DNA from: Escherichia phage vB_EcoS_HZ_ZJUN2
DNA: 64,000 nucleotides
Sequence record: PP216084
Direction: 5' to 3' (one strand)
Shown: in pieces, positions 1 through 64,000 of the stretch
How the letters are laid out: each line of letters opens with the position of its first letter
Position numbering within the stretch: position 1 is the first letter of the stretch
Translations under genes and position numbers: made by a program
Notes under the pieces: model-generated
Told to the model about the DNA's origin: nothing
Seen by the model: the letters and a program-made list of their open reading frames with translations, nothing else
Databases searched by the model: none

Positions 1-692
1 TGCTACGTATTTCTAGTGGAGTAGTTATTGGAACTCCTAATGGCGACGTAGATATTGGTACTGGGATGCAGGGTAAACAAACAGTATTTGTTTATAAGTT
101 AGCAACATCTCTACCCGCTAAACCACTAGAACAAGATTACCCACCTCCTGGTTGGTCTAAAACCCCACCTAACCGCACAGATATGACTCAAAATATTTAT
201 GCGACTACAGGTACACTTGACCCAGTAACTAATAAGCTACTTACGGGTACTAGCTGGTCTGACGTAGTTCAATGGAGTGGTACTGAAGGTACTATAGGTG
301 CAGATGGGCAAAGAGGTCCTGGCATGTATTCTTTAGGTATTCCAGGTCTTGGAGGCTGGGATGATGGACAAGCTAACGCCTTCTTCCAGAATAACTTTGG
401 TAGTCCACCAGTTAGATATGATGTATTGACTGAGTTTAATAGTAATGCTCCGCAATCTGCATTTACTCGTCAATGGAATGGTTCCAGTTGGATTAACCCT
501 GCAATGGTTCTTCATGGCAACATGATTGTTAATGGAACTGTGACTGCTGATAAGATTGTGGCAGGAAATGCCTTCTTATCACAAATCGGTGTTAATATAA
601 TCTATGATAGAAATGCCGCGTTATCAGGGAACCCTGAAGCATACTACAAGATGAAGATAGACCTAAATAGTGGGTATATCCATATAAGGTAA
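1..692 (+). CDS. tail structural protein, C-terminal part (5' end lies outside the window)
   Basis: Reading frame of the ATG at 66 stays open back to nt 3, so the gene starts upstream; Gly/Thr/Asn-rich fibre-like sequence; directly precedes the fibre genes. Confidence 0.5.
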
Positions 693-697
693 TTATA

Positions 698-1120
698 ATG
701 AGTACAGAAAACCGAGTTATTGATATTATTATTGATGAAAAAGTACCTTATGGTCTTATCATGCAATTTATGGATGTTGATGATAGTGTATATCCCCCAA
801 CAGAAGTTCCTGTTAACTTAACCGGATATTCACTCCGAGGAACTATTAAGTCTAGCTTAGACGAGAACGCCGAAGTTCTAGCTAACTTTAAAACTCGTGT
901 TATTGATGCTGCTCAAGGTGCTGCTGCAATTAGTCTTTCCGTTGCAGACGTTACTAATATTGGTGAAAAAGCATCTAAAGAACGTGATAAGTATAACCCA
1001 AGACAACGTTTTGCTGGTTATTATGATATCCTAATGACTCGTGATGTAATTGGCTCTGAAGTCAGTTCTTTCCGTATTATGGAAGGTAAAGTATACATCA
1101 GCGATGGAGTAACTCAATAA
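698..1120 (+). CDS. hypothetical protein; possible tail collar/fibre-associated protein (inferred from size and position only)
   Basis: 140-aa ORF with ATG and upstream AAGG; its stop overlaps the start of the next gene (TAATG). Confidence 0.45.
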
Positions 1121-4100
1121 TGGCACTTAAAACTAAAATTATTGTACAGCAGATCCTGAACATAGATGACACTACAACTACTGCTAGTAAGTATCCTAAA
1201 TATACAGTAGTTTTAGGTAATTCTACTAGTTCTATTACTGCTGGTGAATTAACTGCTGCTGTAGAGGCCGCTGCAGGATCCGCTGCTGCTGCTAAAAATT
1301 CTGAAATAGCAGCTAAAGACTCTGAAAATAAAGCTAAAGATTCAGAAATTCAGGCAGGTATTCATGCTGATGCTTCTGAGGCTTCAGCAACCCAGTCTGC
1401 TGCTTCTGCTGCTGAATCTGAAAAACAAGCTAACTTATCTCAAAGTAGTGCTGAAAACTCTGCTGCTTCTGCCTTAGAATCTAAAAATTTTAGAGACGCT
1501 GCCGCACTTGCTGCTCAAAATGCAGAGCAGAGTAAGATTTTAGCAGATCAAGCTCAAAGAGCGGCAGAAGCTGCCCAGACAGCGGCTGAAACAGCTAGGA
1601 CTGGCGCTGAAACAGCAAAAGCTGGAGCAGATGCTGCTGCTACAACTGCTGGAGAACACGCTGCTGCTGCGAAACAATCAGAATTAAATGCTAAAACTTC
1701 TGAGACTAATGCTGCTAGCTCTGCTACAGAAGCGGGTGACAAAGCTATTGATGCTACTACTGAAGCAGATCGTGCTAAAGCTGAAGCAGATCGTGCAACT
1801 CAGATTGTTGATAGTAAACTTGATAAGGTAGATATTTCTGGCTTCATCAAAGTTTATAAGACTAAAGCAGAAGCCGATGCTGATGTTGGAAGTCGTGTAC
1901 TAGGGGAGAAGATCCTAGTATGGAACCAAACTGATTCAAAGTACGGATGGTATAAAGTAGCTGGAACTGCTGAAGCTCCTGTTTTAGAGCTAGTAGAGAC
2001 AGAGCAAAAGCTAGTTTCTATTAACAACGTTCGTGCAGATGACGCAGGTAACGTACAGATTACTCTTCCTGGTGGTAACCCCTCTCTATGGCTGGGTGAA
2101 GTTACTTGGTTCCCTTATGATAAGGATTCAGGTGTTGGCTACCCTGGTGTTCTTCCTGCTGATGGTCGTGAAGTTCTTCGAGTAGACTATCCAGATACTT
2201 GGGAAGCTATTGAGGCTGGCTTAATCCCTTCTGTTACCGAAGAACAATGGCAAGCAGGTGCAACTCTCTACTTCTCCACTGGTAATGGTACTACTACTTT
2301 CCGTCTACCTGATATGATGCAGGGGCAGGCTTTCCGTGCACCTACTAAGGGGGAAGAAGATGGTGGTGCTATCAAGGAACAAATCCCTTATATCACTACT
2401 GTGAATGGAATTAGTCCTGCTGACGATACTGGAGCTATTAAGCTCCCTTACGTGGCGATGGTTAATGGAACTATTATACCAGATGAGAATGGAAACCTAG
2501 CACTAGGTAACGTTGTTACTAAGAATGTTTGGAATGGCACTAATGGAGAAGTTCTGCTTCGCGGTGCTTTTGGTTTAGGTGGTGTTGGTATTACATTAAA
2601 TGAACCAGATCTAGTATCCTTCTTTAAAGCTATGAGGGCCTTTGGTTCTGGGTATTATCGCAACGATACTGGAGTTGAAGGCTTGCCCGCGTATTCTGCA
2701 GGTTTCTACTCTAGAACAGCAGATACTAACTCATTTATCTGTTCTGGGTATGGTAGTGCCGTAGTATTTGCAGCTGCAATCAATGATGCTATTTTAGATA
2801 GTGAAAACCCTATTGTTCATACTAATATTCTTTATGGTACTGTTAATAAGCCGGATCTAAATGGTGATACTAATGGAGTTCTTAGTGTTGGTAAAGGTGG
2901 TACTGGAGCTACCACAGTTAGTGCTGCTAAGAAAGCTTTAGAAGTTGGTGGAGTTTTCTGTAATGATAGCCCAGCTGATGCTGCTTTCAACTCTCTCCAG
3001 AGCCCTGCTGGTATTCATGAGTTTAGACTAACTAATGAGGGGTTATGGGGTGTATGGAAGAAGGAGGAAGAAACGGTAGCTGCGTTGCCTATAGGCTCTG
3101 GAGGTACGGGAGCTACTGATAAAGTTGCTGCACGTGATAACTTTGGATTGGGGTATCATAATACTCCTAGATTTACTGGGGTAGATCTATCTAACCCCGA
3201 AAGTATACCCTATAGTGGTATCCTTAACCTAAACAGGCTAAAGGAATCTGATCAAAATGTTATTACTCAGGGTAGAATCTATCATGAGATGCAATCAGGC
3301 TTGGCTAAAATTACCCTTCATATTAACAATACTTTAAATAGTGCAAACCGTTATATACAGTTTGTAGAAAATGGTGATTTAACTGGGCTACAGAATGTAC
3401 ATGCAGTTAACTACCTTGCAAGTGGTTATGTTACAGCCCAGGGATGGATCAAAGGCGGGGAAAAAATCTATATACAGCAAACAGGTGGTGGCAACAGGGA
3501 AATTAGTATGGCTGTACCTACTCCTAATAATGACCCTGGTGCTGGTTCTTGGGTTAACTTACTACAGGGTAACTGGTATAACGGTTACTGGCAAGTAGGT
3601 GGTATCCGTGGTAGTGGACAAGATTTAACCTGTCTTCGCATTGGTGTTAATAACGCTGGTACTGATTGGAAGGAATTCAATTTCTACAACACCTATGGTG
3701 GCCATATAACTGCTCCAAAAGGTTTTCGTGGTCAGTGTACTCAAGGATATTGGGGCTTAGAGTGGGATTACATGGGCGCTCCATTTCATGCAGAGTCTGT
3801 AACAAATAATGATGGTGGTTGGTCTCCTATAGTATCGGGAGGTTCTTTATCCGCTGGTGGATATCATTTAAGAATAGGCCTTGGCTGTATCTCTAATGGT
3901 AACACTGCATGGCCTGACGCTGCTCTTAAGTTAAATGGGGATGGCCAGTTCCACCGTTCATTCAACTTTAGAACAAACGGTAGCGTGTATACTTGGGGTA
4001 ATGATCCTTGGGGAGGTAACTATGACTTTGCTATGAACCCTTCTTCAGATAGAGATATCAAAAGAGATATTAATTATGATGATGGGTTAGCCTCCTATGA

Positions 4101-4470
4101 GAATATAAAGCAATTTAAACCTACCACATTTATCTATAAACTAGATAAGTATAATCGTGTACGCCGTGGTGTTATTGCTCAAGATCTTTATAAAATTGAC
4201 CCTGAGTACGTAAAACTGGTTCCTGGTTCCCCTATCATAGAAACTCCAGAACATCATTGCTGTGACGAAAAAACTGAGAACGTAGAAAGTAAGATCATTG
4301 ACTATGAGGATGATACTTTAGCTCTGGATATTAACCCAATTGCTATTGATACAGCTTTAGCAGTTCGTTACTTATCTCTAAAGTTCGAAGAGTCCCAGGA
4401 AGAACTGAAGTCCGTTAAGGCAGAACTGGCAGAGTTAAAAGCTCTAGTAGCCACTCTGGTAAATAAGTAA
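1120..4470 (+). CDS. ltfA: L-shaped tail fibre protein (LtfA-like) with C-terminal intramolecular chaperone domain
   Basis: 1116 aa; Ala/Glu/Ser-rich repetitive N-terminal shaft; beta-rich Gly/Asn-rich body; C-terminal ~100 aa (…DDTLALDINPIAIDTALAVRYLSLKFEESQEELKS…) typical of self-cleaving fibre chaperone domains. Confidence 0.75.
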   Translation: MALKTKIIVQQILNIDDTTTTASKYPKYTVVLGNSTSSITAGELTAAVEAAAGSAAAAKNSEIAAKDSENKAKDSEIQAGIHADASEASATQSAASAAESEKQANLSQSSAENSAASALESKNFRDAAALAAQNAEQSKILADQAQRAAEAAQTAAETARTGAETAKAGADAAATTAGEHAAAAKQSELNAKTSETNAASSATEAGDKAIDATTEADRAKAEADRATQIVDSKLDKVDISGFIKVYKTKAEADADVGSRVLGEKILVWNQTDSKYGWYKVAGTAEAPVLELVETEQKLVSINNVRADDAGNVQITLPGGNPSLWLGEVTWFPYDKDSGVGYPGVLPADGREVLRVDYPDTWEAIEAGLIPSVTEEQWQAGATLYFSTGNGTTTFRLPDMMQGQAFRAPTKGEEDGGAIKEQIPYITTVNGISPADDTGAIKLPYVAMVNGTIIPDENGNLALGNVVTKNVWNGTNGEVLLRGAFGLGGVGITLNEPDLVSFFKAMRAFGSGYYRNDTGVEGLPAYSAGFYSRTADTNSFICSGYGSAVVFAAAINDAILDSENPIVHTNILYGTVNKPDLNGDTNGVLSVGKGGTGATTVSAAKKALEVGGVFCNDSPADAAFNSLQSPAGIHEFRLTNEGLWGVWKKEEETVAALPIGSGGTGATDKVAARDNFGLGYHNTPRFTGVDLSNPESIPYSGILNLNRLKESDQNVITQGRIYHEMQSGLAKITLHINNTLNSANRYIQFVENGDLTGLQNVHAVNYLASGYVTAQGWIKGGEKIYIQQTGGGNREISMAVPTPNNDPGAGSWVNLLQGNWYNGYWQVGGIRGSGQDLTCLRIGVNNAGTDWKEFNFYNTYGGHITAPKGFRGQCTQGYWGLEWDYMGAPFHAESVTNNDGGWSPIVSGGSLSAGGYHLRIGLGCISNGNTAWPDAALKLNGDGQFHRSFNFRTNGSVYTWGNDPWGGNYDFAMNPSSDRDIKRDINYDDGLASYENIKQFKPTTFIYKLDKYNRVRRGVIAQDLYKIDPEYVKLVPGSPIIETPEHHCCDEKTENVESKIIDYEDDTLALDINPIAIDTALAVRYLSLKFEESQEELKSVKAELAELKALVATLVNK

Positions 4471-4474
4471 GAGT

Positions 4475-4500
4475 ATAGGGGAGTAATTCTCCCCTATTTA
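4475..4500 (+). terminator. hairpin between the two fibre genes (weak intrinsic terminator or attenuator)
   Basis: 9-bp stem ATAGGGGAG/CTCCCCTAT with 5-nt loop, followed by a short T-containing tract. Confidence 0.45.
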
Positions 4501-4513
4501 CTAAGGAAATACT

Positions 4514-6757
4514 ATGTCACGTAATTTAATGCCTAAATCTGGCGCAATGGCGCCTTACGTAGTAGTTAACAGAGACGCTGCAGTTGCAGGAGTATTCTCT
4601 GTTGATGGAGAGGCTGGTGCTGTTGTACTAACCTCCAAGTATCTTCAAATATCTAACTATACTATAGATAAAGAAGAATTAAATACTCGTTTAACTGGTA
4701 TTGATAGTTCCATTCAGAACAATGTAGAGGCTATTGGCAATATTAATACTGCAATTGGTAGTATTAATAGTACTCTCAATACTAAAGCTGCTAAAGGTGC
4801 TAATAATGATATTACAGAATTAAATGCGCTTACTAAGGCTATTACTATAGCTCAGGGTGGGACAGGTGCTAGCACTGCGGAAAATGCTAGAGTTAACTTA
4901 GAGCTTAATAGGTTTAAGCAGTTCCCCGGTGAAACTCTAGTATATAGTCCTTCTGCGACAAACTATCTTACTGTTGGTGAAGGTACTACATGGGGAGTTT
5001 ATAGCACAGCTTCTGGTACATTTATACCTTTACCTATTCAATCTGGTGGGACAGGTGCTAGTACTCCTGCGGAGGCCTTAACTAAGCTGCTAGATGGTAA
5101 ACCTCTAGCATTAGCCGCCGATGGTCAAGCACCTTATGATGCTGTTACTGTTCGTCAGCTAGCTAATATCTCAGGAGGAGGTGGTGCTAGCATGAGTGGA
5201 GTTATGAATAATCGTATCGGTGCTGTTGAATGGTTCAATGGTAACCGTACTAAACTGCCAGCCGGCTATATACCAGCAGATGGTCAGTTAGTTAGCCGTA
5301 CTGATGCTAAAACAGCAGATCTATGGTCTGCGGTATCTAGTGGTCTATTTTACTCTGTTTCCGACGCTTTATGGATTAATAGTGGGGATCCTGTTAGACC
5401 CTGCGCTTGGAGAGCTTCCTACTCTACTGGTGATGGTTCTACTACTTTCCGAGTTCCAGATCTTAACGGTACTCAGTTAAATAGTATTAAGCATTTATTT
5501 TTATCTGGTAGTTCAGGTGCTACTAATGAACCTTCGGCTAATCAGGTGTGGAATCAGGTTGCCCCTAATATTACTGGTAATTTCTACACTCATGGTAGTA
5601 ACGCAGATGCTGCAGATGCCATGGGGGCTTTTTATTTAAATGCTCAAGATACAGGTAGTTCATTTAATATAGGAGGTACAGATAAGGGAGACCACTTAGG
5701 ATTTTCGGCCTCTAGAAGTAGCAAGACATACGGTCGTGGTGTGGCTTACCAACCAGACCCTGGTGGTACCAGCCCTATTGGTGATCTATACCCTAACCAT
5801 GCAGCCGGTATTTGGATTATCCGTGCTAACGGTTCTTTTAACGCTGCTAGTACAGACTTTTCTTCTATTAATGCTGATGCCTCGGCTCCTGCAGTTAGTA
5901 CAACTGTATTAGGTGGTAAACTAACCTCTCAATACAGAGTGGGTGCAACAGATGCGTATAGGATGCGTATGTATGCTCAAGGTGCCTATGCGCGAAACTT
6001 AGTGGGTGTTATAGCTGTAGAAAACCAATTAGCAAGTGAGATAGATGTGGCCCACTTTAATTTCGGGTTAGATGGTGCAATTAGGTTGGGAAAAGCTATA
6101 GGAGGTTCTTCAACTTCTTTAGCTTATGGGTACACTCCTTTTAGAGCACAAGATTGGTGGAATACTTCCCCCTATGGAGCTTTTGTCCCTATTGTTGGTG
6201 GAGGTACAGGAGGGCCTGGAGGCGCTTGGAGAAGCTATACGGCTCTAGGTACACTTACTATGGGTAGTGATATTAACACTCACCCAAATGCAATGCTTAC
6301 ACAATGCTGGGATTACAATCTTAGTACTGGGGAATCCCCTAGTGGTAACACTGTTAGAAATACTATCTTTAATGGTACTAGTTATGATATTACTTTTGGT
6401 GATAATGCAGGTACTGTTAACTATATATTTAGTAAGTCTCCAATTTCAGATCGTAATAAGAAAAAGGATATTGAATCCTTAAGCACTTCCATTGCTCTGG
6501 AGAATATTAAGCAGATGGAGTATATCTCATTTAAGTACATATATGATAAAGGGAATCAGGTACGTAGAGGTTTTATCGCGCAACAACTAGAGGAGATTGA
6601 TAGTCAATATGTAAGAAAATACGAATCTTCCGACGGTTCTACTTCTCTGGCCCTAGATGAGAATGTGCTTCTATTAGATGCTTTGGCGGCAATTCAAAAT
6701 CTAAGTAATCAGATAGAGGAGCTAAAACTTCAGATAGCTGAGTTAAAGGCTAAGTAA
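4514..6757 (+). CDS. ltfB: second tail fibre protein (LtfB-like) with C-terminal intramolecular chaperone domain
   Basis: 747 aa; AAGGAAA RBS; Gly/Thr/Ser-rich; C-terminus (…STSLALDENVLLLDALAAIQNLSNQIEELKLQ…) is paralogous to the LtfA C-terminus. Confidence 0.7.
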   Translation: MSRNLMPKSGAMAPYVVVNRDAAVAGVFSVDGEAGAVVLTSKYLQISNYTIDKEELNTRLTGIDSSIQNNVEAIGNINTAIGSINSTLNTKAAKGANNDITELNALTKAITIAQGGTGASTAENARVNLELNRFKQFPGETLVYSPSATNYLTVGEGTTWGVYSTASGTFIPLPIQSGGTGASTPAEALTKLLDGKPLALAADGQAPYDAVTVRQLANISGGGGASMSGVMNNRIGAVEWFNGNRTKLPAGYIPADGQLVSRTDAKTADLWSAVSSGLFYSVSDALWINSGDPVRPCAWRASYSTGDGSTTFRVPDLNGTQLNSIKHLFLSGSSGATNEPSANQVWNQVAPNITGNFYTHGSNADAADAMGAFYLNAQDTGSSFNIGGTDKGDHLGFSASRSSKTYGRGVAYQPDPGGTSPIGDLYPNHAAGIWIIRANGSFNAASTDFSSINADASAPAVSTTVLGGKLTSQYRVGATDAYRMRMYAQGAYARNLVGVIAVENQLASEIDVAHFNFGLDGAIRLGKAIGGSSTSLAYGYTPFRAQDWWNTSPYGAFVPIVGGGTGGPGGAWRSYTALGTLTMGSDINTHPNAMLTQCWDYNLSTGESPSGNTVRNTIFNGTSYDITFGDNAGTVNYIFSKSPISDRNKKKDIESLSTSIALENIKQMEYISFKYIYDKGNQVRRGFIAQQLEEIDSQYVRKYESSDGSTSLALDENVLLLDALAAIQNLSNQIEELKLQIAELKAK

Positions 6758-6794
6758 AAGAAAACCCCAGTGGATTGTCCACTGGGGTTTTTTA
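6758..6794. terminator. bidirectional intrinsic terminator between the late (+) and early (-) blocks
   Basis: 11-bp stem AACCCCAGTGG/CCACTGGGGTT, A-run on the 5' side and T-run on the 3' side. Confidence 0.8.
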
Positions 6795-7067
6795 TTAATC
6801 TTTACTTCCTTTGATAATACCTAAGTTATACACGGCTAACATGGCTTTGAGAGTTGGATCTTGAGACTCATTACATAGGTTCAAGAATCCTTCTTCATCC
6901 CAATGTTCCACATTACCAAACATATCGACTTTAAGTACAATTTTGTTAAGATCAGGCTGAGCAACAGCCACATGATAGAAATTAGTAGGTTCAACTAAGT
7001 CTAAGCCTACCCCATTAGGGTCAACAAAATTATTTACTTCCTGAACTTCCAAATCCACCTTCTCCAC
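6795..7067 (-). CDS. hypothetical protein
   Basis: 90-aa ORF downstream of dUTPase; its 5' end overlaps the dut 3' end, so the true start is uncertain. Confidence 0.35.
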   Translation of the reverse strand: MEKVDLEVQEVNNFVDPNGVGLDLVEPTNFYHVAVAQPDLNKIVLKVDMFGNVEHWDEEGFLNLCNESQDPTLKAMLAVYNLGIIKGSKD

Positions 7068-7476
7068 GATCAGTCTCCTCTAGTTCGTCAACGATTTCAA
7101 AATTATGAGTTGAGTAGTGTGGCACTACTACTAGCTGACAAAGTCTTTCAAAATTCTCCAGAGTTTGAATTTCAGAACCATAGTTATAAAGGTTCATCTT
7201 AATAGTTCCACGATAGTCTGAGTCGATCACTCCTGCGGTATTTGCAATCATCAAATGACGTTTACCTAAAGAACTACGAGGAACTACCAAACCGAACCAA
7301 CCTCGCGGAATTTCCACCGCGACACCGGTGTCAATCATCAAGGATTTGCCTGGTGCAATAGCACGTAAATCTGCAGCAGGATTAGTACCAAAGAATGCTC
7401 GCAGGTCCATACCTGCGGCATCTTTGGAACCAATCTTAGGCATACAATCTGGATGAGTTAATTTAATTTTAATCAT
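7030..7476 (-). CDS. dut: dUTP diphosphatase (dUTPase)
   Basis: 148 aa; trimeric dUTPase motifs AGMDLRA, RSSLG and C-terminal RGEGGFGSSG. Confidence 0.8.
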   Translation of the reverse strand: MIKIKLTHPDCMPKIGSKDAAGMDLRAFFGTNPAADLRAIAPGKSLMIDTGVAVEIPRGWFGLVVPRSSLGKRHLMIANTAGVIDSDYRGTIKMNLYNYGSEIQTLENFERLCQLVVVPHYSTHNFEIVDELEETDRGEGGFGSSGSK

Positions 7477-8348
7477 TGTTCTGCAATCTCCAAAATATCT
7501 TTTGTAAACTTATCTAATACATCTTGACCTACAGCAGCAATAGCATCCACACAGTAGGTAGGTAAATCAACCAGAATTAGGTTTCGATAAAGCAATTCTT
7601 CCGAAGCATTTAAATTCTGTATATATTTCTGTTTTCCAGGCAATGGAAGCTGATCAATAATATCCAGAACGTTACCAAATTCACGAATAATATTATACCC
7701 GCGTTTTGCCCCAATACCTTCAACACCTCGGATATTATCCCCTAAATCACCCATAATTGCTTTCAAAGAGATAAACTGCTCTACATCGTCAACACTATGA
7801 TGCTCATACATATCACGAAGATGATATTCACGGCGTGTTGTGAAAGAGAAGCGAGAAACTTTATCTGTTAATAAAGTATCCCAGTCACCGTCTGTAGAAA
7901 TCAACCAAATGTGGTCATATAGATGCCCGATTAGCTTAACAATATAGGCTGCCATGTCATCTGCCTCTACACCACGAATAGTGAATGTTGGGAATGTAGT
8001 TTCACATAGTTCGAAAGCATCTTTCAAATACTCGAAGAACTGCTCATCTAACGCTTTCTCCTCTTCCGTACGCTGAGAGTATTTCTCATCTCGATTCCCT
8101 TTATACTCGGGGAGATGCTCCAGGCGGAATGCAGACTTCCCTTTATCTCCTAAAACTATTGTAGTTCTAGCAGAATAAGATTTTGCAAGAGACTGAATAG
8201 TGGAAACATAACTTGAGGCAAATGGTTTTTTACTATTGTTATGCTTGAAGCGAAAGCCTAAGTTAGTTCCATCGACAATCATTAGATTACGACGGGAAGC
8301 CATTTCAGCTTCCTCTTCTTCAATAAATTTTCCCCAGGATTTACTCAT
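7473..8348 (-). CDS. flap endonuclease / 5'-3' exonuclease (T5 D15-like)
   Basis: 291 aa; N-terminal MIVDGTNLGFRF motif of the 5' nuclease family; position next to dut as in T5. Confidence 0.85.
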   Translation of the reverse strand: MSKSWGKFIEEEEAEMASRRNLMIVDGTNLGFRFKHNNSKKPFASSYVSTIQSLAKSYSARTTIVLGDKGKSAFRLEHLPEYKGNRDEKYSQRTEEEKALDEQFFEYLKDAFELCETTFPTFTIRGVEADDMAAYIVKLIGHLYDHIWLISTDGDWDTLLTDKVSRFSFTTRREYHLRDMYEHHSVDDVEQFISLKAIMGDLGDNIRGVEGIGAKRGYNIIREFGNVLDIIDQLPLPGKQKYIQNLNASEELLYRNLILVDLPTYCVDAIAAVGQDVLDKFTKDILEIAEQ

Positions 8349-8830
8349 TATTTAATTAAGTCCTCAACAGATGCATGATGTAGCCACGGCTCAAATAAAC
8401 CAATTACGATTTCCATGTCTTTCTTATTTAACACCATATGGGTACGACTCATTAAGTTGTCAACCATCGGGTCTGAGCTATCCAAAGCTATTAACCACTG
8501 TCCTCTGTCTTTTTTGAATATTAATGCAGGTTTGGAGTTCATCTGCTCACCTTCACGTGAGCACTGCTGCCACCATTTCTCTAGGGTGGATTCGCCAACA
8601 TTAAATAAATTACTTGATATATTATCATCTTTATACCACTTAACTTCGAAGCAGTATTTACTAATGTGTCCGCTTTGTGGTGGAAGGTAGATGTCACCTT
8701 TCAGTCCGTGGCTCTGGCCAAAAGCACCAGAGCCAGGAACACGTTCCCACTCAAGACCTGTACGTTCACGTAAAATATCTCTTACCTGATATTCACCACG
8801 TTTACCCTTCTCTCTACTATCTACAGCCAT
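8348..8830 (-). CDS. putative PD-(D/E)xK nuclease (Holliday-junction-resolvase-like; D14-like by position)
   Basis: 160 aa; GKRGE…GDIYL…FEVKW pattern consistent with a D…E-x-K nuclease core. Confidence 0.5.
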   Translation of the reverse strand: MAVDSREKGKRGEYQVRDILRERTGLEWERVPGSGAFGQSHGLKGDIYLPPQSGHISKYCFEVKWYKDDNISSNLFNVGESTLEKWWQQCSREGEQMNSKPALIFKKDRGQWLIALDSSDPMVDNLMSRTHMVLNKKDMEIVIGLFEPWLHHASVEDLIK

Positions 8831-9339
8831 TATTCCTCTGGGAAATTTAATACTGCGAAATCACCGAAGTATTCTTTTGCTTTAATATCATATGCTTTGG
8901 CGGCCTCCTCTAGAGTATTAAAAGATCCTAAGTTCTCTCTAATACCAGTATTAGGGTTCTTAATTCTAGCCCTGGGTTTACCATCTCTACCGTTGGGGAA
9001 ATCTAAACCTTTATACTTAGTAGTCTTAGATCTAGAAGCTCTATTTTGGGCTTGCTGGGACTTAGAAGCATTACGTAAGTTATCTGGAGTATCATTTTGT
9101 CTATTTCTATCTTTATGATCCACTGAGTCTGCCCAGGTACCGTTTGTCATAAAGTAAATTAAATCGTATACTCTATATTCCGTCCCCTTAATACTTGTTC
9201 TATAATATCCATCTTTCGATAGGGATCCAACTCGAGACCCTCTTTTAGCTGATCCTACCGATTTTCTATAGAATAGAGTACCATCCCTAATTTCATACCT
9301 ATCCTGTAGGAACTCTATAGTTATATCTTGCTTTTTCAT
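8830..9339 (-). CDS. HNH homing endonuclease with AP2-like DNA-binding domain
   Basis: VDHKDRNRQNDTPDNLR HNH motif; C-terminal AP2-like segment (…LGSFNTLEEAAKAYD…FAVLNF). Confidence 0.75.
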   Translation of the reverse strand: MKKQDITIEFLQDRYEIRDGTLFYRKSVGSAKRGSRVGSLSKDGYYRTSIKGTEYRVYDLIYFMTNGTWADSVDHKDRNRQNDTPDNLRNASKSQQAQNRASRSKTTKYKGLDFPNGRDGKPRARIKNPNTGIRENLGSFNTLEEAAKAYDIKAKEYFGDFAVLNFPEE

Positions 9340-11174
9340 TCTAAGTAGGAGAATCCTTCTGCATCTTTTTTGACAGTAATCTTATGAGCCAGTGGGTGAG
9401 AATGCCCATGAGAAACAATGATAGAATTTAGACTTTCTTCCTCATTTAATAGTTCAACAAGGGTGTCAAGTCCTTTAGTATCAATAAAGCTAATTACTTC
9501 ATCGAGGAATAGAAGATTAATATTAACTTTACTAATAGATGTTAGTAGCATTCGAATAGCTAACAGTGTTGCTAGGTTGATTCTACTTTGCTGACCAGTA
9601 GAGCAGTTCTCCATACTGGTACGATTTCCATCATTGAAGATTACTACTTGTAATTTTGTTTCATCAAGTTCAAATCCAAGTGCGAACTTACCCCCAGTCA
9701 TAATGGAAAGGTATTTATTAATTAGTTCTTCAAATACTTTCACACTATGCTCTAGCTTATATCCTACCAGATTTTTCAATGCGGCGATTAGAATATCGAG
9801 ATCAGCAACAGCCTCTGATACCTCATCCAGTTTGGAAGTAATCTCAGACATTTCTGCCTCAGCTTTCTCAATCTGTTCTAGTTTCGCCCTATATTTTGCA
9901 TTGGCTAACTCGACATTTGCATTATGCTCTTTGGCAATTGCAACCTTAGAACGGCCATCAGCGATTTCCTGTTCTAATTGTCGGATTTGCACCTGTAGGT
10001 TTTGCACATTGAGTTCTTCAAAAGAAGCATCACTCATTGAATTTTTGAACTCGTCTCTAGCTACCACTGCTTTATCCAAAGCATCCTTTGCTCTAGTATA
10101 CGCAACGTACTCAAGTTGTTCTTTCTTCAACTGTTCTAACTTAGCTTCAAGAGATTGCTTCTCTTTGAACAGAGGATCATATTCTGTTCTAGCCATATTC
10201 ATTGCTTTTTGAGCAGCAGTTGTATCCAGATGAGTACCACAAGTAGGACATTCAGTATTTGCAGCCTCTTGCTTGAACTTCTGATAACGTTTCTTAACTT
10301 CGCTCGCACGTGAGGTCACAATCGTTAGGTCACGCGTAACACTCGAGATCTCTTCATTTTGGTCGGTGGGCGCAGGCAAATTTTTGAAAGGCTCGAAAGA
10401 TTGTTCGGCAACTTGTACAGCTTTGTCCAAATTACGCAATTTAGTAATATTAGCCTCTTGAGACTTGGCTAATGCCGCCTTAATTTTCGATTCAGTAAGT
10501 TCTTGTGCTAATGGCTCTTCATCAAACTCCGGTACTTCTACAGGTTCCTGCAAAGTTCCCAGATTATTCTTTCCATTAAGGATTTTCGTAATTACAGCCA
10601 TTTGGCCCTGCAAATTATTTAAGGTATTTGCTATTTCTTTACGGTCAGCCTTAATAGTTTCTGACATTTCTTTATACTGTTCTTGATTGAACAAGTTAAC
10701 AAGAAAAGCCTTACGTGTTGCATCTGTTGCTTTTAGAAAGTCTAGATTGGAACCCACTGATTGATAAATCAGTTTGGTGAATGTTTGGAAGTCACCACCC
10801 ATAATCTCTTCAATCATCTTGTATGTTTGAGTTGCCGTGTGGCCACTAATATCTTCTCCATTCTTAATAAGAGTTACTTTAGCAGTTGATTTAACTACTT
10901 TATGCAATTCATACTCATCTTCATCTTTTGAGAAGTAAGCGTGCATATCATACTCTTTTTTCGGAGAAGACCAGGAGAACAGAGCGTCCTTCTTAATACC
11001 GCGTGAGTTCTTATTATAAAATAGTTCTTCAATAACAGTGGCGATGGTGGATTTTCCTAATCCATTGCCACCAATTAGCTGAGTAACTGGATTCTTATCG
11101 AAATGAATTACGATGTCCTTACCGTAAGACATAACGTTACTAAATTTTAGTGTCTTAATTGTAATCTTTGACAT
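9336..11174 (-). CDS. SbcC/Rad50-like recombination ATPase (D13-like)
   Basis: Walker A GGNGLGKST, long central coiled coil with CPTCG zinc hook, C-terminal LLFLDEVISFID; start placed at the MSKITIK ATG (11174); the longer track ORF overlaps the upstream gene by about 100 nt. Confidence 0.8.
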   Translation of the reverse strand: MSKITIKTLKFSNVMSYGKDIVIHFDKNPVTQLIGGNGLGKSTIATVIEELFYNKNSRGIKKDALFSWSSPKKEYDMHAYFSKDEDEYELHKVVKSTAKVTLIKNGEDISGHTATQTYKMIEEIMGGDFQTFTKLIYQSVGSNLDFLKATDATRKAFLVNLFNQEQYKEMSETIKADRKEIANTLNNLQGQMAVITKILNGKNNLGTLQEPVEVPEFDEEPLAQELTESKIKAALAKSQEANITKLRNLDKAVQVAEQSFEPFKNLPAPTDQNEEISSVTRDLTIVTSRASEVKKRYQKFKQEAANTECPTCGTHLDTTAAQKAMNMARTEYDPLFKEKQSLEAKLEQLKKEQLEYVAYTRAKDALDKAVVARDEFKNSMSDASFEELNVQNLQVQIRQLEQEIADGRSKVAIAKEHNANVELANAKYRAKLEQIEKAEAEMSEITSKLDEVSEAVADLDILIAALKNLVGYKLEHSVKVFEELINKYLSIMTGGKFALGFELDETKLQVVIFNDGNRTSMENCSTGQQSRINLATLLAIRMLLTSISKVNINLLFLDEVISFIDTKGLDTLVELLNEEESLNSIIVSHGHSHPLAHKITVKKDAEGFSYLE

Positions 11175-12132
11175 ATTTCGCAGCTCTAGCCAAGATTCTA
11201 TCAATGTCGCCTTGAGATAGCTTCTCGACTTCACGGAAGTAAAGTTCAAGTTCACCTAACATATCAAGATCAACAAGATTTAACTTAGCGTCTTTAGTAA
11301 CTCGATGGTTAATCTTCTTATCTAATAAATCAGAGTCTTTGATAGACTTTAGTTGAACAACGTCGCCAGTAACTTCATAGACTACACGATCATAATCACT
11401 AGGTTCCATCTCTTCACCAGCTCCGATTGTTTTACGAATCAGTTGTGGTAAATCCCCTAGTTCAATCCATTCTACTTTTAATGTGTCGGTATCAACGATA
11501 AAGCAACCATTTGTACCTTTTGTGCGTTCTCTATGGAACGTTGTAGTTAATGGAGAACCTGGGTAGAGAAGTCTAGTAGATCCGATAGTCTGGCTATTAG
11601 TATAAGAATGTAAATCGCCAGCAATTACAGTATCATAACAGTTGTACTTAGTTAGATCAATTTCTGGTTTTACATGTGGAGGGATTTCACCACGAACATG
11701 CGTGAAACATAGTTTTGATTCAGCAGGTTTCCATTTGGATTTATGGATCTCATCATACGGAACAATATCAAATTCAGGGGAACGATATGGTTTGGTAATT
11801 ACTTCCCACTTACCACTCGTTACCTTATTAATAACCCCCGCGTAATGATACAGACACGAAATGGTTTTAGTTATTAATTCATGATTACCTGTAAATACCA
11901 TTCCTATATGATCTAGTCTAGACATAAATTTTTCTAGAAGTTCTACTTCTTCCGACGACGGGTCGGAATGATCAAATAAATCACCGCCAATAATATGCAA
12001 ATCACAGTTATGATTATGGAATATATCATTTAACCGTTCTCCTAGCATCAGGAAGCGACGCTTCTGCCATTCTTTGGGTATCTTATCTTGGCCCAGCTTA
12101 ATATGATGATCAGCACTAAATAATATTCTCAT
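11155..12132 (-). CDS. SbcD/Mre11-like nuclease (D12-like)
   Basis: Calcineurin-like phosphoesterase motifs ADHH, GGDLFD, GNHE. Confidence 0.8.
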   Translation of the reverse strand: MRILFSADHHIKLGQDKIPKEWQKRRFLMLGERLNDIFHNHNCDLHIIGGDLFDHSDPSSEEVELLEKFMSRLDHIGMVFTGNHELITKTISCLYHYAGVINKVTSGKWEVITKPYRSPEFDIVPYDEIHKSKWKPAESKLCFTHVRGEIPPHVKPEIDLTKYNCYDTVIAGDLHSYTNSQTIGSTRLLYPGSPLTTTFHRERTKGTNGCFIVDTDTLKVEWIELGDLPQLIRKTIGAGEEMEPSDYDRVVYEVTGDVVQLKSIKDSDLLDKKINHRVTKDAKLNLVDLDMLGELELYFREVEKLSQGDIDRILARAAKYVKDYN

Positions 12133-12135
12133 AAG

Positions 12136-12162
12136 TTAAAAAGAAAGGGGCCGAAGCCCCTC
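12136..12162 (-). terminator. intrinsic terminator
   Basis: Stem AGGGGC/GCCCCT with CGAA loop, T-run on the minus strand. Confidence 0.6.
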
Positions 12163-12168
12163 TATTCA

Positions 12169-12942
12169 TTAGTCATCCAGATCGCTTGCAGCTTCTTGGT
12201 CAATACCTTTCTGGGAACCAGCATTGCTGTTACCAGATTTGGCATCATCATCTTTATTCTCACGACCTTCCATGAAGGCTTGAATTGCTTCTTTCTGCTC
12301 TTCATAGGTAGGAACCGGATAGGTTTGTTCCAGAGAAGGAACTTTCTCGAACTTAATGATGTCGCCATCTTCGTCACACATAGCTTCACCAATCAGATCT
12401 ACATCCGCAGCATATTGCTTAGATTCTGCACTGTTAGGATCTTGCAGCTTAATCTGGAACTGCATAGCAGCAATCTGCTGTACATCATACTCAGTATCGA
12501 AACCTTTGCCTTTTTTCTCGATAGAAATATCAATATCAAACGGAGTTGCCAGGTTCAACTGCTTCATGATAGACTGGATGCCTTTCAGAATAGTAGCCTT
12601 GACTTCCATTACTTTCAGTTTGTTATCAGAACGGTCAATAACAAAGGCGATATAGTTTTTCTTCGGTTTCAGCGGAACACGATTACCATCTTTATCCAGC
12701 TCTTTCTCGAAGAAGCCCATCTCATGAACCGGATCAGCTTTACCACGAACAAAGCTCTCTTTGTCACGGTTAAAACGGAGACATTCGAAAGGAGCTACGT
12801 TACCCTCTTTATTAGTCAGCCAATAGACATAACGTGGAAGAACACCAGAAACGATACGAACACGAGTGATGCCGTTGTTGAACTTCAGGAATTCGATTTT
12901 ATCGTTAGAACCGCCAGTAGTTTCGCCCCAAGACTTAGCCAT
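12169..12942 (-). CDS. hypothetical replication/recombination-region protein (D11-like by position), acidic C-terminal tail
   Basis: 257-aa ORF; acidic tail …EAASDLDD; no decisive motif recognised. Confidence 0.5.
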   Translation of the reverse strand: MAKSWGETTGGSNDKIEFLKFNNGITRVRIVSGVLPRYVYWLTNKEGNVAPFECLRFNRDKESFVRGKADPVHEMGFFEKELDKDGNRVPLKPKKNYIAFVIDRSDNKLKVMEVKATILKGIQSIMKQLNLATPFDIDISIEKKGKGFDTEYDVQQIAAMQFQIKLQDPNSAESKQYAADVDLIGEAMCDEDGDIIKFEKVPSLEQTYPVPTYEEQKEAIQAFMEGRENKDDDAKSGNSNAGSQKGIDQEAASDLDD

Positions 12943-13219
12943 ATTTTATTTCCTCTTTAAAGATTAATTTCGATTTGTTAATTGCGATTAGTGGGTTAGT
13001 GTCGATTACTAAACGTGGTATCCATACTGGAACATATTGCATGTCCAAGCTAGGATCGTTTGTAAACTTGTATTCGGCATAATTTCGTAGACTTAAAATT
13101 CCTAGATATTCTGCCAGTTGTCTATTAGACAATTTATTTGGATTATCAACTATTGTTGATTCATTCAAAATGAATGAGGAACCGACCAATAATTGGTGAG
13201 CATCAGGCTCTGTAAGCAT
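12935..13219 (-). CDS. hypothetical protein
   Basis: 94-aa ORF downstream of two tandem promoters. Confidence 0.45.
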   Translation of the reverse strand: MLTEPDAHQLLVGSSFILNESTIVDNPNKLSNRQLAEYLGILSLRNYAEYKFTNDPSLDMQYVPVWIPRLVIDTNPLIAINKSKLIFKEEIKYG

Positions 13220-13326
13220 TCTTTTGAATAGCTTAATAATTAGGTCGGAATTTCCTCTAGCTAGTAAGTATAGCTTTTCATAATCGAAGAATTTAATTTT
13301 TGTTTTCTCCTCGAATTTATGTATAT

Positions 13327-13356
13327 ATTATACTAGATTTCGAGAGAATTTAGCAA
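13327..13356 (-). promoter_or_regulatory. T5-type sigma70 promoter (minus strand), copy 2 of a tandem pair
   Basis: Reverse complement reads TTGCTA - 18 bp - TATAAT followed by ATATACATAAATT. Confidence 0.6.
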
Positions 13357-13427
13357 CTAAAATTTTTATTTTTCTGCTTCGGACTTTCTTATCAATCCGA
13401 AACTTTCTCTCTCAAATTTATGTATAT

Positions 13428-13456
13428 ATTATACATCATTTATGAGCTGTTGCCAA
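13428..13456 (-). promoter_or_regulatory. T5-type sigma70 promoter (minus strand), copy 1 of a tandem pair
   Basis: Reverse complement reads TTGGCA - 17 bp - TATAAT followed by ATATACATAAATTTGAGAGAG; overlaps the stop region of the helicase gene. Confidence 0.6.
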
Positions 13457-14792
13457 ATGCAATTTTAGCTAATTGAACTGCTTTCTCCGGAGTCATAGTA
13501 ATAGTTTTCCACCCGTTGTTACGATATACTGCCATACGTCCAGAAGCCTGTCTTAGTCCAGTGCCACCTTTCATAATTAGATCTACAACAATAGGGTCTA
13601 GTTTACCCTCGACAATACGTTGAACACGTCCTGCAAGCTGTTCAATGAGAGATTCATTATTAATGAGACTTCCCATTATTAAACAAGATAACTCATTAAG
13701 AGAAATACCTTCAGAGAAGATACTTTGAGCTGCTGCAAGTACACAAGGTCCACCTTTTGCTATATCTTCCTGAATTTTTAATCGGTCATCTAAGTGGGTT
13801 GCCCCTATAATTTCATATGTTGTAACACCACGCTGTGCAAGAGCTTCTAGTACTGTTTGGATTAACTCTGTTCTGTCACTTACAATGAGTACTTTATGCC
13901 CCATATTCACATATAAATGTGCTAGATTTATAATAGTCTCTCGATATTCAGGATGGTTGTACACATCATTAGCACGTAATGCCCAGGGTACGTTTTGGTT
14001 TCCTGATAACTCAACAGGTACGGAGTACCTATGGATTGTAGGTGCAACAGTATTATTAACCGGTGGGCTAAAGATCTTATATCCAAAGAAATCTTTGAAC
14101 ATAACTTGTAGACCATCTTTACGTTTTAATGTTCCAGATAGTCCAATCTTATAGCGAGCACATGATATTTCTAGGAAGTTAGTGAAAGTTGTGGCCACAC
14201 AATGGTGAACTTCATCAACTATAACAGTACCGAATACTTTAGACAGATTATTCGCATGTTTATTCACTGTTTGAATATTACTGACCACAATTGGTGGATC
14301 AATATTGTATTTCCCAGAACCTATGATACCCGGTTCAAACCCAAACCATTTACGAACTTCTGCCGCCCACATTTCACGAATAGATGTGTTGGTACAAATT
14401 ACCAAAGTTTTCTGGCCAAATTTATACGCAAGTGCAAGGGCTAGGATAGTTTTACCAAATCCAGGCTTACCATTAATAATACAGGTATCATCGCATTCTT
14501 CGTATATTGGAAGCTGATCTTCTTCACGCAGCTTGAACTTAGGTTTTGGTATATCTACCGGAGCTAATGTGCGTTTATCAACTAATTCATATTTTACTCC
14601 TTTAACATCTAGTAAATCCAGACGCGTGATAGGAATCCACTTAATCTCTTTAGCAACAACACCACTATTCTTATACATAATAGGGTATTTACTAGTCATT
14701 GTCTCTATGTGATAAGTGGTTTGCTTACTACAATAATCCCAAAGTTCATCATCGGGCTTGAAATATGCTTTATTAGATATAACAACCTTCAT
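13440..14792 (-). CDS. SF2 (DExH-box) DNA helicase (D10-like)
   Basis: Walker A GKPGFGKT, DExH box VIVDEVHH. Confidence 0.8.
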   Translation of the reverse strand: MKVVISNKAYFKPDDELWDYCSKQTTYHIETMTSKYPIMYKNSGVVAKEIKWIPITRLDLLDVKGVKYELVDKRTLAPVDIPKPKFKLREEDQLPIYEECDDTCIINGKPGFGKTILALALAYKFGQKTLVICTNTSIREMWAAEVRKWFGFEPGIIGSGKYNIDPPIVVSNIQTVNKHANNLSKVFGTVIVDEVHHCVATTFTNFLEISCARYKIGLSGTLKRKDGLQVMFKDFFGYKIFSPPVNNTVAPTIHRYSVPVELSGNQNVPWALRANDVYNHPEYRETIINLAHLYVNMGHKVLIVSDRTELIQTVLEALAQRGVTTYEIIGATHLDDRLKIQEDIAKGGPCVLAAAQSIFSEGISLNELSCLIMGSLINNESLIEQLAGRVQRIVEGKLDPIVVDLIMKGGTGLRQASGRMAVYRNNGWKTITMTPEKAVQLAKIAFGNSS

Positions 14793-15286
14793 AATTTTAT
14801 TCTAAGTCTAGGAATTTCAGGCTCCTCTTGATGGACTTGATAAATAACAGGGCTATTATTTACCAGAATATAGCTTATATAAGCTGGAACATAGGATAAT
14901 ACAAATGGATATGGAACTTTAGCTACATAGCATTGGTATTTTCCGTTATAAATTCTAGCTGAATGCAAAACTTTAGAGGTGACAACATCATAGAACGTAG
15001 TTTTCTTCCAGTTAATAAGATTTCCATCAGAATCTATAAATTGGCTACGCTTTGACCCAACTAATTGAGACAACATTGATATTCTACCCCTAATAGGATA
15101 GAGCTTGTATGGTAATTCTTTCCGTTTCTCAAATAGAATAAGTCTACGTTGAGAAAAAGTGCCAGGCAACTTCCTGTTATCTAGCACATATTTATTATAC
15201 CTTGTTGTAATTACGGAATAATCACCTTCTTGCTCAATTGATACAAACGCCCGTAAAGCATATACGGGCAATTTGAAATCAAGCAC
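14789..15286 (-). CDS. hypothetical protein
   Basis: 165-aa ORF, translationally coupled between polymerase and helicase. Confidence 0.5.
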   Translation of the reverse strand: MLDFKLPVYALRAFVSIEQEGDYSVITTRYNKYVLDNRKLPGTFSQRRLILFEKRKELPYKLYPIRGRISMLSQLVGSKRSQFIDSDGNLINWKKTTFYDVVTSKVLHSARIYNGKYQCYVAKVPYPFVLSYVPAYISYILVNNSPVIYQVHQEEPEIPRLRIKL

Positions 15287-17846
15287 CGAGAATCCTTCTC
15301 ACGTTATCCAAATCTTTACATACAGCAATAAACTTATCATCCTTGTATTTGCTATGATCTGGATGCTCTTTATCCATTGCAGCTAGTTTCTTATACTCGA
15401 ACTCTGCATCAAGTAATACACCCTTGACATAACGAGTATATTCATCATCATCAATACAAGCGATTGATGGATGCTGCTTCTTCATCTTACCACAAGAGTA
15501 GTCACGAGAACCTCCAGCTTCAGAATCAGAATCAATACCAATCGGACAACCAGGAATACTGATACCACGATCTTTCTGAATATTACGAATCAGGATTTCA
15601 TTGTATTGATCGATCAAATCCTCACGAACAATAGCAACTACGGAGTCATGAACCAGCATAACAATCTTCATCTCTTGTTCTAGACCAAGAGAAATGATCT
15701 CATTATCTGCATCTACAGCACCTAAAAGGAGACTATCAGAAGAAGCAGACTGAATGATTGCGTTAAATCCAGAACGGATTTCTTCACCCTGAACACCACG
15801 GTCTTCGGAGTGGATATTATGCAGACGACGTTTACGACCAAAGTGACTATAGATAAATCCATGATTCTTGATCTGATCGTGGCACTTATCAATCCAACGC
15901 TTAAGCTGTGGGAACTGACCGAAGTAAGTTTCAATGTACTCTTTAGCATCTGCAACAGTACATTCTACAAACGGTTCGCCTGTCTTAGCAGCTTGTTCCA
16001 AAAGAGCCTCATTAACAGAATGAGCTACTTTAGCCGGGCCAGAACCATACAAAATACCAAAGGTGATTGCTTTAGCTGCTTGACGCAGGGCTGGGAATAA
16101 CTTTTTAACATCACGAGGTTCGCATTGGAGCTTAAATACCATGTGTGCGATGTTAGAGTGGAAGTCAGGGTATTTATCTGGTTCATTTCTCATGTTGATA
16201 AATACTTGTTGCATATTTCTATCACCAGATAGAACAGCAGCATAATAAACTTCCGCAGTTGTTAAGTCCCATGCAATTACACGATACCCAGGAGGAGCTA
16301 CTACACAACCCTTGATAATAGATTCATCACGAGGTAACTGTTGCAGGTTCAGTTTACCAGAAGAACTCAGGCGACCAGAAGTAGTCATATGCTCATGGAA
16401 GCCAGTACGAATGCAACCATCAGCATCAATGCTCAGAAGAATCTTCTCAACGTAAGTAGAGATCAGCTTAGTCAGCTTACGAATCTCTAGTAGGGTCTTA
16501 GCAATTGGATGTTGCGTAGACAATTCGTTCAGAGCTTCTGCATCTGTAGAGTCTGCTCCAGTATCAGTCAATTTACCTGTTGGAGTTAAGCCAACATAAT
16601 CAAACAGAAGAACACGGAGTTGTTTAACAGAGTTTGGGTTAAACGCTTCGTTCTGATCTTTCTCTAGCTGAACGACTTCTGGATAAGTATACAGCTTTTC
16701 ACGAGCTTTATTCAGATTATGAGTTAACTGGTACTGTGCTTCTTTCAAGCGATCAATAGAAATTGGTACACCACGATCCTCAACACGCTGGAGAAATACA
16801 CAACCAGGCATTAGAACATCGTAATATAGACTGCAAAGTTTTTCATTCTTCTCAATTTTTGGTAAGAAGAAATTGTGCAAACGTAGGGTGGCATCAGTAT
16901 CTTTCGCAGCGTAAGGCCACATAATATCAAACGGAATTAAATCATAGGTGAAATCTTCTTTCTTGATTTTATGTGCTTTGCAGTAATCCTCCTTGAACTT
17001 ATCTAGTTCAAAGTCATAGTCACCCATATCGGTATACTTCATTGCTAGAGATTTCAAGCCATGAGTACCACGACGCTCATCTAGAGCATAATGCTGCAAC
17101 ATTGTATCATGGAGCCTGCGTTCTTTATGTGCTTTATCAAAAGCAAGTCCCAGATGGTACTTATAAAAGTGCATATCAAACTTCAAGTTGTGAAAAACAA
17201 TAGTGTGGTTTTCACTATCCAGAATTTTCTGGAGATAATATACTGCAACCTCTGTGAGACAATCAGAATCGATATACACACCCTGATACTCTTGGTGAGA
17301 CATAGAAACACCAAGCAGATAACCATCTCGACAGTATAGTGCTGAGGTTTCGGAGTCGAATGCGACAGGTCCGATAACCATATTATACACCATCTTGATA
17401 TATTCTTCCGCCTCGTCAGGGTCAGTAATAGGACGGTAATCACCAGCTTTTGCAATCTTCTCACGACCATTGATAATATCGTGGATATTTTCTACTGTTG
17501 CATCGAAAACTGGTTTCATTTCAGGCTTAAAGTGTAACTGGGCTGGGCTGATACTCGCAATCCAGTTAGCATATCCATTATACTCTACACGTTTACCAGT
17601 ATAGTCACCAATGCCTTTCTTACCTGCGAAATACAGGAAAGGTTCAGCACCTACTAGTATAACAAAATCGTAATCATTCGGATCAAATGGGTTTTCTGGT
17701 GTTCCAATAGTAATGTGCTTTTTAAGCAAACGACCGGATAACCTCTCGTTACACATATGGAATACATCAACTTCCTCGCCGTATAGCTGGAAATGTTTAT
17801 CGTAACGAGTGTTATTTAGAGCTTTATCAACTACTGCGATTTTCAA
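15279..17846 (-). CDS. family A DNA polymerase with 3'-5' proofreading exonuclease
   Basis: 855 aa; exonuclease motif VAFDSETSALY; polymerase motif B KAITFGILYGSG; motif C LVHDSVV. Confidence 0.9.
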   Translation of the reverse strand: MKIAVVDKALNNTRYDKHFQLYGEEVDVFHMCNERLSGRLLKKHITIGTPENPFDPNDYDFVILVGAEPFLYFAGKKGIGDYTGKRVEYNGYANWIASISPAQLHFKPEMKPVFDATVENIHDIINGREKIAKAGDYRPITDPDEAEEYIKMVYNMVIGPVAFDSETSALYCRDGYLLGVSMSHQEYQGVYIDSDCLTEVAVYYLQKILDSENHTIVFHNLKFDMHFYKYHLGLAFDKAHKERRLHDTMLQHYALDERRGTHGLKSLAMKYTDMGDYDFELDKFKEDYCKAHKIKKEDFTYDLIPFDIMWPYAAKDTDATLRLHNFFLPKIEKNEKLCSLYYDVLMPGCVFLQRVEDRGVPISIDRLKEAQYQLTHNLNKAREKLYTYPEVVQLEKDQNEAFNPNSVKQLRVLLFDYVGLTPTGKLTDTGADSTDAEALNELSTQHPIAKTLLEIRKLTKLISTYVEKILLSIDADGCIRTGFHEHMTTSGRLSSSGKLNLQQLPRDESIIKGCVVAPPGYRVIAWDLTTAEVYYAAVLSGDRNMQQVFINMRNEPDKYPDFHSNIAHMVFKLQCEPRDVKKLFPALRQAAKAITFGILYGSGPAKVAHSVNEALLEQAAKTGEPFVECTVADAKEYIETYFGQFPQLKRWIDKCHDQIKNHGFIYSHFGRKRRLHNIHSEDRGVQGEEIRSGFNAIIQSASSDSLLLGAVDADNEIISLGLEQEMKIVMLVHDSVVAIVREDLIDQYNEILIRNIQKDRGISIPGCPIGIDSDSEAGGSRDYSCGKMKKQHPSIACIDDDEYTRYVKGVLLDAEFEYKKLAAMDKEHPDHSKYKDDKFIAVCKDLDNVRRILGA

Positions 17847-17907
17847 ATTTAATCTCCTCTTGGTAAGTAAGTATAACTTCAGTGTTTCTTCTCTAACTTA
17901 CCAATAT

Positions 17908-17937
17908 ATTATACCAAATCTTTAAGCGATTCAGCAA
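17908..17937 (-). promoter_or_regulatory. sigma70-like promoter upstream of the polymerase gene (minus strand)
   Basis: Reverse complement TTGCTG - 18 bp - TATAAT. Confidence 0.45.
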
Positions 17938-18799
17938 CTAAAATTTCAATACGTTTTGCTAACATATCAATTTCATCTTTGTTTAAATCACCAGGATCTT
18001 TGCCTTCGGGCAGAAGAAAGTTAGCAACTACAGGTGTTAAACGCGTTTTTGTACGAATTAGCTTGGCCAACGCTTGTGCAGCTTTATTACCCGAAGCATC
18101 ATTATCTAGTAAGATAACAACAACTTTTACACCAGCAATAATATAAGGACTGAACTTATCTGCAATGTTATCTGAAGTGAACTGATGTGTACCAAAGCAG
18201 CAAGAAGCATAGTCTATACCGTTATCCTCTAGGTTCAGCATATCAAAGATACCTTCAACTAGAATAAGAACTGGAGTATTATATCGTACAGGGAAAATCG
18301 GTGGTGAAACTTGTTTTGGTTTTACTAAGTATTTAGGAGGGGCAGAACTGTTTATAGAACGACCCAAAAATAGGATATTGCGTCCAACAGCATCTGTGAT
18401 TGGGAATACAATTCTGCCTTCCCAGTCTGCTTGATGTTGGAAAGCAAAATATTTCTTCAAGGTCTTAGAACTTATACCTCGGAAATCACCTTCGAAAAGG
18501 TAAGCAGATTCAGGAATTGCAAGATTCGTTGATCCATTCCTAATCTCTGAAATCTTTTTACGTACCTGTGATAGTCTTGGAGACTGTCGGTACTGAGTCT
18601 CATTAAAATAATGGTAAATGCTCGGTATACCTTTACCGAAGCCACAACTCAAGCAGTGCATAATACCTGTTTCAGGATCAATACGCAAACTTGGGTGTTT
18701 ATCGTCATGATCTGGATTGAGACAACATATAAGAATATCACCACCTGTATCTTTATACTCAATGCCTTTCAGATCAAGTAGTTCTGTTATTCTACTCAT
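17909..18799 (-). CDS. DnaG-like DNA primase (zinc-binding domain + Toprim)
   Basis: CCLNPDHDDKHPS…HCLSCG zinc motif; Toprim LVEGIFDMLNLEDNG and LLDNDASGNKAA. Confidence 0.75.
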   Translation of the reverse strand: MSRITELLDLKGIEYKDTGGDILICCLNPDHDDKHPSLRIDPETGIMHCLSCGFGKGIPSIYHYFNETQYRQSPRLSQVRKKISEIRNGSTNLAIPESAYLFEGDFRGISSKTLKKYFAFQHQADWEGRIVFPITDAVGRNILFLGRSINSSAPPKYLVKPKQVSPPIFPVRYNTPVLILVEGIFDMLNLEDNGIDYASCCFGTHQFTSDNIADKFSPYIIAGVKVVVILLDNDASGNKAAQALAKLIRTKTRLTPVVANFLLPEGKDPGDLNKDEIDMLAKRIEILVAESLKDLV

Positions 18800-19329
18800 G
18801 AGTTTAGCTCCTCTAGTGCAGGATAATTAGATATATCAAAAATCTCTATAACAGCACGTTCTCCATGTAGATTAGTTCTCAGTATATTTGCTGAGTTTAC
18901 AGCTAATTCTAACTCTTCATACTTAAATCTGCCACCATTTTTAAGGTTGCCATTAGAGTCTCTTACCTGTACCCTCCATTTTTGTTTTTCAATATCCCAA
19001 GCAACTCCTAAGTACCCAGATTTACTACATGCTGTTTTATTTCTACTATTTTCCTGGGCTGTAGCATCTCTTAGATTACACCACCTATTATCAAAGGGTA
19101 TTCTGTTTACATGGTCTACTTTTTCAGGCAGTGTATTCTCCATAAATAGAAAAGCCATACGATGAGCTTTGTAATCCTTTCCATCTATGCCAATAATTAT
19201 ATAGTCATTAGAGTCTTTTCTAGTTACTATACTCCCAGCTTTCTGATTGCCTCTAGATACTTTTCTAGTAAACTCCCCAGTTTCTGGGGAGTAATCAAAT
19301 AACTCTTTTAGCCTTTCCTGTGTTATCAT
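18796..19329 (-). CDS. HNH homing endonuclease with AP2-like domain
   Basis: VDHVNRIPFDNRWCNLR HNH motif; GYLGVAW…GRF…ELA AP2-like segment. Confidence 0.7.
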   Translation of the reverse strand: MITQERLKELFDYSPETGEFTRKVSRGNQKAGSIVTRKDSNDYIIIGIDGKDYKAHRMAFLFMENTLPEKVDHVNRIPFDNRWCNLRDATAQENSRNKTACSKSGYLGVAWDIEKQKWRVQVRDSNGNLKNGGRFKYEELELAVNSANILRTNLHGERAVIEIFDISNYPALEELNS

Positions 19330-20849
19330 ATATCGCTGGCCTGTTCACCTGTTGAATTTTCAGCTTTGTCTTTCTTAGCACGTTTAGGTTGAGCCGGCTT
19401 ATCCTTCTCAATAGGGATAACGAACTCAGCTTCCATTTGAGATATATCTTCCATTGCTAGGTTGGTAGTGTTATCCATTCGCAGAGTTTCCCAGTTCATT
19501 TTAGGCATAAACTTCACGCTATCAGAAGAACGAGTCTTAACGAAGTCAAACATAATAGCACCTTGACCATTATCAGCTTTTGCAGCATTAAGATTAGCAG
19601 CCATGTCTGCGGAATCAAGAATCCCCTTTGACATACGTGTTCTACCATCTTGATCGATCTGGTAAGGAGCTACACCAGCCACGTTATGTTTCTGGCAGAT
19701 AGATTTGAAAGACGAGCTAACAACCATCTGTTCTTTCCAGTCATACATATCAATGGTTTTAGAGTCTGGAAGTCGGGTTTGGTTAATATAGTCCAGTAAG
19801 GCTACTGTAACTTTATCTCCATATCTAGCAACTAATTTATTTAGTTCTACGTCAACTGTTGTAATAGACAGCTCAGGGTCATAAACAATAATCATAGGAG
19901 TATGTAGTTCATACCCTTCTATTAGCTTACTCTCCATATCGTAGAAATCACTCATCTTAGCCATTGTGTATTGTTTAACGAAGTTATCAAAAAGCTCTTC
20001 ACCACCATTAAACATTCTAGCTCTAGTTCTGGCTAATCTCAACAGAGCTGCACCTTCTAGAGTATTATTACGCATTGCTAGTGCTGATACACCTGCTAAC
20101 ATGGCTAGATTACGTCTAAATACTTCATGTTCTTTCATCTCAATTGAGAAGTATGGAGCAATATCTCCATTCAAATATTGCTGAACCTGTATGTTTGAAC
20201 AGATAATGGATTTACCAGTACCACGCCAACCACCAAGCAGTAACGTTTCTGTGCGAGCTAAACCAATTTGAGCGTCGAACTCATTACAAATACCAAGAGC
20301 GATTAAGTTCAGTTTGGTATCTTCTTCTCTCTGGAAAATACGCATGTTATCTGCGTTGAATACTTTTCCAGTATTCGTTACTTTCTCTTCTAATTTTAAG
20401 TGAAGGGAGGCAACTCGGTTGAGAATTTCTCCCTGATCCAGCATTGTTAAATCTTGAAGCACGTCTGTTTCTAGAAGCTTCAGGAATAGATCCTGCGTAT
20501 ATTCGGCTTCTAGGACTTCAAGTGCCTGTTCCATGCTCACTTCTGGAATTTGAGTGTTAGCTAAGACGACTAGAGCTTGAGAAAGGCGGGCGTTCCTATT
20601 AGCTTCAAGCATAAGTGCGTCAATGGACGGCATTGTGTTATATTTTTTATAATAATTCTGGACGGCTTGGTAAATTGAGGAGAAAGCGTCATTAAAATGA
20701 TCTTTATGCAGTTTTGAGAATGTTTCCAATGCTATTTGCTTCTGTTCTGAAGCAAGAAGCATCTTCAACACTACAGCTTGCACGTTAAACAAGGTCATTC
20801 TCCTTTGCACGCTTTCGTGCCTTCTAAATGCAAAAAGGGGAAGGAGCAT
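19326..20849 (-). CDS. RecA-fold replicative helicase (DnaB-like)
   Basis: 507 aa; Walker A LLGGWRGTGKS. Confidence 0.65.
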   Translation of the reverse strand: MLLPLFAFRRHESVQRRMTLFNVQAVVLKMLLASEQKQIALETFSKLHKDHFNDAFSSIYQAVQNYYKKYNTMPSIDALMLEANRNARLSQALVVLANTQIPEVSMEQALEVLEAEYTQDLFLKLLETDVLQDLTMLDQGEILNRVASLHLKLEEKVTNTGKVFNADNMRIFQREEDTKLNLIALGICNEFDAQIGLARTETLLLGGWRGTGKSIICSNIQVQQYLNGDIAPYFSIEMKEHEVFRRNLAMLAGVSALAMRNNTLEGAALLRLARTRARMFNGGEELFDNFVKQYTMAKMSDFYDMESKLIEGYELHTPMIIVYDPELSITTVDVELNKLVARYGDKVTVALLDYINQTRLPDSKTIDMYDWKEQMVVSSSFKSICQKHNVAGVAPYQIDQDGRTRMSKGILDSADMAANLNAAKADNGQGAIMFDFVKTRSSDSVKFMPKMNWETLRMDNTTNLAMEDISQMEAEFVIPIEKDKPAQPKRAKKDKAENSTGEQASDI

Positions 20850-20863
20850 AGCCCCCTCCCCTT
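20831..20863 (-). terminator. putative intrinsic terminator
   Basis: 7-bp stem AAGGGGA/TCCCCTT with 15-nt loop and a T-run on the minus strand. Confidence 0.4.
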
Positions 20864-20880
20864 AGGTTTAATTTACCAGA

Positions 20881-21648
20881 TTATTCAGCAGCCGCAGCTT
20901 TTGCATCCAGTTTAGCACGCTTAGCGGCACCATCATAGTCCTTAGCAACCAGACCACGACGAGACAGCATAGATTTAACACCACGCTCAGACTTACCAGT
21001 TTTCTCAGCGATCTCAGCAACAGTCATGTTAACCAGATCCAGACCTTCTAACAGATCTTCACGAGTTTTAGCACTTGAAGTTTCCTGTACCGGCATAGCA
21101 GCGATACGACCTTCACGAAGCAGGCTCAGAGCTTTACCACGGATCTGCTTAATATTGCGACCGAAGTGAGCAGCGATAGCTTCAATAGTAGCACCAGCAA
21201 CAACCTGATTAACAAAATCAGTTTCTTCATCCGGAGTGAAGGAACGAACAGCGGCAGCTTTTTCGGTTGGTTTAACAGAAGCGGTCATTTCCAGACTCAG
21301 GATCTTACCCTGTACCTGTTTAGCACCGAACTGACCACCAGCTACAGCAGCAGCGATTTCAGCATAGGTATACTGACCAGCATGAGCGTTCAGGAAATCA
21401 ACCAGCTCAGCTTCCTGCTCAGGAGTCCACGGGGATTTCTGTACTTCGTTAGCTTTCTGTACTTCAAAACCTTCTTTACGCAGTTTAGAGCCAACAGAGC
21501 GAGCAGTAACATCTTTGCCAGTTTCAGCAGCTAGTTCAGCAGCAATAGCAGCTACTTGTTCTTGAGAGATTACAGCAACACCCAGAGCAGTGGCTTTTGC
21601 TTTCAGAGACTCGGTTACACCTTCTACGTTCCAGTTCAGTTTAGACAT
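20881..21648 (-). CDS. DNA-binding protein with three helix-turn-helix-like repeats (D5-like by position)
   Basis: 255 aa, Ala-rich; three repeats of an …EIA…G…KQ.RGK.LS… module. Confidence 0.5.
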   Translation of the reverse strand: MSKLNWNVEGVTESLKAKATALGVAVISQEQVAAIAAELAAETGKDVTARSVGSKLRKEGFEVQKANEVQKSPWTPEQEAELVDFLNAHAGQYTYAEIAAAVAGGQFGAKQVQGKILSLEMTASVKPTEKAAAVRSFTPDEETDFVNQVVAGATIEAIAAHFGRNIKQIRGKALSLLREGRIAAMPVQETSSAKTREDLLEGLDLVNMTVAEIAEKTGKSERGVKSMLSRRGLVAKDYDGAAKRAKLDAKAAAAE

Positions 21649-22423
21649 TATTATTTTTCTCCAATAGTTCTTTAATCGACAGGATTTCTATCCCATTCGT
21701 TTCGGCTTTCTTATAAGATGAGGAAGAACGTTTTGATTCATCCTCACAGATTAGGTATTTGACGTCTTTGGTAACGGATTTCTTAACCGTATACCCTAGA
21801 CCTTCTAAATAGTTTGTTGCATCCGTTCTATTTGCAAAATCTTGCAAAGATCCGGTAATACATACCGCGATTCCATTTGGCTTGGCAACTAATTCATCCG
21901 TAGTGATAATATTAGCTTTAGTGCCCTTAATACCAGTTGAGAATTTCCACGGTAGTTCGATAACATCCTTGCCTTGTGGGGAATTTAGCCAGGCTTTGTA
22001 ATTTTCTCCAGCCTTGCCGTCAGCCTTCACATCATGGAAGCTAGTGCAATTTTGGGATAATTTCTTTGCTGCAACCTCTCCAATTAGAGGGATTCCTAAA
22101 GAACCGAGAACTGAACCAAAGTCAATGTCTCCGCGAACTTTAGTATTTAATTCGCTAATTAACTTAGCGGCAACCTTGCTACCCACGGCTCTAACCAAAT
22201 CTTCTTCGGTTAGGTAAAATAGTTCTGAAATCTTCGTCAGCTCCAGCTTCTCAATAGTTTTTGGGCCAAAGCCCTTTAACTTCATTTTTGAACAGAAGTT
22301 CTCAATTAACTTGCTTGATTGCGCTGGACAGTTGGACTTATTACGACAGAATAATTGTCCGTTGACAAGATCTAGCTTAGAACCACAAGAGGGACATTGT
22401 GTTGGAATTTCGATTTTCATCAA
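21641..22423 (-). CDS. ligB: NAD-dependent DNA ligase, C-terminal subunit (zinc finger/HhH/BRCT part)
   Basis: N-terminal Cys4 pattern CPSCGSKL…CRNKSNC; follows the adenylation-domain ORF. Confidence 0.7.
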   Translation of the reverse strand: MMKIEIPTQCPSCGSKLDLVNGQLFCRNKSNCPAQSSKLIENFCSKMKLKGFGPKTIEKLELTKISELFYLTEEDLVRAVGSKVAAKLISELNTKVRGDIDFGSVLGSLGIPLIGEVAAKKLSQNCTSFHDVKADGKAGENYKAWLNSPQGKDVIELPWKFSTGIKGTKANIITTDELVAKPNGIAVCITGSLQDFANRTDATNYLEGLGYTVKKSVTKDVKYLICEDESKRSSSSYKKAETNGIEILSIKELLEKNNNV

Positions 22424-22450
22424 ATTTCTTCCTTATCAATTTATATAAAT

Positions 22451-22479
22451 ATTATAGCAAGTATTTAAGCATTTAGCAA
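22451..22479 (-). promoter_or_regulatory. T5-type promoter inside the ligase intergenic region (minus strand)
   Basis: Reverse complement TTGCTA - 17 bp - TATAAT followed by ATTTATATAAATT. Confidence 0.6.
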
Positions 22480-22543
22480 CTACAATTTTAATTAACTTTG
22501 CTTACCCTCGCCATAACTTTCTATCCCTCAACTGAATGATAAT

Positions 22544-22572
22544 AGTATATACCTAAGCGGCGAAAATGTCAA
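22544..22572 (-). promoter_or_regulatory. second sigma70 promoter inside the ligase intergenic region (minus strand)
   Basis: Reverse complement TTGACA - 17 bp - TATACT. Confidence 0.5.
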
Positions 22573-22622
22573 TAACCACTTTATAATTCCGATATGGTAG
22601 ATGGGTAGCAAAGGGTTATGTA

Positions 22623-23597
22623 TTAATCGTATACTCGCTCTACTATGCACGGGATTACACCACCAGCACGAATCACTCGAATCTGGCAACCGATCTCTAG
22701 ATCGAGAGAGTTAATATAATCAACGTTATTAAGAGTTGCTTTAACAATTGTAGCATCATCAATAATTACCGGTTCGAAATAACCAACTGGAGTTACTTTA
22801 CCAGAAGCCCCTACCTGCCATTCAACTTTAGTAAGAGTTGTAATCTCGCCTTCTTCATCCTCTTTAATGGCGAAGGCTCCACGAGGGAATTTATTAGTCC
22901 AGCCTTCACGGAAGAATTTGTTGTTGTCATTAATACGAACAACTTTACCGTCCGTCGGAATCCATTTAAAGAAGGAACGCACATTAACAACTGTTAAGAA
23001 GTTCTCATTCTCTAGCCAAAGCATATCTTTTAAGTATGCTTCTGTAATACCTACAGATTCAGCAGAACATTGGATACCATAAGCAACAAAGATTAAACCG
23101 CCTTCTCCAATGCGTTGTACGAAAGCATCACTATCTTTGAGGTTAATAGCACCAGAGGCAAAGTTACGTTTATTTTCTACTTCTTTTGTAATTAGAACTT
23201 CACCAGTGATTTGAGTAGGTACTTTTTGGGAAATCTTTTTAGGAATATTCAGCAATCTTACGTTGCTTGTGACATCATTCCCCAGAATACCATTACCACG
23301 AGTTAATGCTTGAACAAATTCACCGTTAATATATAATAGAGAAATTGCACAACCATCTAACTTATCAGTTTCTACCTGACCTAAAGGATTAAATGGTGGT
23401 TTATCCCCACGATTATAATAAACTTTCTGTAAAGAATACATACGGTACAGATGTGGAATATCTCCCTTAGGCCCGATCTCTTCTTCTAGTGGGAAGCGTT
23501 TTACCAGGCAATCATACTCCTCATCAGAGATTAAAGACATGCCTTGATAATATGCTTCTTGACAACGCTTAATAAAGCCTCTTACATTATTCATCAT
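22623..23597 (-). CDS. ligA: NAD-dependent DNA ligase, N-terminal adenylation subunit
   Basis: 324 aa; adenylation lysine motif KLDG (…ETDKLDGCAISLLY…). Confidence 0.8.
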   Translation of the reverse strand: MMNNVRGFIKRCQEAYYQGMSLISDEEYDCLVKRFPLEEEIGPKGDIPHLYRMYSLQKVYYNRGDKPPFNPLGQVETDKLDGCAISLLYINGEFVQALTRGNGILGNDVTSNVRLLNIPKKISQKVPTQITGEVLITKEVENKRNFASGAINLKDSDAFVQRIGEGGLIFVAYGIQCSAESVGITEAYLKDMLWLENENFLTVVNVRSFFKWIPTDGKVVRINDNNKFFREGWTNKFPRGAFAIKEDEEGEITTLTKVEWQVGASGKVTPVGYFEPVIIDDATIVKATLNNVDYINSLDLEIGCQIRVIRAGGVIPCIVERVYD

Positions 23598-23787
23598 CGG
23601 CGATTTCCATCTTGAGTTCTTTATTATATTGTGTAACCATGTCCATCAAATCAGCAGATTCTTTCAGAAACGCATCTTTGTACACCTTTTGATTTACTGT
23701 GCCTATGCTATCTTGATAATTAATACGTGCTGTGGAAAGTAGATTAAGTTTTGCTTGAATCTTGGGAAGTGTTACTGTCATTGCCAT
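23587..23787 (-). CDS. hypothetical protein
   Basis: 66-aa ORF. Confidence 0.4.
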   Translation of the reverse strand: MAMTVTLPKIQAKLNLLSTARINYQDSIGTVNQKVYKDAFLKESADLMDMVTQYNKELKMEIADDE

Positions 23788-24060
23788 TCACCGTACCTCA
23801 TATGCTTTAGGCTGTCTAGTGGATCCGTGCCATGTATAATTTTTGCAAAGATGCAAATATGTAGTTTTTACTAGCCTATCCGATAATGGAGAGTATATTT
23901 CAGCTATTAATACTTCTTTTTCGTAATAAAGTGAAATCAGTTTATACCCAGTTCTAGTTTTAGTATACTTTTCCCCATTAATCTTTTCCTCCCACATGAG
24001 TATGAGAGGCTGTCCGATATATGGAAAAGGTTTAAGTGTACTTATATTTATCTTTTTCAC
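23788..24060 (-). CDS. hypothetical protein
   Basis: 90-aa ORF downstream of the promoter at 24091-24119. Confidence 0.45.
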   Translation of the reverse strand: MKKINISTLKPFPYIGQPLILMWEEKINGEKYTKTRTGYKLISLYYEKEVLIAEIYSPLSDRLVKTTYLHLCKNYTWHGSTRQPKAYEVR

Positions 24061-24090
24061 TTTGCAACCCTCTCATTAATTTATATAAAT

Positions 24091-24119
24091 ATTATATAAC
24101 AAAACTGAGTTGAAAGCAA
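24091..24119 (-). promoter_or_regulatory. T5-type promoter (minus strand)
   Basis: Reverse complement TTGCTT - 17 bp - TATAAT followed by ATTTATATAAATTAATGAGAG. Confidence 0.6.
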
Positions 24120-24125
24120 ATACAT

Positions 24126-24437
24126 TTATTCTTTTTCCGCCAGGCGTTTAGCTTCTTTTTCTACTTCTAATAAAACCTCACTATTAGATAATATTTTAGT
24201 AAATGCCTTAAATAAATGAGATGTTGTTTCTAGAGTGTATGGCATACTGAATCCACTTTTTGTTGGAAACCATTCACCTTCTATATCTTGGAGCCAGTAC
24301 CTAATTCCTAAGTATAGATTCCCCCTAAACTCAGATACAGTTAGCCTAACCTGTTGGCCATCTTCTCTCTCCCAGATAACTATGGACTGATCATCTACAT
24401 GTCCAACATAATCCTGATTTACATTATCTCCTGACAT
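24126..24437 (-). CDS. hypothetical protein
   Basis: 103-aa ORF. Confidence 0.45.
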   Translation of the reverse strand: MSGDNVNQDYVGHVDDQSIVIWEREDGQQVRLTVSEFRGNLYLGIRYWLQDIEGEWFPTKSGFSMPYTLETTSHLFKAFTKILSNSEVLLEVEKEAKRLAEKE

Positions 24438-25084
24438 TTTATTGCTCCCTGACTTAGGAGATATTCCTCTGCCTCCTCTGGTTGAATACTGAAAAACTCA
24501 GTAGAACCGTCAAATATTGACTCTGTAAATATCTGCATACTAGAAAAGAATTGATGGGCTTTATTTTCTAGGGTATATGCAGAGCCTTCATAAGAGTATA
24601 CCCCATATATACTCAGATCCACCAAATTAGAATCTTTTTTAATCTCTTGAAGTCTTCTATCTGGGTTTTTAGATGTTCCTATTTTTGTTCCTAGCTGCGG
24701 GCTATAAAATAGATACAAATAGCTTGTAGCCGCACAGATAGGGCAAGATCTTCTAGCATTTTTAATCTTATCCACGCTGCTAACCCATCTATGTCCTTCT
24801 ACACACTCGAACTCTGCTTGACTACGGGAATTAATATAGGGAGATATAAGTTTTATACCCCTACTGGCTAGCTGTTGGTTTATTTGCTCTACAGTAAGCT
24901 TAGCTTTATTACTACAATGTGGGCAACCACTACCCTTTCTTATATTATTTAGGTAAGCTTTCCATTGGTGGCCCTTTAAGCATTTAAACATGGCTGGTGT
25001 TCTTATGTTAACCCATTCACTTACTATACTAAAGCCTCGTGACTCTAATTCTTTATTTATTTGTTTTGCTGTTAACTTTTTCAC
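24419..25084 (-). CDS. homing-endonuclease-like protein: two zinc-ribbon repeats plus GIY-YIG-superfamily (T5orf172-type) domain
   Basis: Repeats C..GH.W…G.GCP.C; YLYLFYSPQLGTKIGTSKNPDRRLQEI nuclease-like motif; paralogue of 35561-36424. Confidence 0.6.
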   Translation of the reverse strand: MKKLTAKQINKELESRGFSIVSEWVNIRTPAMFKCLKGHQWKAYLNNIRKGSGCPHCSNKAKLTVEQINQQLASRGIKLISPYINSRSQAEFECVEGHRWVSSVDKIKNARRSCPICAATSYLYLFYSPQLGTKIGTSKNPDRRLQEIKKDSNLVDLSIYGVYSYEGSAYTLENKAHQFFSSMQIFTESIFDGSTEFFSIQPEEAEEYLLSQGAIKCQEIM

Positions 25085-25102
25085 TATACTTTATATACAA
25101 CA

Positions 25103-25130
25103 AAGGAGAGCCGAAGCTCTCCTTTTCTTT
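25103..25130. terminator. hairpin terminator (usable on either strand)
   Basis: 9-bp stem AAGGAGAGC/GCTCTCCTT with CGAA loop, T-rich both sides. Confidence 0.6.
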
Positions 25131-25131
25131 A

Positions 25132-25422
25132 CTATTTTTTACCTACTGGCGTAGCTCTATCAAGTTCACTAGACAATGAAGTGATACGTTTTACCTTATT
25201 TACCGGGATGAATCGGAAGCTATCATTAGTACGGCTAAATACTAGAATCTCGTCGTCTTTTGGTTGGCGAATACGCTCCTGGGCGAATCGTTTACTGAGA
25301 TACTTATCAGAAAAGTCCATAGTACCTTGAAGATACGTAGTACCTTTTTGACGTAATTTCTCATAATGAAGGTAGAACTCGTTATGAGCTTCACATGCGG
25401 AGATGATTTCTTGTTTATTCAT
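25132..25422 (-). CDS. hypothetical protein
   Basis: 96-aa ORF. Confidence 0.45.
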   Translation of the reverse strand: MNKQEIISACEAHNEFYLHYEKLRQKGTTYLQGTMDFSDKYLSKRFAQERIRQPKDDEILVFSRTNDSFRFIPVNKVKRITSLSSELDRATPVGKK

Positions 25423-25437
25423 GCAAAAATCCCCTTA

Positions 25438-25848
25438 TTACTTAGTGATAGCTCGGATTGCTTCTGCCAGATGAGCAGCCGCTTTACCGGTCAGTTTGTC
25501 GATAATTGCATCATCCAGAAAATCTGGTGCTAGGCCAGCATCAGAGAATGCTGAACGCAGGTCGGCATGAGCTTGGGCTTTGGAAGTACGAGAACCGCCA
25601 GAAGCTTTTTCTCCAGTAGATGCGCTAGATTTAGAAGCAGAGCCAGCAGCTTTCTTGATATACAAACCTGCTTTAGTCAGCTTCATACGAAAACCGTTCG
25701 GAGTTACACCATTTTCCTGGGCAATTTCGCTAACAATTTCCATGCTAACACCCGGACGTTCATCCTCTGGGAATTGCTCCATACGAGCAACGTATTCGGA
25801 AGACATTTTTTCGAACAGTTCATCAGTCCACTGAGTTGGAGTAGTCAT
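25438..25848 (-). CDS. hypothetical protein (Ser/Ala-rich linker)
   Basis: 136-aa ORF with promoter at 25906-25934. Confidence 0.5.
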   Translation of the reverse strand: MTTPTQWTDELFEKMSSEYVARMEQFPEDERPGVSMEIVSEIAQENGVTPNGFRMKLTKAGLYIKKAAGSASKSSASTGEKASGGSRTSKAQAHADLRSAFSDAGLAPDFLDDAIIDKLTGKAAAHLAEAIRAITK

Positions 25849-25905
25849 ATTTTATATTTCCTTAATTAAGAATTAAACAGAATAGTTCTTTCAAACTATG
25901 AGAAT

Positions 25906-25934
25906 ATTATATCAAGAATTATAGGATTAAGCAA
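25906..25934 (-). promoter_or_regulatory. T5-type promoter (minus strand)
   Basis: Reverse complement TTGCTT - 17 bp - TATAAT. Confidence 0.6.
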
Positions 25935-25951
25935 CTGAAATTTTTCTGTAG

Positions 25952-26227
25952 TTACTCCACCAGGCCAACAGCGAGCATATCATCAATGCTGGCAATCTCC
26001 CAATCGTCGGCAATAGCTTCGCATACTGTTAACGTAACAACCTCACTATAGGGATAATTACCAGCTACCCAGGTATGCTGGGTAACTACATCCAAATCAG
26101 TATCCAAAGTTAATAATACTAAACCGTTATTATCGTTATTCCAACTTTTACGATATAAGGTTTTTGTTTCACCATCTTTCAGTAAATCTGTTAGTTTACT
26201 CACGGCGTTTTCCTTTTTCTTTATCAA
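25952..26227 (-). CDS. hypothetical protein
   Basis: 91-aa ORF; its 5' end overlaps the upstream gene. Confidence 0.4.
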   Translation of the reverse strand: MIKKKENAVSKLTDLLKDGETKTLYRKSWNNDNNGLVLLTLDTDLDVVTQHTWVAGNYPYSEVVTLTVCEAIADDWEIASIDDMLAVGLVE

Positions 26228-26900
26228 GTTTCAGGGCAGCCTTAACAGCTTCGTTAATCAACGTAATAATTTCTTCACGAGTCCATTTATATCCCAGAGA
26301 CTTTACGTCAACCCCTAACTTTTCCAGATGTTTAACAGAAGCCAGCTCGTAATTCATATAATGGACGTTCTGTTGTTTGCCCTCTGATAGAAGCCATACA
26401 CGGTAGCAACCAACAGGATTATCCATTGCTTTTTTGATTTCACCGATACACTGGTATCCAGGAACCCAAACAAGCTCACCAACTGCAAATTCTTCTGCTA
26501 CAGCATCATCAGGAATAATTGGAGGATTCAATGGATCTACAATATCGTTCAAACGAAGTAGAGCACCGTATCGTTCCAGAACAGATTTAACCATTGCTAC
26601 AGAGCGATAATTACGATCGGCAATTTCTTCAAAAGAATCACCAGACAAATACTGCTCAATAACGTTAGCTAACTCAATGCCTTCAATGAGAGTGCCGCGT
26701 TTCTTTTTCTTCATTTCGGCAACTTGAATCTGGCGGTCTTGCCATTCTTCAATCATCCTTTCCATAGTTGGGTTGGACGATACGCCGAGCATTTCACATG
26801 CTGCTTTCTTAGTACCACCGTTCTCCAGATGCTCTATAACCTTTTTAAAGACTTCATCTGGGATTTCATGGATATGTTTCTTTCTACGAGAAACAGCCAT
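26196..26900 (-). CDS. hypothetical protein with N-terminal helix-turn-helix-like segment
   Basis: 234 aa; first gene behind the N25-like promoter. Confidence 0.5.
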   Translation of the reverse strand: MAVSRRKKHIHEIPDEVFKKVIEHLENGGTKKAACEMLGVSSNPTMERMIEEWQDRQIQVAEMKKKKRGTLIEGIELANVIEQYLSGDSFEEIADRNYRSVAMVKSVLERYGALLRLNDIVDPLNPPIIPDDAVAEEFAVGELVWVPGYQCIGEIKKAMDNPVGCYRVWLLSEGKQQNVHYMNYELASVKHLEKLGVDVKSLGYKWTREEIITLINEAVKAALKLDKEKGKRRE

Positions 26901-26931
26901 ATTTAAACTCCTCTCTCAAATTTATGAATCT

Positions 26932-26960
26932 ATTATACAGAAATTTTTTGCACTATGCAA
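26932..26960 (-). promoter_or_regulatory. strong early promoter closely resembling the classical T5 N25 promoter
   Basis: Reverse complement AAAAATTTATTTGCAT - 17 bp - TATAAT then AGATTCATAAATTTGAGAGAGGAG, near-identical to the published N25 -10/downstream region as I recall it. Confidence 0.7.
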
Positions 26961-26968
26961 ATAAATTT

Positions 26969-27211
26969 TTACGATTCCTTGAGCAAAGAAGCAAGTTCAG
27001 CATAGACTTTATCTAACTCAAAGCCGATGCGAAGAGACACGTTTGTTTTCCGTTGTTTAAGTAACCACTCGGATATGTTAGGGATGCCAGCTAGTCTAGC
27101 AGGAACCACCCTACATAGCTTTTCCGAAGTATCATAAACAGGAACTTTACGTTCTTTTACTGGAAACTTCCTTGTTTCCCATTTTTTATTATTCACTGTC
27201 ATTTCTAGCAC
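26969..27211 (-). CDS. hypothetical protein
   Basis: 80-aa ORF. Confidence 0.4.
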   Translation of the reverse strand: MLEMTVNNKKWETRKFPVKERKVPVYDTSEKLCRVVPARLAGIPNISEWLLKQRKTNVSLRIGFELDKVYAELASLLKES

Positions 27212-29975
27212 CTAGCTCTGACATTGCTTCTTCTGCCATAGCCTTCTCTTCCTCTGTCATGAATTTGAAAGGAATTGGCATACACTCGATTTTACAATAG
27301 GTTCTGTACCAGTCTACGATATTCTCCGTGTTCATATCTTTACCAATACCCATCATACCAAGATACATTCTAGCATATTTTGGGTTAGCACTCTGGCCTG
27401 TTTTAAGGAAGAAATCCTTTTTCTTACCTTTTAGAGCTTCTATGAATGGTTTAATGGTTACATTTGAACACTTCTTAATGTCTTCCCAGAACATCTCGTG
27501 CATCTTATGAAAGAATGCAGCTCGATCATTTGGTTTATCTTTGATATATTGTTCAACATGCTCAACTGTTACATCTTTAATAGACTCAAGATGATAATAG
27601 CGAACAATAAGTAGTTTAGCTTCATACGCATCAGCATGACGTGGAGCACAATAATCCGGAGTTGAATGTAGAATAGCTTTGATTCGCTCTTCCGTATACT
27701 CTTTTCCTGCACCTTCGATAGTTCCCCAGCTTTCACTGAAAATATCAATAGTTGCACCCTGATCAAGCAAGTAATAGCGTAGAGTACTAGTATAGTTTCT
27801 AGATTCCAGCTCCCTGCGACGTGCATATAGTTGCTGTGCTAACTCCAGCCAACCCTCATCAATGTTATATTGCTCAGAACCTGCGGAGAATCCACTCGTA
27901 GATTTATCAATAAAATAATAAATGTTCTGAGCGCCACGGTCGCGCCTGATTGCTTGGAAACGCATGTTTGGCGCTTGGTTTGAGGTTCTAGTGATAACGA
28001 ATACGTTATCAAAATAGTTGAAGTCAACACCACTAGTTACGGATGGACTACATAATAAGCAATCAATTTGTTGGTCAATTAGCTCATTAGTTGTGTAATC
28101 CAGGATACGTCGAATATCTACATCAGACGTAGAGTTTGAATGGATTTCCTTAACTAACGCACCCGTATTACGACGCAATGCCATGCCCTTCTCATTCAGT
28201 TCATCAGGGCCACAATCAGATACCAGAATAGATTTCTCCCCCATCTCTAGAGAAGTCTGAAGTGCAACCCAAATACTGGATTCGTCAGGGAATTCATAAG
28301 CATGAGCTTTTGATAGCATCTTACGGTGATGATTATAAAATGCTACTGGTTTATCAAAATCAATTAGAGAACCATATGCTTCAATAGTTTCGGCACTAAT
28401 ATCACCATCTGATAGAATCACAGTTTTAGCTGTCATGAGGATGTCACGTAGAACTTGAATACATTCGCGACGTTGTTTAACAACTGGGGCGAATAATAGA
28501 TCATTCATTACAGCGTCACATTCATCAATAAAGATGGTGTCTATTTGACCAATAAAACTTTTGAACTTATGCAAAGAGTGAATAGTTGTGGACATACGAT
28601 CAATAGCCCCACGTTTAAAGTTGAGCATATCTACAGACTTATCATATTGTCCTGCGCTAAATTTCTTAGCGTTTGAAGATACCAGCGCTCTAGTATTTGT
28701 AACTGCTAAAAAGTTGCCAGGAAGAACACCTGCGTCCAGCCATTTAGTTACTGCCGTAGTTTTACCAGTACCAAGACTTGCCTTAACAAAGGTTATGTGG
28801 CCTTTTGGAGGCACAATGTTAATCTTCAGGTATGGAACTTCTGGTGGAGAATCCACTTCTAATTTCTTGAGTGGAACACCCTTCAGATTTAATGGAATCT
28901 CACGTTTAGAATTATTAACAAACGCTTTGAGAGCCTGCTTACGACCGTTATTAAAGTAATCTTGAATATTACGACTGTTATCTTTAGTTGCAATATATTC
29001 AGATAAAGCGGGTTTAATCTCACGTTCTAGCCATGCGAAATCAACACCATCCTCTAATGCTCTATGGTATAGTTTAGGGATAATACGCAAGTACACCCCA
29101 TCCTCAGCTTCTTCCAATTCGCTGATAGTTTCTTCTACTTTATCAGACGCGATCTTTTTGCCTTTAATTTGGTCAAGTAAGGAATAGAATTCCTCTTTGA
29201 ACTCCCCTCTAGTTGTTTCATAGTCAACCAGATTATTAGGCAAATTTACCTTCGAACCTTTAACATACACCAGACGTGGCTTACTCTCCGCTTTAAACGG
29301 ATCAACAATACCATCACTAAATAAAGGATCGGCAAAATAATGGAGCTGGACAGATGAATAATAAGCTAAGTCGGCAATGTCAAAACCGAATTTTTGCTTA
29401 CTACTATCATTGATAGACGTAAATAAGAACTTTAACTGACCTTGAGTTACCTTGACGTTAGATTCTAGCATTAAGTGCATTCGGATACCTGGTTTTAGGC
29501 CAGCCGAAGACGATGCATGAGCAATAAATCCTGCATCAAGAGGAAACATGTCCTCACTAATACTATTCAACATCTTAATAATGTGGCGGGCCATACCTAC
29601 AAGATTAAACTTGTCGTATCCACCGGTATCTAGGATACCATCCACGTCCATAGCAATAATATTGCTATGGTTGGATACATTAAAGTTACCTTTCTTACGC
29701 CGCACGTTATTTTTAGGTGCAAGACATCGACCTCGTACCGCAACGATATGAGGGTCTGACGTTAAACGTCTCATAAGAGGTAACATTTCGGCAAGGCTTT
29801 GCGGGTCATGCTCTTCTATTACATCAAATTTGAATGGCATAGAGGCTGGTTTACCTTCTGGATGCTCTTTCGAGAATCGCTTGGCAAAGGTATAATCTTC
29901 CGCTTTGATTTCTCGCCAAATACCTGTTGCTAAATCGCGAGAAAATCCGGCGTGACCTTGAAGAATAGAAAACAC
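27189..29975 (-). CDS. large P-loop NTPase, putative replication-initiation/origin-binding helicase
   Basis: 928 aa; Walker A SLGTGKTTAV, Walker B TIFIDECDAV. Confidence 0.6.
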   Translation of the reverse strand: MFSILQGHAGFSRDLATGIWREIKAEDYTFAKRFSKEHPEGKPASMPFKFDVIEEHDPQSLAEMLPLMRRLTSDPHIVAVRGRCLAPKNNVRRKKGNFNVSNHSNIIAMDVDGILDTGGYDKFNLVGMARHIIKMLNSISEDMFPLDAGFIAHASSSAGLKPGIRMHLMLESNVKVTQGQLKFLFTSINDSSKQKFGFDIADLAYYSSVQLHYFADPLFSDGIVDPFKAESKPRLVYVKGSKVNLPNNLVDYETTRGEFKEEFYSLLDQIKGKKIASDKVEETISELEEAEDGVYLRIIPKLYHRALEDGVDFAWLEREIKPALSEYIATKDNSRNIQDYFNNGRKQALKAFVNNSKREIPLNLKGVPLKKLEVDSPPEVPYLKINIVPPKGHITFVKASLGTGKTTAVTKWLDAGVLPGNFLAVTNTRALVSSNAKKFSAGQYDKSVDMLNFKRGAIDRMSTTIHSLHKFKSFIGQIDTIFIDECDAVMNDLLFAPVVKQRRECIQVLRDILMTAKTVILSDGDISAETIEAYGSLIDFDKPVAFYNHHRKMLSKAHAYEFPDESSIWVALQTSLEMGEKSILVSDCGPDELNEKGMALRRNTGALVKEIHSNSTSDVDIRRILDYTTNELIDQQIDCLLCSPSVTSGVDFNYFDNVFVITRTSNQAPNMRFQAIRRDRGAQNIYYFIDKSTSGFSAGSEQYNIDEGWLELAQQLYARRRELESRNYTSTLRYYLLDQGATIDIFSESWGTIEGAGKEYTEERIKAILHSTPDYCAPRHADAYEAKLLIVRYYHLESIKDVTVEHVEQYIKDKPNDRAAFFHKMHEMFWEDIKKCSNVTIKPFIEALKGKKKDFFLKTGQSANPKYARMYLGMMGIGKDMNTENIVDWYRTYCKIECMPIPFKFMTEEEKAMAEEAMSELGARNDSE

Positions 29976-30473
29976 AACAATACTCCTGTGTTGGTTAATC
30001 GAAAATCTTTTCTTTAGGACTATTCAGAAAGAATAGAACAACTATTACTACTATTTACGTAAACATCAATTATCATCAAGCAATATGAATAAGTTATCAT
30101 ATCTCAGTGCTGTGCTCTCTTCGCTCATATACAGAATAGAACCTAGGTCATTGGCCGCTAAGCCGATTCTATTTGTCCTCACTATCCTATTGGTAGGTGA
30201 CTACTGTACGTGCCGCCATTCGCTGCTCTTTTCGTTCGCACCCCCATATAAAGCTCTGCCTATATAACGAGCTAAATATGCACGGTTTGGATTTACCTTT
30301 CCGAATTCAGGGTACACAGATCACTTAATTGAAGATTAACTAATGCAATATAAACACTAGTAATAGTTAAAACAACCCTTAATGGGGCAGCCTAACTGTT
30401 CCGTATCGCGGATTGTAAACAAGAAAAATTAGCAAAATCAATTTTTACTAATGTCTCTCAATTCAATATAAAT

Positions 30474-30502
30474 ATTATATCAAGATTTTGGGCATCATGC
30501 AA
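30474..30502 (-). promoter_or_regulatory. T5-type promoter (minus strand), about 490 nt upstream of the NTPase gene
   Basis: Reverse complement TTGCAT - 17 bp - TATAAT followed by ATTTATATTGAATTGAGAG. Confidence 0.55.
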
Positions 30503-30593
30503 GTAAATTTTTCCCAAAGGTGCTATCAGTGTCTTTGAGCATAGAGAAAACCGAGCCAAAATGACTCGGTAATCAGAGTTCAGCTAATAAAAA

Positions 30594-30986
30594 TCATTTG
30601 TCATTTAGGCCTGGAACATAGATCCCAACACGGTTTAATTGTTCTTTAGCTTCTTTGAGAATATCTGGAGTGTATTCCCAAATATCATCTTCCACCTGTA
30701 AAAGATGGGGCGAACAACCGTCATCCGGCACACGACATATGGCCAAACCACGTGGATGGAATATAGAGAAGTTTAGGGCAACAATCAAGCCCATAGCAGA
30801 CAATTCATTCCAATCCAATTCCCATTCCCCGGCGTATCCAGACAGGAAAACACCAACACAGGGATCATCTGTTTGCTGCTCAGGAAAAGTGAAGGAGGCT
30901 TGTCTTACCCCCAACCAACGTTGTAGCAGCTTTTCCGCACGCTTCACCAAACTAGGGTCAATCTGACGCCAAAATACTTGTTCCAT
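30594..30986 (-). CDS. hypothetical protein, paralogue A of a tandem pair
   Basis: 130 aa; shares PC(V/I)G…W.EL..MGL..ALN…PGL pattern with 30996-31424. Confidence 0.5.
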   Translation of the reverse strand: MEQVFWRQIDPSLVKRAEKLLQRWLGVRQASFTFPEQQTDDPCVGVFLSGYAGEWELDWNELSAMGLIVALNFSIFHPRGLAICRVPDDGCSPHLLQVEDDIWEYTPDILKEAKEQLNRVGIYVPGLNDK

Positions 30987-30995
30987 TCTGCCTCC

Positions 30996-31424
30996 TTAAG
31001 CAGTTAAACCTGGGATCATATACCCGAAACGTCGAAGTTTCTGAATCCCCTCATTTACTTCTTCCGGTGAGTAAGACCAACCATAACGTTCATTAACTTG
31101 AAAACCAGGAGATTCACTAGTTTTATAGTTAACAACGAGGCGATGCTTAGCAGGCATAAACAGCTTATAGTTTAACGCAAAAACTAAGCCCATTTCATCT
31201 AACTCTTTCCAGCCGACAATCTCTTCAAGACCATCCTCTACCTGAACAATTAAACCAATACAGGGAGCCTCATCAATATCATCTTTAAAGGCAAAGGAGA
31301 TTTCGTTATTCTCACACCATATTTTCAAAGAGTTAATAGCCTCATTATACAGGCTAGCCGGGAGAGTACGCCAAAAGTTAACCAAAATTGGGTTAGCTTC
31401 TTTAGAGAATACATTATTGAACAT
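30996..31424 (-). CDS. hypothetical protein, paralogue B of a tandem pair
   Basis: 142 aa; see paralogue A. Confidence 0.5.
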   Translation of the reverse strand: MFNNVFSKEANPILVNFWRTLPASLYNEAINSLKIWCENNEISFAFKDDIDEAPCIGLIVQVEDGLEEIVGWKELDEMGLVFALNYKLFMPAKHRLVVNYKTSESPGFQVNERYGWSYSPEEVNEGIQKLRRFGYMIPGLTA

Positions 31425-31426
31425 AT

Positions 31427-31933
31427 TTACACCTTAAATTGCTGTAAGGATTTACACATTTCAAGATCTGGGCTAAATTCTAGCATATAGCTAACAGCTT
31501 TTAAATCTTGAAGATTTATCCCAGTCCTACCGTTGACTATAACCGTTGGATACTGATACATCATAGCACCCGCATCATCAAGCACACACCAATGTTTGAG
31601 CTTATGCTTTTCAACGAAGCGAAGAACAGAATTACCCCTAGATAATCCACCCCCAGTAAAATCCGTTGTACCAAGAAAACGATCGATAAGACCTAATCCG
31701 GTCATAATCCGAACGTTCTCCATCTCATTTCTAACAGAGAACCAAGATGATACTCCAACAATCATTATCGGAGAAAGACGAATAAAGTCCTGAAAAGCCT
31801 TGAGAAGCGGTTTGAAAACCCAGTCACTTCCAAAGAAAATCTTTTCATCATCAGGTGCATGATGGTGGGAGATGCTCGAATTGAGCACTCCATCAATGTC
31901 CAGAAAAATAATTGGAGTATTACTTATTTCCAT
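31427..31933 (-). CDS. HAD-superfamily hydrolase-like protein (possible nucleotidase/phosphatase)
   Basis: N-terminal FLDIDGVLN (HAD motif I, DxDG). Confidence 0.5.
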   Translation of the reverse strand: MEISNTPIIFLDIDGVLNSSISHHHAPDDEKIFFGSDWVFKPLLKAFQDFIRLSPIMIVGVSSWFSVRNEMENVRIMTGLGLIDRFLGTTDFTGGGLSRGNSVLRFVEKHKLKHWCVLDDAGAMMYQYPTVIVNGRTGINLQDLKAVSYMLEFSPDLEMCKSLQQFKV

Positions 31934-32102
31934 TTTTGTTCCTTTCTAAGAACGTATCATACTCAACCGTATCAACATATATAACACCATAGTCATCGGA
32001 TTTATAGTCCATTTCCCACAGCTCACAGCGATAGCACCAACTACCATCCGCCCATACAAATATATCATCGGGATGTGTATAAACAGATTTAACTATGGAC
32101 AT
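31920..32102 (-). CDS. small hypothetical protein (WCYR-motif family, copy 1)
   Basis: 60 aa; DDIFVWADGSWCYRCEL. Confidence 0.4.
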   Translation of the reverse strand: MSIVKSVYTHPDDIFVWADGSWCYRCELWEMDYKSDDYGVIYVDTVEYDTFLERNKNGNK

Positions 32103-32278
32103 ATCTGTTTCTCCTCATCTCCAGAGGATAACCATATATTATCCGTAGTATAGATAATTTTATATGTGTTGCCTAATCTTTCTTTTACATTAGGAAATCT
32201 ATAGGCAAACCTATAACACCAAGTGCCAGACTCAGTTATAAAAATATCCCATTCATTATTTCTTGCTTCTCGACACAT
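32093..32278 (-). CDS. small hypothetical protein (WCYR-motif family, copy 2)
   Basis: 61 aa; WDIFITESGTWCYRFAY. Confidence 0.4.
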   Translation of the reverse strand: MCREARNNEWDIFITESGTWCYRFAYRFPNVKERLGNTYKIIYTTDNIWLSSGDEEKQICP

Positions 32279-33074
32279 AAGGTCTACCCTCTAAATGAGC
32301 TTCTACACGAGCAATAAAATCAGGGTCACTGAAAGCATCCACCGCACCTTTACTCCAGTAAGGGACACCACGTTCTTCTAGCTGGTACATCTCACTACGA
32401 GTCATACCTTGATAGCCCGGTTCCGCCGCTAGGGCACTATCGTAGTAGTTAACAACCATAAGTTTCGCAGCAGTCAAATTAAGAACAGGAAATAATTCCC
32501 AGTAGAAGTTAATTACTTGGTTAGAGCAACCAACCACAATGATCATATCTTGACTGGTAATACCATCAAAAACATTATACATTTCTGTGTATGCAGGAGC
32601 ATGCTCCCCAAAGAATATTACATTAGGTTTAACCCATTTATAATCATCTGGATCAATAGACTTGTACCCTACATCAATAATCCGTTTATTGCTACTATTA
32701 TAGCTATCAGCTACAACAACCTCTTTTAAATATCCATGAATGTGTAGAATATCACTATGTGGAACGCCAGCACGCTCAATAAGGTCATCAACGTTGGTAG
32801 TCAAGTTTACTACTTGACCTGGATATTGTTTATACCATTCACCAATACGCAAATGCGCAAGATTGGGTTCAACAGTTTTTAGCTCTTCACGACGCTTGTT
32901 GTAAAACATATGGGTTTTATGATAAAAATTACCACGAAAGGCGTGAATATTACATACTTCTTCTAGATCATAATCATCCCACAGTGCTTTACCACTAGCA
33001 GTATCAGTACGAAAAGCTCGTACACCACTTTCAACACTCAAACCTGCACCGCTAATAACAATTAATCTACGCAC
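32256..33074 (-). CDS. Sir2-like (sirtuin-fold) NAD-binding protein
   Basis: GAGLSVESGVRAFR, TTNVDDL and HIHG motifs match the sirtuin NAD-binding/catalytic signature; no zinc-ribbon cysteines. Confidence 0.6.
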   Translation of the reverse strand: MRRLIVISGAGLSVESGVRAFRTDTASGKALWDDYDLEEVCNIHAFRGNFYHKTHMFYNKRREELKTVEPNLAHLRIGEWYKQYPGQVVNLTTNVDDLIERAGVPHSDILHIHGYLKEVVVADSYNSSNKRIIDVGYKSIDPDDYKWVKPNVIFFGEHAPAYTEMYNVFDGITSQDMIIVVGCSNQVINFYWELFPVLNLTAAKLMVVNYYDSALAAEPGYQGMTRSEMYQLEERGVPYWSKGAVDAFSDPDFIARVEAHLEGRPYVSRSKK

Positions 33075-33268
33075 TATACGATTCCTCGCTTAAGTCCTTC
33101 GATAATATCTCGGAGTAAAATTGCTTCCTCCTGGCGTACCTTTTCTTGCTTAATAAGCATATCCAATCCAGCAATACAACTAGTTACACCAGCATTATAA
33201 CCAGAGTTCCATTGCTCAATGAGCATGTTTTCTATATTACTTTTTAGATTCGGCTTCGAGAATGCCAT
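33074..33268 (-). CDS. hypothetical protein
   Basis: 64-aa ORF. Confidence 0.4.
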   Translation of the reverse strand: MAFSKPNLKSNIENMLIEQWNSGYNAGVTSCIAGLDMLIKQEKVRQEEAILLRDIIEGLKRGIV

Positions 33269-33440
33269 AAAGTTTCTCCTCTAGTTCCATAACACGATTT
33301 TCATAAGAGGCACGCAACTTTTCAATTGCCAGCGCACGCACTGTAACCTCATTAGAATTAATAGCTAATTGGGCCAGGTCTTCTGTTTCCATACGTCCGT
33401 TGTAAATTAAGCGATATTTAAGATGTTTTACGTTTTTCAT
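33237..33440 (-). CDS. hypothetical protein
   Basis: 67-aa ORF. Confidence 0.4.
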   Translation of the reverse strand: MKNVKHLKYRLIYNGRMETEDLAQLAINSNEVTVRALAIEKLRASYENRVMELEEKLYGILEAESKK

Positions 33441-33649
33441 TCTTGTTCCTCAAACATTTCAATTTCTGCATTAGCAATAGAAAGGGCGGGCTCAGATAAG
33501 CACAATCCCGCCCTAGGATCAATCTTCACTTCGTCCATCCAAGTATTTACTAAACATAATTTAGTTATGTCCTCACGGAGAATGGAACCATATGCCCCAG
33601 AATCCATAATAAAATAGATACGTTCTTTATCTACCTTGTGAACTCTCAT
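33437..33649 (-). CDS. hypothetical protein
   Basis: 70-aa ORF behind the promoter at 33678-33706. Confidence 0.45.
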   Translation of the reverse strand: MRVHKVDKERIYFIMDSGAYGSILREDITKLCLVNTWMDEVKIDPRAGLCLSEPALSIANAEIEMFEEQE

Positions 33650-33677
33650 ATCTTTCTCCCATCAAATTTATAAATCT

Positions 33678-33706
33678 ATTATATATAAATTTTTGGCTGA
33701 AAGCAA
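33678..33706 (-). promoter_or_regulatory. T5-type promoter (minus strand)
   Basis: Reverse complement TTGCTT - 17 bp - TATAAT followed by AGATTTATAAATTTGATGGGAG. Confidence 0.6.
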
Positions 33707-33747
33707 ATAAAATAAAAGCCAGGTCGACTAGCAACCCGGCTTTTATT

Positions 33748-35574
33748 TTATTTAAGATTTAAGTGCTTTACTCTACCAAGTACTTCTTTTTGTTTCCCAG
33801 AATTGAATGGTCTACTGCCAGGAGACCCAAGATACCCACAAACCCTACGTGTAACTTCTATATCTTCAGATCCACAACTAGGGCATACAAAACCACGTTC
33901 AGAGGCAATAGACTCACCCATATATCCACAGTTAAAGCACTCATCAATAGGTATGTTAACACCAATATAGTGGCTGCATTCCAATCCCTTATCTACTACA
34001 TATTCAAGAGCTTTAGGGAATTTTTTCATCTGCGGCAACTCTACAAAAGAAATATTACCACCATTAGCTATTTTAGTAAAATGAGCCTCGTACTCAAATT
34101 TAATATCTGGGGCTACTTTTTCCCTTACGTCTAAATGATGACTATTAGTAAGATACCCTTTATCAGTTAGCCAGGAGTATTCTGGGAATCTATGTTCTAG
34201 TAACTTATTAAAGCGATTACATAGAGACTCACTAGGAGTAGCATACAGACTAAACCCAAGATTAGTCTCATTAGCCTTAATTTCACAACGATTTTTTAAG
34301 TGAGTAAGAACTTCTTCCGTAAATTCAATACAATCCCTATGAGTTTGTGGTAATCCAAACATTATTTGGCACATCTCATATACCCCAATATATCCGAGAG
34401 ATACAGAAGATCTACCCTCAAAAATAGGCCAGACGTATTCCTCCGCACCCAAACGTACACCAAAACCTCCGTGCATATATAGAATAGGGGCTTGTTTAGC
34501 TTTTACTTTCTTCAGCCTACCCAAGAAAAAATCATGTGCTTCAAAAGCCTCATCTACATACTTATCCAGAATATCCCAGAAATCTTCAAAAACTCCATCC
34601 GCTTCTGCAGCAACCATAGGTAGATTAATAGATACTACACCAAGATTATTACGTCCTGCAACTTCGCCAGAAGGGATAGCGGATAAAAAACTACGACAAC
34701 CCATAGGGGCTTTAAAATCGCCAGTAACAGCTACAACCTTCTCATAGCTTAAATAATCTGGATACATACGTGTAGCGGAACATTCAAGTGCTAGCTGTTT
34801 TATATCATAGTTAGGATCCCCTGGATTTTTGTTTAATCCTTCTTTAACTGAGAATACTAATTTGGGGAAGATAGGGGTTGACTCAGCAGCTCCCAAACCT
34901 TTAATACGATTTTGAAGAATGGCTTTTTGAATCATTCTTTCCTCCCACTCTTGTCCCAGACCAAAGCCCAGAGTAACAAAGGGAGTCTGCCCATTAGAGT
35001 TAAATAACGAATTGGTTTCATACTCTAGAGCCTGGAATGCATCATAACATTCTTTTTCAGTAAGTTCAGTAGCATATACAGCAGCTTTTCTTTCATCCTT
35101 AAGCCAACGTAGGCCACGCCCCAGATGTTTATTGTAGGACTTCCTAACATACGGAGCTAGAACTTCATCAATACGATCAATGGAAGTACCACCATACTGA
35201 GCACCTGATACTTGAGCAATAATCTGAGCAGTAATCGCACATGCAGTAGTTATGGATTTAGGAGTTTCAATATTCGCATTACCAATTTTAGTGCCATTTT
35301 TCAACATACCGCCTAGGTCTACTAAACAACAGTTAGTGTACCCCTGCGCCCTATAATCCATATCATGGATATGTATTTTACCTAGATTATGGGCGTCTAA
35401 TAAATGTTTAGGTAATTCTTGTGATACTAAATACTTGTTGATTTCTCCAGCTAGTAAGTCCCTCTGCGTATGAAACATCTCGCTAGGTTTATTAGCATTA
35501 TTATGCTGCAAGTCTTTGTCAGCAGTTAGAGTAAGTAAACCTTTGCAATTTTCAATTAGTTCATTTTCTGTCAT
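33748..35574 (-). CDS. nrdD: anaerobic ribonucleoside-triphosphate reductase (class III)
   Basis: 608 aa; C-terminal zinc ribbon C..C…CPSCG and glycyl-radical motif RVCGYLG. Confidence 0.85.
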   Translation of the reverse strand: MTENELIENCKGLLTLTADKDLQHNNANKPSEMFHTQRDLLAGEINKYLVSQELPKHLLDAHNLGKIHIHDMDYRAQGYTNCCLVDLGGMLKNGTKIGNANIETPKSITTACAITAQIIAQVSGAQYGGTSIDRIDEVLAPYVRKSYNKHLGRGLRWLKDERKAAVYATELTEKECYDAFQALEYETNSLFNSNGQTPFVTLGFGLGQEWEERMIQKAILQNRIKGLGAAESTPIFPKLVFSVKEGLNKNPGDPNYDIKQLALECSATRMYPDYLSYEKVVAVTGDFKAPMGCRSFLSAIPSGEVAGRNNLGVVSINLPMVAAEADGVFEDFWDILDKYVDEAFEAHDFFLGRLKKVKAKQAPILYMHGGFGVRLGAEEYVWPIFEGRSSVSLGYIGVYEMCQIMFGLPQTHRDCIEFTEEVLTHLKNRCEIKANETNLGFSLYATPSESLCNRFNKLLEHRFPEYSWLTDKGYLTNSHHLDVREKVAPDIKFEYEAHFTKIANGGNISFVELPQMKKFPKALEYVVDKGLECSHYIGVNIPIDECFNCGYMGESIASERGFVCPSCGSEDIEVTRRVCGYLGSPGSRPFNSGKQKEVLGRVKHLNLK

Positions 35575-36424
35575 TGATTATTTCCTCGATAAATTTTATA
35601 GCTACTTCTGGCTCAATATTGAAGAATTCCGTAGCACCATCAAAATCTTTGTATTGGCAATTCTGTTCTTTAAAGTAATTATGGGCTAATTTTTCGATTT
35701 GAACTGCATCACTATATTCTCCAATTTCAAATACTTTAATTACTTCCAGATCAGTAAGGTGACTACTAGATTTAATATGTAAAAGTCTACGCTCTGGATT
35801 GTTAGACCTACCTATTTTAACACCATGTGAAGGGCTATGCATAATATATACCTTAGTATTTTCTAAATCCCTATATTTACAGTAAGGACAACCATTTCCT
35901 CCTAACACGGATCCTGGAGTAGCTTCCCACTGGTGCCCTGCACCACAGAGAAAGGTGGTCTTAGTATTTGCATTACTATATTCACCTACTATTCTAATAT
36001 TCCTAGCAGTAAGACGATCGTTTATATTATTAATACTAAGTTTTTGTTTACTAATAGCACAAGATGGGCAGCCACTACCTCTATTGATTATACTATTAAG
36101 TGTAGTAGACCACTCATGACCACAAACACACCTAAATTTAGTATTTATATCGGCACTATTTTTATAGCCCTCCAACAATGTAATACCACGGCCCTGTAAT
36201 ACAGTATTAATTTTATCAATATCTAGTTTACGGCTATTAATAGAACAAGTAGGACAATTGGTCTTTCCATTCCTAATAGCATCAAATTTAGATGTCCATT
36301 GATGACCATATTCACACTGATACGTATGCCTATACCTAGAATTTTGATAAGGCTTATCCACCATAGTAAAACCACGTTCGGCTAGGCATTTATCCACTTC
36401 TTCTTGAGTTAATTTTTTCGGCAT
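35561..36424 (-). CDS. homing-endonuclease-like protein: three zinc-ribbon repeats plus GIY-YIG-superfamily (T5orf172-type) domain
   Basis: Start set at the MPKK ATG (36424) with GGAGAAGAGG RBS; three C..GH.W…G.GCP.C repeats; VYIMHSPSHGVKIGRSNNPERRLLHI. Confidence 0.6.
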   Translation of the reverse strand: MPKKLTQEEVDKCLAERGFTMVDKPYQNSRYRHTYQCEYGHQWTSKFDAIRNGKTNCPTCSINSRKLDIDKINTVLQGRGITLLEGYKNSADINTKFRCVCGHEWSTTLNSIINRGSGCPSCAISKQKLSINNINDRLTARNIRIVGEYSNANTKTTFLCGAGHQWEATPGSVLGGNGCPYCKYRDLENTKVYIMHSPSHGVKIGRSNNPERRLLHIKSSSHLTDLEVIKVFEIGEYSDAVQIEKLAHNYFKEQNCQYKDFDGATEFFNIEPEVAIKFIEEIINDRK

Positions 36425-36452
36425 TCCTCTTCTCCACAGAATTTTTACACCT

Positions 36453-36481
36453 ATTATACTAAACATTATCCACTATGTCAA
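36453..36481 (-). promoter_or_regulatory. consensus sigma70 promoter (minus strand)
   Basis: Reverse complement TTGACA - 17 bp - TATAAT. Confidence 0.65.
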
Positions 36482-36618
36482 TTAAAATTTTCTTTCGTCA
36501 TCTAATACTGTAATATTTCGCGTATAAATAAATGATTATCTAGTATCATACTTCTACCTTTATAAGCAAGCAAATTTTTTATTTAAATGCAATATCATAG
36601 GCTTATTTAAAATTGTAG

Positions 36619-36647
36619 TTGCTTTTTACTGCATATACTGGTATAAT
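36619..36647 (+). promoter_or_regulatory. T5-type promoter for the phoH-nrdA operon
   Basis: TTGCTT - 17 bp - TATAAT followed by ATATTTGTAAGTTGATAAAC. Confidence 0.65.
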
Positions 36648-36714
36648 ATATTTGTAAGTTGATAAACAAGATCTCTTTGTTGATCCTCTGTTAGAAGCGA
36701 AGTACACTATAGGA

Positions 36715-37476
36715 GTGTTATTTATGGGAAAAGCACGTCAAAAAAGAGAGAACCGCAATGGTTCAAGAAAGCGTGGCAACAAATATGAGAATAACGTAAT
36801 TCAGGCTGATTTTTCTAATGATTACGCTAACCCAGTTGCTAAATCCCTAGTAGGTAAAAACCGCGAGCAAAAATCATATATCAATATGATCAAGAACAAC
36901 ACAGTGACTGTGGGTATCGGTGAGCCAGGTACAGGTAAAACCTTTATCCCGTCTGTTCTTGCAGCTCAGGAACTCGTAGACATTCACTCAGATATTGAGC
37001 AAGTGATCCTCGTACGTCCTAATGAACCTCTAGGTAAGTCTCTTGGTATGCTTCCTGGTGATCTAGCAGAAAAGCTAGAGCCTTGGTTGGAGCCAATAGC
37101 TGATGGTATGAAATGGGCCATCGGTGATCATGCCTATAAGGGATACGTCGAACGTCAGAAAATTAAATTTTTGGCTATAGAACATGCTCGTGGCAGAACT
37201 TTCAACAACTCCTATGTAATTGTCGATGAAGCTCAGAATATTTCCGTTGAGGCAATGGTTTGTCTCCTAACTCGTGTAGGACAAGACTGCCGCTTAATTA
37301 TCTGCGGGGATATAGCTCAGAAAGACATTAAAGGTGACTCAGGTCTAGCACTTCTTATGGAAGTTTATGAGAAATATGAAAATGCTCCATTCTCAATGAT
37401 TGAATTGATTGATAACGTTCGTTCTGTTGAGTCTAAAGCATTCTATGATATTTTTAAAGACATGGGGAAGGTGTAA
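36715..37476 (+). CDS. phoH: PhoH-like ATPase
   Basis: Walker A GEPGTGKTF, Walker B VIVDEAQN. Confidence 0.8.
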   Translation: MLFMGKARQKRENRNGSRKRGNKYENNVIQADFSNDYANPVAKSLVGKNREQKSYINMIKNNTVTVGIGEPGTGKTFIPSVLAAQELVDIHSDIEQVILVRPNEPLGKSLGMLPGDLAEKLEPWLEPIADGMKWAIGDHAYKGYVERQKIKFLAIEHARGRTFNNSYVIVDEAQNISVEAMVCLLTRVGQDCRLIICGDIAQKDIKGDSGLALLMEVYEKYENAPFSMIELIDNVRSVESKAFYDIFKDMGKV

Positions 37477-37477
37477 T

Positions 37478-37675
37478 ATGGGAGACGTTGTACATCTACA
37501 CCGAAAAACTAAAATACATCGTACTTCACTGAGTGCTGCTAATATGATTACACGTAAGGAAGGGGAAGAAAGTCCTAAGACTACCCTAGCGTGGAAAATT
37601 GTAACCTCAAATCCAAATCGGCCCTTCAGCTATAATGAACTAAGTACCTCGATAGATATTCTGCTGAGAACTTAA
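37478..37675 (+). CDS. hypothetical small protein
   Basis: ATG at 37478 immediately after the phoH stop, GGGGAAGG RBS. Confidence 0.35.
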   Translation: MGDVVHLHRKTKIHRTSLSAANMITRKEGEESPKTTLAWKIVTSNPNRPFSYNELSTSIDILLRT

Positions 37676-37819
37676 GTGGCCAAAAACTAGACTGACAACA
37701 CAGAAGGCCTGGGTATGAAAATACTCGGGCCTTTTCTATCAGAAAATTTTATTTGCCAAATGACCGAGAATAAAGTAAACTATTTCCTAAATCCTGATAA
37801 CTATAAAAAGGAAAACCAA

Positions 37820-40150
37820 ATGAGCCATCGCATTGAAAAAGTAATTAAACGTGACGGTACTGTAGAAGACTTTGCTCCTGAAAAACTCAATGGTTGGGCA
37901 GAGTATGGTTGTAAAACAGTTGATGTAAGTTGGTCAGCCATTACTATGGCTGCCCAAAAAACTCTGCCTAAAGGGGTTGTAGATTCCGACACTCTGATGG
38001 ATGCTTTAATTAAGGCCGCTGAAAGTCTTATCAAAGATAATCCAGCATACGACGTGCCAGCAAAGGAATTACGTCTTGCACAGATGCGTAAACGCCTTTA
38101 TGATTCCTTTGAACCACCTTCTCTACGCTTCTTCCATGATCATATGGTTAGTGTAGGTGCATGGGAAGACATGAGTGCATGGATTACCGATGAGCAGTTT
38201 GAGGCTTTGAATCAGGTTATTGACCATGATCGTGACCGTCTTTTCACTAGTGGAGGACTGAAACAATTCTTTGATAAGTATTCTCGCCGTAATATAGCAA
38301 CTGGCGAAATTTACGAAACCCCGCAGTTTGCCTACATGGGTATGGCAATGGCGATGTTATCTCAACCTAACTGGACAATTCTAGATGCAATCGACCTCTA
38401 CAATGCAATGTCACTCCACAAAATCAACGTTCCTACGCCGCCATTGGTTGGCTTGCGCTCTAGTGATCGTGGATTTGCTAGTTGTTGCCTCGTTGATTCC
38501 ACTGACACATTGGATTCAATCGACACAGCCGAGCACATCGTTTTTAAAATGGTCGCAGCCAGAGCGGGAATCGGGTATCATCTTGAAAGCCGATCAATTG
38601 CTGATCCGGTGCGAAATGGGGCATTCCCGCATTCCGGAAAACTGCCATATTATCGACACATTGACCGCTCAGTAAAGGCCAACACTCAGCAAACTCGTGG
38701 TGGTTCTGCTACAGTGTCTTATCCATACTTTGATCCTGAAATCATCCAGTTGATGCAGGTTAAGCAACAACGTGCTACAGACGAGAATAAAATCGATAAG
38801 ATGGATTATTCTCTGAGCTTTAACAATCTTTTGTTAAAACGTTATCTTAAAAATGAAGATATTACGCTAATGTCATATTTCTATGCTCCAGAAGTTCATG
38901 AAGCGTTTTATAGTGATGACGAGGCTAAATTTGAAGAAATCTATGTGGCAGCGGAGAAACGTGTGGCATCTCTTACAAAGATCGACCACGAAGGAAAAAC
39001 AGTTCCAGCAGCTCCTAAAGTCTCTGCAAAAGAAATCCTAGATACTTGGCTGCGTATCCGAATGGAAACAGGACGTATGTATGCCCACCACATTGGGGAA
39101 TCTAATCGTCACGGTAACTTCCTTGATCCGATCCGTATGACAAACCTTTGTGTTGAAATTACCCAGCCTACACACCCGTTCCATCACATTACAGAGCTGT
39201 ATAAGACAAAAGAGCAGCTTGACCAAATGAAGCCGGAGGATATTGGGGAAGTATCTCTATGTAACTTAGGTGGTGTTGTACTAGGACGCATGGAATCTCT
39301 GGCTGAGTGGGAAAAGACTTGCTATATTCTTCTGAAATTCGTTGATACCATCATTGAAATTCAGGATTATCCGTTCCCAACTATGGAATATACGGCTAAG
39401 AAACGTCGTAATGTTGGTATTGGCCTGATGAACGCAGCAGGTGCAATGGCGGCAGAAGGTCTGGCTTATGAAGGTATTGAAGCCCGTAACTGGATTCACC
39501 GTGAGGCTGAAAAACTGTCTTACTTCCTGCATAAAGCCTCTGTACGCCTAGCTAAAGAACAGGGTGCATGTGAGTGGTTTGATCGTACTAAACCATCTAA
39601 AGGAATTCTGGTAATCGACACGTACAAGAAAACTGTTGATGAACTGGTATCCGTAGGTCTAGAAATGGATTGGGAGTCTCTGCGCGCAGATATTCTGAAA
39701 TATGGTATGCGTAACTCTGTTCTGACTGCTCAGATGCCAGGAGAAAGTTCTTCTGTTCTGTTAGGTGTTACTAACTCTATTGAACCGCCTCGTAAGATTG
39801 TATCTATCAAGGGTAGTGCAGTAAATAAAGTAATTGCAATTGCTCCGGGTGCAACCGATTGGGAAACGTTAATGAGCTATAAACTAGCTTATGATGTAGA
39901 TCGTATCGAGTGGATCAAGTGGGTAGCAACTATGCAGAAATTCTTCAGTCAGTCTATCAGTACGAATATGTACTATGACTACACCAAGTTTGAGAATGAA
40001 ATCATTCCTGGCCCAGTAGTAGTTCGTGATTTCATGACTGCTGTTAAGTATGGGTGGAAAACTTGGTATTATGCTAACTTCAATACCGCAAATGGTGGAG
40101 GTGCTGGAGAAGAAGCAGCCGGTTGTGCATCCGGTGGTTGTACTATTTAA
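37820..40150 (+). CDS. nrdA: ribonucleoside-diphosphate reductase large subunit (class Ia)
   Basis: ATP-cone N-terminus; active-site TNLCVEI; C-terminal CASGGC; start placed at the MSHRIEK ATG (37820) behind AAAAGGAAAA. Confidence 0.85.
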   Translation: MSHRIEKVIKRDGTVEDFAPEKLNGWAEYGCKTVDVSWSAITMAAQKTLPKGVVDSDTLMDALIKAAESLIKDNPAYDVPAKELRLAQMRKRLYDSFEPPSLRFFHDHMVSVGAWEDMSAWITDEQFEALNQVIDHDRDRLFTSGGLKQFFDKYSRRNIATGEIYETPQFAYMGMAMAMLSQPNWTILDAIDLYNAMSLHKINVPTPPLVGLRSSDRGFASCCLVDSTDTLDSIDTAEHIVFKMVAARAGIGYHLESRSIADPVRNGAFPHSGKLPYYRHIDRSVKANTQQTRGGSATVSYPYFDPEIIQLMQVKQQRATDENKIDKMDYSLSFNNLLLKRYLKNEDITLMSYFYAPEVHEAFYSDDEAKFEEIYVAAEKRVASLTKIDHEGKTVPAAPKVSAKEILDTWLRIRMETGRMYAHHIGESNRHGNFLDPIRMTNLCVEITQPTHPFHHITELYKTKEQLDQMKPEDIGEVSLCNLGGVVLGRMESLAEWEKTCYILLKFVDTIIEIQDYPFPTMEYTAKKRRNVGIGLMNAAGAMAAEGLAYEGIEARNWIHREAEKLSYFLHKASVRLAKEQGACEWFDRTKPSKGILVIDTYKKTVDELVSVGLEMDWESLRADILKYGMRNSVLTAQMPGESSSVLLGVTNSIEPPRKIVSIKGSAVNKVIAIAPGATDWETLMSYKLAYDVDRIEWIKWVATMQKFFSQSISTNMYYDYTKFENEIIPGPVVVRDFMTAVKYGWKTWYYANFNTANGGGAGEEAAGCASGGCTI

Positions 40151-40158
40151 TAAAAACA

Positions 40159-40185
40159 AGGAGATCTTCGGGTCTCCTTTTTCTT
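40159..40185 (+). terminator. intrinsic terminator after nrdA
   Basis: Stem AGGAGA/TCTCCT, 8-nt loop, T5 run. Confidence 0.7.
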
Positions 40186-40196
40186 TGAAATTTTAC

Positions 40197-40225
40197 TTGC
40201 TAATCGCTACCAGATTTGCTATAAT
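40197..40225 (+). promoter_or_regulatory. T5-type promoter for the HNH gene inserted between nrdA and nrdB
   Basis: TTGCTA - 17 bp - TATAAT. Confidence 0.65.
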
Positions 40226-40249
40226 ATCTCTATATTAAGGAGATATACT

Positions 40250-40768
40250 GTGAAACCTAAACTAACAAAAGAATTTCTAGAGAAATATCTAGAACTTAGA
40301 GAAGATACTCTCTATTGGAAGCCAAGAGAGACTAATAAAGGTGGATTTAACACTAGATTTGCGGGAAAACCTGTAGGGGCCGTCAATGGAAATGGCTACC
40401 TATGCTTCCGACTTAATGTGGAAGGTTATAGATGGGAATTAAGAAATCATGTAGTAATCTACTGTCTCTATTATGGGTATTACCCAACTAAGACAGTAGA
40501 CCACAAAGATACAAATAAACTTAATAACCATCCTTTAAATCTACGAGAATCAACCGATGCTGGTAATGCTCAAAATAGGGGAGCCGGTAAGAATAATACC
40601 CATGGACATAAAAACCTAGAGCCTCTTAGTTCAGGAAACTGGAGGGTTAGGATAACACACAACGGTACTGTTTACAGATCTTCCGCAATGCCTCTAGAAA
40701 AAGCTCTAGAACATAGAGATATTAAACTTAAAGAATTTCATGGCGAATATGCTAACAATGGAGAATAA
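40250..40768 (+). CDS. HNH homing endonuclease with AP2-like domain
   Basis: GTG start; VDHKDTNKLNNHPLNLR HNH motif; C-terminal AP2-like WRVRI…ALEHRD segment. Confidence 0.7.
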   Translation: MKPKLTKEFLEKYLELREDTLYWKPRETNKGGFNTRFAGKPVGAVNGNGYLCFRLNVEGYRWELRNHVVIYCLYYGYYPTKTVDHKDTNKLNNHPLNLRESTDAGNAQNRGAGKNNTHGHKNLEPLSSGNWRVRITHNGTVYRSSAMPLEKALEHRDIKLKEFHGEYANNGE

Positions 40769-40771
40769 TTA

Positions 40772-41917
40772 ATGACTACTTTACTAAACCTGAACTGGGA
40801 TCCTGCTACTAAAGATTTATTTTTAGGTGATTCTCTAGGAATCGCGGACTATGTTCGTGTAGCTCATCCAGAACTAGAACGACTAGCTCTATTAGCTCGT
40901 TCTCAGTTTTGGACTGAGACTGAGATCAGTCTAGAAAGTGACAAAAAGCAATGGCCTAATCTTCCAAGAGAAATACAAGAAATTACTCTGCTGAACTTAG
41001 CTTGGCAGACTCAGTGTGATTCCTTTATCAGTCGTGCTCCTGAAGCAGCTATTATGCCGCTTGTAAGTCGTCCAGAATTGGAAGGTATGCTCAAACAGTG
41101 GAGCTACTTCGAAGATCTGCATAGTCGTGCTTATAGCAATATTATTCGTAATGTGCTAACTGATCCAGCAGAATTTATTGATTCTGTAACCAAAAACCAA
41201 GAAGCATTCGCACGCATCGCTGATTCTGTTGAACTATTCGATGAACTGTACCAGTTAGGTCAGTATTTCATCGCAGTACGCGATCATCGTGGCGACAATA
41301 CATATCCAGAAACTGAGTTCCCTGAAGTTAAACGTGAAACTCAGGCTAAACTATTAGACGCTTACTTTGCGATCTATGGTCTGGAAGCAATGCAGTTTTA
41401 CGCATCCTTTGCATGTACCTTTGCATTAGCAGAGAACGATATTCTGCAAGGTATTGCTAAAAACCTACAATTAATCGCTAAAGATGAAGCTCTACACACT
41501 CAGATGTCTAAAGCAATCATCCAGATTATGTTCCAGCAGTTTGACAAAGACCTGGTAGATGAAGCATTGGCTAAAGCACCAGCACAGCTTCTGAAAACTC
41601 TGAAAACTGAAATTGAATGGGGTCACTTCATTTTCAAAGGTCGTAGTCTGATTGGCTTGAATGCAGAACTTCTAGAAGAATATCTGTACTTTGTGGGGCG
41701 TAATGCATTTATGCACATCGGTGTAGAATGGCCTAGTCATTTACCAGTAATCACTAAGAACCCCATTCCGTGGATCATGAACTGGTTGGATACTACTTCT
41801 CTACAGCCTGCTCCGCAAGAAATCCAGATTGGTGCAGCCTACCGTGTAGGTCAGGTCACAGAAACGTCTACTGATACTCTGAAAGATCTGGGCAATGAAT
41901 TTGGAGATTTCCTATGA
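40772..41917 (+). CDS. nrdB: ribonucleoside-diphosphate reductase small subunit (class Ia)
   Basis: 381 aa; ferritin-like di-iron fold with EALH motif; adjacent to nrdA. Confidence 0.85.
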   Translation: MTTLLNLNWDPATKDLFLGDSLGIADYVRVAHPELERLALLARSQFWTETEISLESDKKQWPNLPREIQEITLLNLAWQTQCDSFISRAPEAAIMPLVSRPELEGMLKQWSYFEDLHSRAYSNIIRNVLTDPAEFIDSVTKNQEAFARIADSVELFDELYQLGQYFIAVRDHRGDNTYPETEFPEVKRETQAKLLDAYFAIYGLEAMQFYASFACTFALAENDILQGIAKNLQLIAKDEALHTQMSKAIIQIMFQQFDKDLVDEALAKAPAQLLKTLKTEIEWGHFIFKGRSLIGLNAELLEEYLYFVGRNAFMHIGVEWPSHLPVITKNPIPWIMNWLDTTSLQPAPQEIQIGAAYRVGQVTETSTDTLKDLGNEFGDFL

Positions 41918-42444
41918 TTACAGCAATGTATGCAGTTGGGCCGAATGGAGAGTTCGGCCTCCGAGGTAAACTTCCCTGGGGTTCCTTCAAAGAAGAGTTA
42001 GATGCTTTCTATTCTCAACTGGACGTGTTGAATCCAGATAACATCATCATTGGTGCGGGTACTTATTTAGCACTTCCAGAAGTTGTTAGGCAACGTATGA
42101 TTGGAGAGGCTGATCTATTTATTCGTGCTGACCGACCTCTGGCTGATAGCATCAAAGAAACTTACACTGCCATATCAAGGATAGGTGATACACTACCTAC
42201 TTTCCTAAAAGATCAGCAAACAGTAGTTCTAGGCGGAGCTAATCTTCTCCTAGAAATGTATCAGCATGGGCATATAGAAAGTGCTTTTGTATCTACAATC
42301 TTTAGTGAGCAGAAGCTAGAGGCAGATACATACCTAGATAGTATGATACTGGATTATAACTATGAATCCACTCGATTAGTCTATGCAGTTGGCGCAAACA
42401 GTGATAACAGCCTGCGATTTGTACAGGAATTGGTTACTTATTAA
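41914..42444 (+). CDS. frd: dihydrofolate reductase
   Basis: N-terminal MITAMYAVGPNGEFGLRGKLPW DHFR signature; immediately precedes thymidylate synthase. Confidence 0.8.
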   Translation: MITAMYAVGPNGEFGLRGKLPWGSFKEELDAFYSQLDVLNPDNIIIGAGTYLALPEVVRQRMIGEADLFIRADRPLADSIKETYTAISRIGDTLPTFLKDQQTVVLGGANLLLEMYQHGHIESAFVSTIFSEQKLEADTYLDSMILDYNYESTRLVYAVGANSDNSLRFVQELVTY

Positions 42445-43283
42445 TGCAACAATATTTAAAAATTTTGACAGATGTAATTTTACTAGGTGAACCCCGTAAT
42501 GACCGTACAGGAACAGGCACAGTTTCAATTTTTAATTCCTATGCTAAGTTCGATCTACGTGAGGGATTCCCTGCCGTAACCACTAAACGTCTAGCTTGGA
42601 AATCGGTAGTTGGAGAACTCTTATGGTTCTTGTCTGGTTCCACAAATCTCCATGATCTACGTGTATTCACATTTGGGCGTGACGAAGGACAGTGGACTAT
42701 CTGGACCCCAAATTATGAAGACCAAGCTATAAGCATGGGTTATGACAATGGTAATCTAGGACCAGTATATGGTAAACAGTGGCGCAACTTTGGCGGACGA
42801 GATCAGATTCTAGAGCTTATTGAAGGACTCAAGAATAATCCTCATGGCCGCAGACATCTAGTTTCTGCATGGAACGTAGCTGAACTTGATAAAATGGCAT
42901 TACCACCCTGTCACTACGGCTTCCAGTGTTATGTAAGTAACGATGGATACCTAGATCTTAAATGGACACAACGCTCTGTGGATTGTTTCCTCGGTTTACC
43001 TTTCAATATTGCTAGTTATGCTTTATTAACGCATATATTAGCAAAACTGACAGGATTAAAACCTCGTTATCTTATCTTTAGTGGCGGTGATACTCATATC
43101 TATAATGACCACATGGAGCAGGTAGAAGAACAGGTAAAACGCAAGCCACGCCCTCTGCCAACTCTAGTAATGCCAGAGTTTGTAGATCTTTACGATTTAT
43201 TAGAAAATAATACGGCAGCTTGGTCCTTCCAGCTTGAAGGATATGATCCGCATCCGGCTCTTAAAGCTAAAATGTCCTCTTAA
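42444..43283 (+). CDS. thyA: thymidylate synthase
   Basis: 279 aa; active-site PPCHYGFQCYV; uninterrupted (no intron). Confidence 0.85.
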   Translation: MQQYLKILTDVILLGEPRNDRTGTGTVSIFNSYAKFDLREGFPAVTTKRLAWKSVVGELLWFLSGSTNLHDLRVFTFGRDEGQWTIWTPNYEDQAISMGYDNGNLGPVYGKQWRNFGGRDQILELIEGLKNNPHGRRHLVSAWNVAELDKMALPPCHYGFQCYVSNDGYLDLKWTQRSVDCFLGLPFNIASYALLTHILAKLTGLKPRYLIFSGGDTHIYNDHMEQVEEQVKRKPRPLPTLVMPEFVDLYDLLENNTAAWSFQLEGYDPHPALKAKMSS

Positions 43284-43287
43284 CTTA

Positions 43288-43315
43288 AATAGCCCTTCGG
43301 GGCTATTATATTTAA
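43288..43315 (+). terminator. intrinsic terminator after thyA
   Basis: Stem AATAGCCC/GGGCTATT with TTCG loop, T-rich tail. Confidence 0.65.
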
Positions 43316-43322
43316 ATTTCAT

Positions 43323-43351
43323 TTGCTTACTGAGTGAAATTTAGATATAAT
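43323..43351 (+). promoter_or_regulatory. T5-type promoter
   Basis: TTGCTT - 17 bp - TATAAT followed by ATATTTTATAAATCGGAGA. Confidence 0.65.
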
Positions 43352-43375
43352 ATATTTTATAAATCGGAGACAACT

Positions 43376-43630
43376 ATGGGACTCTTTAAAAAGAAAGTTT
43401 ATTTAACACAAAGTCAAGAACGTAGGTTCTTAGCTCTGTCTCAGTATTATCACTTACCTTTCGATCATTTCGTAGAACGGGCGTTAGAACAATTCCTAGA
43501 AAAGGAATTAAAGGCAATTAGACCTGAACCGCCAAGAGTACCAAATGATGCACAGAGAGGTCATCCATGTATTCCTCCTATGCCGCCAATTCCTCCAGCG
43601 ACTAGGGTAATTATAGAAGGCGAAAACTAA
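43376..43630 (+). CDS. hypothetical protein (Pro-rich C-terminus)
   Basis: ATG at 43376 with GGAGA RBS. Confidence 0.45.
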   Translation: MGLFKKKVYLTQSQERRFLALSQYYHLPFDHFVERALEQFLEKELKAIRPEPPRVPNDAQRGHPCIPPMPPIPPATRVIIEGEN

Positions 43631-43899
43631 TGTCTATTCTTTTATCTGCTTTAGAAGCAAAACAAAATACTATTGCTGTTATTAGACAGGAAGTAATTAA
43701 TCTAGAGTCACTTATTGCCGCAGAGATTGATAAAGCAATCAAAGAAAAAGAATTTAACTGCCATATTCAGGGATTAACTGAATATTCAGAAAACGCCAGA
43801 AACAGCGTTATGCAACGACTCACTAAACTAGGCTATGTCGTAGAAGCTAAGTATGAGCAGCGTGAAGGCTATTGGGTAACTATTGATTGGAGCAAATAA
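43630..43899 (+). CDS. hypothetical protein
   Basis: 89-aa ORF, stop overlaps the rnh start. Confidence 0.45.
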   Translation: MSILLSALEAKQNTIAVIRQEVINLESLIAAEIDKAIKEKEFNCHIQGLTEYSENARNSVMQRLTKLGYVVEAKYEQREGYWVTIDWSK

Positions 43900-44375
43900 T
43901 GTCGGTTTTCCACATTTACACAGATGGTGCTTGTAAGTCTAATCCAGGTCCCGGTGCTTGGGGTTTTATTGTCTATGATGATAACGACGATCGTTTAGGT
44001 TCTAAATCTGGTTATAATCCTAAAACTACAAATAATGAGATGGAACTCACGGCTATTGTAGAGGCTCTACGTTGGTCAGTTAAAAAAGATAATAGACCAA
44101 TTGTTATCTATACTGATTCTGCTTATTGCAAAAATGGTATGGAAAGCTGGATGTTCTCTTGGCAAAGGAAAGGCTGGAAGAAAGCAGATGGTGAAGTTCC
44201 TCTTAATTTAGAACTTTGGCAGGAAGCATTTAAATTAACACAGCAGTATATCAACTTCCACAATACTAATCCTACCTTTATTAAGGTAAAAGGGCACTCA
44301 GGAATTAGTGGTAATGAAGCTGTAGATGCATTATGTAACACAGTTATTACTGAGCAAGAACTTGCCGAGATGTGA
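43899..44375 (+). CDS. rnh: ribonuclease H (RNase HI-like)
   Basis: YTDGACKSNPGPGAWG, NNEMELTAI, IYTDSAY, KGHSGISGNEAVDALC; start placed at the ATG overlapping the upstream stop. Confidence 0.8.
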   Translation: MSVFHIYTDGACKSNPGPGAWGFIVYDDNDDRLGSKSGYNPKTTNNEMELTAIVEALRWSVKKDNRPIVIYTDSAYCKNGMESWMFSWQRKGWKKADGEVPLNLELWQEAFKLTQQYINFHNTNPTFIKVKGHSGISGNEAVDALCNTVITEQELAEM

Positions 44376-44396
44376 TAAATAAATTAAAAAATTTTC

Positions 44397-44425
44397 TTGC
44401 TTAAAGCCCTCTAATTTAGTATAAT
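44397..44425 (+). promoter_or_regulatory. T5-type promoter bracketed by a 9-bp inverted repeat
   Basis: TTGCTT - 17 bp - TATAAT; AAAGCCCTC (44403-44411) and GAGGGCTTT (44444-44452) flank the -10 and RBS. Confidence 0.6.
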
Positions 44426-44452
44426 ATTCGTATTGAAAGTGAGGAGGGCTTT

Positions 44453-44731
44453 ATGCGGATTTATAACTCAAATTCACTAGGATTTAAACCATTGAGAAAA
44501 CGTGCACAATCACCTCGTCAAATAAGAAAGGCTAATATTGGTGAACCAGAAACACGTCTTCCACCCCCTCCAGAACAACGTTTAGTTTATCTGGATGAAG
44601 AATTAGCTGAACGCGAAAGAAAAGCTCAAGAAGAGATTGAGCGTAAGAAAATGTGTACTGCTCCAGCGTATAATAAAGGAGCGTATCAATATGTTTCCGA
44701 TGCAGAACAAGCCAAGATGGTTGGTAGATAA
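44453..44731 (+). CDS. hypothetical protein
   Basis: 92-aa ORF with GAGGAGGG RBS. Confidence 0.5.
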   Translation: MRIYNSNSLGFKPLRKRAQSPRQIRKANIGEPETRLPPPPEQRLVYLDEELAERERKAQEEIERKKMCTAPAYNKGAYQYVSDAEQAKMVGR

Positions 44732-44747
44732 TTTTTAAAAAATTCAG

Positions 44748-44776
44748 TTGCTAAACGCTTCAAATTCTCGTATAAT
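44748..44776 (+). promoter_or_regulatory. T5-type promoter
   Basis: TTGCTA - 17 bp - TATAAT followed by ATACTTCATAAATTGATAAAC. Confidence 0.65.
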
Positions 44777-44814
44777 ATACTTCATAAATTGATAAACAAA
44801 AAGGAAAACAAATA

Positions 44815-45330
44815 ATGGCTAAGCAAAAAAACGCAAAAACTCAAGCAGCTACTACAGTTAAAACTTTCCCGCAGACTGAGGCTAACCGCAAAGCTCGTCT
44901 GGAACGCCACCTGCGCAAGCATCCTACTGATGCTCAAGCTGCACAGGCACTGAATCGTCCGGCTCCGATTCGTCAAAAGCCGAAGGCTAAGAATGCTACT
45001 CGTTCTGTAACCCGCCTTGTGACCTATGTACAGGGTTATGGCCACAAATCTGTTCCAGTAACACTGAGTTTCAATGCTGGAGCTGAATTGTTCTCTCGTA
45101 ATGGCATGGCCATGAAAGATTATGAGAAAGCAGTTAACCAGAAACGCAAGCCAACGGCAGATCTGCTTCGTGACACTCGTGGACAGTTTGGCTCTGTTAA
45201 GCCAAATATCTTTGGCGTAGAGTATAGTAAAGATAGTGTTCGTGCTCTGTGTTACGGTGTAGGCATTAAGTTCACTGGTGATTCTGCTCGTAAATCTGCT
45301 AAACCAGCTCGTAAACGTAAAGCGAAGTAA
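44815..45330 (+). CDS. highly basic hypothetical protein (possible nucleic-acid-binding protein)
   Basis: 171 aa, Lys/Arg-rich termini. Confidence 0.5.
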   Translation: MAKQKNAKTQAATTVKTFPQTEANRKARLERHLRKHPTDAQAAQALNRPAPIRQKPKAKNATRSVTRLVTYVQGYGHKSVPVTLSFNAGAELFSRNGMAMKDYEKAVNQKRKPTADLLRDTRGQFGSVKPNIFGVEYSKDSVRALCYGVGIKFTGDSARKSAKPARKRKAK

Positions 45331-45371
45331 TAGATAGGAGGGGCTTTCGCCCCTCATAGTTTGGAGAAACT

Positions 45372-45608
45372 ATGCGTAATTTTGTAGTAAAGAATGATTT
45401 TAACCGTGCTAGCACCCATAAGTCCGCTAGAGATTATACAAGACTTTCTAGTCATGAGGTAATGGACACCTGTTATGAAGAGCTGGAAGGTAGCTGGAAT
45501 GAATGGCCCAACTTCTCTATGGAAGAAAACTGGGATGTCAGTGAGGATATGCTTCCTGGTTTTAAAGACCCCAAGAAGTGGGAGTCTATTAAAGAGACAG
45601 CTCTTTAA
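45372..45608 (+). CDS. hypothetical acidic protein
   Basis: 78-aa ORF. Confidence 0.45.
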   Translation: MRNFVVKNDFNRASTHKSARDYTRLSSHEVMDTCYEELEGSWNEWPNFSMEENWDVSEDMLPGFKDPKKWESIKETAL

Positions 45609-45636
45609 TAGTTTTCTACACAATAAAGGATAAGTT

Positions 45637-46338
45637 ATGAAAGTAAAACCATTTGGTATGCTAGATATTGAATCTCTAGGAACTCCAGGAGATTGTGGTA
45701 CTACTCATATCGTAATGCCTTCTTTCGCTTTTGTGGCTATGCATGGGATTGATAAAGACCCTGACTTAGTATTTGCTACTTTGGATGTGCAGGATCAGCT
45801 TAATTCTGGTGCCAAAGTTACAGCATCTACTCTAGCATTCTGGATGGATCAAGCTAAAAATAGCCCGTCTGCTATTCACATTATGGAAGCTATGAAGGAA
45901 CGTAATCCAAAACTGATTGCCTTCCAAAATGGTAAACATCATTGCACTAATAAATTAGGCTCAAACTATGCTGCCTTCTCTATGGCTCAAAATATTATGG
46001 AGTTGGCTCTAGGCGAAAATGCTTTGTATTATGGCAATGGCCCAGAGTTTGATATGACTATCTACTCTGCAAACACGTTCCATGCTGGAACCAATGAAGA
46101 GGTAGTTCCGTGGAAATTCTGGAATTTAGGCAATGTTCGATCTCTTCGTAATCTCTGGATGCAAGCTGGTTATAGTTACAAAGATCTAGAGGCTGAAGGT
46201 ATTAGCTGGGCAAAAGCTAAAATGGAGAAGATGGACACCATTCGTTATGGGATCTATCCGGTTAAGCACGACCCAGCATTCGATGCCCTAGTTGAGGGCT
46301 ATTGTGTTGCAGCTATGATCGAAAAAATGAAAATTTGA
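45637..46338 (+). CDS. putative DEDDh-family 3'-5' exonuclease (DexA-like)
   Basis: 233 aa; N-terminal LDIESLG (Exo I D-x-E) and C-terminal HDPAFDA (Exo III H…D) patterns. Confidence 0.5.
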   Translation: MKVKPFGMLDIESLGTPGDCGTTHIVMPSFAFVAMHGIDKDPDLVFATLDVQDQLNSGAKVTASTLAFWMDQAKNSPSAIHIMEAMKERNPKLIAFQNGKHHCTNKLGSNYAAFSMAQNIMELALGENALYYGNGPEFDMTIYSANTFHAGTNEEVVPWKFWNLGNVRSLRNLWMQAGYSYKDLEAEGISWAKAKMEKMDTIRYGIYPVKHDPAFDALVEGYCVAAMIEKMKI

Positions 46339-46339
46339 T

Positions 46340-46368
46340 TTGCTTCCGGCTCCAAAATTCTGTATAAT
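46340..46368 (+). promoter_or_regulatory. T5-type promoter
   Basis: TTGCTT - 17 bp - TATAAT followed by ATATTCATAAATTTGAGAAAAC. Confidence 0.65.
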
Positions 46369-46409
46369 ATATTCATAAATTTGAGAAAACAATAAAAGGA
46401 AAAACAAAT

Positions 46410-46592
46410 ATGCCAGTATCTAAAAATGTTCGTAAAAATGGTAAGAAAGCTACTCGTAATCTGGGTATCCGTCGTATGGCTGAACGTCAATCAGGTGTCC
46501 AGAAAATCTTTGATCTGCTAAATCGTGCTAACCCTAAAATTGATAACAATAACGATACTGTTCTGCGCACTCTGCTGGCAATTGGTCTGTAA
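46410..46592 (+). CDS. small basic hypothetical protein
   Basis: 60-aa ORF with AAAGGAAAAAC RBS. Confidence 0.5.
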   Translation: MPVSKNVRKNGKKATRNLGIRRMAERQSGVQKIFDLLNRANPKIDNNNDTVLRTLLAIGL

Positions 46593-46645
46593 TAGACCAA
46601 CTTTAAACAAATTCAAATCTCAAACTTCATATAAGGAAGCAAATA

Positions 46646-47284
46646 ATGACTACTCGTATCTCTAAAACTCGCGCTCTGGCAACTATCAAATCTCTGGAAG
46701 CTAAAATCCGTAAAGCTACTGAACAGCAGCTTCTGATCGCTGTTGGCGAAGGTAAGGATAAAAACCAGGTTGTAGTTGGCGCTGCAATCGAAGTAGCTGA
46801 TCTGTCTACTCGTATTAAGGCAGATTTCCAATCTCTCCTGGATATGATGTCCCAGCGTGATCGTATCAAAGCCGCTCTGATTAAGAGCAATGCGGAAACA
46901 GTAGTTGAGATTGGTTCTCGTAAGATGACTGTTGCGGAAGCAATTGAAGCTAAGCGTTCTATGGAACTTAAAGCCCAACTGCTGGCTAATATGCGTAAGC
47001 AGTTCCATGCCGCTACGGTTAAGTTTAATACGCAGAAAGCACAGTTTGATGCTAAATATGAGCGTTTGCAGGATAGCATGGCTACCCGCGATAAGAAAAC
47101 TTCCGAAGATGAAGTTAAAATGCAGCTCAACCTGCTGGAACTCAAGAATACTCCATTCTTGATTGATCCGCTGGAACTGGAAAAGCTGATTAAGCAGCAT
47201 GACGAGGAATATCAGGACTTTGCAACAAATGTTGACTTTGTTCTGTCCGAGTCTAACGCCTCTACCTTCATTGAAGTAGAGTAA
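46646..47284 (+). CDS. hypothetical coiled-coil protein
   Basis: 212 aa; AGGAAGCAAAT RBS; the longer antisense ORFs over the same region were rejected. Confidence 0.55.
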   Translation: MTTRISKTRALATIKSLEAKIRKATEQQLLIAVGEGKDKNQVVVGAAIEVADLSTRIKADFQSLLDMMSQRDRIKAALIKSNAETVVEIGSRKMTVAEAIEAKRSMELKAQLLANMRKQFHAATVKFNTQKAQFDAKYERLQDSMATRDKKTSEDEVKMQLNLLELKNTPFLIDPLELEKLIKQHDEEYQDFATNVDFVLSESNASTFIEVE

Positions 47285-47667
47285 TAATTTAAAAGCTAGT
47301 AAATCGGTAGACGAAAGCCCAAGCATCTTACCTCGCAGCAGCGGTTGAAATACGAGGTTAAATAGGACCGCTGACCATACTATAAAGTATAATCTATTGG
47401 AGATTATGTTTATTACACCAGCCTTTTAAGCTGACACGTAAGAACAAAGCGTCGTTGATATTACCGACACAACTTCAAAGATCAACATTTAAGTATGAAA
47501 GCTGAAAAGTTTAAAGAACTCAAACTTCTAAACTTCTAAATCTAAAAGATGCAAAGTATTCGTTGATGATTCAAACCCTAGATCAAAGGTACATGGCTCA
47601 TAAGATATGGCCTGTGGCGCCTCTAGGCTGTTTATCGGTTTACTAGTTTCACAATTTAAAAATGTAT

Positions 47668-47696
47668 TTGCTAATCTACTAAATTATATGTATAAT
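47668..47696 (+). promoter_or_regulatory. T5-type promoter
   Basis: TTGCTA - 17 bp - TATAAT followed by ATATTTTTAAATTGATGAAAC. Confidence 0.65.
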
Positions 47697-47726
47697 ATAT
47701 TTTTAAATTGATGAAACGAGGCTATT

Positions 47727-48550
47727 ATGGGTAAATTACAAAAACAAATACTACCATATATAGATTATATTCGAGAAATTATAGAGTATAATCCTTATAC
47801 CGGTAAATTATTTTATAAGCCTAATAAATACAAGAATAAAACTTGGCACACCCTATATGCTGGGAGAGAGAGATATGTAGTAAGAACTCTGATGGGTATA
47901 TCAGAGTTAGTTTGCTCTTAGATAACAAACCCACAATTATTTATGGACACCGAATAGCGTGGTTGCTACATTATGGTGAAGAGCCGCCTCATATGATCGA
48001 CCATATAAATACCATACCGTGGGATAACAGAATTATTAATTTAAGAGAGACAAATTTTAAGTTAAATAGAATTAATACTAATAAAACCATAGGTGTAGAA
48101 CTCCTCCCAGAGGGTTTTGTATATAGCATTACATTAGATGGAAAGTTCTTCGTATCTCCTGGCTTCACCACTTTCGAACAAGCTAAAGGGGAAAGAGAAA
48201 AACTAGTAAATGGCTTATGTAACGCAGAAATTGGGAAGCAGACCAATATCCTAATAGACGATGTTAGAAATCTACCTGAAATGTCTATTATTTGTCGTAC
48301 AGTTGTATGTGCGCTAGAATTATCAGACGCGTTTAGTTTCACAGGCTCATACCTATTTATGGACTCAGATCTAGGAGATCCAGAGGTACAAGGAAAAGAT
48401 TTATTAGATCATATACTATTTTTAGGTCAAAGACCTTTAAAAGTGGTTTTAGTAACATCTAACCCCGTTGACGCAGAGTACATGAGAGGTACTCTTACAT
48501 CTTATGGATACAGAGAAAATCCCAATAGATTAGAATATGATCTATTTTAA
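47727..48550 (+). pseudogene. HNH homing endonuclease gene split by a -1 frameshift at a (GA)n tract
   Basis: N-terminal part in frame 0 (47727-47921) and HNH-containing part (…DGYIRVSLLL…YGHRIAWLLHYGEEPPHMIDHINTIPWDNRIINLRE) in the -1 frame (47843-48550); overlap contains GGGAGAGAGAGA (47862-47873). Confidence 0.55.
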
Positions 48551-48562
48551 GGAGTAAAAAGA

Positions 48563-49012
48563 ATGAAGGCAGCTTTGCTTTTAGTAGCTGCCCTTACCGT
48601 CAGCTTTAGTAGTCAGGCATCGCACGATGCAAAAGAAATAGATTGCATTGCTAAAAATATCTATTTCGAAAGTCGTGGTGAGGGCATAAAGGGAATGACG
48701 GCGATTGCACATGTTACTAAAAACCGTGTAAACTCCGGTAAATTCCCAGATTCCTACTGTAAAGTAGTATATCAGTCTAACCAGTTCTCTTGGGTATCCA
48801 AGAGACCAAAAGTTGATAAAACCGATGAGGCTTGGAAAACCGCCAAGAATTTAGCTAGAGTGATATACTACGTTGATTTACCACAAGATCCTACACATGG
48901 GGCTTTATACTTCCATAGCGGTAAAGATAAACCTTACTGGACAAAGAAATTTAAGAAAACAACTAAGATTAAGGGGCATACATTCTATAAACCTGTTGTC
49001 ACTAAAACTTAA
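48563..49012 (+). CDS. secreted SleB-like cell-wall hydrolase (Hydrolase_2-type)
   Basis: Signal peptide MKAALLLVAALTVSFSSQA; NIYFESRGEGIKGMTAIAHVTKNR…YQSNQFSW. Confidence 0.6.
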   Translation: MKAALLLVAALTVSFSSQASHDAKEIDCIAKNIYFESRGEGIKGMTAIAHVTKNRVNSGKFPDSYCKVVYQSNQFSWVSKRPKVDKTDEAWKTAKNLARVIYYVDLPQDPTHGALYFHSGKDKPYWTKKFKKTTKIKGHTFYKPVVTKT

Positions 49013-49020
49013 AAATTTAC

Positions 49021-49049
49021 TTGCTTAAATACTTAAATTTCCGTATAAT
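49021..49049 (+). promoter_or_regulatory. T5-type promoter
   Basis: TTGCTT - 17 bp - TATAAT followed by ACTTCCATAAATTAATGAGAGG. Confidence 0.65.
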
Positions 49050-49080
49050 ACTTCCATAAATTAATGAGAGGAAGCGAAAT

Positions 49081-49251
49081 ATGAAATCAGTTGTAATTAT
49101 TGGTGTTAACACTCGCGGTATTCGTACTACGAAAACTGTTAAAACTTCTAACGTTGCTGAAATCACTATGAACCCTAAAAAGTTTGATTTCGCCAAAGTC
49201 TCAGCAGTTATGACAGAACAATCTTTTAACCAAGCATTAGGAATGAAGTAA
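49081..49251 (+). CDS. small hypothetical protein
   Basis: 56-aa ORF (below the 60-aa track cut-off) with GAGAGGAAG RBS; stop overlaps the next start. Confidence 0.45.
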   Translation: MKSVVIIGVNTRGIRTTKTVKTSNVAEITMNPKKFDFAKVSAVMTEQSFNQALGMK

Positions 49252-49694
49252 TGGAAGAGAATATTTTAGATGTTTTGCGTAGAGCTTTGCAGGATTCTAA
49301 GTTTAATGGTTCTGATAAAGAAGTCGCTAAAAGCTATCAGACCATAATCGGGGATCTTCAGCGTATTGATAAAGATTTCATCACTTCTGAACAATTTGTG
49401 TCTTATCTCAAAGCTCAACTAAAAAGCATTAACCAGATGAAAGCTAAACTTCATGGTCAAGATCTCGATAGTTATAGCTTACAGTCTGCTCAGTATGAGT
49501 ATATTCTAAATAAATGGTTGCAGGAGTATCTGCCTCCTCAGTTATCTGATACTGAGATTCGTAAATACTTTGCAGAATTAGTTAAGCTAAACCCTGGAAT
49601 TACAAAGGGTATGCTGATGAAAGCGATTAAGGAAGAATTTCCTGGGCGTTATGATGGTGGTACTGCTGCTCAGATTGCTGGCGAATTTAATTAA
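49251..49694 (+). CDS. hypothetical protein, GatB/YqeY-domain-like
   Basis: 147 aa; C-terminal …FPGRYDGGTAAQIAGEF resembles YqeY-type domain ends (weak). Confidence 0.45.
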   Translation: MEENILDVLRRALQDSKFNGSDKEVAKSYQTIIGDLQRIDKDFITSEQFVSYLKAQLKSINQMKAKLHGQDLDSYSLQSAQYEYILNKWLQEYLPPQLSDTEIRKYFAELVKLNPGITKGMLMKAIKEEFPGRYDGGTAAQIAGEFN

Positions 49695-49702
49695 AAATTT
49701 AT

Positions 49703-49731
49703 TTGCTAAATGCCTTTAAATTCTGTATAAT
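49703..49731 (+). promoter_or_regulatory. T5-type promoter driving an ORF-free ~0.8-kb region
   Basis: TTGCTA - 17 bp - TATAAT followed by ATATTCATAAATTAGGGAAC. Confidence 0.65.
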
Positions 49732-49954
49732 ATATTCATAAATTAGGGAACAGCGAGCCGATTACGCTGAATGCAGAATCCCAACCGGAGCGCATTGAAT
49801 AGAGTCGGTGGGTTAGTTGTAAAACTAGTACACAGGGGGCGGCAATCCCGGTTAGTGGCTAGAACGTGTAAAATGAGGCGTCTGAAACCTCTCCCCTAAA
49901 CTCTTCTCTAATTTATAAATAGTGGGGTGTGGAAATCACTTATGTAGTAACACT

Positions 49955-50026
49955 GCCGATCTAGTATAAACGGTATTATCAAGCCGTAACTGGTGGAAGA
50001 TGTAGGTTCGAATCCTACGATCGGTA
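49955..50026 (+). other. tRNA-like element with aberrant anticodon arm (possible pseudo-tRNA)
   Basis: 7-bp acceptor pairing GCCGATC/GATCGGT and perfect T-arm GTAGG-TTCGAAT-CCTAC, but no 5-bp anticodon stem with U33 and no encoded CCA. Confidence 0.3.
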
Positions 50027-50527
50027 AGAACTGGATAACTGGTGCTTTTAACGTAAAAGCTTCCGAGGTTAGTTGCGCACTGCCTAAACCACGCGGTAGT
50101 TGGTTCCAGACTAACCAACCAGTCTGCTGAATAGTTTTATTACGATTTAACTATGTCCAGGCTAAAGAAGAACTTTAGAAGGTATTCTAGGTAGTGAAGT
50201 TTTTCCTCCATATCGGAGTAGTTTTTCAAGCTACCAACAAAGTGGGAAATGCTGACATGAGAGATGTCACTAATGGTGCACAATAGCACAGGTAATTCGC
50301 GATAACTCCTGTTGAGTAGCAGCAAAAGGCGGGAAGTCATGACCCCAAGCCTAACCGAGTCCTCAATATACCGCAGGACATAACCACTAAGTCACCCTGA
50401 CTTAAACTGGAAAATAATAGACGTTACTGTATTTTGTCTTGAAATACTTAATGAGTGAGACTTATGACTCTCCCGGTATCGTCTGTATTTTTAAGAGTTT
50501 TTACGAGAGTTCTTAAAAATACTTAAA

Positions 50528-50602
50528 CGGGGTGTAGTCTAAGGGAGAGGCAGGAGTCTTCTAAATTCCTTTATGCAGGTTCGAATCCTGTCACCTCGGC
50601 CA
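50528..50602 (+). tRNA. tRNA-Arg (anticodon TCT)
   Basis: Hand-folded cloverleaf: acceptor CGGGGTG/CACCTCG, anticodon loop CTTCTAA, T-loop TTCGAAT, encoded CCA. Confidence 0.65.
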
Positions 50603-50636
50603 ATTTTATTAACTGTAACTAAAACAAAGGAAATAT

Positions 50637-51584
50637 ATGTTTGCTACTAAAAACACTAAAGAACTGACTTATGAGCAAAAATTGATGCGTAATATCAAAC
50701 GTTGGGGTATTGGTGTTGCAGTTGGTTTGGTAGGTTTAGTTCTGGCCCTTAACTCCTATACTGTGGTTCAAGACGGTACTGTTAAAACCCAGACTTTCCT
50801 GGGTAAAGTTGACCCTAGCCCAGTATTACCAGGCTTTCATATTGTAAATCCTTTTGCTTCTTTCGATACTTTTAGTACTAAAGATATTGCTGTAAAATTA
50901 GATAAACTTCAGGTTCCTAGCCAGGATAAGTTTAAATCCACTGTTGACCTGACTGTTATGTTGCAGTTTGATGGTTCTAAGGCACCGATCAACCGTATTA
51001 ATGCAGGTACTCAGGATCAGGCGTTAGACAAATATGTAACTGAAAAATTACTGTCTACCATCCGTGAGTTTGGTAAGTCTGTACCTAAAGCACAAGATTT
51101 GTTTGATGCTAAAATTCAAGCACAATTACAAACTGCAATTCAACAGGAAGTTGAAGAGTATGCACGCCCTTATGGTTACACAGTTAAGCAAGTGTTCCTT
51201 CAGGATATCACATTACCACCGGTAATTATGGAACAGGTACAGAATACCAAAGTTCGTGAAGAACAAGTTAATGCTGCGAAAGCTGAATTGGCTCGTGTTG
51301 AACAAGAAGCACAGCAGAAGGTTAAACAAGCAGAAGCAGATCGTGAAGCTCGTAACAACCAAGCTATTGCAAACGAACGTGATGCAGATGCTAAACTGTA
51401 TGCAGCTAAGAAAGAAGCCGAAGCTAACGCCGCTCTGCAACGTACTATTACTCCTGAGATGATTCGCTGGAAACAACTAGAAGTTGAAATGACTCGTGCT
51501 CAGAAGTATCAAGGTGGTGTGCCGCAAACAGTAGTTGGCACTGGGTACGATGGCCGGATGATTATGGATATGCGTAACAAGTAA
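50637..51584 (+). CDS. SPFH/band-7 (prohibitin-like) membrane protein
   Basis: 315 aa; N-terminal TM helix WGIGVAVGLVGLVLAL; Ala/Glu/Gln-rich coiled coil. Confidence 0.6.
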   Translation: MFATKNTKELTYEQKLMRNIKRWGIGVAVGLVGLVLALNSYTVVQDGTVKTQTFLGKVDPSPVLPGFHIVNPFASFDTFSTKDIAVKLDKLQVPSQDKFKSTVDLTVMLQFDGSKAPINRINAGTQDQALDKYVTEKLLSTIREFGKSVPKAQDLFDAKIQAQLQTAIQQEVEEYARPYGYTVKQVFLQDITLPPVIMEQVQNTKVREEQVNAAKAELARVEQEAQQKVKQAEADREARNNQAIANERDADAKLYAAKKEAEANAALQRTITPEMIRWKQLEVEMTRAQKYQGGVPQTVVGTGYDGRMIMDMRNK

Positions 51585-51608
51585 TTCCCACACGTAATAT
51601 TCGAAGTA

Positions 51609-51648
51609 AGCCCTGTGTTCCCTGGAGAGCGCAGGGCTTTTCTGTTTT
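51609..51648 (+). terminator. intrinsic terminator
   Basis: Stem AAGCCCTG/CAGGGCTT followed by TTTTCTGTTTT. Confidence 0.7.
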
Positions 51649-51810
51649 AAGGTAGAGGATAAGTGTGTCTCTTTGGTCACTCAGCTATGACAAATACTTT
51701 ACACTATATCACATTGAAAATCAAGTGGGGATAACAATTTTGGGGTCTATCCACTTACCTGCTACCATTAAGCATCCTGTTATTTTCCTCTAAAAAGTTA
51801 AAAAATTCAA

Positions 51811-51839
51811 TTGCTTGAATGCTAAATTCTCTGTATAAT
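51811..51839 (+). promoter_or_regulatory. T5-type promoter
   Basis: TTGCTT - 17 bp - TATAAT followed by ATATTTATAAATTTGAGAGAGG. Confidence 0.65.
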
Positions 51840-51869
51840 ATATTTATAAATTTGAGAGAGGAATCTAGT

Positions 51870-52388
51870 ATGACTGTTGATGAACTAACAGAACATCTCT
51901 TATCTAGAGGGTTTGATACAGATAAGTATCATTGCTGGTTAAGCCAGGAAGGATGGCTAACAGTCCCGTTGTATGACTTCTCTGGGATGTTGAGAGGCTA
52001 TCAAACTTATAATCCTTCTGCTCCAAAAGGTCATGGTAAGTGTCCCTTTGAAGCTAAATATTTTACTTATTCTACTACCCAGTGTGTATGGGGATTAGAA
52101 ACTCTCAATGGAGATGAAAAAGTAGTATTGATTGCTGAATCTGTATTTAAGGCAGTTGCGTTACATAACGCTGGTTATCCAGCCCTGGCAATGTTGGGTT
52201 CTTCCCCCGGAAAAGCATTATTAAAGCAATTGAAATTATTACCTTTTAAATTGGTAGCTGTAGGAGATAATGATCCTGCGGGTGAAAAATTTGCTAGAAA
52301 ATTAAACGGCTTTGTTTCTCCTGTAGATGTAGATGAGATGTCTACCGAAAACTTGAAAAATTTTCTTGCTATGAAGCTAAATTTCTAA
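51870..52388 (+). CDS. small Toprim-domain protein
   Basis: Start at the ATG behind GAGAGAGGAATC; VVLIAESVFKAVAL…VAVGDNDPAGEK Toprim acidic motifs. Confidence 0.55.
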   Translation: MTVDELTEHLLSRGFDTDKYHCWLSQEGWLTVPLYDFSGMLRGYQTYNPSAPKGHGKCPFEAKYFTYSTTQCVWGLETLNGDEKVVLIAESVFKAVALHNAGYPALAMLGSSPGKALLKQLKLLPFKLVAVGDNDPAGEKFARKLNGFVSPVDVDEMSTENLKNFLAMKLNF

Positions 52389-52394
52389 TATAAT
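52366..52394 (+). promoter_or_regulatory. T5-type promoter overlapping the 3' end of the Toprim gene
   Basis: TTGCTA - 17 bp - TATAAT followed by ATATTTATAAATTCGGAAG. Confidence 0.6.
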
Positions 52395-52408
52395 ATATTT
52401 ATAAATTC

Positions 52409-52497
52409 GGAAGAATAGCATAACGGTATTGCAGCAGATTGCTAATCTGTCGGTTTGAAATATAGCCTTGTGGGTTCGATTCCCACTTCTTCCGCCA
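52409..52497 (+). tRNA. tRNA-Ser (anticodon GCT), long variable arm
   Basis: Acceptor GGAAGAA/TTCTTCC, anticodon loop TTGCTAA, 19-nt variable arm, T-loop TTCGATT, discriminator G, CCA. Confidence 0.7.
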
Positions 52498-52503
52498 AAT
52501 TCT

Positions 52504-52581
52504 GGTTCTCAAGCTCATATGGTATGAGCACCCAGCTCATAACTGGAAGGTACGTAGGTTCGAATCCTCGGGGAGCCACCA
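52504..52581 (+). tRNA. tRNA-Met-like (anticodon CAT)
   Basis: Acceptor GGTTCTC/GGGAGCC, D-stem GCTC/GAGC, anticodon loop CTCATAA, CCA; T-stem has only 3 clean pairs. Confidence 0.55.
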
Positions 52582-52604
52582 ACTTAATTAGAAAGTAGTA
52601 AACT

Positions 52605-53288
52605 ATGAGAACTGATATACTCGATAGAAAGGAAGAAATAACTCAGTGGATAGCTCAGGGAAAATCTAAAGCAGAGATAGCAAGAATGCTATCTTGTGCC
52701 TCGAATACTCTAGAAGCATATTTAGGAAAACTAGGGATAATAATTACTCCTACTAATAGGCAGCAGGATAATAAATATAAGTCTGCAACAGAGTATTTAT
52801 ATAATGGCAGTCCTATCTCTTCCTATAGACTAAAGAATAAAATTCTTAACGAGGGACTAAAACCACATAAATGTGAGGGTTGCGGACTAGAAAGCTGGTT
52901 AAATAAACCAATTCCCTTAGAACTCGAGCATAAAGATGGAGACCACTATAATAATGAGTGGGACAACTTAGCCCTCCTATGCCCAAATTGTCATGCACTA
53001 ACACCTACTCATGCAGGCAAAAATATTGGCAGGTATACAGAAAGGGTGGTAAATACATGTGCTATTTGTCATTGCGAAATTAGCCCAAAGGCAACGCACT
53101 GTAAATCATGTACCCCGAAAGAACTAACTATAAATCCAGATATTACTGCGGAGCAAATAGAGTATTGGGTATCTAAGTATTCCTGGGTTCGTGCCTCCAA
53201 AGAATTAGGATTATCTGACACGGGGTTAAGAAAAAGATATACGTCCTTAACAGGAAAAGATCCTAAAAGTATTAAGAAAAGTAGGTAG
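52605..53288 (+). CDS. HNH homing endonuclease with N-terminal HTH and shared C-terminal module
   Basis: CEGCG…ELEHKDGDHYNNEWDNLALLCPNCHA; C-terminal ELGLSDTGLRKRYTSL also present in 55476-56057. Confidence 0.7.
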   Translation: MRTDILDRKEEITQWIAQGKSKAEIARMLSCASNTLEAYLGKLGIIITPTNRQQDNKYKSATEYLYNGSPISSYRLKNKILNEGLKPHKCEGCGLESWLNKPIPLELEHKDGDHYNNEWDNLALLCPNCHALTPTHAGKNIGRYTERVVNTCAICHCEISPKATHCKSCTPKELTINPDITAEQIEYWVSKYSWVRASKELGLSDTGLRKRYTSLTGKDPKSIKKSR

Positions 53289-53317
53289 TATAATTAACAC
53301 CAAATTAAGGAAATAAG

Positions 53318-53488
53318 ATGTATAGACATCCACCTCCGCCAACACGTCGTTCTAGAGAAGTTATTCTCATGGAATTGACTAAAAACTTCAAGGCAACTCT
53401 TGAAGATAGAGATCTAGGCACGGATGAAGATATTGATTTTATTTGTAGACTATTAAAGATGAAACTGGAGAAACAACATGGCTAATCC
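53318..53488 (+). CDS. small hypothetical protein
   Basis: 56-aa ORF with AAGGAAATAAG RBS. Confidence 0.35.
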
Positions 53489-53684
53489 TGAAATTACCGC
53501 ACAACGTTTCATGCTTAAAGGCATGATTGCTGAGGCAGGTATAACTCAAGAGGTTGCAGATTTTCATAAGCAATTTCTTGACATTATAACTCTAGCTAAA
53601 GAGACTGGAGAAAAAGAACACGGTGCAGCAATTATGGCTATAACTCTTATTAGTCTAGACTTGGCAGAAGAATCTGGAGTTTAG
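53478..53684 (+). CDS. hypothetical protein
   Basis: 68-aa ORF. Confidence 0.45.
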   Translation: MANPEITAQRFMLKGMIAEAGITQEVADFHKQFLDIITLAKETGEKEHGAAIMAITLISLDLAEESGV

Positions 53685-53714
53685 CTCCTCCGAACAGAAT
53701 TTTTAAAAATGTAC

Positions 53715-53744
53715 TTGCCTTTTGCTTTAAATTTCTGGTATAAT
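53715..53744 (+). promoter_or_regulatory. T5-type promoter
   Basis: TTGCCT - 18 bp - TATAAT followed by AGTTATATAAATTGATGAAGG. Confidence 0.6.
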
Positions 53745-53774
53745 AGTTATATAAATTGATGAAGGAGTTAACGA

Positions 53775-54050
53775 ATGCAAAATCGTGTTATAGCAACTGG
53801 TATTGAAAGTGCAATCTGTAAATCCTGGGAAGGCTGGGAAGGTGAGATTGAATGGCTTTATTTCTACGATGTAGAACTTCTGCCGGAAATTAAAGCTAAA
53901 TGTGTTGAAGCTGGCATGGCTCCAGATGCAAAAGCTGATATTGATATTTCAATGTCTGAACTTAAAGGTCGTGTAATTACTGTTAGTGATGGGGGCGAAG
54001 AAGTTTTCGAACTTCCATTCTCCTTAACTGTCGCTCCTAAGTTCGACTAA
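53775..54050 (+). CDS. hypothetical protein
   Basis: 91-aa ORF with GAAGGAG RBS. Confidence 0.5.
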   Translation: MQNRVIATGIESAICKSWEGWEGEIEWLYFYDVELLPEIKAKCVEAGMAPDAKADIDISMSELKGRVITVSDGGEEVFELPFSLTVAPKFD

Positions 54051-54086
54051 CTAATACAGCACTGAGCAAGTTCTTTAAAATTTGAC

Positions 54087-54115
54087 TTGCTCAGTGCCTT
54101 AAAACTTGGTATAAT
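54087..54115 (+). promoter_or_regulatory. T5-type promoter whose -35 lies in the 3' arm of a 12-bp hairpin (54059-54097)
   Basis: TTGCTC - 17 bp - TATAAT; inverted repeat AGCACTGAGCAAG…CTTGCTCAGTGC. Confidence 0.55.
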
Positions 54116-54249
54116 AGTTATCTAATTTGGAAAGTTCTTTTTAAGGTAGTTCTTACTTTAGCAGAGTAAACTTTCGGCAGATGGCGGCAGCCACTTTACC
54201 GATATTCCATAGTCAGTGCCGCAAACACTGGCTACCTTAAAGAGAATTT

Positions 54250-54337
54250 GGGCGTTTATTCCGTAAGTGGTAGCGGAGGGGAATGTAAATCCCTGGTCAT
54301 TGCGACTCGAGTGGTTCGACTCCATTAACGCCCACCA
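54250..54337 (+). tRNA. tRNA-Tyr (anticodon GTA), long variable arm
   Basis: Acceptor GGGCGTT/AACGCCC, anticodon stem GGGGA/TCCCT, loop ATGTAAA, CCA. Confidence 0.65.
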
Positions 54338-54345
54338 AATTTAAT

Positions 54346-54420
54346 GCACCTATCGTCTAATGGTTAGGACATCAGGATTTCAATCTGAGAATCGGAGTTC
54401 AATTCTCCGTGGGTGTACCA
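54346..54420 (+). tRNA. tRNA-Glu (anticodon TTC)
   Basis: Acceptor GCACCTA/TGGGTGT, anticodon loop ATTTCAA, T-arm CGGAG-TTCAATT-CTCCG, CCA. Confidence 0.65.
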
Positions 54421-54428
54421 ATTTCTGC

Positions 54429-54505
54429 ATTCCTAGAGTGTTACTGGACAGCATGTCGGTCTCCAAAACCGTACGGTCTAGGTTCGAGTCCTAGTAGGTT
54501 TGCCA
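54429..54505 (+). tRNA. tRNA-Trp (anticodon CCA), two U-U mismatches in the acceptor stem
   Basis: Anticodon loop CTCCAAA, T-arm CTAGG-TTCGAGT-CCTAG, CCA; acceptor ATTCCTA/TAGGTTT pairs at 5 of 7 positions. Confidence 0.5.
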
Positions 54506-54511
54506 AAATTT

Positions 54512-54586
54512 GCACCTTTAGCTGAGATGGATTAGCGCTTGCCTGAAGAGCTTGAAAGGTTGGATCGTTACCAACGGGGTGCACCA
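54512..54586 (+). tRNA. tRNA-Phe (anticodon GAA)
   Basis: Acceptor GCACCTT/GGGGTGC, D-stem GCTG/TAGC, anticodon loop CTGAAGA, CCA; anticodon stem has two U-U pairs, T-loop ATCGTTA is atypical. Confidence 0.55.
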
Positions 54587-54603
54587 AATTGAAGGAGCTG
54601 CTG

Positions 54604-54876
54604 ATGCATCCTGAAAACTTCTTTATTTACTGCGCGGATAAGTCGCTGAAACGTAGAATTAACAAAGTCTATCATTATCGTGCTAGTCAACAGCCTTATG
54701 TATACGCTTTTGACGGTGATCACATTCCACTAGAACAATTATCTTGTGATTACATGATATTGAAGAACTTTGACGAGACGAAGATCTCAAGCGTTTATAA
54801 TCGACAGAATCCATTAACGTGGAAATATAAGAAGAAAAAGAAAGGCATCAAATTCTTAAAAAATATAGTTGCTTAG
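54604..54876 (+). CDS. hypothetical protein
   Basis: ATG at 54604 behind GAAGGAG, directly after tRNA-Phe. Confidence 0.45.
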   Translation: MHPENFFIYCADKSLKRRINKVYHYRASQQPYVYAFDGDHIPLEQLSCDYMILKNFDETKISSVYNRQNPLTWKYKKKKKGIKFLKNIVA

Positions 54877-54897
54877 TTTCCAAAAGTTCTGTATAAT
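54869..54897 (+). promoter_or_regulatory. T5-type promoter
   Basis: TTGCTT - 17 bp - TATAAT followed by AATTACATAAATTGAACTGGAG. Confidence 0.6.
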
Positions 54898-54945
54898 AAT
54901 TACATAAATTGAACTGGAGAAGCAACATGATAGAACAAGATAAAT

Positions 54946-55021
54946 CGACCGTTGGCTGAATGGCTTAGGCGAAGGATTGCAAATCCTTTTTATGTGAGTT
55001 CAAATCTCATGCGGTCGTCCA
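54946..55021 (+). tRNA. tRNA-Cys (anticodon GCA)
   Basis: Acceptor CGACCGT/GCGGTCG, anticodon stem AAGGA/TCCTT, loop TTGCAAA, T-arm GTGAG-TTCAAAT-CTCAT, CCA. Confidence 0.65.
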
Positions 55022-55023
55022 AT

Positions 55024-55170
55024 TTGCTGAAAGAATTGTTAAATCAATTCAGGCACGCGTAGGAACACTGTCTCCGTAATTGAAAGATGAGGCACGGTTT
55101 GGAGAGGTATGCCGCTACACGCTACGGTGCTAACTCCGTCTAGGTGAAAATCCTAGTCAGCAATGTAAAT
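55024..55170 (+). other. ~147-nt tRNA-like/structured RNA candidate closed by an acceptor-like helix
   Basis: 5' TTGCTGA pairs perfectly with 3' TCAGCAA; internal hairpins GAATTG…CAATTC and CTAGG-TGAAAAT-CCTAG; no ORF. Confidence 0.3.
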
Positions 55171-55173
55171 TTA

Positions 55174-55259
55174 GGGTCGTTGGCTGAACGGTTTAAGCGC
55201 CGGACTGTTAATCCGTATCCGCAAGGATAAAGTAGGTTCAACTCCTACACGGCCCGCCA
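55174..55259 (+). tRNA. tRNA-Asn (anticodon GTT) with an unusually long variable arm
   Basis: Acceptor GGGTCGT/ACGGCCC, anticodon arm CGGA-CTGTTAA-TCCG, 15-nt variable stem-loop ATCC-GCAA-GGAT, T-arm GTAGG-TTCAACT-CCTAC, discriminator G, CCA. Confidence 0.6.
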
Positions 55260-55286
55260 AATTCACTAACAACTGAGGAAATAGAT

Positions 55287-55472
55287 ATGACAACTCGTGC
55301 AATTGCTCGACTAGAAGCTGATCGTGATAATATGATTAATAATATTAAGGTTCGTGGTAATATTATTAAGGCTCTGAAAGCTGAACTTCTTGAGGAACTT
55401 CAAGGTCAAGTAGAGCGTCGTGAAGCTCTAAAAGAGGTTGAGGAAGCTATCGAAAAACTCAAGGCTGAATAA
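55287..55472 (+). CDS. hypothetical coiled-coil protein
   Basis: 61-aa ORF with GAGGAAATAG RBS. Confidence 0.5.
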   Translation: MTTRAIARLEADRDNMINNIKVRGNIIKALKAELLEELQGQVERREALKEVEEAIEKLKAE

Positions 55473-55475
55473 ATT

Positions 55476-56057
55476 ATGCACGGAATATCCTTACCCATTC
55501 CAGGGTTTGAGGAGTACTTAGTAAGTTTGGATGGGTTAGTATTTAGTATCAAATCAAACAAAATACTAACCCCAATAACCAGTAATTACGGATACTTATC
55601 TATACGTCTCCATAAAAATGGTCAACAGAGAAATACCGGTGTACATAGGATTTTAGCATGTGCATTTAAGAAATTACCAAGTCTAGACTCTGAACTAGAA
55701 GTTGACCATATTAACACAGACATTACTTATTGGGGTCTTAATAACTTACAAGTGCTCACAAAAGAGCAGCATCTAGAAAAGACTTTAAAAGATAAAGGAT
55801 TTAGTAAACTAAACCATGATAATTGTTGTAAGGATTGTGGTAAAGCTATTTCTTTAAAAGCTGAAAAATGTCAGGAGTGCTCTTCACATAAACCAAAAGA
55901 TATCTCTATAACTAAAGAAATAATCGAGGTTACAGTAAGAGAGCTAGGCTGGTCAGGTGCAGGGAGAAAGTTAAGTTATTCAGATAATGGGTTGCGTAAA
56001 AGATACACTTCTTTAGGAGGCAATCCTAAAGAACTTAAAAAGTTAAAGGTACTATAG
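55476..56057 (+). CDS. HNH homing endonuclease
   Basis: …YGYLSIRL…HRILACAF…EVDHINTDITYWGLNNLQVLTKEQH; C-terminal ELGWSGAGRKLSYSDNGLRKRYTSL module. Confidence 0.7.
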   Translation: MHGISLPIPGFEEYLVSLDGLVFSIKSNKILTPITSNYGYLSIRLHKNGQQRNTGVHRILACAFKKLPSLDSELEVDHINTDITYWGLNNLQVLTKEQHLEKTLKDKGFSKLNHDNCCKDCGKAISLKAEKCQECSSHKPKDISITKEIIEVTVRELGWSGAGRKLSYSDNGLRKRYTSLGGNPKELKKLKVL

Positions 56058-56122
56058 TCTAACGGTTAGGATACTCCCCTGTCACGGGAGAGGTAGGGTT
56101 TCGATTACCCTTAGTACCGCCA
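56048..56122 (+). tRNA. tRNA-Asp (anticodon GTC)
   Basis: Acceptor GGTACTA/TAGTACC, anticodon stem CTCCC/GGGAG, loop CTGTCAC, T-arm AGGGT-TTCGATT-ACCCT, CCA; 5' end overlaps the last codons of the HNH gene. Confidence 0.7.
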
Positions 56123-56139
56123 AATAAGGTAGGTTAGCT

Positions 56140-56298
56140 ATGGAACGTAGGGAGTTTACTCCAGAAGAGATAGAGCAGATAAAAGAATCTGCTATGAAAA
56201 ATGCTAGAATATCTCTGTCACTGGAAGGTATCATTATTAGTGATGTAAACTTTGAAAAAATCAAAGCCATAGCTGATGAACTGGAAAAAGTAATTTAA
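56140..56298 (+). CDS. small hypothetical protein
   Basis: 52-aa ORF with AAGGTAGG RBS, between tRNA-Asp and tRNA-Lys. Confidence 0.4.
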   Translation: MERREFTPEEIEQIKESAMKNARISLSLEGIIISDVNFEKIKAIADELEKVI

Positions 56299-56299
56299 T

Positions 56300-56375
56300 A
56301 CATCCATAGCTCAATGGTTAGAGCTACCGCCTCTTAAGCGGAGGGTTCTAGGTTCAAGTCCTAGTGGGTGTACCA
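56300..56375 (+). tRNA. tRNA-Lys (anticodon CTT)
   Basis: Acceptor ACATCCA/TGGGTGT, D-stem GCTC/GAGC, anticodon loop CTCTTAA, T-arm CTAGG-TTCAAGT-CCTAG, CCA. Confidence 0.6.
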
Positions 56376-56401
56376 AATTAAACTAGCACGAGAAATATGC
56401 T

Positions 56402-56749
56402 ATGATTAATGCTAAAGAAGAATTGTTACTTGCCCTAAAGAATACTAATTCTGAAGTTAAGTGTATTAAGATAGAATTCGGTTATTATGGGGATAAAGAA
56501 GTTTGGGTATTACCCGTAGGTTATACAGAAAAAGATATTGAAGATTTTCTAAATAATCTAGACTTTAAATATGATTCTGGTTATGGTGGGCAATTGCTTT
56601 ATGGTAACGTGTGGTTTACTGATGGAACTTGGTTAGAACGCGGTGAATACGACGGTTCTGAATGGTGGGAATATAAGGCTACGCCAGCAATCCCAGAAGA
56701 ATGCCGAACAATTAATGGTGAAGTAGATCATACATTACTACTAAATTAA
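56402..56749 (+). CDS. hypothetical protein
   Basis: 115-aa ORF between tRNA-Lys and tRNA-Pro. Confidence 0.5.
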   Translation: MINAKEELLLALKNTNSEVKCIKIEFGYYGDKEVWVLPVGYTEKDIEDFLNNLDFKYDSGYGGQLLYGNVWFTDGTWLERGEYDGSEWWEYKATPAIPEECRTINGEVDHTLLLN

Positions 56750-56759
56750 TAAAAATTAA

Positions 56760-56836
56760 CAGTGCGTAGCTCAGCTTGGTAGAGCGTCTGCTTTGGGAGC
56801 AGAATGTCGCAGGTTCGAGTCCTGCCGCACTGACCA
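56760..56836 (+). tRNA. tRNA-Pro (anticodon TGG)
   Basis: Acceptor CAGTGCG/CGCACTG, D-stem GCTC/GAGC, anticodon stem TCTGC/GCAGA, loop TTTGGGA, CCA. Confidence 0.7.
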
Positions 56837-56936
56837 AACAATTGCGGGTGGGAGGCATAGAGTTCTTCTTAGTCTCATAAGCTAAGTAAGTCCAGGGCAG
56901 TACTGGAACCCGCTACCAATTTCAAGAAAAACTCAT

Positions 56937-56965
56937 TTGCTTAATGCTTAATTTCTTGTTATAAT
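56937..56965 (+). promoter_or_regulatory. T5-type promoter driving an ORF-free ~0.3-kb leader and the Ala/Leu tRNAs
   Basis: TTGCTT - 17 bp - TATAAT followed by ATTTATATAAATTGATGCG. Confidence 0.65.
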
Positions 56966-56971
56966 ATTTAT

Positions 56972-57297
56972 ATAAATTGATGCGAAAATAGCTGCCTAGA
57001 TACCAGGTGTATGACGTCTACACTAGCAGAGCTACCGAAAAAGAGATCCTCAGGATAAACGTCGTAGCAAAATTAGTCTGGTATCCATCAATTTAGTTCA
57101 CTAAGGTATTAGCTCGACCTAGGACTGGCTGCCAAAAAGCACGATCCCTACGACTTGGGAGAAGTTCTAGATTAGTCCACTAGATTCAGCGGCAACTGAA
57201 TAGTGTATTGGGTTTGCGAGATGACGCGGTTCCTTCCGCTCGAAGCGAAGGTGCTGTAGTTACGCCGAGCTAATAGCCTTAGTAAACTAAAGAATTT
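56972..57297 (+). ncRNA. candidate non-coding RNA / structured precursor leader
   Basis: ~325 nt between promoter and tRNA-Ala with no plus-strand ORF longer than 15 codons; local hairpins such as CCTTCCGC-TCGAA-GCGAAGG. Confidence 0.3.
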
Positions 57298-57371
57298 GGG
57301 GATATAGTTTAATGGTAGAACATCTGCTTTGCACGCAGAAGACGAGGGTTCAACTCCCTCTTTCTCCACCA
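57298..57371 (+). tRNA. tRNA-Ala (anticodon TGC) with G3-U70
   Basis: Acceptor GGGGATA/TTTCTCC with the G3-U70 wobble typical of alanine tRNAs; anticodon stem TCTGC/GCAGA, loop TTTGCAC, CCA. Confidence 0.65.
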
Positions 57372-57376
57372 AATTC

Positions 57377-57461
57377 GGGGCTATGCTGGAACTGGTAGAC
57401 AATACGGCCTTAGATTCCGTAGCTTAAATGCGTGGGAGTTCGAGTCTCCCTAGCCCCACCA
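57377..57461 (+). tRNA. tRNA-Leu (anticodon TAG), long variable arm
   Basis: Acceptor GGGGCTA/TAGCCCC, D-loop AACTGGTAGA, anticodon loop CTTAGAT, 13-nt variable arm, discriminator A, CCA. Confidence 0.65.
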
Positions 57462-57585
57462 AATTTGATGGTCAGAGTAAATTAAACCTACTATCTCGGT
57501 TGAGCTGTTTTAATGGGTTCGAATCCCAGCGAGGCGTAACTGCCTGGTGTGATAGAGGCATCATTCCACTAATATTGGAAAACTA

Positions 57586-57816
57586 ATGAAACGAGAATTA
57601 AAAAAATCTTATATAATTAAGATAAATAAGCTAAGAAGTAGGGCAAAAGGATGGCCACTTCGGATATTAATTGCGGATAACCATATTAGATACCATGCGG
57701 AACAACGTCATTATAAACAGTGGGAGTCATACTGCCGCTCAAAAGCAGGTCGTTTAGATGGATCTTATGAGTTTCTATTTGGTAAGAAGCCTACTAGAGT
57801 AGCTTTAGGTAATTAA
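57586..57816 (+). CDS. hypothetical basic protein
   Basis: 76-aa ORF. Confidence 0.45.
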   Translation: MKRELKKSYIIKINKLRSRAKGWPLRILIADNHIRYHAEQRHYKQWESYCRSKAGRLDGSYEFLFGKKPTRVALGN

Positions 57817-57821
57817 TACTT

Positions 57822-57912
57822 GGAAGAGCAAATCGAATTGGCGACGAAAACCGCTTGGAAAGTGGCTGACTGGTAAAACGGCTTGAGAGTTCAAATCTCT
57901 CCTCTTCCGCCA
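57822..57912 (+). tRNA. tRNA-Ser (anticodon GGA, tentative), long variable arm
   Basis: Perfect acceptor GGAAGAG/CTCTTCC, T-arm GAGAG-TTCAAAT-CTCTC, discriminator G, CCA; anticodon loop TTGGAAA closed by 4 pairs. Confidence 0.55.
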
Positions 57913-57919
57913 AACAAAT

Positions 57920-58009
57920 AGAAGGTAGGGCGTAGTGGTACGCAACTAGTCTTGAAAACTAGCCCGCTGTAGTGATACGGTGATGGTTCGACTCCATTAC
58001 CTTCTGCCA
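57920..58009 (+). tRNA. tRNA-Ser (anticodon TGA), long variable arm
   Basis: Acceptor AGAAGGT/ACCTTCT, anticodon stem CTAGT/ACTAG, loop CTTGAAA, discriminator G, CCA. Confidence 0.65.
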
Positions 58010-58025
58010 ACTTATAAGGTAATAT

Positions 58026-58208
58026 ATGTCTTTAACGAAAACTGTGAAGGTTACACTAACTGATGGCACAGAGTTTAGTGCACAAGTAACCTTACTAGAA
58101 GACGGTTATTGGGAAGTATATCTTCCACACGTTAATTCTACTGGTAGAGGATGGACTCAACAACAGGCTATTGTTGATGCTTTAAATGAGGCTTCTGCTG
58201 GTTTATAA
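58026..58208 (+). CDS. hypothetical protein
   Basis: 60-aa ORF. Confidence 0.45.
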   Translation: MSLTKTVKVTLTDGTEFSAQVTLLEDGYWEVYLPHVNSTGRGWTQQQAIVDALNEASAGL

Positions 58209-58215
58209 AAATTCT

Positions 58216-58346
58216 TGGAATATGCCGGAATTGGTAGACGGGACTGCCGAATAGGTTTACTAGGAACATCCACTCCTAGAAATATACCTTAAAAGCGGTT
58301 GAGTTAAATGGTCTAACTCATGAAGGTTCAAGTCCTTCTATTCCTT
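58216..58346 (+). other. ~130-nt tRNA-like element (class-II-like with large insertion, no encoded CCA)
   Basis: 5' TGGAATA pairs at 6 of 7 positions with 3' TATTCCT; D-loop-like ATTGGTAGAC; variable-arm-like hairpin TGAGTT…AACTCA; canonical T-arm GAAGG-TTCAAGT-CCTTC. Confidence 0.3.
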
Positions 58347-58575
58347 GATACATCAATGGCTCAAAGTGTAACGGTGCTATTTGATGCTCTTGGCAAGACT
58401 TCCCCGACATGCGTTCGGGAGTAAGCTGCTAAGACTAGAATAGAAGAGTTTCTGAGAGCCGCCACAATTGAAAATTCGTACTCGTCTTGAGCTGCGTGCA
58501 ATAGGAGATAACTTGATTAGTATTCTAGAACATGCTAATTGAGGAAGGTTTCGCTAACCCTGCGAGTTTTCAATT

Positions 58576-58652
58576 GTGGCTATATCATAATTGGTTAATG
58601 ATCCTGATTGTGAATCAGGCCTATGTGGATTCGAATTCCACTAGCCACCCCA
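58576..58652 (+). tRNA. tRNA-His (anticodon GTG)
   Basis: Acceptor GTGGCTA/TAGCCAC, D-stem TCAT/ATGA, anticodon stem CCTGA/TCAGG, loop TTGTGAA, discriminator C, CCA. Confidence 0.65.
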
Positions 58653-58677
58653 AATTAACTTAAATAGGAAATAAAAT

Positions 58678-58872
58678 ATGGCTGATTTCTGCAAACAATG
58701 CTCCATTGATATGTGGGGTAAAGATACTGGTGACTTAGCTGGTCTGATTACAGAAGCCGAAGTCAAAGAAGGTTATGGTGCAGTTGTGGTTTGCGAAGGA
58801 TGCGGAGTCATTCGAGTAGATCATGAAGGCAAACGTTTGGAAGAATCTGAGCCAACAACAATTTTTCCGTAG
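58678..58872 (+). CDS. hypothetical protein
   Basis: 64-aa ORF with AGGAAATAAA RBS. Confidence 0.5.
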   Translation: MADFCKQCSIDMWGKDTGDLAGLITEAEVKEGYGAVVVCEGCGVIRVDHEGKRLEESEPTTIFP

Positions 58873-58885
58873 AGTAAAGAATTAT

Positions 58886-58961
58886 TGGGATGTAGATCAA
58901 TTGGCAGATCGTCGGCCTCTGACTCCGAAGGTTCCACGTTCGATCCGTGGCATCCCAGCCA
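58886..58961 (+). tRNA. tRNA-Gln (anticodon CTG)
   Basis: Acceptor TGGGATG/CATCCCA with U1-A72, D-stem GATC/GATC, anticodon loop CTCTGAC, CCA. Confidence 0.6.
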
Positions 58962-58967
58962 AATTAT

Positions 58968-59043
58968 TGGAGAGTAGTGTAACGGTTAGCACAACGGCCT
59001 TTGACTCCGTTAATGGTAGGTTCGATTCCTCCTTCTCCAGCCA
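58968..59043 (+). tRNA. tRNA-Gln (anticodon TTG)
   Basis: Acceptor TGGAGAG/TTCTCCA with U1-A72, anticodon loop CTTTGAC, CCA. Confidence 0.6.
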
Positions 59044-59050
59044 AATTAAT

Positions 59051-59125
59051 GCGTGATTAGTTCAGTGGCTAGAATAACTGGCTTCCAACCAGTAGACACG
59101 AGTTCGACTCTCGTATCCCGCACCA
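59051..59125 (+). tRNA. tRNA-Gly (anticodon TCC)
   Basis: Anticodon stem ACTGG/CCAGT, loop CTTCCAA, T-arm ACGAG-TTCGACT-CTCGT, CCA; one U-C mismatch in the acceptor stem. Confidence 0.6.
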
Positions 59126-59139
59126 AATAAGGAATCTCT

Positions 59140-59361
59140 ATGCACGTTTTTGAGTTTCGTAATAAAAGTACCAATAAACGAGTTATTGTTATTGGGGAAA
59201 CATATCGAGCATATGAACAAACTGACGGCTCTGTTATCTTGAATGATGAGAAAGGGGGTTTTAGCTTTTATCCAGAAGAAACATATGAAGAGTTTCGTAC
59301 CAAGTTTCTTTTACCAGACTGGCTAGCAGTAGCCGAGCAACGAGAATCCGAAGATGGCTGA
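59140..59361 (+). CDS. hypothetical protein
   Basis: 73-aa ORF with AAGGAATC RBS. Confidence 0.5.
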   Translation: MHVFEFRNKSTNKRVIVIGETYRAYEQTDGSVILNDEKGGFSFYPEETYEEFRTKFLLPDWLAVAEQRESEDG

Positions 59362-59419
59362 TAACCTAAAATTAAGGGTTGACAAACAAAAGAAATCCCA
59401 TTGAAATAATGGGATTATC

Positions 59420-59494
59420 GCTCCTAAAGCATTGTTGGCGATGCAGTTGCCTTGTAAGCATCTGAGCTGGGTTCGATTCCTAGTGGGAGCACCA
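59420..59494 (+). tRNA. tRNA-Thr (anticodon TGT)
   Basis: Acceptor GCTCCTA/TGGGAGC, D-stem GCAT/ATGC, anticodon loop CTTGTAA, T-arm CTGGG-TTCGATT-CCTAG, CCA. Confidence 0.6.
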
Positions 59495-59509
59495 AATTTA
59501 AAAATTCAT

Positions 59510-59538
59510 TTGCTTTCTCTCTTATTTATTGTTATAAT
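59510..59538 (+). promoter_or_regulatory. T5-type promoter
   Basis: TTGCTT - 17 bp - TATAAT followed by ATTTACATAAATTAATGAGAGGG. Confidence 0.65.
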
Positions 59539-59568
59539 ATTTACATAAATTAATGAGAGGGAAACCAA

Positions 59569-59859
59569 ATGAAACGTTATCTTTCTGTTATGTTCCAAAC
59601 CGGCGGCCAAAGATACACCTATGAATTTCCACCTTCCTGGAAAATCAGGGAAGGTGATCAAGTAGTTGTGTTAACACCGCGTGAAGAATATAAAGTAGTG
59701 ACGGTTAAACAAGTATTTCCAAAAGATCATGAACCAGCTATAGGCATCCGATATAAGATGATTCATGGCGTGGTTCGTCAAGTACCACGAACTGAGGTAG
59801 AAGTAGATAATACTGGAGAAACTAAATTCCATTATACTTCTCACTTAGACAGTGTGTGA
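59569..59859 (+). CDS. hypothetical protein
   Basis: 96-aa ORF with GAGGGAAACC RBS. Confidence 0.5.
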   Translation: MKRYLSVMFQTGGQRYTYEFPPSWKIREGDQVVVLTPREEYKVVTVKQVFPKDHEPAIGIRYKMIHGVVRQVPRTEVEVDNTGETKFHYTSHLDSV

Positions 59860-59874
59860 TGTAAATATTTTAAT

Positions 59875-59951
59875 GCTTCGGTAGCTTAGCGATCTAAAGC
59901 ACTCGGCTGATAACCGAGAGATCGGGGGTTTAAATCCCTCCCGAAGTACCA
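59875..59951 (+). tRNA. tRNA-Ile (anticodon GAT)
   Basis: Acceptor GCTTCGG/CCGAAGT, D-stem GCTT/AAGC, anticodon stem CTCGG/CCGAG, loop CTGATAA, CCA. Confidence 0.65.
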
Positions 59952-60047
59952 AATCTAGGAATTAAGACTATGCGTCCAGGAAAGTTTAAAAAAGCTAGTT
60001 GGTCCAAAGAGTACAAAGAATACTTACTTAGCCTAGTAAAACGTAAT

Positions 60048-60123
60048 AGTTAGTTGGCAGAGTGGTTATGCACCTCCTTCATACGGAGCGACTACAGTGG
60101 TTCAAATCCACTACTAACTACCA
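60048..60123 (+). tRNA. tRNA-Met-like (anticodon CAT), second copy
   Basis: Perfect acceptor AGTTAGT/ACTAACT, anticodon loop TTCATAC, T-arm AGTGG-TTCAAAT-CCACT, CCA. Confidence 0.6.
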
Positions 60124-60136
60124 AACAGGAGATCTA

Positions 60137-60505
60137 ATGAAAGCGTATCAAAATCTTAAATCTGGCGTAATTAATATTGTTCATAATAACCAGATTATTC
60201 AACTGTACTCTAAAGATGGTGAACTTAAACAAAAAGTTCTAGTTGAAGATCTAGAGAGTATCACACCTCATTTTGACCCCGAATCCTTTCGTGAAGTCAA
60301 AGTGGAAGTCGCCCCTCAAATTGAAGGTGGTCAACACCTAAATGTCAATGTGTTAAGTCGTGATCAGCTTTTGGATGCGCAGAAACATCCTGAAAAATAC
60401 CCTCAATTAACTATCCGTGTTTCAGGGTATGCTGTGCGTTTTAACGCACTGACGCGTGAACAGCAGAACGACGTTATTAGTCGTACATTTACTCAGGTGA
60501 TGTAA
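60137..60505 (+). CDS. GrcA/YfiD-like autonomous glycyl-radical cofactor protein
   Basis: ATG at 60137 behind CAGGAG; C-terminus …[10 protein letters not shown]…[40 protein letters not shown] carries the glycyl-radical signature [10 protein letters not shown] found at the C-terminus of pyruvate formate-lyase and GrcA. Confidence 0.7.
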
Positions 60506-60586
60506 TGGGGCTTGGATACGGCTTCTACGAACTACGTAGGGTAGTCGAGCAAACTCCATTTATCTCCCAAGTTTTAGGAGAAATGT

Positions 60587-60901
60587 GTGGATCGAGCATT
60601 AAGACGTCACCATCGGCAACGTGTGAAAAACAATCGCAAGAAATATTGGACAGTCTTCCCACATGAAGAAAGCCCTAAACGGTTAGGTATTATCACTACT
60701 ACTCCTTGCATCTGTTCTTGTTGGATGTGCGGGAATCCTCGCAAACACTTTAAGAATAGTAAAGCAGGGATGAAAACCTCGGAGATTAGGAAAATGGAAG
60801 CAATGATTACGGATATTTCAAATGATGAATTTGATGGCTTTGTAGGATTCGGAGAAGGAATTAGCTCAGACTGTTTCGAAGATGAACGCCCCGATCTGTG
60901 A
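60587..60901 (+). CDS. hypothetical protein (Cys-containing)
   Basis: 104-aa ORF, GTG start, followed by a terminator. Confidence 0.4.
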   Translation: MDRALRRHHRQRVKNNRKKYWTVFPHEESPKRLGIITTTPCICSCWMCGNPRKHFKNSKAGMKTSEIRKMEAMITDISNDEFDGFVGFGEGISSDCFEDERPDL

Positions 60902-60910
60902 TTAATAACA

Positions 60911-60946
60911 AACCCCAGCTATTGAATAAGTAGTCTGGGGTTTTTC
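60911..60946 (+). terminator. intrinsic terminator
   Basis: Stem AACCCCAG/CTGGGGTT followed by TTTTT. Confidence 0.75.
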
Positions 60947-60975
60947 TGTATATAGGTAAATAATTTATGTATAAT
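60947..60975 (+). promoter_or_regulatory. extended -10 (TGn) promoter candidate
   Basis: TGTATAAT with weak -35. Confidence 0.4.
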
Positions 60976-61022
60976 AAAATTCACCCACATTAGGTTAATT
61001 TAAAAGACTTAATGGAGGTAAT

Positions 61023-61370
61023 ATGAGCCGTACTTATCGTAAACAATCTGGTGATCAGTGGTGGAAGTCTAAAGCTAATTACACCCAGGGATATGCTTTC
61101 CTCAAAGCAAGTGGCTACTACATTCGTGTTACTTATGCTAAATCCTGGGATGAGGTAGAACAGGAAATGGAAGAAGCAACCATTCGTAATGAGAAAAAGG
61201 ATGGTTATAGCTGGAATTCTGTTAGTAAGAATGTTAAGTGGCATTCTAATAAAATGGTTCGTCAAGGAAATCGTCAGGAACTCCACCGCGTGATGAAAGA
61301 CCCAGAAAATTACGACTATAATCGCGATCATGACATGCGTAAGCGTGGATTATGGTGGTGCTACGACTAA
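61023..61370 (+). CDS. hypothetical protein
   Basis: 115-aa ORF with GGAGGTAA RBS. Confidence 0.5.
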   Translation: MSRTYRKQSGDQWWKSKANYTQGYAFLKASGYYIRVTYAKSWDEVEQEMEEATIRNEKKDGYSWNSVSKNVKWHSNKMVRQGNRQELHRVMKDPENYDYNRDHDMRKRGLWWCYD

Positions 61371-61387
61371 TTTCTGAAATAATTCAT

Positions 61388-61416
61388 TTGCTAAACCTCT
61401 CTTTTCTTGTTATAAT
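61388..61416 (+). promoter_or_regulatory. T5-type promoter
   Basis: TTGCTA - 17 bp - TATAAT followed by ATATTTATAAATTGATGAGAGAGG. Confidence 0.65.
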
Positions 61417-61446
61417 ATATTTATAAATTGATGAGAGAGGTTTGAA

Positions 61447-61728
61447 ATGAAAACTCGTCTAGACTGTGCTATTCACGTTGTCGAGCATAGTGTTGTTGGA
61501 ACCTATATGTCTTATCATGAGGCAGGTCGCTTAATTAAAGAACGTGTGGCAGATGTGTGTGGATTGAAGATTACTGCTGAGGAAGCTGATGATCTTTTAG
61601 GCCAAGCACTTGAGAAAACCGAAATATTCCTCTGTGATTCTTGTTCTTGGTGGTGTGAAGCTCACGAACATTCCTTCAATGATTATGATGTATGTCGTGA
61701 TTGTAGTGGGGAGGATGAAGATGAATAA
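61447..61728 (+). CDS. hypothetical Cys-rich protein with acidic tail
   Basis: 93 aa; CDSCSWWCEAHEH…CRDC; ends EDEDE. Confidence 0.5.
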   Translation: MKTRLDCAIHVVEHSVVGTYMSYHEAGRLIKERVADVCGLKITAEEADDLLGQALEKTEIFLCDSCSWWCEAHEHSFNDYDVCRDCSGEDEDE

Positions 61729-62020
61729 GTTTATTATTGCACTGATGATCTCCGCAGTTAGTTTCGGTTCTCTAGCATCTACCAAAGTTTTTATGAAAAA
61801 TGGCAATGTTAAAGTCCAACAGAACGGTATTATTACCGAGTATGGTAAAGTTCGTGATGTTAAGGAACGTAACGGCAGAGTAGAAATATATACTAATAAA
61901 AACTTCTCTACTCCGGCTGTTACTGTTAGCAAACGTGGTGAGATAACTACTCAACGTACTAATAGCTCTAGTTCTTTTACTTGTCGTTATGATTGCGACT
62001 TTGAAGGTGAAGATGAATAA
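61721..62020 (+). CDS. hypothetical secreted protein (signal peptide)
   Basis: Start at the MNKFIIALMISAVSFGSLA ATG; ends GEDE. Confidence 0.5.
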   Translation: MNKFIIALMISAVSFGSLASTKVFMKNGNVKVQQNGIITEYGKVRDVKERNGRVEIYTNKNFSTPAVTVSKRGEITTQRTNSSSSFTCRYDCDFEGEDE

Positions 62021-62408
62021 TTTAGATCCTAGAATTAAATTTGCAATTACAGAAATCCAAGATCAAATTGATGAGGATTTCACTGTTTGGTCAAGGTCTG
62101 GTAATGGAGAATATTGCCAGCTTTATAGTATGAAAATGGGTATCTCAATTGAGCTTAATATCAACTCTGAAGGTAGAGTAGAAGCCCAACCCATGTTCAG
62201 TGTTCCAGGCTTCTCTGGATTTGTTGCAGGTATAAAATTGTGTCTACCAAATAACCATCTTCATCGAGTTATTTGTCAGTTAGAGACTATTAAGCATTTC
62301 TTGCCAGAAGGTAACATTAATGACTACTACCATGAAGTTGTAGCAGCTCATATGATGAAAGAAAGTAAACGTCGGAGAGAAGAACGTGAAAAGACTAAAC
62401 ATCAATAG
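62013..62408 (+). CDS. hypothetical protein
   Basis: 131-aa ORF, start overlaps the upstream stop. Confidence 0.45.
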   Translation: MNNLDPRIKFAITEIQDQIDEDFTVWSRSGNGEYCQLYSMKMGISIELNINSEGRVEAQPMFSVPGFSGFVAGIKLCLPNNHLHRVICQLETIKHFLPEGNINDYYHEVVAAHMMKESKRRREEREKTKHQ

Positions 62409-62682
62409 CACAGTGCAGATTCCAGCAACTAAGGATGTTTTAACATTCCTACGGAGTGAAAACGCCCAGTTTTGGCATGATCATGTTGTAAAGAACGGTA
62501 GTACTCCAGATGTAGTTGCCTTTGCTAAAAAACGTATCGAAGAATATAAAGATCCAGAGATTAAAGATGGGATGATCACTATGCAATTGTGGGTAGCCAT
62601 GAATACGTTTGGACCTACTATGAGTCTAGGAGTTACTCCACTGTTTACTAATATTCTAATTAATGAAAAGGATCTGAAATGA
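62386..62682 (+). CDS. hypothetical protein
   Basis: 98-aa ORF, GTG start. Confidence 0.4.
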   Translation: MKRLNINSTVQIPATKDVLTFLRSENAQFWHDHVVKNGSTPDVVAFAKKRIEEYKDPEIKDGMITMQLWVAMNTFGPTMSLGVTPLFTNILINEKDLK

Positions 62683-62963
62683 TTATCTCTCCTTTTGCTC
62701 TTTGGTTCGTCATCGGGTCTGTGGTTGCTATTTACAGCTTGATTGATGATCTATATATTTCTAAGAATAAAGATGTAATATTATACGTTATACATAAAAC
62801 CCGACCATTAGACCTACCACCTCTTGATGATAAAACATTACTCAGGTGTGCTAGATCTGTGATACTTATTATGGATATTCTGCTAGGCCCAGCATCTGTA
62901 TTCTTCTTTTATAGAAAAACTCGTAATATGAAAAAATTTAAAGCTGAAATGCAGAATATCTAA
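62679..62963 (+). CDS. hypothetical membrane protein
   Basis: 94 aa; two predicted TM segments. Confidence 0.45.
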   Translation: MIISPFALWFVIGSVVAIYSLIDDLYISKNKDVILYVIHKTRPLDLPPLDDKTLLRCARSVILIMDILLGPASVFFFYRKTRNMKKFKAEMQNI

Positions 62964-63073
62964 AGAACTCGCGTAGGACCGAGTTGCGTCACCTGCAACT
63001 GTTACGGATAAGGGAGTCGTGCCCCTTAGTGTGGTAAGTGGTGAGGTGGCTGCTAGCCCTAACTGGAGATAAT

Positions 63074-63418
63074 ATGACTATATTACTAATTCTTGTTACA
63101 ACTTGGTTTTTAATCGGTGCTGTATATGCGATAGCTATTATTAGACATTTGGATGAACATTCTGCTGAATGGTTTGTTAAGTATCTACGTATTGATGATC
63201 AAGAACAGAAGTTTAAAGATGAAAAGCATAAAAAAGCAGTAAATAATATGACAGCCAAAGAATGCTTGTTCTACATGCGTATTGTAGGGTTCTTTGGACT
63301 ATTAGTTGCTGGCCCAATTGGTTCTACCATTGCTCCATATAAAGAAACAGTTGCTGACATCAAATTGTGGAGAAATGCAGGGGTACTACGCAAAGCTAGA
63401 GAAACTAATATTACATAA
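63074..63418 (+). CDS. hypothetical membrane protein
   Basis: Start at the MTILLILVTTWFLIGAVYAIAII ATG behind GGAGATAAT; second TM near the C-terminus. Confidence 0.5.
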   Translation: MTILLILVTTWFLIGAVYAIAIIRHLDEHSAEWFVKYLRIDDQEQKFKDEKHKKAVNNMTAKECLFYMRIVGFFGLLVAGPIGSTIAPYKETVADIKLWRNAGVLRKARETNIT

Positions 63419-63462
63419 GATTGATACTAAATCAACTTACTAGCAAAAGCAAATAATGACAA

Positions 63463-63497
63463 AGCCCAGCCTGCACTTTTGCGACTGGGCTATTTTT
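63463..63497 (+). terminator. intrinsic terminator
   Basis: Stem AGCCCAG/CTGGGCT followed by ATTTTTAT. Confidence 0.65.
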
Positions 63498-63512
63498 ATA
63501 ATAAAATTTTAG

Positions 63513-63541
63513 TTGCTTAGATGCCCAAACTTTTGTATAAT
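63513..63541 (+). promoter_or_regulatory. T5-type promoter
   Basis: TTGCTT - 17 bp - TATAAT followed by ATGTTTATAGATTGAGGCAAGAGG. Confidence 0.65.
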
Positions 63542-63572
63542 ATGTTTATAGATTGAGGCAAGAGGATTAAAT

Positions 63573-64000
63573 ATGAGGATTATTTCTAAGTTCGCCGATG
63601 TGTATGATTTGCAGAACAGTTTGTTCGACCCAGATCGCGTTTGGGAGCGTAAAACTGAAGAGTTGCTGGTTAAAGTAACCGATGATGCAGAAAAGAACAT
63701 TGTGCATACTCGCCAGGTATTTCGTGATGGCTCGCTATCTTTTCGTGGTGATTTCGAATATTTTGTAAACCCACTATTTGTTGCAGGTGAAGTTTACTGG
63801 TTGCACGAGCTGTACTGCTGGCATCCAGCATTTAGCTTCAAAACGTTTAATCTCGACACTATGTTCGATAAAATGGAAGAGATGGGATTGCATGCTCGCT
63901 CTTACTTAATGGATAAGAGTCGCGGAGATGTTCGTGAAACAATGCGTGATTTGCTCGCTGAAGCAAAACCTAAAGCAGAACGTATCTTATCCGAACTGCG
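63573..64000 (+). CDS. hypothetical protein (3' end lies outside the window)
   Basis: ATG at 63573 behind AGAGGATTAAAT; frame stays open to the window end. Confidence 0.5.
   Translation, partial: MRIISKFADVYDLQNSLFDPDRVWERKTEELLVKVTDDAEKNIVHTRQVFRDGSLSFRGDFEYFVNPLFVAGEVYWLHELYCWHPAFSFKTFNLDTMFDKMEEMGLHARSYLMDKSRGDVRETMRDLLAEAKPKAERILSEL

Follow-up and report, generated by a model that had tools for sequence, protein, structure and literature searches.

The interval between an early promoter and the gene for tRNA-Arg in Escherichia phage vB_EcoS_HZ_ZJUN2, a T5-like phage (Tequintavirus), very probably encodes RNAX, a non-coding RNA of T5-like phages that is large and structured; its length is about 790 nt in this phage, of which about 610 nt form a conserved core. 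The window that was analysed is a stretch of 64,000 nucleotides of this genome (sequence record PP216084). The corresponding interval is annotated as misc_RNA (“rnaX: stable RNA with unknown functions”) in phage T5, Salmonella phage 5 and DT571/2, the term “stable RNA” resting on the GenBank note. Literature searches that covered RNAX, the stable RNAs of T5 and its transcriptomics found no account of the fold, family or distribution of RNAX. What is new here is that comparison of relatives reveals a modular, highly structured RNA that is conserved across enterobacterial Demerecviridae (Tequintavirus, Epseptimavirus, Sugarlandvirus and Hongcheonvirus): in these four genera, short invariant motifs alternate with variable helices in which pairing is preserved and with inserts of variable length.

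The RNAX locus and its transcript

The order of genes in the window is: a YqeY-like gene, promoter P16-17, RNAX, tRNA-Arg(UCU) and an SPFH/band-7 gene. From the promoter to the band-7 gene, this order is shared with T5 (rnaX, T5s08; NC_005859.1 40848-41566). The Pfam match of the upstream gene to YqeY scores 25.4 bits, under the curated cut-off of 27. The copy in the window has 98.1% identity to rnaX of Salmonella phage 5 (AJ604531.1) over 100% of the query and 94.2% identity to that of T5 over 79% of the query, and is an orthologue of T5 RNAX. The two differ in length in both directions: the window, like Salmonella phage 5, carries a 147-nt 5′ domain which T5 and DT571/2 lack, whereas T5 RNAX has an additional insert of 87 nt in its 3′ part.

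A first-pass annotation of this DNA had described a consensus promoter firing into about 790 nt that lack a plus-strand open reading frame (ORF) of at least 60 aa and that end at tRNA-Arg. Each of these statements holds (Table 1), the longest plus-strand ORFs within 49732-50527 being 42 aa and 45 aa. The promoter is the counterpart of T5 “promoter P16-17”, which is annotated in T5 and in Salmonella phage 5, and it was found upstream of the RNA element in all 44 of the 44 related upstream sequences of the family, at distances from the core of 45-496 nt in the members examined, including the distant DU_PP_V. The sole upstream sequence without the promoter (L067) was a chance pattern match and not a family member. 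The 5′ end of RNAX would lie about 7 nt past the -10 hexamer (49738); the annotations of T5 and Salmonella phage 5 would put it near 49744. Host RNA polymerase would transcribe RNAX early, together with tRNA-Arg(UCU) and the SPFH/band-7 gene, and cleavage by RNase P at the 5′ end of this co-transcribed tRNA would then release the 3′ end of RNAX.

A single promoter for RNAX, the tRNA and the band-7 ORF, with the only terminator-like site (51608-51639) after that ORF, could also belong to a cis-regulatory leader, i.e., an attenuator or sensor governing tRNA-Arg and the SPFH/band-7 gene. We regard this as very unlikely: at 600-900 nt the element is much bigger than known leaders, neither a terminator/anti-terminator pair nor a helix sequestering a ribosome-binding site was seen, and the downstream genes change among relatives (homing-endonuclease-like ORFs or ORFs with unidentified products) whereas RNAX does not.

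Table 1. Features of the RNAX locus (positions in the window; RNAX ends are predicted)
Feature	Position	Strand	Sequence or basis
Sigma-70-type early promoter	49703..49731	+	TTGCTA-17 nt-TATAAT, 10/12 consensus matches
RNAX transcript	49738..50527	+	Homologous to misc_RNA rnaX of T5, Salmonella phage 5 and DT571/2
Optional 5′ accessory domain	49738..49916	+	Closing stem ATAAATTAGGGAA 49738-49750 / TTCTCTAATTTAT 49904-49916
Domain I	49922..50092	+	Closed by helix P1, GUGG (49922-49925)/CCAC (50089-50092); P1 covaries
Helix P2	49935..50043	+	Leader AUCA-C-UUAU-G-UAGU 49935-49948 / trailer ACUG-G-AUAA-C-UGGU 50030-50043; covariation
tRNA-like domain	49955..50026	+	Acceptor stem, D arm with D-loop GG, canonical T arm and loop (GGUUCGAAUCC)
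Hairpin H2	50044..50060	+	GCUUUU...AAAAGC; covariation (helix 5)
Hairpin H3	50067..50084	+	GGUUAGU-UGCGC-ACUGCC; variants GGCAG/CUGCC, GACAG/CUGUC
Domain II	50093..50241	+	Most variable module, exchanged between phages; comparison of relatives
Domain III	50242..50387	+	Closed by P1′, GUGG (50242-50245)/CCAC (50384-50387); covariation, covariance model
H4a (domain III)	50253-50269		
H4c (domain III)	50288-50312		
Pk hairpin (domain III)	50327..50352	+	Stem AGGC/GCCU covaries; loop motif GG(A/G)AGUCAUGACC
H5 (domain III)	50359-50379		
Conserved strand	50390..50416	+	AGUCACCCUGACU-U-AAACUGGAAAAUA; complementary to Pk loop
Domain IV, three-way junction	50418..50484	+	Outer helix UAGACG/CGUCUG; two hairpins with CUUAAU between
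Terminal A+U-rich hairpin	50485..50522	+	GUAUUUUUAAGAGUU...GAGUUCUUAAAAAUAC, 17 bp; most conserved piece of RNAX
tRNA-Arg(UCU), CCA encoded	50528..50602	+	ARAGORN and Rfam; equals T5 tRNAR annotation

The interval as a non-coding region

In addition to the short plus-strand ORFs there are two minus-strand ORFs (60 aa and 66 aa), which the first-pass annotation had not listed; neither is conserved in relatives. The ORFs of relatives differ in position and frame, their substitutions have no 3-nt periodicity, and most of their indels are not multiples of three (mostly 1-2 nt). Proteins encoded by the homologous regions of relatives had been named at the outset as the finding that would overturn a non-coding reading; relatives encode no conserved protein here, and these comparisons show that the RNAX region is non-coding. 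The possibility that the interval is decayed coding sequence (remnants of small genes or homing endonucleases), or that it encodes real small proteins, is highly improbable. Several genome annotations do place “hypothetical proteins” of 42-66 aa at the locus, homing endonuclease genes do insert beside the element in relatives, and the 45-aa ORF matches phrog_19105. However, the annotated ORFs keep neither position nor frame, the substitutions lack codon periodicity and the indels are mostly of 1-2 nt, the phrog_19105 match is the same unconserved ORF as predicted in close relatives, lying over the T arm, P2 and H2 of RNAX, and the compensatory base changes described below are unexpected in a decaying coding sequence.

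Selection on base pairing

Each domain was aligned separately, with the help of anchors and a single covariance model; MAFFT and RNAalifold applied to the whole core were unusable in the variable parts. In domain I, 17 of 31 pairs have changed on both sides and 95.9% of cells are paired, compared with 33-42% in register-shifted controls. For domain III, the MAFFT alignment gave 98.6% of cells paired, with changes on both sides in 7 of 20 pairs, and the covariance-model alignment, which includes divergent members and is biased towards the model's own structure, gave 97.4% and 18 of 26 pairs. In both domains 0 of 500 shuffles were as good, a statistic which overstates independence because the sequences are related and few (an effective number of about 22 non-redundant sequences). 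The predicted fold of the 610-nt core was better than those of 20 out of 20 shuffles (z = -2.72). At two positions of helix P2, UG is present in 11 of 22 and 15 of 22 sequences, respectively; these G-U pairs would be A-C mismatches on the opposite strand. The covariation and the G-U pairs show that base pairing in RNAX is under selection on the plus strand. The first-pass annotation had suggested either structured non-coding RNA, in one or several units, or a complex precursor of tRNA, to be checked by conservation and covariation in T5-like genomes. The rnaX annotation and the pairing-preserving changes, which extend over the whole core, support that suggestion, and RNAX is one large multi-domain RNA rather than a series of independent hairpins.

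The conserved hairpins could in principle act as DNA, e.g. by serving as an origin of replication, a site of nicking or an array of protein-binding sites; the region does contain palindromes, and T5 DNA does have site-specific nicks, one of which is annotated about 1 kb downstream. This can be given hardly any weight, given the many G-U pairs on the plus strand only, the distances of 150-170 nt spanned by helices P1 and P1′, and the dedicated promoter which is conserved upstream and oriented as the tRNAs are.

Modular architecture and a tRNA-like domain

RNAX is predicted to fold into an optional 5′ domain, two domains each closed by GUGG/CCAC, a variable domain between them and a three-way junction at the 3′ end. 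The closing stem of the 5′ domain is maintained in the variants ATAAATTAAAGAGA/TTCTCTTAATTTAT and GTAGTAAAGA/TTCTTTACTA. Within it, the hairpin CAGCG-AGCCGATTA-CGCTG (49751-49769) covaries to CAGCA/TGCTG in DU_PP_V, and a candidate pseudoknot (CCGA 49758-49761 with TCGG 49805-49808) covaries to CAGA/TCTG. The fold energy of this domain is unexceptional (z = -0.71). In T5 and DT571/2, which are without the domain, the stem stands alone with the loop GTAATTC. Domain II is between 120 and 297 nt long in different phages, and its sub-modules are distributed as a mosaic among genera. One of its hairpins, GUUGGUU/AACCAAC (50099-50105 with 50113-50119), is retained in relatives via the compensatory change GTTGATT/AATCAAC. 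The CAGACT...AGTCTG hairpin singled out earlier exists, but at 50107-50126 rather than at 50108-50129; it overlaps the GUUGGUU/AACCAAC hairpin and is not a conserved one, having been lost in KKP_3711 and MET_P1_137_112. As T5 and DT571/2 do without the 5′ domain, and domain II is freely exchanged, parts of RNAX are dispensable, a point against the reading favoured here.

Domain I is closed by P1 (helix 1), which is paired in 100% of cells, with both counted pairs changed on both sides (e.g. AUGG/CCAU in KKP_3711 and ACGG/CCGU in DU_PP_V). P2 (helix 2) has 12 pairs, with 99.6% of cells paired and 7 pairs changed on both sides; its variants include UAAC/GUUG, UGAU/AUCA, UAGC/GCUA, UUAC/GUAA and CUGA/UCGG, and it contains conserved C-C and G-G mismatches. 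H2 covaries as GCUUC/GAAGC, GCUUAU/AUAAGC, GGUUC/GAACC and GCGUA/UACGC, among others, and H3 is replaced in the Seafire, KFSSM, Sugarlandvirus and DU_PP_V types by a larger branched insert, an extension of 50-60 nt closed by GCUG/CAGC. A small GUG...CAC hairpin before the tRNA-like element was dropped from the model, as its registers conflict among relatives.

The tip of P2 bears the tRNA-like element. It has an acceptor stem, a T arm and loop, and the D-loop GG that a tRNA elbow requires, and there is covariation in both the acceptor arm (helix 3) and the T arm (helix 4). In contrast, its anticodon arm has degenerated: at most 3 pairs can form in the stem, which falls short of a full cloverleaf, and in KFSSM and Sugarlandvirus relatives the anticodon region is swapped for unrelated sequence. 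The Rfam tRNA model (RF00005) scores 39 bits (gathering score, 29) but skips the 18 nt of the anticodon region, and ARAGORN forces the element into a “tRNA-Ser(act)” call. There is no encoded CCA to provide a free 3′ end, and the flanks of the element form the covarying P2. The canonical T arm and the defective anticodon arm had both been recognised in the first-pass annotation, but the acceptor stem (7 bp) is not perfect as was stated there: it has a G1-U72 wobble. A U-U mismatch occurs at pair 5:68 in 17 of the 22 sequences. Because the element is borne on the tip of a covarying helix of 12 bp, this arrangement argues for a built-in domain of RNAX, and the element is probably not a degenerate tRNA gene.

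Domain III, the 3′ region and the question of processing

A covariance model of domain III recovers divergent members of the family at 22-38 bits. The closing helix P1′ is invariant within Markadamsvirinae and reads ACGG...CCGU at the corresponding positions of DU_PP_V. The stem of the Pk hairpin varies with preservation of pairing (AGGU/ACCU, AGACU/AGUCU, UAGGCU/AGCCUA). The core of its loop, AGUCAUGACC, is invariant in every family member and holds an 8-nt palindrome, GUCAUGAC (50336-50343); the third base of the loop motif is A in window-type phages and G in others. The conserved strand after domain III is nearly invariant across Markadamsvirinae and Sugarlandvirus and differs in DU_PP_V. 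This strand possibly forms a long-range helix with the Pk loop (AGUCAUGA with UCA..UGACU, as proposed by RNAalifold), or else a triloop hairpin of its own. Several key motifs (the GUCAUGAC loop, AGUCACCYUGACU and P1′ within Markadamsvirinae) are invariant where present, and their pairings are candidate pairings. The architecture of domain IV is the same when built from unrelated helices (CUGACGG/CCGUCGG, UGACAG/CUGUCA, CAGUAG/CUACUG, GACUAG/CUAGUC). The terminal hairpin has about 93-100% identity even in Hongcheonvirus, contains many G-U pairs on the plus strand and is without a following U run. It would cap the 3′ end of RNAX and shield it from exonucleases.

Could RNAX be no more than a processing scaffold or precursor spacer, whose helices guide RNase P, RNase III or RNase E and whose pieces are then degraded? 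P2 and the terminal hairpin would then help to release a small tRNA-like RNA and tRNA-Arg. tRNA-shaped substrates for RNase P do abut both ends of the core, the pairing of leader with trailer round an excised RNA resembles the processing stems of rRNA, and further small “tRNA-like stable RNAs” are annotated within this gene cluster of T5. However, about 450 nt of domains II-IV, outside the tRNA-like units, keep covarying helices and invariant single-stranded motifs, and the conserved C-C and G-G mismatches of P2 are untypical of a generic RNase III duplex. Moreover, the core and the terminal hairpin stay together and intact in phages in which ORFs have been inserted before tRNA-Arg. Their conservation is therefore not tied to maturation of tRNA-Arg, and we consider a mere processing role unlikely.

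RNAX and other large or tRNA-like RNAs

The first-pass annotation had proposed an Rfam/Infernal search; in Rfam 15 the tRNA model matches, as described above, but no large-RNA family does. In the window and three divergent relatives, GOLLD (RF01998) and ROOL (RF03087) gave no match at E-values up to 10, and low matches at relaxed thresholds (SpF41, Hrs13, snoRNAs) were noise. Nor was there an Rfam match to tmRNA (for which ARAGORN was also used), RNase P RNA, group I/II introns, HEARO, OLE or raiA. RNAX motifs were found nowhere else in the window, and when IMG/VR, metagenomes and GTDB genomes were scanned with exact patterns, no relatives emerged beyond known T5-like genomes. Pattern matches outside the family were coincidences in coding sequences, e.g. 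GGAGTCATGACC as a ribosome-binding site plus start codon; one, in a Synergistaceae MAG, falls within what appears to be the coding sequence of a guaB-like IMP dehydrogenase. The domain III model gave a score of 10.4 bits (E = 0.87) to an environmental viral contig (L024) with mini domain III motifs upstream of tRNA-Pro, and membership is not claimed for this contig.

The tRNA region of T5 has further stable RNAs (RNAI, RNAIII, RNAIV, RNA1, RNA2, RNA2H and RNA3), which belong to the same early cluster, come from the same annotators and are in some cases tRNA-like, but have lengths of 73-172 nt, compared with 636-785 nt for RNAX in three annotated records. Like the tRNA-like domain of tmRNA and the tRNA-like structures at the 3′ ends of viral RNAs, RNAX keeps the minihelix of acceptor and T arms and the elbow, with loss of anticodon function; unlike them, its mimic is internal, with paired leader and trailer and without a free or encoded CCA end.

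The closest analogues of RNAX are GOLLD and ROOL. Both are non-coding RNAs of large size (about 580-800 nt) with multiple junctions, and both are found in phages and prophages adjoining tRNA islands; GOLLD sometimes encloses tRNAs in a variable linker (PMC12286853, PMC5737381). The likeness is one of kind and not of homology: RNAX is phage-encoded, lies beside a tRNA island, exceeds 500 nt and has several multi-stem junctions. Its hosts, by contrast, are Gram-negative enterobacteria infected by lytic siphophages, and its tRNA-shaped unit is permanent, non-decoding and held on a helix, whereas that of GOLLD is an occasional functional tRNA. As to a homo-oligomeric cage, the sole hint of self-association in RNAX is the palindromic loop. 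RNAX might be functionally analogous to GOLLD and ROOL, i.e., an RNA-only oligomer or cage formed via kissing GUCAUGAC loops, with the tRNA-like domains attached. The context common to these RNAs (phage, tRNA island, several hundred nt, multiple junctions; PMC12286853, PMC5737381) and the tRNAs held at times in the GOLLD linker would fit such an analogy, as would the presentation of an invariant palindrome in a hairpin loop on a covarying stem. Set against this are the lack of a match to either model and the complementarity of the palindromic loop to the downstream strand, by which it could pair within the molecule. On balance we think this rather unlikely.

Possible roles and significance

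We tentatively propose, as a possibility that is far from certain, that RNAX is a stable scaffold which presents a tRNA-shaped module to a tRNA-recognising factor, and so recruits or soaks up that factor. Domain I would hold out, on the tip of a long helix, a tRNA mimic that retains the elbow of D and T loops, the T arm and the acceptor stem and lacks a working anticodon arm and CCA; domain III would display the invariant palindromic loop. Candidates for the factor are an enzyme that processes or modifies tRNA, the YqeY-like protein encoded next to RNAX, or a host defence nuclease that targets tRNA. A bolder version, to which we give only a small chance, is that RNAX is the GOLLD/ROOL counterpart of the T5 family: an abundant RNA which multimerises via its palindromic loop, displays several tRNA mimics and takes part in the competition for the tRNA pool early on. 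It might, for example, divert or soak up the defence nucleases with which the host cleaves tRNA, or it might offer a platform on which phage tRNAs are protected or matured.

Few large structured RNAs are, to our knowledge, known from bacteria or phages, and the functions of GOLLD and ROOL are unsolved despite recent cryo-EM structures. RNAX is present in a classical model coliphage and in hundreds of its sequenced relatives. Many annotations carry spurious “hypothetical proteins” and “tRNA-Sec/Ser/Pro/OTHER” calls at its locus, which an Rfam-style family would correct. Its clear promoter, its modular fold and the deletions and insertions that occur naturally among its variants make knock-outs, probing and structural work straightforward, and the embedded tRNA mimic ties RNAX to the question of why phages have tRNA islands and in what way these counter tRNA-targeting immunity. 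If RNAX does prove to be a multimer of the GOLLD/ROOL kind, T5 and E. coli K-12 would for the first time offer a genetically easy system for studying the function of a large “ornate” phage RNA.

Locus and annotation

The first-pass annotation described a consensus promoter firing into a region without a plus-strand open reading frame (ORF) of 60 aa or more and ending at a tRNA-Arg gene. This arrangement was recovered: both features are present, and the longest ORFs between them are of 42 and 45 aa on the plus strand (60 and 66 aa on the minus strand). The window comes from a T5-like phage genome. Many Tequintavirus genomes (e.g. HildyBeyeler and Salmonella phage 3sent1) match the region with 98-99% identity; matches to all or part of it occur in 524 phage records. 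All relatives, even Pectobacterium phage DU_PP_V (subfamily Mccorquodalevirinae), have the same promoter upstream of the element.

A coding function is opposed by the following: ORFs of at least 35 aa differ in place, frame and strand from relative to relative, so that the relatives do not encode a protein here in common; an excess of third-position substitutions was absent in comparison with five relatives (e.g. 44/49/58 and 54/59/56 by position modulo 3); indels in the region are mostly of 1-2 nt; and the sole protein-family match, phrog_19105 (E = 2e-37), is the 45-aa ORF itself (49993-50130, +). Several genomes list this ORF as a hypothetical protein. Because it overlaps the T arm, helix P2 and hairpin H2 of the RNA and other genera do not conserve it, phrog_19105 is probably an annotation artefact.

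The region is annotated as misc_RNA 'rnaX: RNAX, stable RNA with unknown functions' in T5 (NC_005859.1), Salmonella phage 5 (AJ604531.1) and DT571/2. These three GenBank records, together with covariation in domains I and III, bear out the earlier reading as a structured non-coding RNA. All three come from the group behind the sequencing of the T5 tRNA region and place the RNA under 'promoter P16-17', directly before tRNA-Arg; seven further small 'stable RNAs' are annotated in the T5 tRNA cluster. The element is the orthologue of T5 RNAX, and the existence of an 'RNAX' is prior knowledge in GenBank. Most other genomes leave the region unannotated; the remainder have 'hypothetical proteins' here, or 'tRNA-Ser/Sec/Pro/OTHER' on the tRNA-like element. 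A literature search found no article on RNAX, its structure or its expression.

The exact promoter pattern (TTGCTA-N17-TATAAT) occurs in the window at 40197, 44748, 47668, 49703, 52366 and 61388 on the plus strand and at 22451 on the minus strand, a recurrence (six and one, respectively) in keeping with T5's reputation for strong early promoters. tRNA-Ser(GCU) is driven by the copy at 52366 and is directly followed by a tRNA at 52504-52578 (+) that ARAGORN missed (Rfam, 38.2 bits; anticodon loop CUCAUAA, giving CAU) and that corresponds in position to T5 tRNA-Ile2(CAU). This Rfam-only gene raises the count of tRNA-type genes in the window from 21 to at least 22. Records differ in naming the gene directly upstream of the RNAX promoter (49251-49694, +): some have 'tRNA amidotransferase/YqeY-like', others 'recombination-related exonuclease'. 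Its Pfam YqeY match is weak (25.4 bits, under the cut-off of 27). A tRNA-binding protein of the YqeY type, encoded beside an RNA that contains a tRNA mimic, could be a partner of RNAX; Sugarlandviruses lack the gene at this position. A 235-aa ORF at 47843-48550 (+) has an HNH-like segment (…HRIAWLLHYGE…IDHIN…), and its HildyBeyeler orthologue is annotated 'intein-containing hypothetical protein' (a T5.084 homologue with an intein).

Features of the RNAX locus (window coordinates unless a sequence of a relative is named)
Feature	Position	Strand	Remarks
Sigma-70 consensus promoter	49703-49731	+	TTGCTA-17 nt-TATAAT
5' accessory domain	49738-49916		present in the window
Domain I	49922-50092		closed by P1, GUGG with CCAC
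tRNA-like element	49955-50026	+	ARAGORN, Rfam
Domain II	50093-50241		least conserved; block exchange between phages
Domain III	50242-50387		closed by second GUGG/CCAC helix, P1'; contains hairpins H4a, H4c, H5, Pk
Domain IV	50418-50484		three-way junction
Terminal hairpin	50485-50522		17 bp, A+U-rich, at the predicted RNAX 3' end
tRNA-Arg(UCU)	50528-50602	+	ARAGORN, Rfam
(Near-)invariant motifs, four genera			AGUGGGGUG; AACACU; AAGA..GAUAACUG; CUAAACCACG; AGUGGGAAAUG; GGAGUCAUGACC; AUAACCAC; AGUCACCYUGACU; AAACUGGAARAUA; terminal hairpin
Insertion hot spots flanking the core	L007:717-1199, L007:1787-2296; L010:2252-2728; L011:2389-2894		

Structure

The comparison drew on 49 distinct sequences of the locus, taken from annotated phages and from IMG/VR and metagenome contigs; removing redundancy left 22. 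The transcribed region is a mosaic of motifs that are invariant or nearly so over four genera, separated by segments that vary in sequence and length, yet form equivalent hairpins.

Domain I contains the tRNA-like element, whose anticodon arm had been called defective; Rfam does align the element only with that arm skipped. The closing helix P1 reads AUGG/CCAU in KKP_3711 and ACGG/CCGU in DU_PP_V. In the 12-bp helix P2, AUCA-C-UUAU-G-UAGU just 5' of the element pairs with ACUG-G-AUAA-C-UGGU just 3' of it, with many double changes. Counted over P1, P2, the acceptor stem, the T arm and H2 in a 22-sequence MAFFT alignment, standard pairs fill 95.9% of cells and both sides have changed in 17 of 31 pairs; 500 column shuffles gave no result as good, and sliding the partners by 1-3 columns lowered pairing to 33-42%. 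Thus, the tRNA-like unit is mounted on a helix and is part of a larger fold. The hairpin cited as an example at first pass exists as well, within domain II, at 50107-50126 rather than 50108-50129.

The P1' positions of domain III read ACGG/CCGU in DU_PP_V. Across 18 aligned sequences, 98.6% of its cells are paired and both sides have changed in 7 of 20 pairs, again with 0/500 shuffles as good; the covariation check suggested at first pass thus indicates selected pairing in both domains. The covariance model derived from these 18 sequences finds divergent members (KKP_3711, 37.6 bits; 26175IV, 37.2; KFSSM, 33.3; Sugarlandvirus relatives, 22-23), and in its own alignment, which is model-fitted and biased towards the model structure, both sides have changed in 18 of 26 pairs and 97.4% of cells are paired. 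A further, weak match of this model at 55797-55915 (+), in the tRNA cluster between tRNA-Asn and tRNA-Asp (14.8 bits, E = 0.06; G+C 30%), is probably noise. The Pk stem covaries (AGGC/GCCU, AGGU/ACCU, AGACU/AGUCU). Its loop shows GG(A/G)AGUCAUGACC, the centre of which, GUCAUGAC, is an 8-nt palindrome. The loop could also pair with the invariant AGUCACCYUGACU, to which it is complementary and which lies 40 nt downstream; palindrome pairing and pairing with this motif may be alternatives.

The outer helix of domain IV is formed by five unrelated sequences in five lineages, and the terminal hairpin is 93-100% identical, even in DU_PP_V. Compensatory changes occur in the closing stem of the 5' accessory domain, in one hairpin within it and in a possible pseudoknot; T5 and DT571/2 have a simple hairpin loop instead of this domain. 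In folding energy relative to shuffles, the 610-nt core has z = -2.72, and the 5' domain is unexceptional by the same measure (z = -0.71). G-U pairs are frequent on the plus strand in P2 and the terminal hairpin (A-C mismatches on the opposite strand), in agreement with the orientation of the promoter and tRNAs.

Distribution and insertions

When IMG/VR, JGI/ENA metagenomes and GTDB genomes were scanned for exact patterns, the element turned up only in T5-like phages; matches elsewhere, one contig apart, were rejected as coincidences in coding sequence. The exception, an environmental viral contig (IMG/VR 3300002220_000838; L024:12844-13330, -), combines GGGGUG, a T-arm-like GGUUCGAUUCC and, as a compact unit, GUGGGAAA...GGAGUCAUGACC...AACCAC, with a tRNA-Pro about 450 nt downstream. 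As the domain III model gives it only 10.4 bits (E = 0.87), it is not claimed as a member; distant kinship and coincidence are both conceivable. An environmental phage contig of T5-like size (IMG/VR 3300017766_004476, 112.7 kb; L021:14210-14280, -) shows GGAGTCATGACC...AACCAC where a hairpin-like arrangement is seen, with an array of 12 tRNAs about 800 nt downstream.

In some lineages, homing-endonuclease or unknown ORFs are inserted between promoter and core, or between terminal hairpin and tRNA-Arg; among the relatives compared, such ORFs never interrupt the core. In Epseptimaviruses, an HNH homing endonuclease gene (Pfam HNH_3) separates promoter from core, and in several lineages a 158-169-aa ORF, or two small ORFs, without Pfam match occupy the interval before tRNA-Arg. 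Towards the 3' side of RNAX, T5 (L003 ~2010-2100; also L071) carries an additional hairpin-forming segment of 87 nt, on either side of which the conserved AGTCACCTTGAC-TAAACTGGAA motif stands as a direct duplication; this looks like a small insertion with target duplication or slipped recombination.

Proposed function

The T5-like phages of Enterobacterales conserve a non-coding, promoter-driven unit here, with selection acting on its base pairing. Going by what is established for tRNA processing, RNase P would cut at G1 of tRNA-Arg to make the RNAX 3' end, which the terminal hairpin would stabilise. If RNase P also cuts the internal tRNA-like unit, P1 and P2 could still keep both pieces joined; that RNAX is purely a processing scaffold seems quite unlikely.

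RNAX could be a stable scaffold that offers its partners a conserved loop and a module with the shape of a tRNA. This role as a tRNA-mimic scaffold, decoy or recruiter is put forward tentatively. Partners would most plausibly come from tRNA biology, since RNAX heads the tRNA island, since the elbow and acceptor arm have been kept and decoding capacity has not, and since phage T5 tRNAs, according to two reports (PMC11555353; 10.1101/2023.03.15.532788), counter tRNA-targeting defences.

GOLLD and ROOL (PMC12286853, PMC5737381) resemble RNAX in being large, multi-junction, phage-borne and adjacent to tRNA islands, and GOLLD at times encloses tRNAs. Homology of RNAX to either was not detectable, and a self-assembling particle of their kind is a doubtful reading. 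The Rfam 15 search, another check suggested at first pass, gave tRNA matches only, with E-values up to 10, in the window and three divergent relatives; RNAX is outside all Rfam 15 families. The conserved four- to five-domain structure, the embedded tRNA mimic, the displayed palindromic loop and the distribution appear to be undescribed. RNAX can in effect be regarded as a new family among the known large structured phage RNAs, and its attraction is that the host-phage system is so tractable.

Follow-up and report, generated by a model that had tools for sequence, protein, structure and literature searches.

The window, i.e. the whole 64,000-nucleotide stretch of Escherichia phage vB_EcoS_HZ_ZJUN2 DNA that was analysed, harbours 23 tRNA genes at 50528-60123, interleaved with two HNH homing endonuclease ORFs and about 16 small ORFs, and all features described here lie on the plus strand. 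This arrangement had been proposed from hand-folded cloverleaves, and automated prediction by ARAGORN and Rfam recovered the same set, boundaries and isotypes, with 50528 and 60123 as first and last coordinates. At its default setting, ARAGORN gives 21 tRNAs in the whole 64-kb window, all on the plus strand and within 49954-60123, including 20 inside 50528-60123. Rfam at gathering score yields 22 tRNA matches with E-values from 7e-14 to 6e-3, of which 21 fall inside 50528-60123; relative to the ARAGORN default it gains a CAT tRNA (52504-52578) and tRNA-Phe (54512-54583), and it misses tRNA-Tyr and tRNA-Ser(GGA). The union of both accounts for 22 of the 23 tRNAs, while tRNA-Ser(GGA) requires slightly relaxed ARAGORN, which at -ps90 adds 52504-52581 (CAT), 54512-54586 (Phe) and 57822-57912 (Ser-GGA). 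As predicted, the CCA 3' end is encoded in every gene (23/23). Non-Watson-Crick stem pairs, originally seen in several genes, occur in 16 of the 23 ARAGORN cloverleaves (at least one pair neither Watson-Crick nor G.U), e.g. in Trp, Phe, Ala, Gly and Lys. The set spans 19 amino acids, with Val alone uncovered.

Unless stated otherwise, each of these genes was called by both ARAGORN and Rfam. The first, tRNA-Arg(TCT) at 50528..50602, reads AGA/AGG and equals its T5 counterpart (75/75). It is followed by the class II tRNA-Ser(GCT) at 52409..52497 (89/89 vs T5) and a CAT tRNA at 52504..52581 (78/78 vs T5; Rfam 38.2 bits, ARAGORN -ps90). The class II tRNA-Tyr(GTA) at 54250..54337, called by ARAGORN, falls under the Rfam tRNA gathering score and gives a 32-bit match to tRNA-Sec; this allele is shared with phage HildyBeyeler (87/88) and is unlike that of T5 (70/88). 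Next come tRNA-Glu(TTC) at 54346..54420, tRNA-Trp(CCA) at 54429..54505 (Rfam 36.3 bits; 77/77 vs HildyBeyeler) and tRNA-Phe(GAA) at 54512..54586 (Rfam 32.6 bits; ARAGORN -ps90). Two U.U pairs each are found in the acceptor stem of tRNA-Trp (U2xU71, U3xU70) and in the anticodon stem of tRNA-Phe (U28xU42, U29xU41). After tRNA-Cys(GCA) at 54946..55021 (76/76 vs T5) lies the 86-nt tRNA-Asn(GTT) at 55174..55259 (Rfam 54.7 bits), an allele different from that of T5, with a class-II-like extra arm (AUCC-GCAA-GGAU) that covaries across phage families (611 phage records).

The tRNA-Asp(GTC) at 56048..56122 has only the anticodon arm in common with the T5/HildyBeyeler allele. The tRNA-Lys(CTT) at 56300..56375 (Rfam 64.8 bits; 76/76 vs HildyBeyeler) reads AAG only, whereas T5 carries Lys(TTT) instead, at another place. 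The tRNA-Pro(TGG) at 56760..56836, free of mismatches (Rfam 69.1 bits), differs from the T5 allele and is lacking in HildyBeyeler. Further downstream are tRNA-Ala(TGC) at 57298..57371 (Rfam 72.3 bits) and the class II tRNA-Leu(TAG) at 57377..57461, which reads CUA/CUG and equals that of T5 (85/85). The class II tRNA-Ser(GGA) at 57822..57912, detected by ARAGORN -ps90 only, is the weakest call of the 23; it matches an annotated HildyBeyeler tRNA at 90/91 positions and T5 tRNA-Ser2 at 68/91. Owing to their weak scores and mismatched stems, the Trp, Phe and Ser-GGA tRNAs may function poorly. The remaining genes are the class II tRNA-Ser(TGA) at 57920..58009 (Rfam 34.1 bits; 87/90 vs T5), tRNA-His(GTG) at 58576..58652 (77/77 vs T5), tRNA-Gln(CTG) at 58886..58961, tRNA-Gln(TTG) at 58968..59043, tRNA-Gly(TCC) at 59051..59125, which reads GGA/GGG, tRNA-Thr(TGT) at 59420..59494 (72/75 vs T5), tRNA-Ile(GAT) at 59875..59951 and the elongator-type tRNA-Met(CAT) at 60048..60123 (76/76 vs T5 tRNA-Met).

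Both CAT tRNAs had been assigned to Met, and the genes themselves stand; the Met identity is retained for the last gene and rejected for the one at 52504-52581. The latter is identical (78/78) to the gene annotated as tRNA-Ile2(CAU) in the T5 and BF23 records, which makes it, most likely, an Ile tRNA that reads AUA upon lysidine modification. Neither CAT tRNA is of initiator type, and the island has no initiator tRNA. Additionally, a Val tRNA had been suspected among the tRNA-like elements, a suggestion that gained no support, as none was found at ARAGORN -ps80 or Rfam E<=5. Three elements were considered. The first, at 49954..50027 (ARAGORN 'Ser(act)'; Rfam tRNA 39 bits), has acceptor, D and T arms and occurs in 461 phage records with four compensatory pairs among six phages; it was rejected as a decoding or Val tRNA for its lack of CCA and its degenerate anticodon arm, which has a 6-nt loop and is skipped by the Rfam covariance model. 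The second, at 58278-58346 (an ARAGORN 'tta' pseudo-call), is part of the T5 'RNA1' homologue. The third, a 76-nt aberrant fMet-like element aligned to T5 tRNA-fMet at 56843..56918, was dismissed for its CAU anticodon. It occupies the T5 tRNA-fMet position and keeps the T5 acceptor stem, anticodon-arm design and CCA end; GG is missing from the D loop, and the T loop (GGCAGUA) sits on a replaced 5-bp stem. It is seen by ARAGORN at -ps80 only, gives no Rfam match at E<=10, and its allele recurs in five further T5-like loci, in one of them with one substitution. This phage lacks the T5 block that holds Lys(UUU) and Val, and no more than this element is left.

The tRNAs are accompanied by protein-coding genes, most with T5 homologues. 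An SPFH/Band 7 membrane protein gene (T5.080 / BF23 trn1.1) lies at 50637..51584 (Pfam Band_7 E 4.8e-17; PHROG 200) and a Toprim/primase-like small protein gene (T5.076 / trn2.1) at 51819..52388 (Pfam Toprim_2; PHROG 849 E 4.5e-62). Small ORFs include two overlapping ones of 55 and 68 aa at 53318..53684 (T5.074/T5.073), 91 aa at 53775..54050 (T5.072; PHROG 4551 E 6e-44), 54589..54876 (T5.071 / trn2.6; PHROG 5876 E 4.7e-63), 52 aa at 56140..56298, 115 aa at 56402..56749 (T5.067 / trn2.10; PHROG 3972 E 3.9e-42), 60 aa at 58026..58208 (T5.063), 64 aa at 58678..58872 (T5.062), 73 aa at 59140..59361 (T5.060) and 96 aa at 59569..59859 (T5.058; PHROG 4760 E 2.9e-52). A 76-aa ORF at 57586..57816 takes the interval in which T5 has hegC (F-TflI) instead. 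A glycyl-radical (GrcA-like) small protein gene (T5.056) at 60134..60505 (Pfam Gly_radical E 3.3e-18) precedes the last gene of the unit, of 104 aa, at 60587..60901 (T5.055).

The proposed promoter-headed grouping was borne out by homology, as nine early promoters of 75 bp annotated in T5 have counterparts here (54/58 to 75/75 identity). They share an upstream A tract, TTGCT(T/A), TATAAT and a downstream ATAAATT; a generic sigma-70 scan alone gave no enrichment over shuffles (24 found vs 34.9 expected). The P16-17 homologue (49683..49757; 54/58; TTGCTA-17-TATAAT) heads RNAX, tRNA-Arg and the SPFH gene. Downstream of it follow those of P15a (51791..51865; 75/75), P15b (52346..52420; 75/75; TTGCTA-17-TATAAT), P15c (53696..53770; 73/75), P14a (54069..54133; 64/65), which heads the Tyr-Glu-Trp-Phe group, P14b (54849..54923; 73/75), P13b (56918..56982; 60/65) and P11 (59490..59564; 71/75), which overlaps the tRNA-Thr 3' end. 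A strong terminator-like hairpin at 51608..51639, with a 13-pair stem and then a T run, closes the first transcription unit. It has the same sequence in T5, upstream of the annotated ter1 and nick, and holds GCGC, resembling the motif that the T5 record quotes for the single-strand nick. The tRNA transcription unit is closed at 60913..60945 by a rho-independent terminator homologous to T5/BF23 ter2 (33/33 vs T5); together, the promoter homologues and ter2 are 92-100% identical to T5.

Furthermore, stable RNAs annotated in T5 have homologues here. RNAX (T5, BF23 annotation; 49899..50527; 598/712 vs T5 rnaX) contains the first tRNA-like element, and its 3' end abuts the tRNA-Arg 5' end exactly. 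RNA2H lies at 57107..57278 (170/172). The tRNA-like RNA1 (58214-58357; 137/144; Rfam tRNA 23.9 bits, under gathering score), RNAI (58358-58464; 99/107) and RNAIII (58469-58574; 105/106) form a block at 58214..58574 that adjoins tRNA-His at its end. By extension from the T5 literature, host sigma-70 RNA polymerase would initiate at this series of strong, near-identical early promoters, producing long, mixed transcripts of tRNAs, small mRNAs and stable RNAs in two units, from P16-17 to the hairpin at 51608 and from P15a to ter2 at 60913. Host RNases would free the 23 tRNAs, with RNase P acting at the 5' ends and CCA pre-encoded at the 3' ends, and aminoacylation would presumably follow as in T5.

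Codon usage of 47 window ORFs was compared with that of 42 MG1655 genes. The codons AGA (9.2x), AGG (5.4x), CTA (4.7x), ATA (4.4x), ACA (2.6x) and GGA (2.45x) are commoner in the AT-rich phage (39% G+C), and a cognate phage tRNA is present for each. Over all codons with a cognate phage tRNA, the enrichment in this sample is not significant (Mann-Whitney p=0.21). The His-GTG, Asp-GTC, Ile-GAT and Gln-CTG tRNAs serve codons rarer in phage than in host, and the phage is enriched in GTA and TTA although it has neither a Val(UAC) nor a Leu(UAA) tRNA. Going by published T5 experiments, the island likely functions as a phage-owned tRNA supply, giving the AT-rich phage its own decoding capacity, chiefly for the host-rare codons AGA/AGG, CUA, AUA, GGA and ACA.

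A second likely role, by analogy with T5 experiments, is anti-defence, in which phage tRNAs would keep translation going once defence nucleases destroy host tRNAs. In T5, PARIS/AriB is neutralised by tRNA-Lys(UUU), Thr(UGU) and Asn(GUU) (PMC11464382; PMC12409363), and retron-Eco7 is overcome by the T5/SP15 tRNA-Tyr from its strong promoter (PMC11555353). The key PARIS suppressor of T5, tRNA-Lys(UUU), is absent from this phage, and its tRNA-Asn keeps an E. coli-like UAAUCC motif; therefore, the anti-PARIS role is probably inapplicable here. The tRNA-Thr reads UAAGCA at positions 36-41, with G39 vs the U39 required by the AriB motif (read against PMC12409363).

The two endonuclease genes differ in their relationship to T5. 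The first, at 52605..53288, is an orthologue of T5 hegA (F-TflIV; 92% aa; PHROG 14736 E 8e-78), whereas HildyBeyeler has three small ORFs and a tRNA-Leu(TAA) at this site and no endonuclease. The second, at 55476..56057 (NUMOD4 + HNH_3; Pfam, PHROG), is a paralogue of T5 F-TflII (43% aa) and F-TflI (38% aa) and extends 10 nt into the start of tRNA-Asp. HildyBeyeler and T5 lack it at the same site, a presence/absence polymorphism at a fixed position. It belongs to a module whose first gene is a 61-aa ORF at 55287..55472 and whose limits coincide exactly with the ends of tRNA-Asn (55262) and tRNA-Asp (about 56127). Salmonella phages S113 and S147 carry this module at 99.7% identity. The linked tRNA-Asp allele is at least 95% identical in 68 phage records, and the protein in 55, in all of which the module is contiguous and the gene stands beside this allele; the linkage is an association. 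As argued from the T5 literature, both genes may be selfish inserts that cut endonuclease-free relatives during co-infection and copy themselves along with the adjoining tRNA allele, so that tRNA alleles are shuffled. Such homing would explain why the island is a mosaic of alleles drawn from various T5-like lineages. Similar accounts have been published for T5-like phages (PMC10644984; PMC12639943; PMC2330249, citing Akulenko 2004).

As a whole, the 49.7-60.9 kb portion of the window very probably represents the tRNA gene region, expressed early, of a siphovirus of T5-like type (Demerecviridae, Tequintavirus-like), a degree of confidence that applies to the explanation given above in its entirety. 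A total of 832 T5-like records match the tRNA region. Phage HildyBeyeler (Bas33) shows 96.9% identity across 79% of the region, and the parts outside this match are 94-99.7% identical to other T5-like phages. Every block is already known from published relatives, and the locus is of a known type. The region is a classical, already annotated one of T5/BF23 type, a name that the original prediction did not give it. The T5 record notes amber-suppressor activity upon anticodon replacement for Ser3, Ile2, Leu1 and His. Gene order is syntenic with the annotated tRNA regions of T5, BF23 and HildyBeyeler; nine early promoters, two terminators and five 'stable RNAs' of T5 map onto the region, as do an orthologue of F-TflIV and another HNH endonuclease, and seven tRNAs (Arg, Ser-GCT, CAT/Ile2, Cys, Leu-TAG, His and Met) are base-for-base the same as those of T5.

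Judged by homology and synteny, the tRNA island of this phage (50528-60123, plus strand) is an orthologue of the classical T5-type tRNA region, whose descriptions go back to the 1980s and for which hundreds of genomes carry annotation. An 11-kb stretch spanning the island matches 832 phage records, nearly all of them from T5-like phages of Escherichia and Salmonella. The best match is HildyBeyeler (Bas33, Tequintavirus, MZ501074), with 96.9% identity over 79% of the region, and for the replication region of the window no record exceeds 95.5% identity. By sequence similarity, the phage clearly falls within the T5-like group. With T5 used as the reference for coordinate mapping, the region resolves into blocks collinear with the T5/BF23 tRNA region at 88-97% identity, flanked by T5.081-083 upstream and by T5.056/055 downstream, and the same locus is shown in the annotated records of HildyBeyeler, BF23, and T5. 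The original prediction of a tRNA island interspersed with small ORFs and homing endonucleases was therefore a correct reading. Each block of the island is closely matched in some public record, and the island matters mainly as an ordinary, correct annotation of the classical tRNA region of a T5-like phage. A small residual chance of novelty lies in its non-canonical tRNA-shaped RNAs.

The tRNA genes were called by two programs. ARAGORN at default settings, run on the whole 64-kb window, called 21 tRNAs between 49954 and 60123, all on the plus strand and 20 of them inside 50528-60123. Rfam at its gathering score returned 22 tRNA matches in the window (E 7e-14 to 6e-3), with 21 inside the same limits. 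The latter search adds a CAT tRNA at 52504 and a Phe tRNA at 54512 to the default ARAGORN set and misses Tyr and Ser-GGA; ARAGORN at -ps90 adds CAT at 52504-52581, Phe at 54512-54586, and Ser-GGA at 57822-57912. The union of the callers amounts to 23 tRNA genes in 50528-60123, which recovers the isotypes and the outer coordinates of the 23 plus-strand tRNAs previously folded by hand. Outside the tRNA region, no tRNA is predicted across the rest of the 64-kb window. Direct reading of the 3' ends finds an encoded CCA in 23/23 tRNAs, exactly as had been claimed, and the non-Watson-Crick stem pairs reported for several of them are seen in 16/23, all of which have one or more stem pairs outside the Watson-Crick and G.U types. 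When the Rfam family RF00005 was applied at its gathering threshold of 29 bits, 21 of the 23 passed, scoring 32.6-72.3 bits. The two that fail, Tyr and Ser-GGA, are both class II and are both called by ARAGORN; compared with the annotated tRNAs of HildyBeyeler, they are identical at 87/88 and 90/91 positions, respectively.

These imperfections could be read as signs that a large share of the island consists of decaying or selfish cargo, carried by homing endonucleases and useless to the phage, with several of the tRNAs being pseudogenes or artefacts. Such an explanation would fit the stem mismatches in 16/23 tRNAs, the low or sub-threshold Rfam scores of Trp, Phe, Ser-TGA, Ile2, Tyr, and Ser-GGA, and the occurrence in the island of an aberrant fMet-like element and two tRNA-like elements. 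Likewise, a pseudo-tRNA-Gln is annotated in T5 itself, and T5 deletion mutants can lose as many as 16 tRNAs and remain viable under laboratory conditions (PMC11464382). However, the full cloverleaf together with the encoded CCA is kept by every one of the 23 tRNAs, the low-scoring ones recur in the same or nearly the same form in distinct phages, and compensatory changes are present even in the tRNA-like elements. Moreover, the T5 record notes amber-suppressor activity for Ser3, Ile2, Leu1, and His, whose window versions are identical. Decay or selfish carriage is thus regarded as a very unlikely account of the island.

The arrangement of the tRNAs in promoter-headed groups, which formed part of the original prediction, is held up by homology to nine annotated T5 promoters. 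Mapping of these promoters replaced a generic sigma-70 consensus scan, which gave 24 matches against 34.9 in shuffles, without enrichment, and is uninformative in AT-rich DNA; because that scan does not rise above the shuffles, the promoter-headed groups rest on T5 homology. The nine homologues of T5 early promoters (75-bp type) map on the region with 54/58 to 75/75 identity, and their activity is predicted from this homology. On the plus strand, they include P16-17 (49692-49749), P15a (51791-51865) and P15b (52346-52420), both 75/75 against T5, P15c (53696-53770), P14a (54069-54133), P14b (54849-54923), P13b (56918-56982), and P11 (59490-59564). Their architecture is that of T5, with an upstream A tract, TTGCT(T/A), a spacer, TATAAT, and a downstream ATAAATT. 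A homologue of terminator ter2 lies at 60913-60945 on the plus strand (33/33 against T5), and the first unit is closed by a strong hairpin and T run at 51608-51639. This terminator-like hairpin, located 3' of the SPFH gene, includes GAGCGCAG, which resembles the GCGC motif that the T5 record gives for the single-strand nick of T5; the same sequence occurs in T5 too. Five of the eight T5 stable RNAs have homologues with 87-99% identity in the aligned parts, namely RNAX (49899-50527, 598/712 with gaps), RNA2H (57107-57278), and RNA1, RNAI, and RNAIII (58214-58574), all on the plus strand, while T5 feature mapping gave no window homologue of RNA2, RNA3, or RNAIV. As established for T5, the host polymerase would transcribe the island from strong early promoters in this phage as well, and host RNases would process the transcripts. 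Addition of CCA would be unneeded, since the observed tRNA ends already encode it.

A possible use of such a tRNA set is to match codon usage. On this explanation, an AT-rich phage in a host that is not AT-rich merely tops up the tRNAs for codons that it uses more than the host, and no defence evasion is involved, a position published for T5-like phages (Yang et al. 2021, in the form relayed by PMC10644984). Codon usage was compared between 47 long window ORFs and 42 annotated MG1655 genes. The codons most enriched in the phage over E. coli are AGA (9.2x), AGG (5.4x), CTA (4.7x), ATA (4.4x), ACA (2.6x), and GGA (2.45x), and there is a phage tRNA for each, which favours codon matching. However, when all Watson-Crick-cognate codons are compared with the others, the enrichment is not significant (p=0.21), so that the expected pattern stands for the rarest host codons and fails for cognate codons as a whole. 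The phage also uses CAC, GAC, ATC, and CAG less than the host, yet has tRNAs for each of them, and a near-complete set covering 19 amino acids exceeds the needs of a top-up. In addition, single T5 tRNAs decide the outcome against PARIS and retron-Eco7 (PMC11464382, PMC11555353, PMC12409363). Because the global test is not significant and several tRNAs serve codons rarer in the phage, codon matching accounts for part of the tRNA set and not for the whole, and an explanation by codon usage only is rather unlikely.

The identities of individual tRNAs call for some revision. Two tRNAs with the anticodon CAT are present, as had been proposed, but the Met identity assigned to the one at 52504-52581 probably does not hold, given that it is identical at 78/78 positions to the gene annotated as tRNA-Ile2(CAU) in the T5 and BF23 records. 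The island has no other decoder for the enriched codon ATA, and alignment to E. coli ileX and metT does not separate Ile2 from Met. By its sequence, this gene is probably a tRNA-Ile2, not a tRNA-Met, with a CAU whose C34 would be converted to lysidine by TilS and with predicted charging by IleRS. No canonical initiator tRNA is found in the island. The reported lack of a Val tRNA was borne out with ARAGORN relaxed as far as -ps80. The accompanying suggestion that one might hide in the tRNA-like elements was ruled out, as neither relaxed ARAGORN nor Rfam at E<=5-10 gives any Val and no Val anticodon sits in a credible loop among these elements. The T5 genes for Val and Lys(UUU) have no homologue in the window, where the T5 block with both is absent.

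Between and around the tRNAs lie several recognizable protein genes, all on the plus strand. Pfam and PHROG searches identify an SPFH/Band 7 protein (50637-51584) and a Toprim/primase-like protein (51819-52388), and roughly a dozen small ORFs fall into conserved PHROG families with no assigned function. A small GrcA/YfiD-like glycyl-radical gene (60134-60505, Pfam Gly_radical E 3e-18) adjoins the last tRNA and is kept in T5 as T5.056. The homing endonucleases originally placed in the island are indeed there, in the form of two HNH genes with homology to the F-Tfl group. The first, hegA (52605-53288), has 92% protein identity to T5 F-TflIV; the second (55476-56057), with a NUMOD4 motif, is 43% identical to F-TflII and 38% to F-TflI. 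In the latter ORF, NUMOD4 scores above the Pfam cut-off and the HNH_3/HNH matches below it, and the endonuclease ORFs match HNH PHROG families at E 6e-22 to 8e-78. Directly upstream of the island, the ORF at 47843-48550 is the counterpart of a HildyBeyeler 'intein-containing hypothetical protein' and has an HNH-like stretch (HRIAWLLHYGEEPPHMIDHIN...N) in its N-terminal part; it may be another mobile insertion.

Differences among T5-like genomes have been traced mainly to homing endonucleases (PMC10644984). In a block comparison of the window with HildyBeyeler and T5, the collinear stretches are broken by replacements. Both HNH genes are missing at the same sites in HildyBeyeler and the second is also missing in T5, which constitutes a presence/absence polymorphism. 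The second gene forms part of a module comprising ORF61, the HNH gene, and tRNA-Asp (55262-56127), whose limits coincide with the 3' ends of tRNA-Asn and tRNA-Asp. This module is shared at 99.7% identity with the distant Salmonella phages S113 and S147 and with some 50 further phages. The second HNH protein is at least 95% identical in 55 records, and the linked Asp allele reaches at least 95% in 68 records. Only the anticodon arm is common to this allele and the Asp allele of T5 and HildyBeyeler. The tight linkage of an HNH gene to one Asp allele, as an association, matches the prediction of homing with co-conversion, and would make a clean case of the endonuclease-driven mosaicism that is known in general terms for T5-like phages.

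A second role of the island would be to replace host tRNAs destroyed by defence nucleases, as shown experimentally in T5. There, tRNA-Lys(UUU), Thr(UGU), and Asn(GUU) counter PARIS/AriB (PMC11464382, PMC12409363), and tRNA-Tyr transcribed from a strong promoter counters retron-Eco7 (PMC11555353). It can accordingly be proposed that the island serves mainly for counter-defence, supplying nuclease-resistant or over-expressed substitutes for host tRNAs cut by abortive-infection nucleases, with the turnover of alleles reflecting an arms race. Besides the T5 data, the divergence of co-located isoacceptors speaks for this proposal. A per-tRNA comparison finds seven tRNAs identical to T5 (Arg, Ser-GCT, CAT/Ile2, Cys, Leu-TAG, His, and Met), very divergent alleles at the same position for Tyr (70/88), Ala (54/74), and Asp (44/75), and no co-located T5 match for Asn, Trp, Pro, Gln, and Gly; in the Asp alleles, the anticodon arm is identical and all other arms differ. 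Furthermore, AriB recognizes the motif U36AAUC|A41, and a U39->A change abolishes its cleavage of E. coli tRNA-Lys (PMC12409363); the window Thr reads UAAGCA, with G39, and is thus altered at that very position of the motif. On the other hand, the window Asn reads UAAUCC, as in E. coli Asn, and so retains the host-type motif, and Lys(UUU) is absent. Recombination driven by endonucleases could equally yield allele diversity without any selection by defence. A mainly counter-defensive island is therefore a tentative reading, plausible but short of probable.

The window has Lys(CUU) at 56300-56375, reading UAAGCG, and the PARIS-protective Lys(UUU) of T5 is missing (56837-56917), an arrangement found in Bas33 alike. 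E. coli is not known to have a Lys isoacceptor other than Lys-UUU, and Lys(CUU) is not among the E. coli isoacceptors given in the cited literature. Because Bas33, the closest relative and likewise without Lys(UUU), is naturally PARIS-sensitive (PMC12409363), we infer by analogy that this phage may be PARIS-sensitive. In practical terms, the set reads as Lys(CUU) instead of Lys(UUU), no Val, no canonical fMet, an Asn with an E. coli-like AriB motif, and an escape-like Thr, and the phage tRNA-Tyr belongs to the type by which T5 and SP15 are protected against retron-Eco7.

Some RNAs of the region are tRNA-shaped without being ordinary tRNAs. The fMet-like element (56843-56918, 76 nt) stands at the position of T5 fMet, directly 3' of tRNA-Pro, and has kept the acceptor stem of the T5 gene along with the CUCAUAA loop and a CCA end. 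It was compared with the features of an initiator, namely a G18G19 D loop, a T54-Psi55-C56 T loop, a 1-72 mismatch, and three G-C pairs in the anticodon stem. The 1-72 U.U mismatch is present; GG is missing from the D loop, a T loop of sequence GGCAGUA sits on a different but perfectly paired 5-bp stem, and a single G-C pair occurs in the anticodon stem, so that the element was rejected as an initiator tRNA-fMet. It has no Rfam match at E<=10. The same allele is found in HildyBeyeler, where it is unannotated, and at four more T5-like loci, of which one differs by one substitution; it may be either a relic or a tRNA with an altered elbow. Two IMG/VR phage contigs unrelated to T5 carry fMet-like tRNAs with the same UGCGGG acceptor start and unusual T loops (UGCAAUU); this points to a broader group of initiator-like phage tRNAs whose elbows are non-standard. 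Upstream of the island, the tRNA-like element within the RNAX homologue (49954-50027) was ruled out as a real tRNA-Ser(ACU) or Val(AAC), as the Rfam model skips the anticodon arm, the loop has 6 nt, and CCA is lacking. It occurs in 461 records of T5-like and Klebsiella phages, annotated variously as tRNA-Ser, tRNA-Sec, tRNA-OTHER, a CDS, or not at all, shows 4 compensatory pairs (6 sequences), and might act as a processing signal for RNAX.

Asn tRNAs of bacteria normally belong to class I. The tRNA-Asn(GTT) of the window (55174-55259, 86 nt) has a class-II-like extra arm of 4 bp with a GCAA cap, and the same design is present in 611 phage records of several families, among them T4-like phages of Klebsiella and Erwinia and a Phapecoctavirus. 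In a 5-sequence alignment, 10/24 pairs show compensatory changes, including 3/4 pairs of the extra arm, and the anticodon stem-loop is almost invariant. A text search of the literature found no specific description of a class-II-like phage tRNA-Asn, which is no proof that it is undescribed. Pattern scans of IMG/VR for homologues of the tRNA-like elements gave 34 and 4 loci, and covariation is thus based on 5-6 sequences each. On one reading, the RNAX and fMet-like elements and the extra-armed tRNA-Asn are incapable of normal decoding, keep their structures through compensatory change, and are not relics but functional decoys or structurally altered escape variants directed against defence nucleases or host tRNA-processing or modification enzymes; this reading is improbable. 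With few sequences behind them, these tRNA-shaped RNAs and the unusual tRNA-Asn would seem mildly interesting.

Among the closest known systems is the tRNA region of T5 (AY543070, about 28.0-41.6 kb) and BF23 (AJ604530), with the same flanking genes, gene order, and strand. Promoters P16-17, P15a, P15b, P15c, P14a, P14b, P13b, and P11, terminator ter2, the stable RNAs RNAX, RNA2H, RNA1, RNAI, and RNAIII, hegA (F-TflIV), and the SPFH, Toprim, and glycyl-radical genes are likewise shared with the window. However, the window is without RNA2, RNA3, RNAIV, P13a, hegC, hegD, Lys(UUU), and Val(UAC). A divergent three-gene cluster, T5.077-079 with promoter P12, separates two tRNA units of T5/BF23 and is missing at 51640-51790 of the window as well as in HildyBeyeler. 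Conversely, the window encodes Lys(CUU), not found in T5, as well as the extra HNH-Asp module, and carries the aberrant fMet-like element in place of the canonical T5 fMet. Its alleles of Tyr, Glu, Trp, Asn, Asp, Pro, Ala, Ser-GGA, both Gln, and Gly are unlike those of T5.

HildyBeyeler resembles the window in the blocks Tyr-Glu-Trp-Phe, Cys-Asn, Lys(CUU), Gln-Gln-Gly, and Ile-Met, in the same aberrant fMet-like element, and in the lack of both Val and Lys(UUU). It differs in having a tRNA-Leu(TAA) cassette at the site occupied by hegA in the window, T5, and BF23, in lacking the ORF61-HNH-Asp module and tRNA-Pro, and in its alleles of Asp, Ala, Leu-TAG, Ser-TGA, and Thr. Salmonella phage Tennessee 'Salten' (OZ075147) is likewise a Tequintavirus and has 23 tRNAs. 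It matches 80% of the region at 96.4% identity; about 20% lacks megablast-level coverage against the window, so that the two genomes are distinct. It carries two HNH homing endonucleases not present in HildyBeyeler, one of which it shares with Salmonella phage S147 (PMC12639943), and the window is alike. A more distant parallel is T4 SegB, a free-standing homing endonuclease embedded in a tRNA cluster, which causes the tRNA region to be inherited preferentially in mixed infections. The T4 cluster has 8 tRNAs and a GIY-YIG endonuclease and belongs to an unrelated phage family, and homing, which we infer for the window, has been demonstrated in T4 (PMC2330249).

Follow-up and report, generated by a model that had tools for sequence, protein, structure and literature searches.

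The stand-alone Toprim protein encoded among the tRNA genes of a T5-like phage is almost certainly an ortholog of the retron anti-defence protein Rad

Introduction

Escherichia phage vB_EcoS_HZ_ZJUN2 (record PP216084) is a T5-like phage (Tequintavirus). The stretch of its DNA analyzed here, 64,000 nucleotides long and hereafter called the window, encodes within its tRNA island a small stand-alone protein carrying the acidic motifs of a Toprim domain. This raises the question of what such a protein does in a phage that also encodes a DnaG-like primase. A preliminary description of the window had proposed a second primase-like or nuclease-like factor. As a description this is compatible with the known data, and the gene already has a name, being known as Rad/ORF75, an inhibitor of retron defence. 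In the following, we establish the gene and its start codon, compare its product with Rad and with DnaG-type enzymes, and weigh the ways in which it could act.

Results

The gene and its start codon

The open reading frame, its length of 172 aa and its acidic motifs were all found as they had been described, within the tRNA island (Table 1). The profile search matched the product to PHROG 849 “DNA primase” (E=8.5e-62), and Pfam Toprim_2 scored 25.2 bits, against a gathering cut-off of 22.1. A homolog of the gene is present in 484 phage records. In the 1.1 kb around the gene, the identity is 98.7% with Escherichia phage HildyBeyeler and about 95% with T5 and BF23. The first 124 bases of this query match HildyBeyeler, H8, and Shivani, and not T5. 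The codon differences are 20 synonymous and 4 non-synonymous relative to T5, and 19 and 3 relative to SP15, a clear sign of strong purifying selection at the sequence level. Judged by its sequence, rad is a genuine conserved gene, far beyond a chance ORF. The possibility of a pseudogene fragment split off by the neighboring HNH endonuclease was also considered, and it was ruled out, since the gene is under purifying selection and the members of its family are of constant length.

An alternative reading of 189 aa, starting from ATG 51819, is present in the ORF list and was used both by the SP15 record and by the Rad preprint. This ATG falls between the -35 and -10 boxes of the gene’s own promoter, and the extension of 51 nt (17 codons) has changed in 4/17 codons between this phage and SP15, evolving like non-coding DNA, unlike the coding sequence. 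For these reasons, and because of the position of the T5 promoter P15a, annotated as ending 5 nt before the 172-aa CDS, the 189-aa start was rejected. The distant homologs begin at the downstream Met, and the numbering of the mutants in the preprint (R13, P33, I88, D135, E156) matches the 172-aa protein; taken together with the promoter position and the divergence of the extension, this means that the 172 aa of the preliminary description were right. The length of 189 aa found in the database and in the preprint is probably the product of an over-extended start.

Table 1. Features of the rad region and of the primase region in the window.
Feature	Position	Strand	Remarks
Primase gene	17909-18799	-	296 aa, CHC2-type zinc-finger sequence at the start
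ORF of 177 aa	18796-19329	-	between the primase gene and the next upstream ORF (19326-20849), overlapping each by 4 nt
tRNA-Ser call	49954-50027		ARAGORN, unusual anticodon ACT; Rfam tRNA support only 39 bits
Intrinsic-terminator-like hairpin	51608-51639	+	13-pair stem, then T-run; ends the band-7/lipoprotein gene (50637-51584)
Promoter of rad, copy of the 67-nt early-promoter repeat	51793-51859	+	-35 TTGCTT 51811-51816, 17-nt spacer, -10 TATAAT 51834-51839; equivalent to T5 P15a
Shine-Dalgarno GAGG	51858-51861	+	8 nt ahead of ATG 51870; read from the sequence
rad	51870-52388	+	ATG 51870, stop TAA 52386-52388; almost certain ortholog of T5.076 / T5p074 / SP15 ORF75; 172 aa, predicted minimal DnaG-type RNA-polymerase core (N-subdomain plus Toprim)
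tRNA promoter, second flanking repeat copy	52348-52414	+	-35 TTGCTA 52366-52371, -10 TATAAT 52389-52394; equals T5 P15b
tRNA-Ser (GCU)	52409-52497	+	ARAGORN; Rfam 60.5 bits; T5 tRNAS3; first gene after the promoter overlapping the rad 3' end
tRNA, anticodon CAU	52504-52578	+	Rfam 38.2 bits; missed by ARAGORN; T5 tRNAI2(CAU)
HNH homing endonuclease	52605-53288		ortholog of T5 hegA / F-TflIV
tRNA-Tyr (GUA)	54250-54337		ARAGORN call, absent from the Rfam gathering-threshold list
tRNA gene, T5 tRNA-Phe position	54512-54583		second one missed by ARAGORN; Rfam 32.6 bits
67-nt promoter repeats	49685-49751, 51793-51859, 52348-52414, 54851-54917, 56919-56985, 59492-59558		repeat family D2

Promoters, terminator, and tRNA genes around rad

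The gene lies within an array of more than 20 tRNA genes. The hairpin upstream separates the band-7/lipoprotein gene from the rad transcription unit, and the orthologous lipoprotein gene of T5 is followed by an annotated bidirectional terminator. In T5, the three opposite-strand genes T5.077-T5.079 lie between the lipoprotein gene and rad; they are missing from the corresponding interval of the window (51585-51869).

The overlap between the gene and the promoter of the downstream tRNAs was borne out. The -35 box sits in the last 23 bases of the coding sequence, the -10 box begins directly after the stop codon, and T5 annotates P15b here. The promoter had been assigned to Ser and Met tRNAs: the Ser assignment stands, and the Met assignment does not, the tRNA with anticodon CAU being annotated as tRNA-Ile2 in T5 and as “tRNA-Met” in automatic annotations.

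The six 67-nt direct repeats of the tRNA island are its early promoters, with 64-75% identity to the reference copy. Two of them bracket rad as direct repeats, and recombination between such copies could lose or gain the gene. Immediately behind tRNA-Ser and tRNA(CAU) comes the HNH homing endonuclease gene; for T6, the amplification of anti-defence loci by a homing endonuclease of the tRNA region was recently reported. Besides rad, the phage of the window carries a gene for tRNA-Tyr, which in its phage-encoded form has been published as the second factor determining the escape from retron-Eco7 (PMC11555353).

Identity with Rad

In the longer reading, 182/189 residues (96%) are identical to SP15 E0157_075 (ORF75), and no difference is found from residue 30 onward; 3 amino-acid differences fall within the 172 aa. 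Relative to T5.076, 168/172 residues are identical, with 4 amino-acid differences. The deposited names of T5.076/T5p074 are “DNA primase” or “DNA primase-like protein, contains toprim domain.” As in T5 and SP15, the gene stands in a tRNA-rich region directly upstream of tRNA-Ser(GCU) and tRNA(CAU), with its own promoter upstream and with the same neighbors; the overall identity is 96-98%, and the absence of T5.077-079 distinguishes the phage of the window from T5. All five residues whose mutation weakens Rad (R13, P33, I88, D135, and E156) are present in the protein of the window (5/5); four of them do not vary among close homologs, and the column counts of the family include all five. On this comparison of sequences, the gene is almost certainly the ortholog of Rad (SP15 ORF75, T5.076).

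ORF75 was named Rad, for retron anti-defence, by Azam et al. (preprint 10.1101/2023.03.15.532788). Expressed alone, it allows T5n and SP15m, deletion mutants that lack 8 kb, to plate again on cells carrying retrons Ec67/Eco2 and Ec78/Eco7 (10.1101/2023.03.15.532788; PMC11555353), and the preprint only also reports effectiveness against Ec83, Ec48, and Se72, as well as anti-retron activity of the homolog of Proteus phage Privateer. In the presence of Rad, the msr-msd ncRNA and the msDNA were reduced, and the mRNAs of RT and effector were not (10.1101/2023.03.15.532788). The experiments on anti-retron activity concern the SP15, T5, and Privateer proteins only (10.1101/2023.03.15.532788; PMC11555353). 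The peer-reviewed version keeps the phenotype and drops the ncRNA claim, stating that the mechanism “could not be determined” and leaving the function for later (PMC11555353). A search of the later literature for a solved mechanism of Rad was negative: ORF75 is just called a retron inhibitor there, or the preprint is cited, and one of the papers names it “the anti-defense protein Rad” (PMC12673091). The inhibition of retrons by Rad is not universal, because T5 with ORF75 and its full tRNA set fails to evade the FORC82 type I-A retron (PMC12475279).

The gene rad is an accessory early gene of T5-like phages, located in their dispensable tRNA-rich region. It is already annotated in T5, and its name and phenotype are already published; as such, it is an ordinary, known gene. 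What remains of interest is the mechanism, a covariation in the active site, and the links to CCA-adding enzymes.

Fold of the protein

The AlphaFold (AF2) model built on the family alignment had a pLDDT of 90.3 and a pTM of 0.85. Its best PDB matches in Foldseek were the DnaG catalytic cores of E. coli, Aquifex, Pseudomonas, Mycobacterium, and S. aureus, together with the T7 gp4 primase and Twinkle. The alignments to DnaG-type structures cover about 165-240 columns with query TM-scores of 0.51-0.69 (the best being 0.64-0.69 over about 170-190 columns); E. coli DnaG 1dde was found with E=7e-7, and the T7 primase fragment 1nui with a query TM-score of 0.69 over 186 columns. The viral structures matched by the model are all DnaG-like primases. 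Coherently, hhalign aligned the 113-member family profile to E. coli DnaG residues 169-364 with a probability of 97.6%. The family profile is needed to see this relationship: a single-sequence search of the PDB sequences returned noise only (xylanases, E about 0.3). The N-terminal helix is less certain, since the alignment of R13 to DnaG R146 or to DnaG residue 183 is ambiguous, and it was not used.

Because of the PDB matches of the model and of the hhalign alignment to DnaG 169-364, the protein is read as the DnaG N-subdomain plus Toprim. In other words, the model goes beyond a Toprim domain alone and shows the whole protein as a shortened RNA-polymerase core of the DnaG type. Profile, profile-profile, and fold searches all agree on the Toprim fold, and none assigned the protein to another one. 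The preliminary description was therefore right about the fold; the extent has to be widened, from about 60 residues to the entire protein.

The two-subdomain fold is common to Rad, E. coli DnaG (1dde/3b39), T7 gp4 (1nui), and T4 gp61. Unlike DnaG, Rad lacks several modules and is apparently not needed for replication. No CHC2 zinc-binding domain was found: Pfam gave no zinc-ribbon match, and the alignment starts only at DnaG residue 169. The last residue corresponds to DnaG residue 364, the C-terminal helical subdomain being absent, and the 172 aa stop right after the Toprim domain, leaving neither a helicase-interaction domain nor a helicase fusion.

The Toprim metal centre is also that of RNase M5, the OLD-family protein AriB, P2 OLD, and the Toprim effector of retron-Eco2. 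As Toprim ribonucleases and defence nucleases, they show that this domain is able to cleave structured RNA (5S precursor, tRNAs), and a cleavage of this kind is what we propose for Rad. However, they match only the Toprim part of Rad, roughly 100 residues (query TM-score 0.44; about 95-112 columns for the RNase M5 Toprim structures), and they carry an ABC ATPase, an RT, or the RNase M5 C-domain, whereas Rad has no ATPase and its N-terminal half is DnaG-type. An OLD or RNase M5-type architecture is thus absent. Other DnaG/Toprim cores without the bacterial zinc finger, truncated DnaG paralogs whose roles lie outside priming, are found in RNA metabolism or associated with RTs: the archaeal exosome DnaG, Mycoplasma MG010, and the “RTasDnaG-like” protein of PADLOC DRT systems. 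The match of Rad to MG010 (“DNA primase-like protein”) has E=1.3e-4, far below its cut-off, and that to PADLOC PDLC03800 (“RTasDnaG-like”) has E=5e-7 and covers residues 84-145, the Toprim core only. Orthology of Rad to MG010 or PDLC03800 is not supported by this weak, Toprim-core-level similarity.

Rad and the primase of the phage

The preliminary description had set the protein apart from the DnaG-like primase encoded elsewhere in the window, and this distinction holds. The primase is real (Table 1): it matches TIGR01391 dnaG with 2.2e-21, below the curated cut-off of that model, and shares only about 23% identity with the rad product. A duplication of the primase gene as the origin of rad was rejected on the basis of this identity and of the E-value between the two (E=0.036). 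A separate primase or primase-helicase was present in every phage checked, namely, the T5-like phages, Privateer, Jerseyvirus, and a further viral locus carrying a Rad homolog (L026). Rad is not the replicative primase. Beside the primase gene, the 177-aa ORF on the same strand looks, from its sequence, like an insert of the homing-endonuclease type.

Active site and covariation

The Toprim acidic motifs of the rad product are E90, D133-N-D135 (D133-x-D135), and D153-x-D155-E156. In E. coli K-12 DnaG, the equivalent positions are E265 for E90, D269 for position 94, D309 and D311 for D133 and D135, and D345 and D347 for D153 and D155. DnaG-type primases have the Glu, DxD, and DxD-like acids at positions equivalent to those of Rad, and also a motif-III-like [KR]-Y. 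Among the 113 family members of the alignment, E90 is kept in 112, D133 in 99, D135 in 106, and D153 in 103, so that each of these metal-site acids is at least 88% conserved. R13 is kept in 110/113, Y47 in 111/113, [KR]63 in 112/113, and Y64 in all 113.

The full motif set of the DnaG catalytic core (EGxxD, the Arg of motif II, and the C-terminal subdomain) is not present. The protein has ESVFK instead of EGxxD: unlike in DnaG, the position of D269 is Lys in the T5 clade, and that of R221 is not Arg, being Gln45 or Tyr47 by alignment. Position 94 is bimodal among the 87 Rad homologs taken from gene loci. Here K94 always occurs with D155-E156 (n=31), and D94 occurs with G155 or N155 (n=56). The pattern looks like the relocation of one acidic ligand with preservation of the metal site, and the two combinations define two active-site subtypes, K94/D155-E156 and D94/Gly/Asn155. 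In the preprint, activity is described for the proteins of T5, SP15, and Privateer, each of which belongs to the K94 type. This covariation is a small new observation.

The family, its fusions, and its gene neighborhoods

A word-indexed homolog search returned just 7 proteins, and the family came into view only with an exhaustive HMM search. Run on a library of 1.84 billion proteins, the latter found 1069 cluster representatives with E<=1e-3, 381 of them with E<=1e-10. Most members are stand-alone proteins of 160-190 aa. Two of the 150 best matches are fused to parts of CCA-adding enzymes: one (P0085, on a 7.4-kb contig) has a CCA-adding enzyme, with PolyA_pol head, RNA-binding, and HD domains, followed by a C-terminal Rad domain, and the other (P0113) has a Rad domain followed by a PolyA_pol head. 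Other fusions join Rad to a cytidylyltransferase-like domain, to GNAT and Arr (GNAT + Rad + Arr), to Mom (Rad + Mom), and to a DUF3268 zinc finger.

The gene neighborhoods of several unrelated phages contain the same type of enzyme. In Shewanella phage 1/40 (L005, 3691-5546) and in Vibrio phage F92 (L006, 3703-5537), the gene of the homolog and the 3' end of a tRNA nucleotidyltransferase gene overlap, and a CCA-like gene adjoins the homolog in two viral contigs (L023, 6395-8747; L026, 7974-10310). Considering 29 non-redundant viral loci and a distance of two genes, the neighbors include NAMPT/NAPRTase in four loci, CCA-adding enzymes in two, SNF2 helicases in two, and also a cytidylyltransferase and a NUDIX protein. 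The link to CCA-adding enzymes is recurrent but rare, and it is a new observation. NAMPT and NAPRTase belong to NAD+ salvage and are known counter-defence functions. In the locus of Shewanella phage 1/40, genes for ribose-phosphate pyrophosphokinase and phosphoribosyltransferase lie two and three genes downstream of the homolog. Together with the NAMPT/NAPRTase neighbors, these genes suggest anti-defence islands, and the common thread of the loci is an accessory or anti-defence neighborhood. In Privateer and in Jersey-like phages, a helicase gene immediately precedes the homolog, which is located within the replication gene cluster. Enrichment near tRNA genes was also sought in 60 viral loci: homologs embedded in tRNA arrays were found in 5/60, recurrent but not clearly above expectation, and we make no claim of enrichment.

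Discussion

How may Rad act on retrons?

The explanation that we favor, and that we consider probable with some reserve when taken as a whole, is that the Rad ortholog cleaves or destabilizes the retron ncRNA/msDNA through its metal centre. The DnaG-type groove would bind the structured ncRNA, or the RNA-DNA hybrid, that is common to all retrons. The Toprim metal centre would then cleave or destabilize the bound ncRNA or hybrid in a metal-dependent manner, as RNase M5 and OLD-family enzymes cut structured RNAs. With the loss of ncRNA/msDNA, the sensor-antitoxin complex of the retron would not be built, and the effector would never be armed against the phage. The conserved metal ligands and the apparent relocation of one of them argue for catalysis rather than for a dead scaffold. 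For the nuclease step in particular, proposed by analogy, we see chances that are roughly balanced. The closest folds are those of polymerases, and we know of no nuclease activity shown for any DnaG-clade Toprim protein with the architecture of Rad. Moreover, the degradation of the ncRNA is derived solely from the reduced steady-state levels in the preprint, a claim that was dropped from the published version (PMC11555353). The presence of a homolog in the replication module of some phages also speaks against this explanation.

Rad could also act without cutting. In this case, it would be a stoichiometric binder, sequestering the ncRNA/msDNA or blocking the 2'-OH priming by the retron RT, or it would have kept nucleotidyl-transfer chemistry and synthesize short RNAs on the single-stranded msDNA or on the ncRNA as template, and so remodel the molecule that the effector monitors; the drop in ncRNA would be secondary decay. 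The single mutants of the catalytic site, which only slightly reduce the activity (10.1101/2023.03.15.532788), are coherent with this possibility. So are the superposition of the entire protein on the RNA-polymerase domains of primases, the natural ligands of which are ssDNA, NTPs, and RNA-DNA hybrids, and the invariance or near invariance of the DnaG motif-III-like [KR]63-Y64. However, DnaG-type primases need the zinc-binding domain and the C-terminal subdomain for template recognition and primer synthesis. Both are absent here, and the position of DnaG Arg221 is occupied by Gln45 or Tyr47, which weighs against a residual polymerase; against pure binding, the strict conservation of the metal ligands and the compensatory relocation favor catalysis. 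We judge a non-cutting action unlikely, though it deserves serious consideration.

The links to CCA-adding enzymes bring in a different primary role, in which the family would process or repair the ends of RNAs and tRNAs, for example by trimming the 3' ends of damaged or precursor tRNAs for CCA rebuilding, with the retron ncRNA as a collateral target or as one acquired secondarily. Rad would then be a phage RNA-end/tRNA nuclease of DnaG ancestry working with CCA-adding enzymes, with the retron ncRNA as one of several structured-RNA substrates. Such a nuclease would explain the two fusions, the overlapping genes in the Shewanella and Vibrio phages, and the residence in tRNA islands. The adjacency in the two contigs, the homologs in the tRNA arrays of T5-like phages and of the 5/60 unrelated viral loci, and the maturation of structured RNA by RNase M5, itself a Toprim RNase, point in the same direction. 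On the other hand, these links concern a minority (2/150 best matches fused, 2/29 non-redundant loci neighboring), a tRNA proximity of 5/60 is about that of a random accessory gene in a large phage, and T5-like phages have no adjacent CCA enzyme. Furthermore, tRNA islands generally collect accessory and anti-defence genes (PMC11555353), and Rad expressed by itself is active although neither phage tRNAs nor a phage CCA enzyme are present (10.1101/2023.03.15.532788). Both as the primary role of the family and in its broader form, RNA-end processing appears to us rather improbable. Within this reading, the substrate could differ between the K94/D155 and D94/G155 subtypes.

The many records annotated as “DNA primase,” and the location after the helicase gene in the replication clusters of Privateer and Jersey-like phages, would suit an auxiliary replication factor, that is, a second catalytic primase subunit working in trans with a primase zinc finger or a helicase. 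An essential role in replication is unlikely because the 8-kb deletion mutants of T5 and SP15 are viable, being defective only on retron hosts (PMC11555353), and Rad acts on retrons in uninfected cells (10.1101/2023.03.15.532788). In addition, the zinc-finger and helicase-binding modules are absent, and rad lies 33 kb away from the replication genes of T5, among tRNAs. We give very little credit to this role. Even less can be given to a functionless, decaying fragment of a duplicated primase gene, a reading that has practically no chance of being correct. The truncation at both ends relative to DnaG would fit it, but it is already refuted by the strong purifying selection, by the hundreds of stand-alone homologs with the same length and conserved active-site residues, by the promoter and Shine-Dalgarno sequence of the gene, and by the experimental phenotype (PMC11555353).

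Significance

The question of the mechanism of Rad is narrowed by these results: the protein is modeled as a whole DnaG core, its metal site is under selection, with a compensatory ligand swap, it is never the sole primase in the phages checked, and some of its relatives are linked to CCA-adding enzymes. Among phage proteins, Rad was the first for which an action against retrons of several types was reported, and therefore its orthologs mark phages that are likely to escape retron immunity. They are thus relevant to phage host range and to phage therapy, and Rad could interfere with retron-based genome editors or serve to control them.
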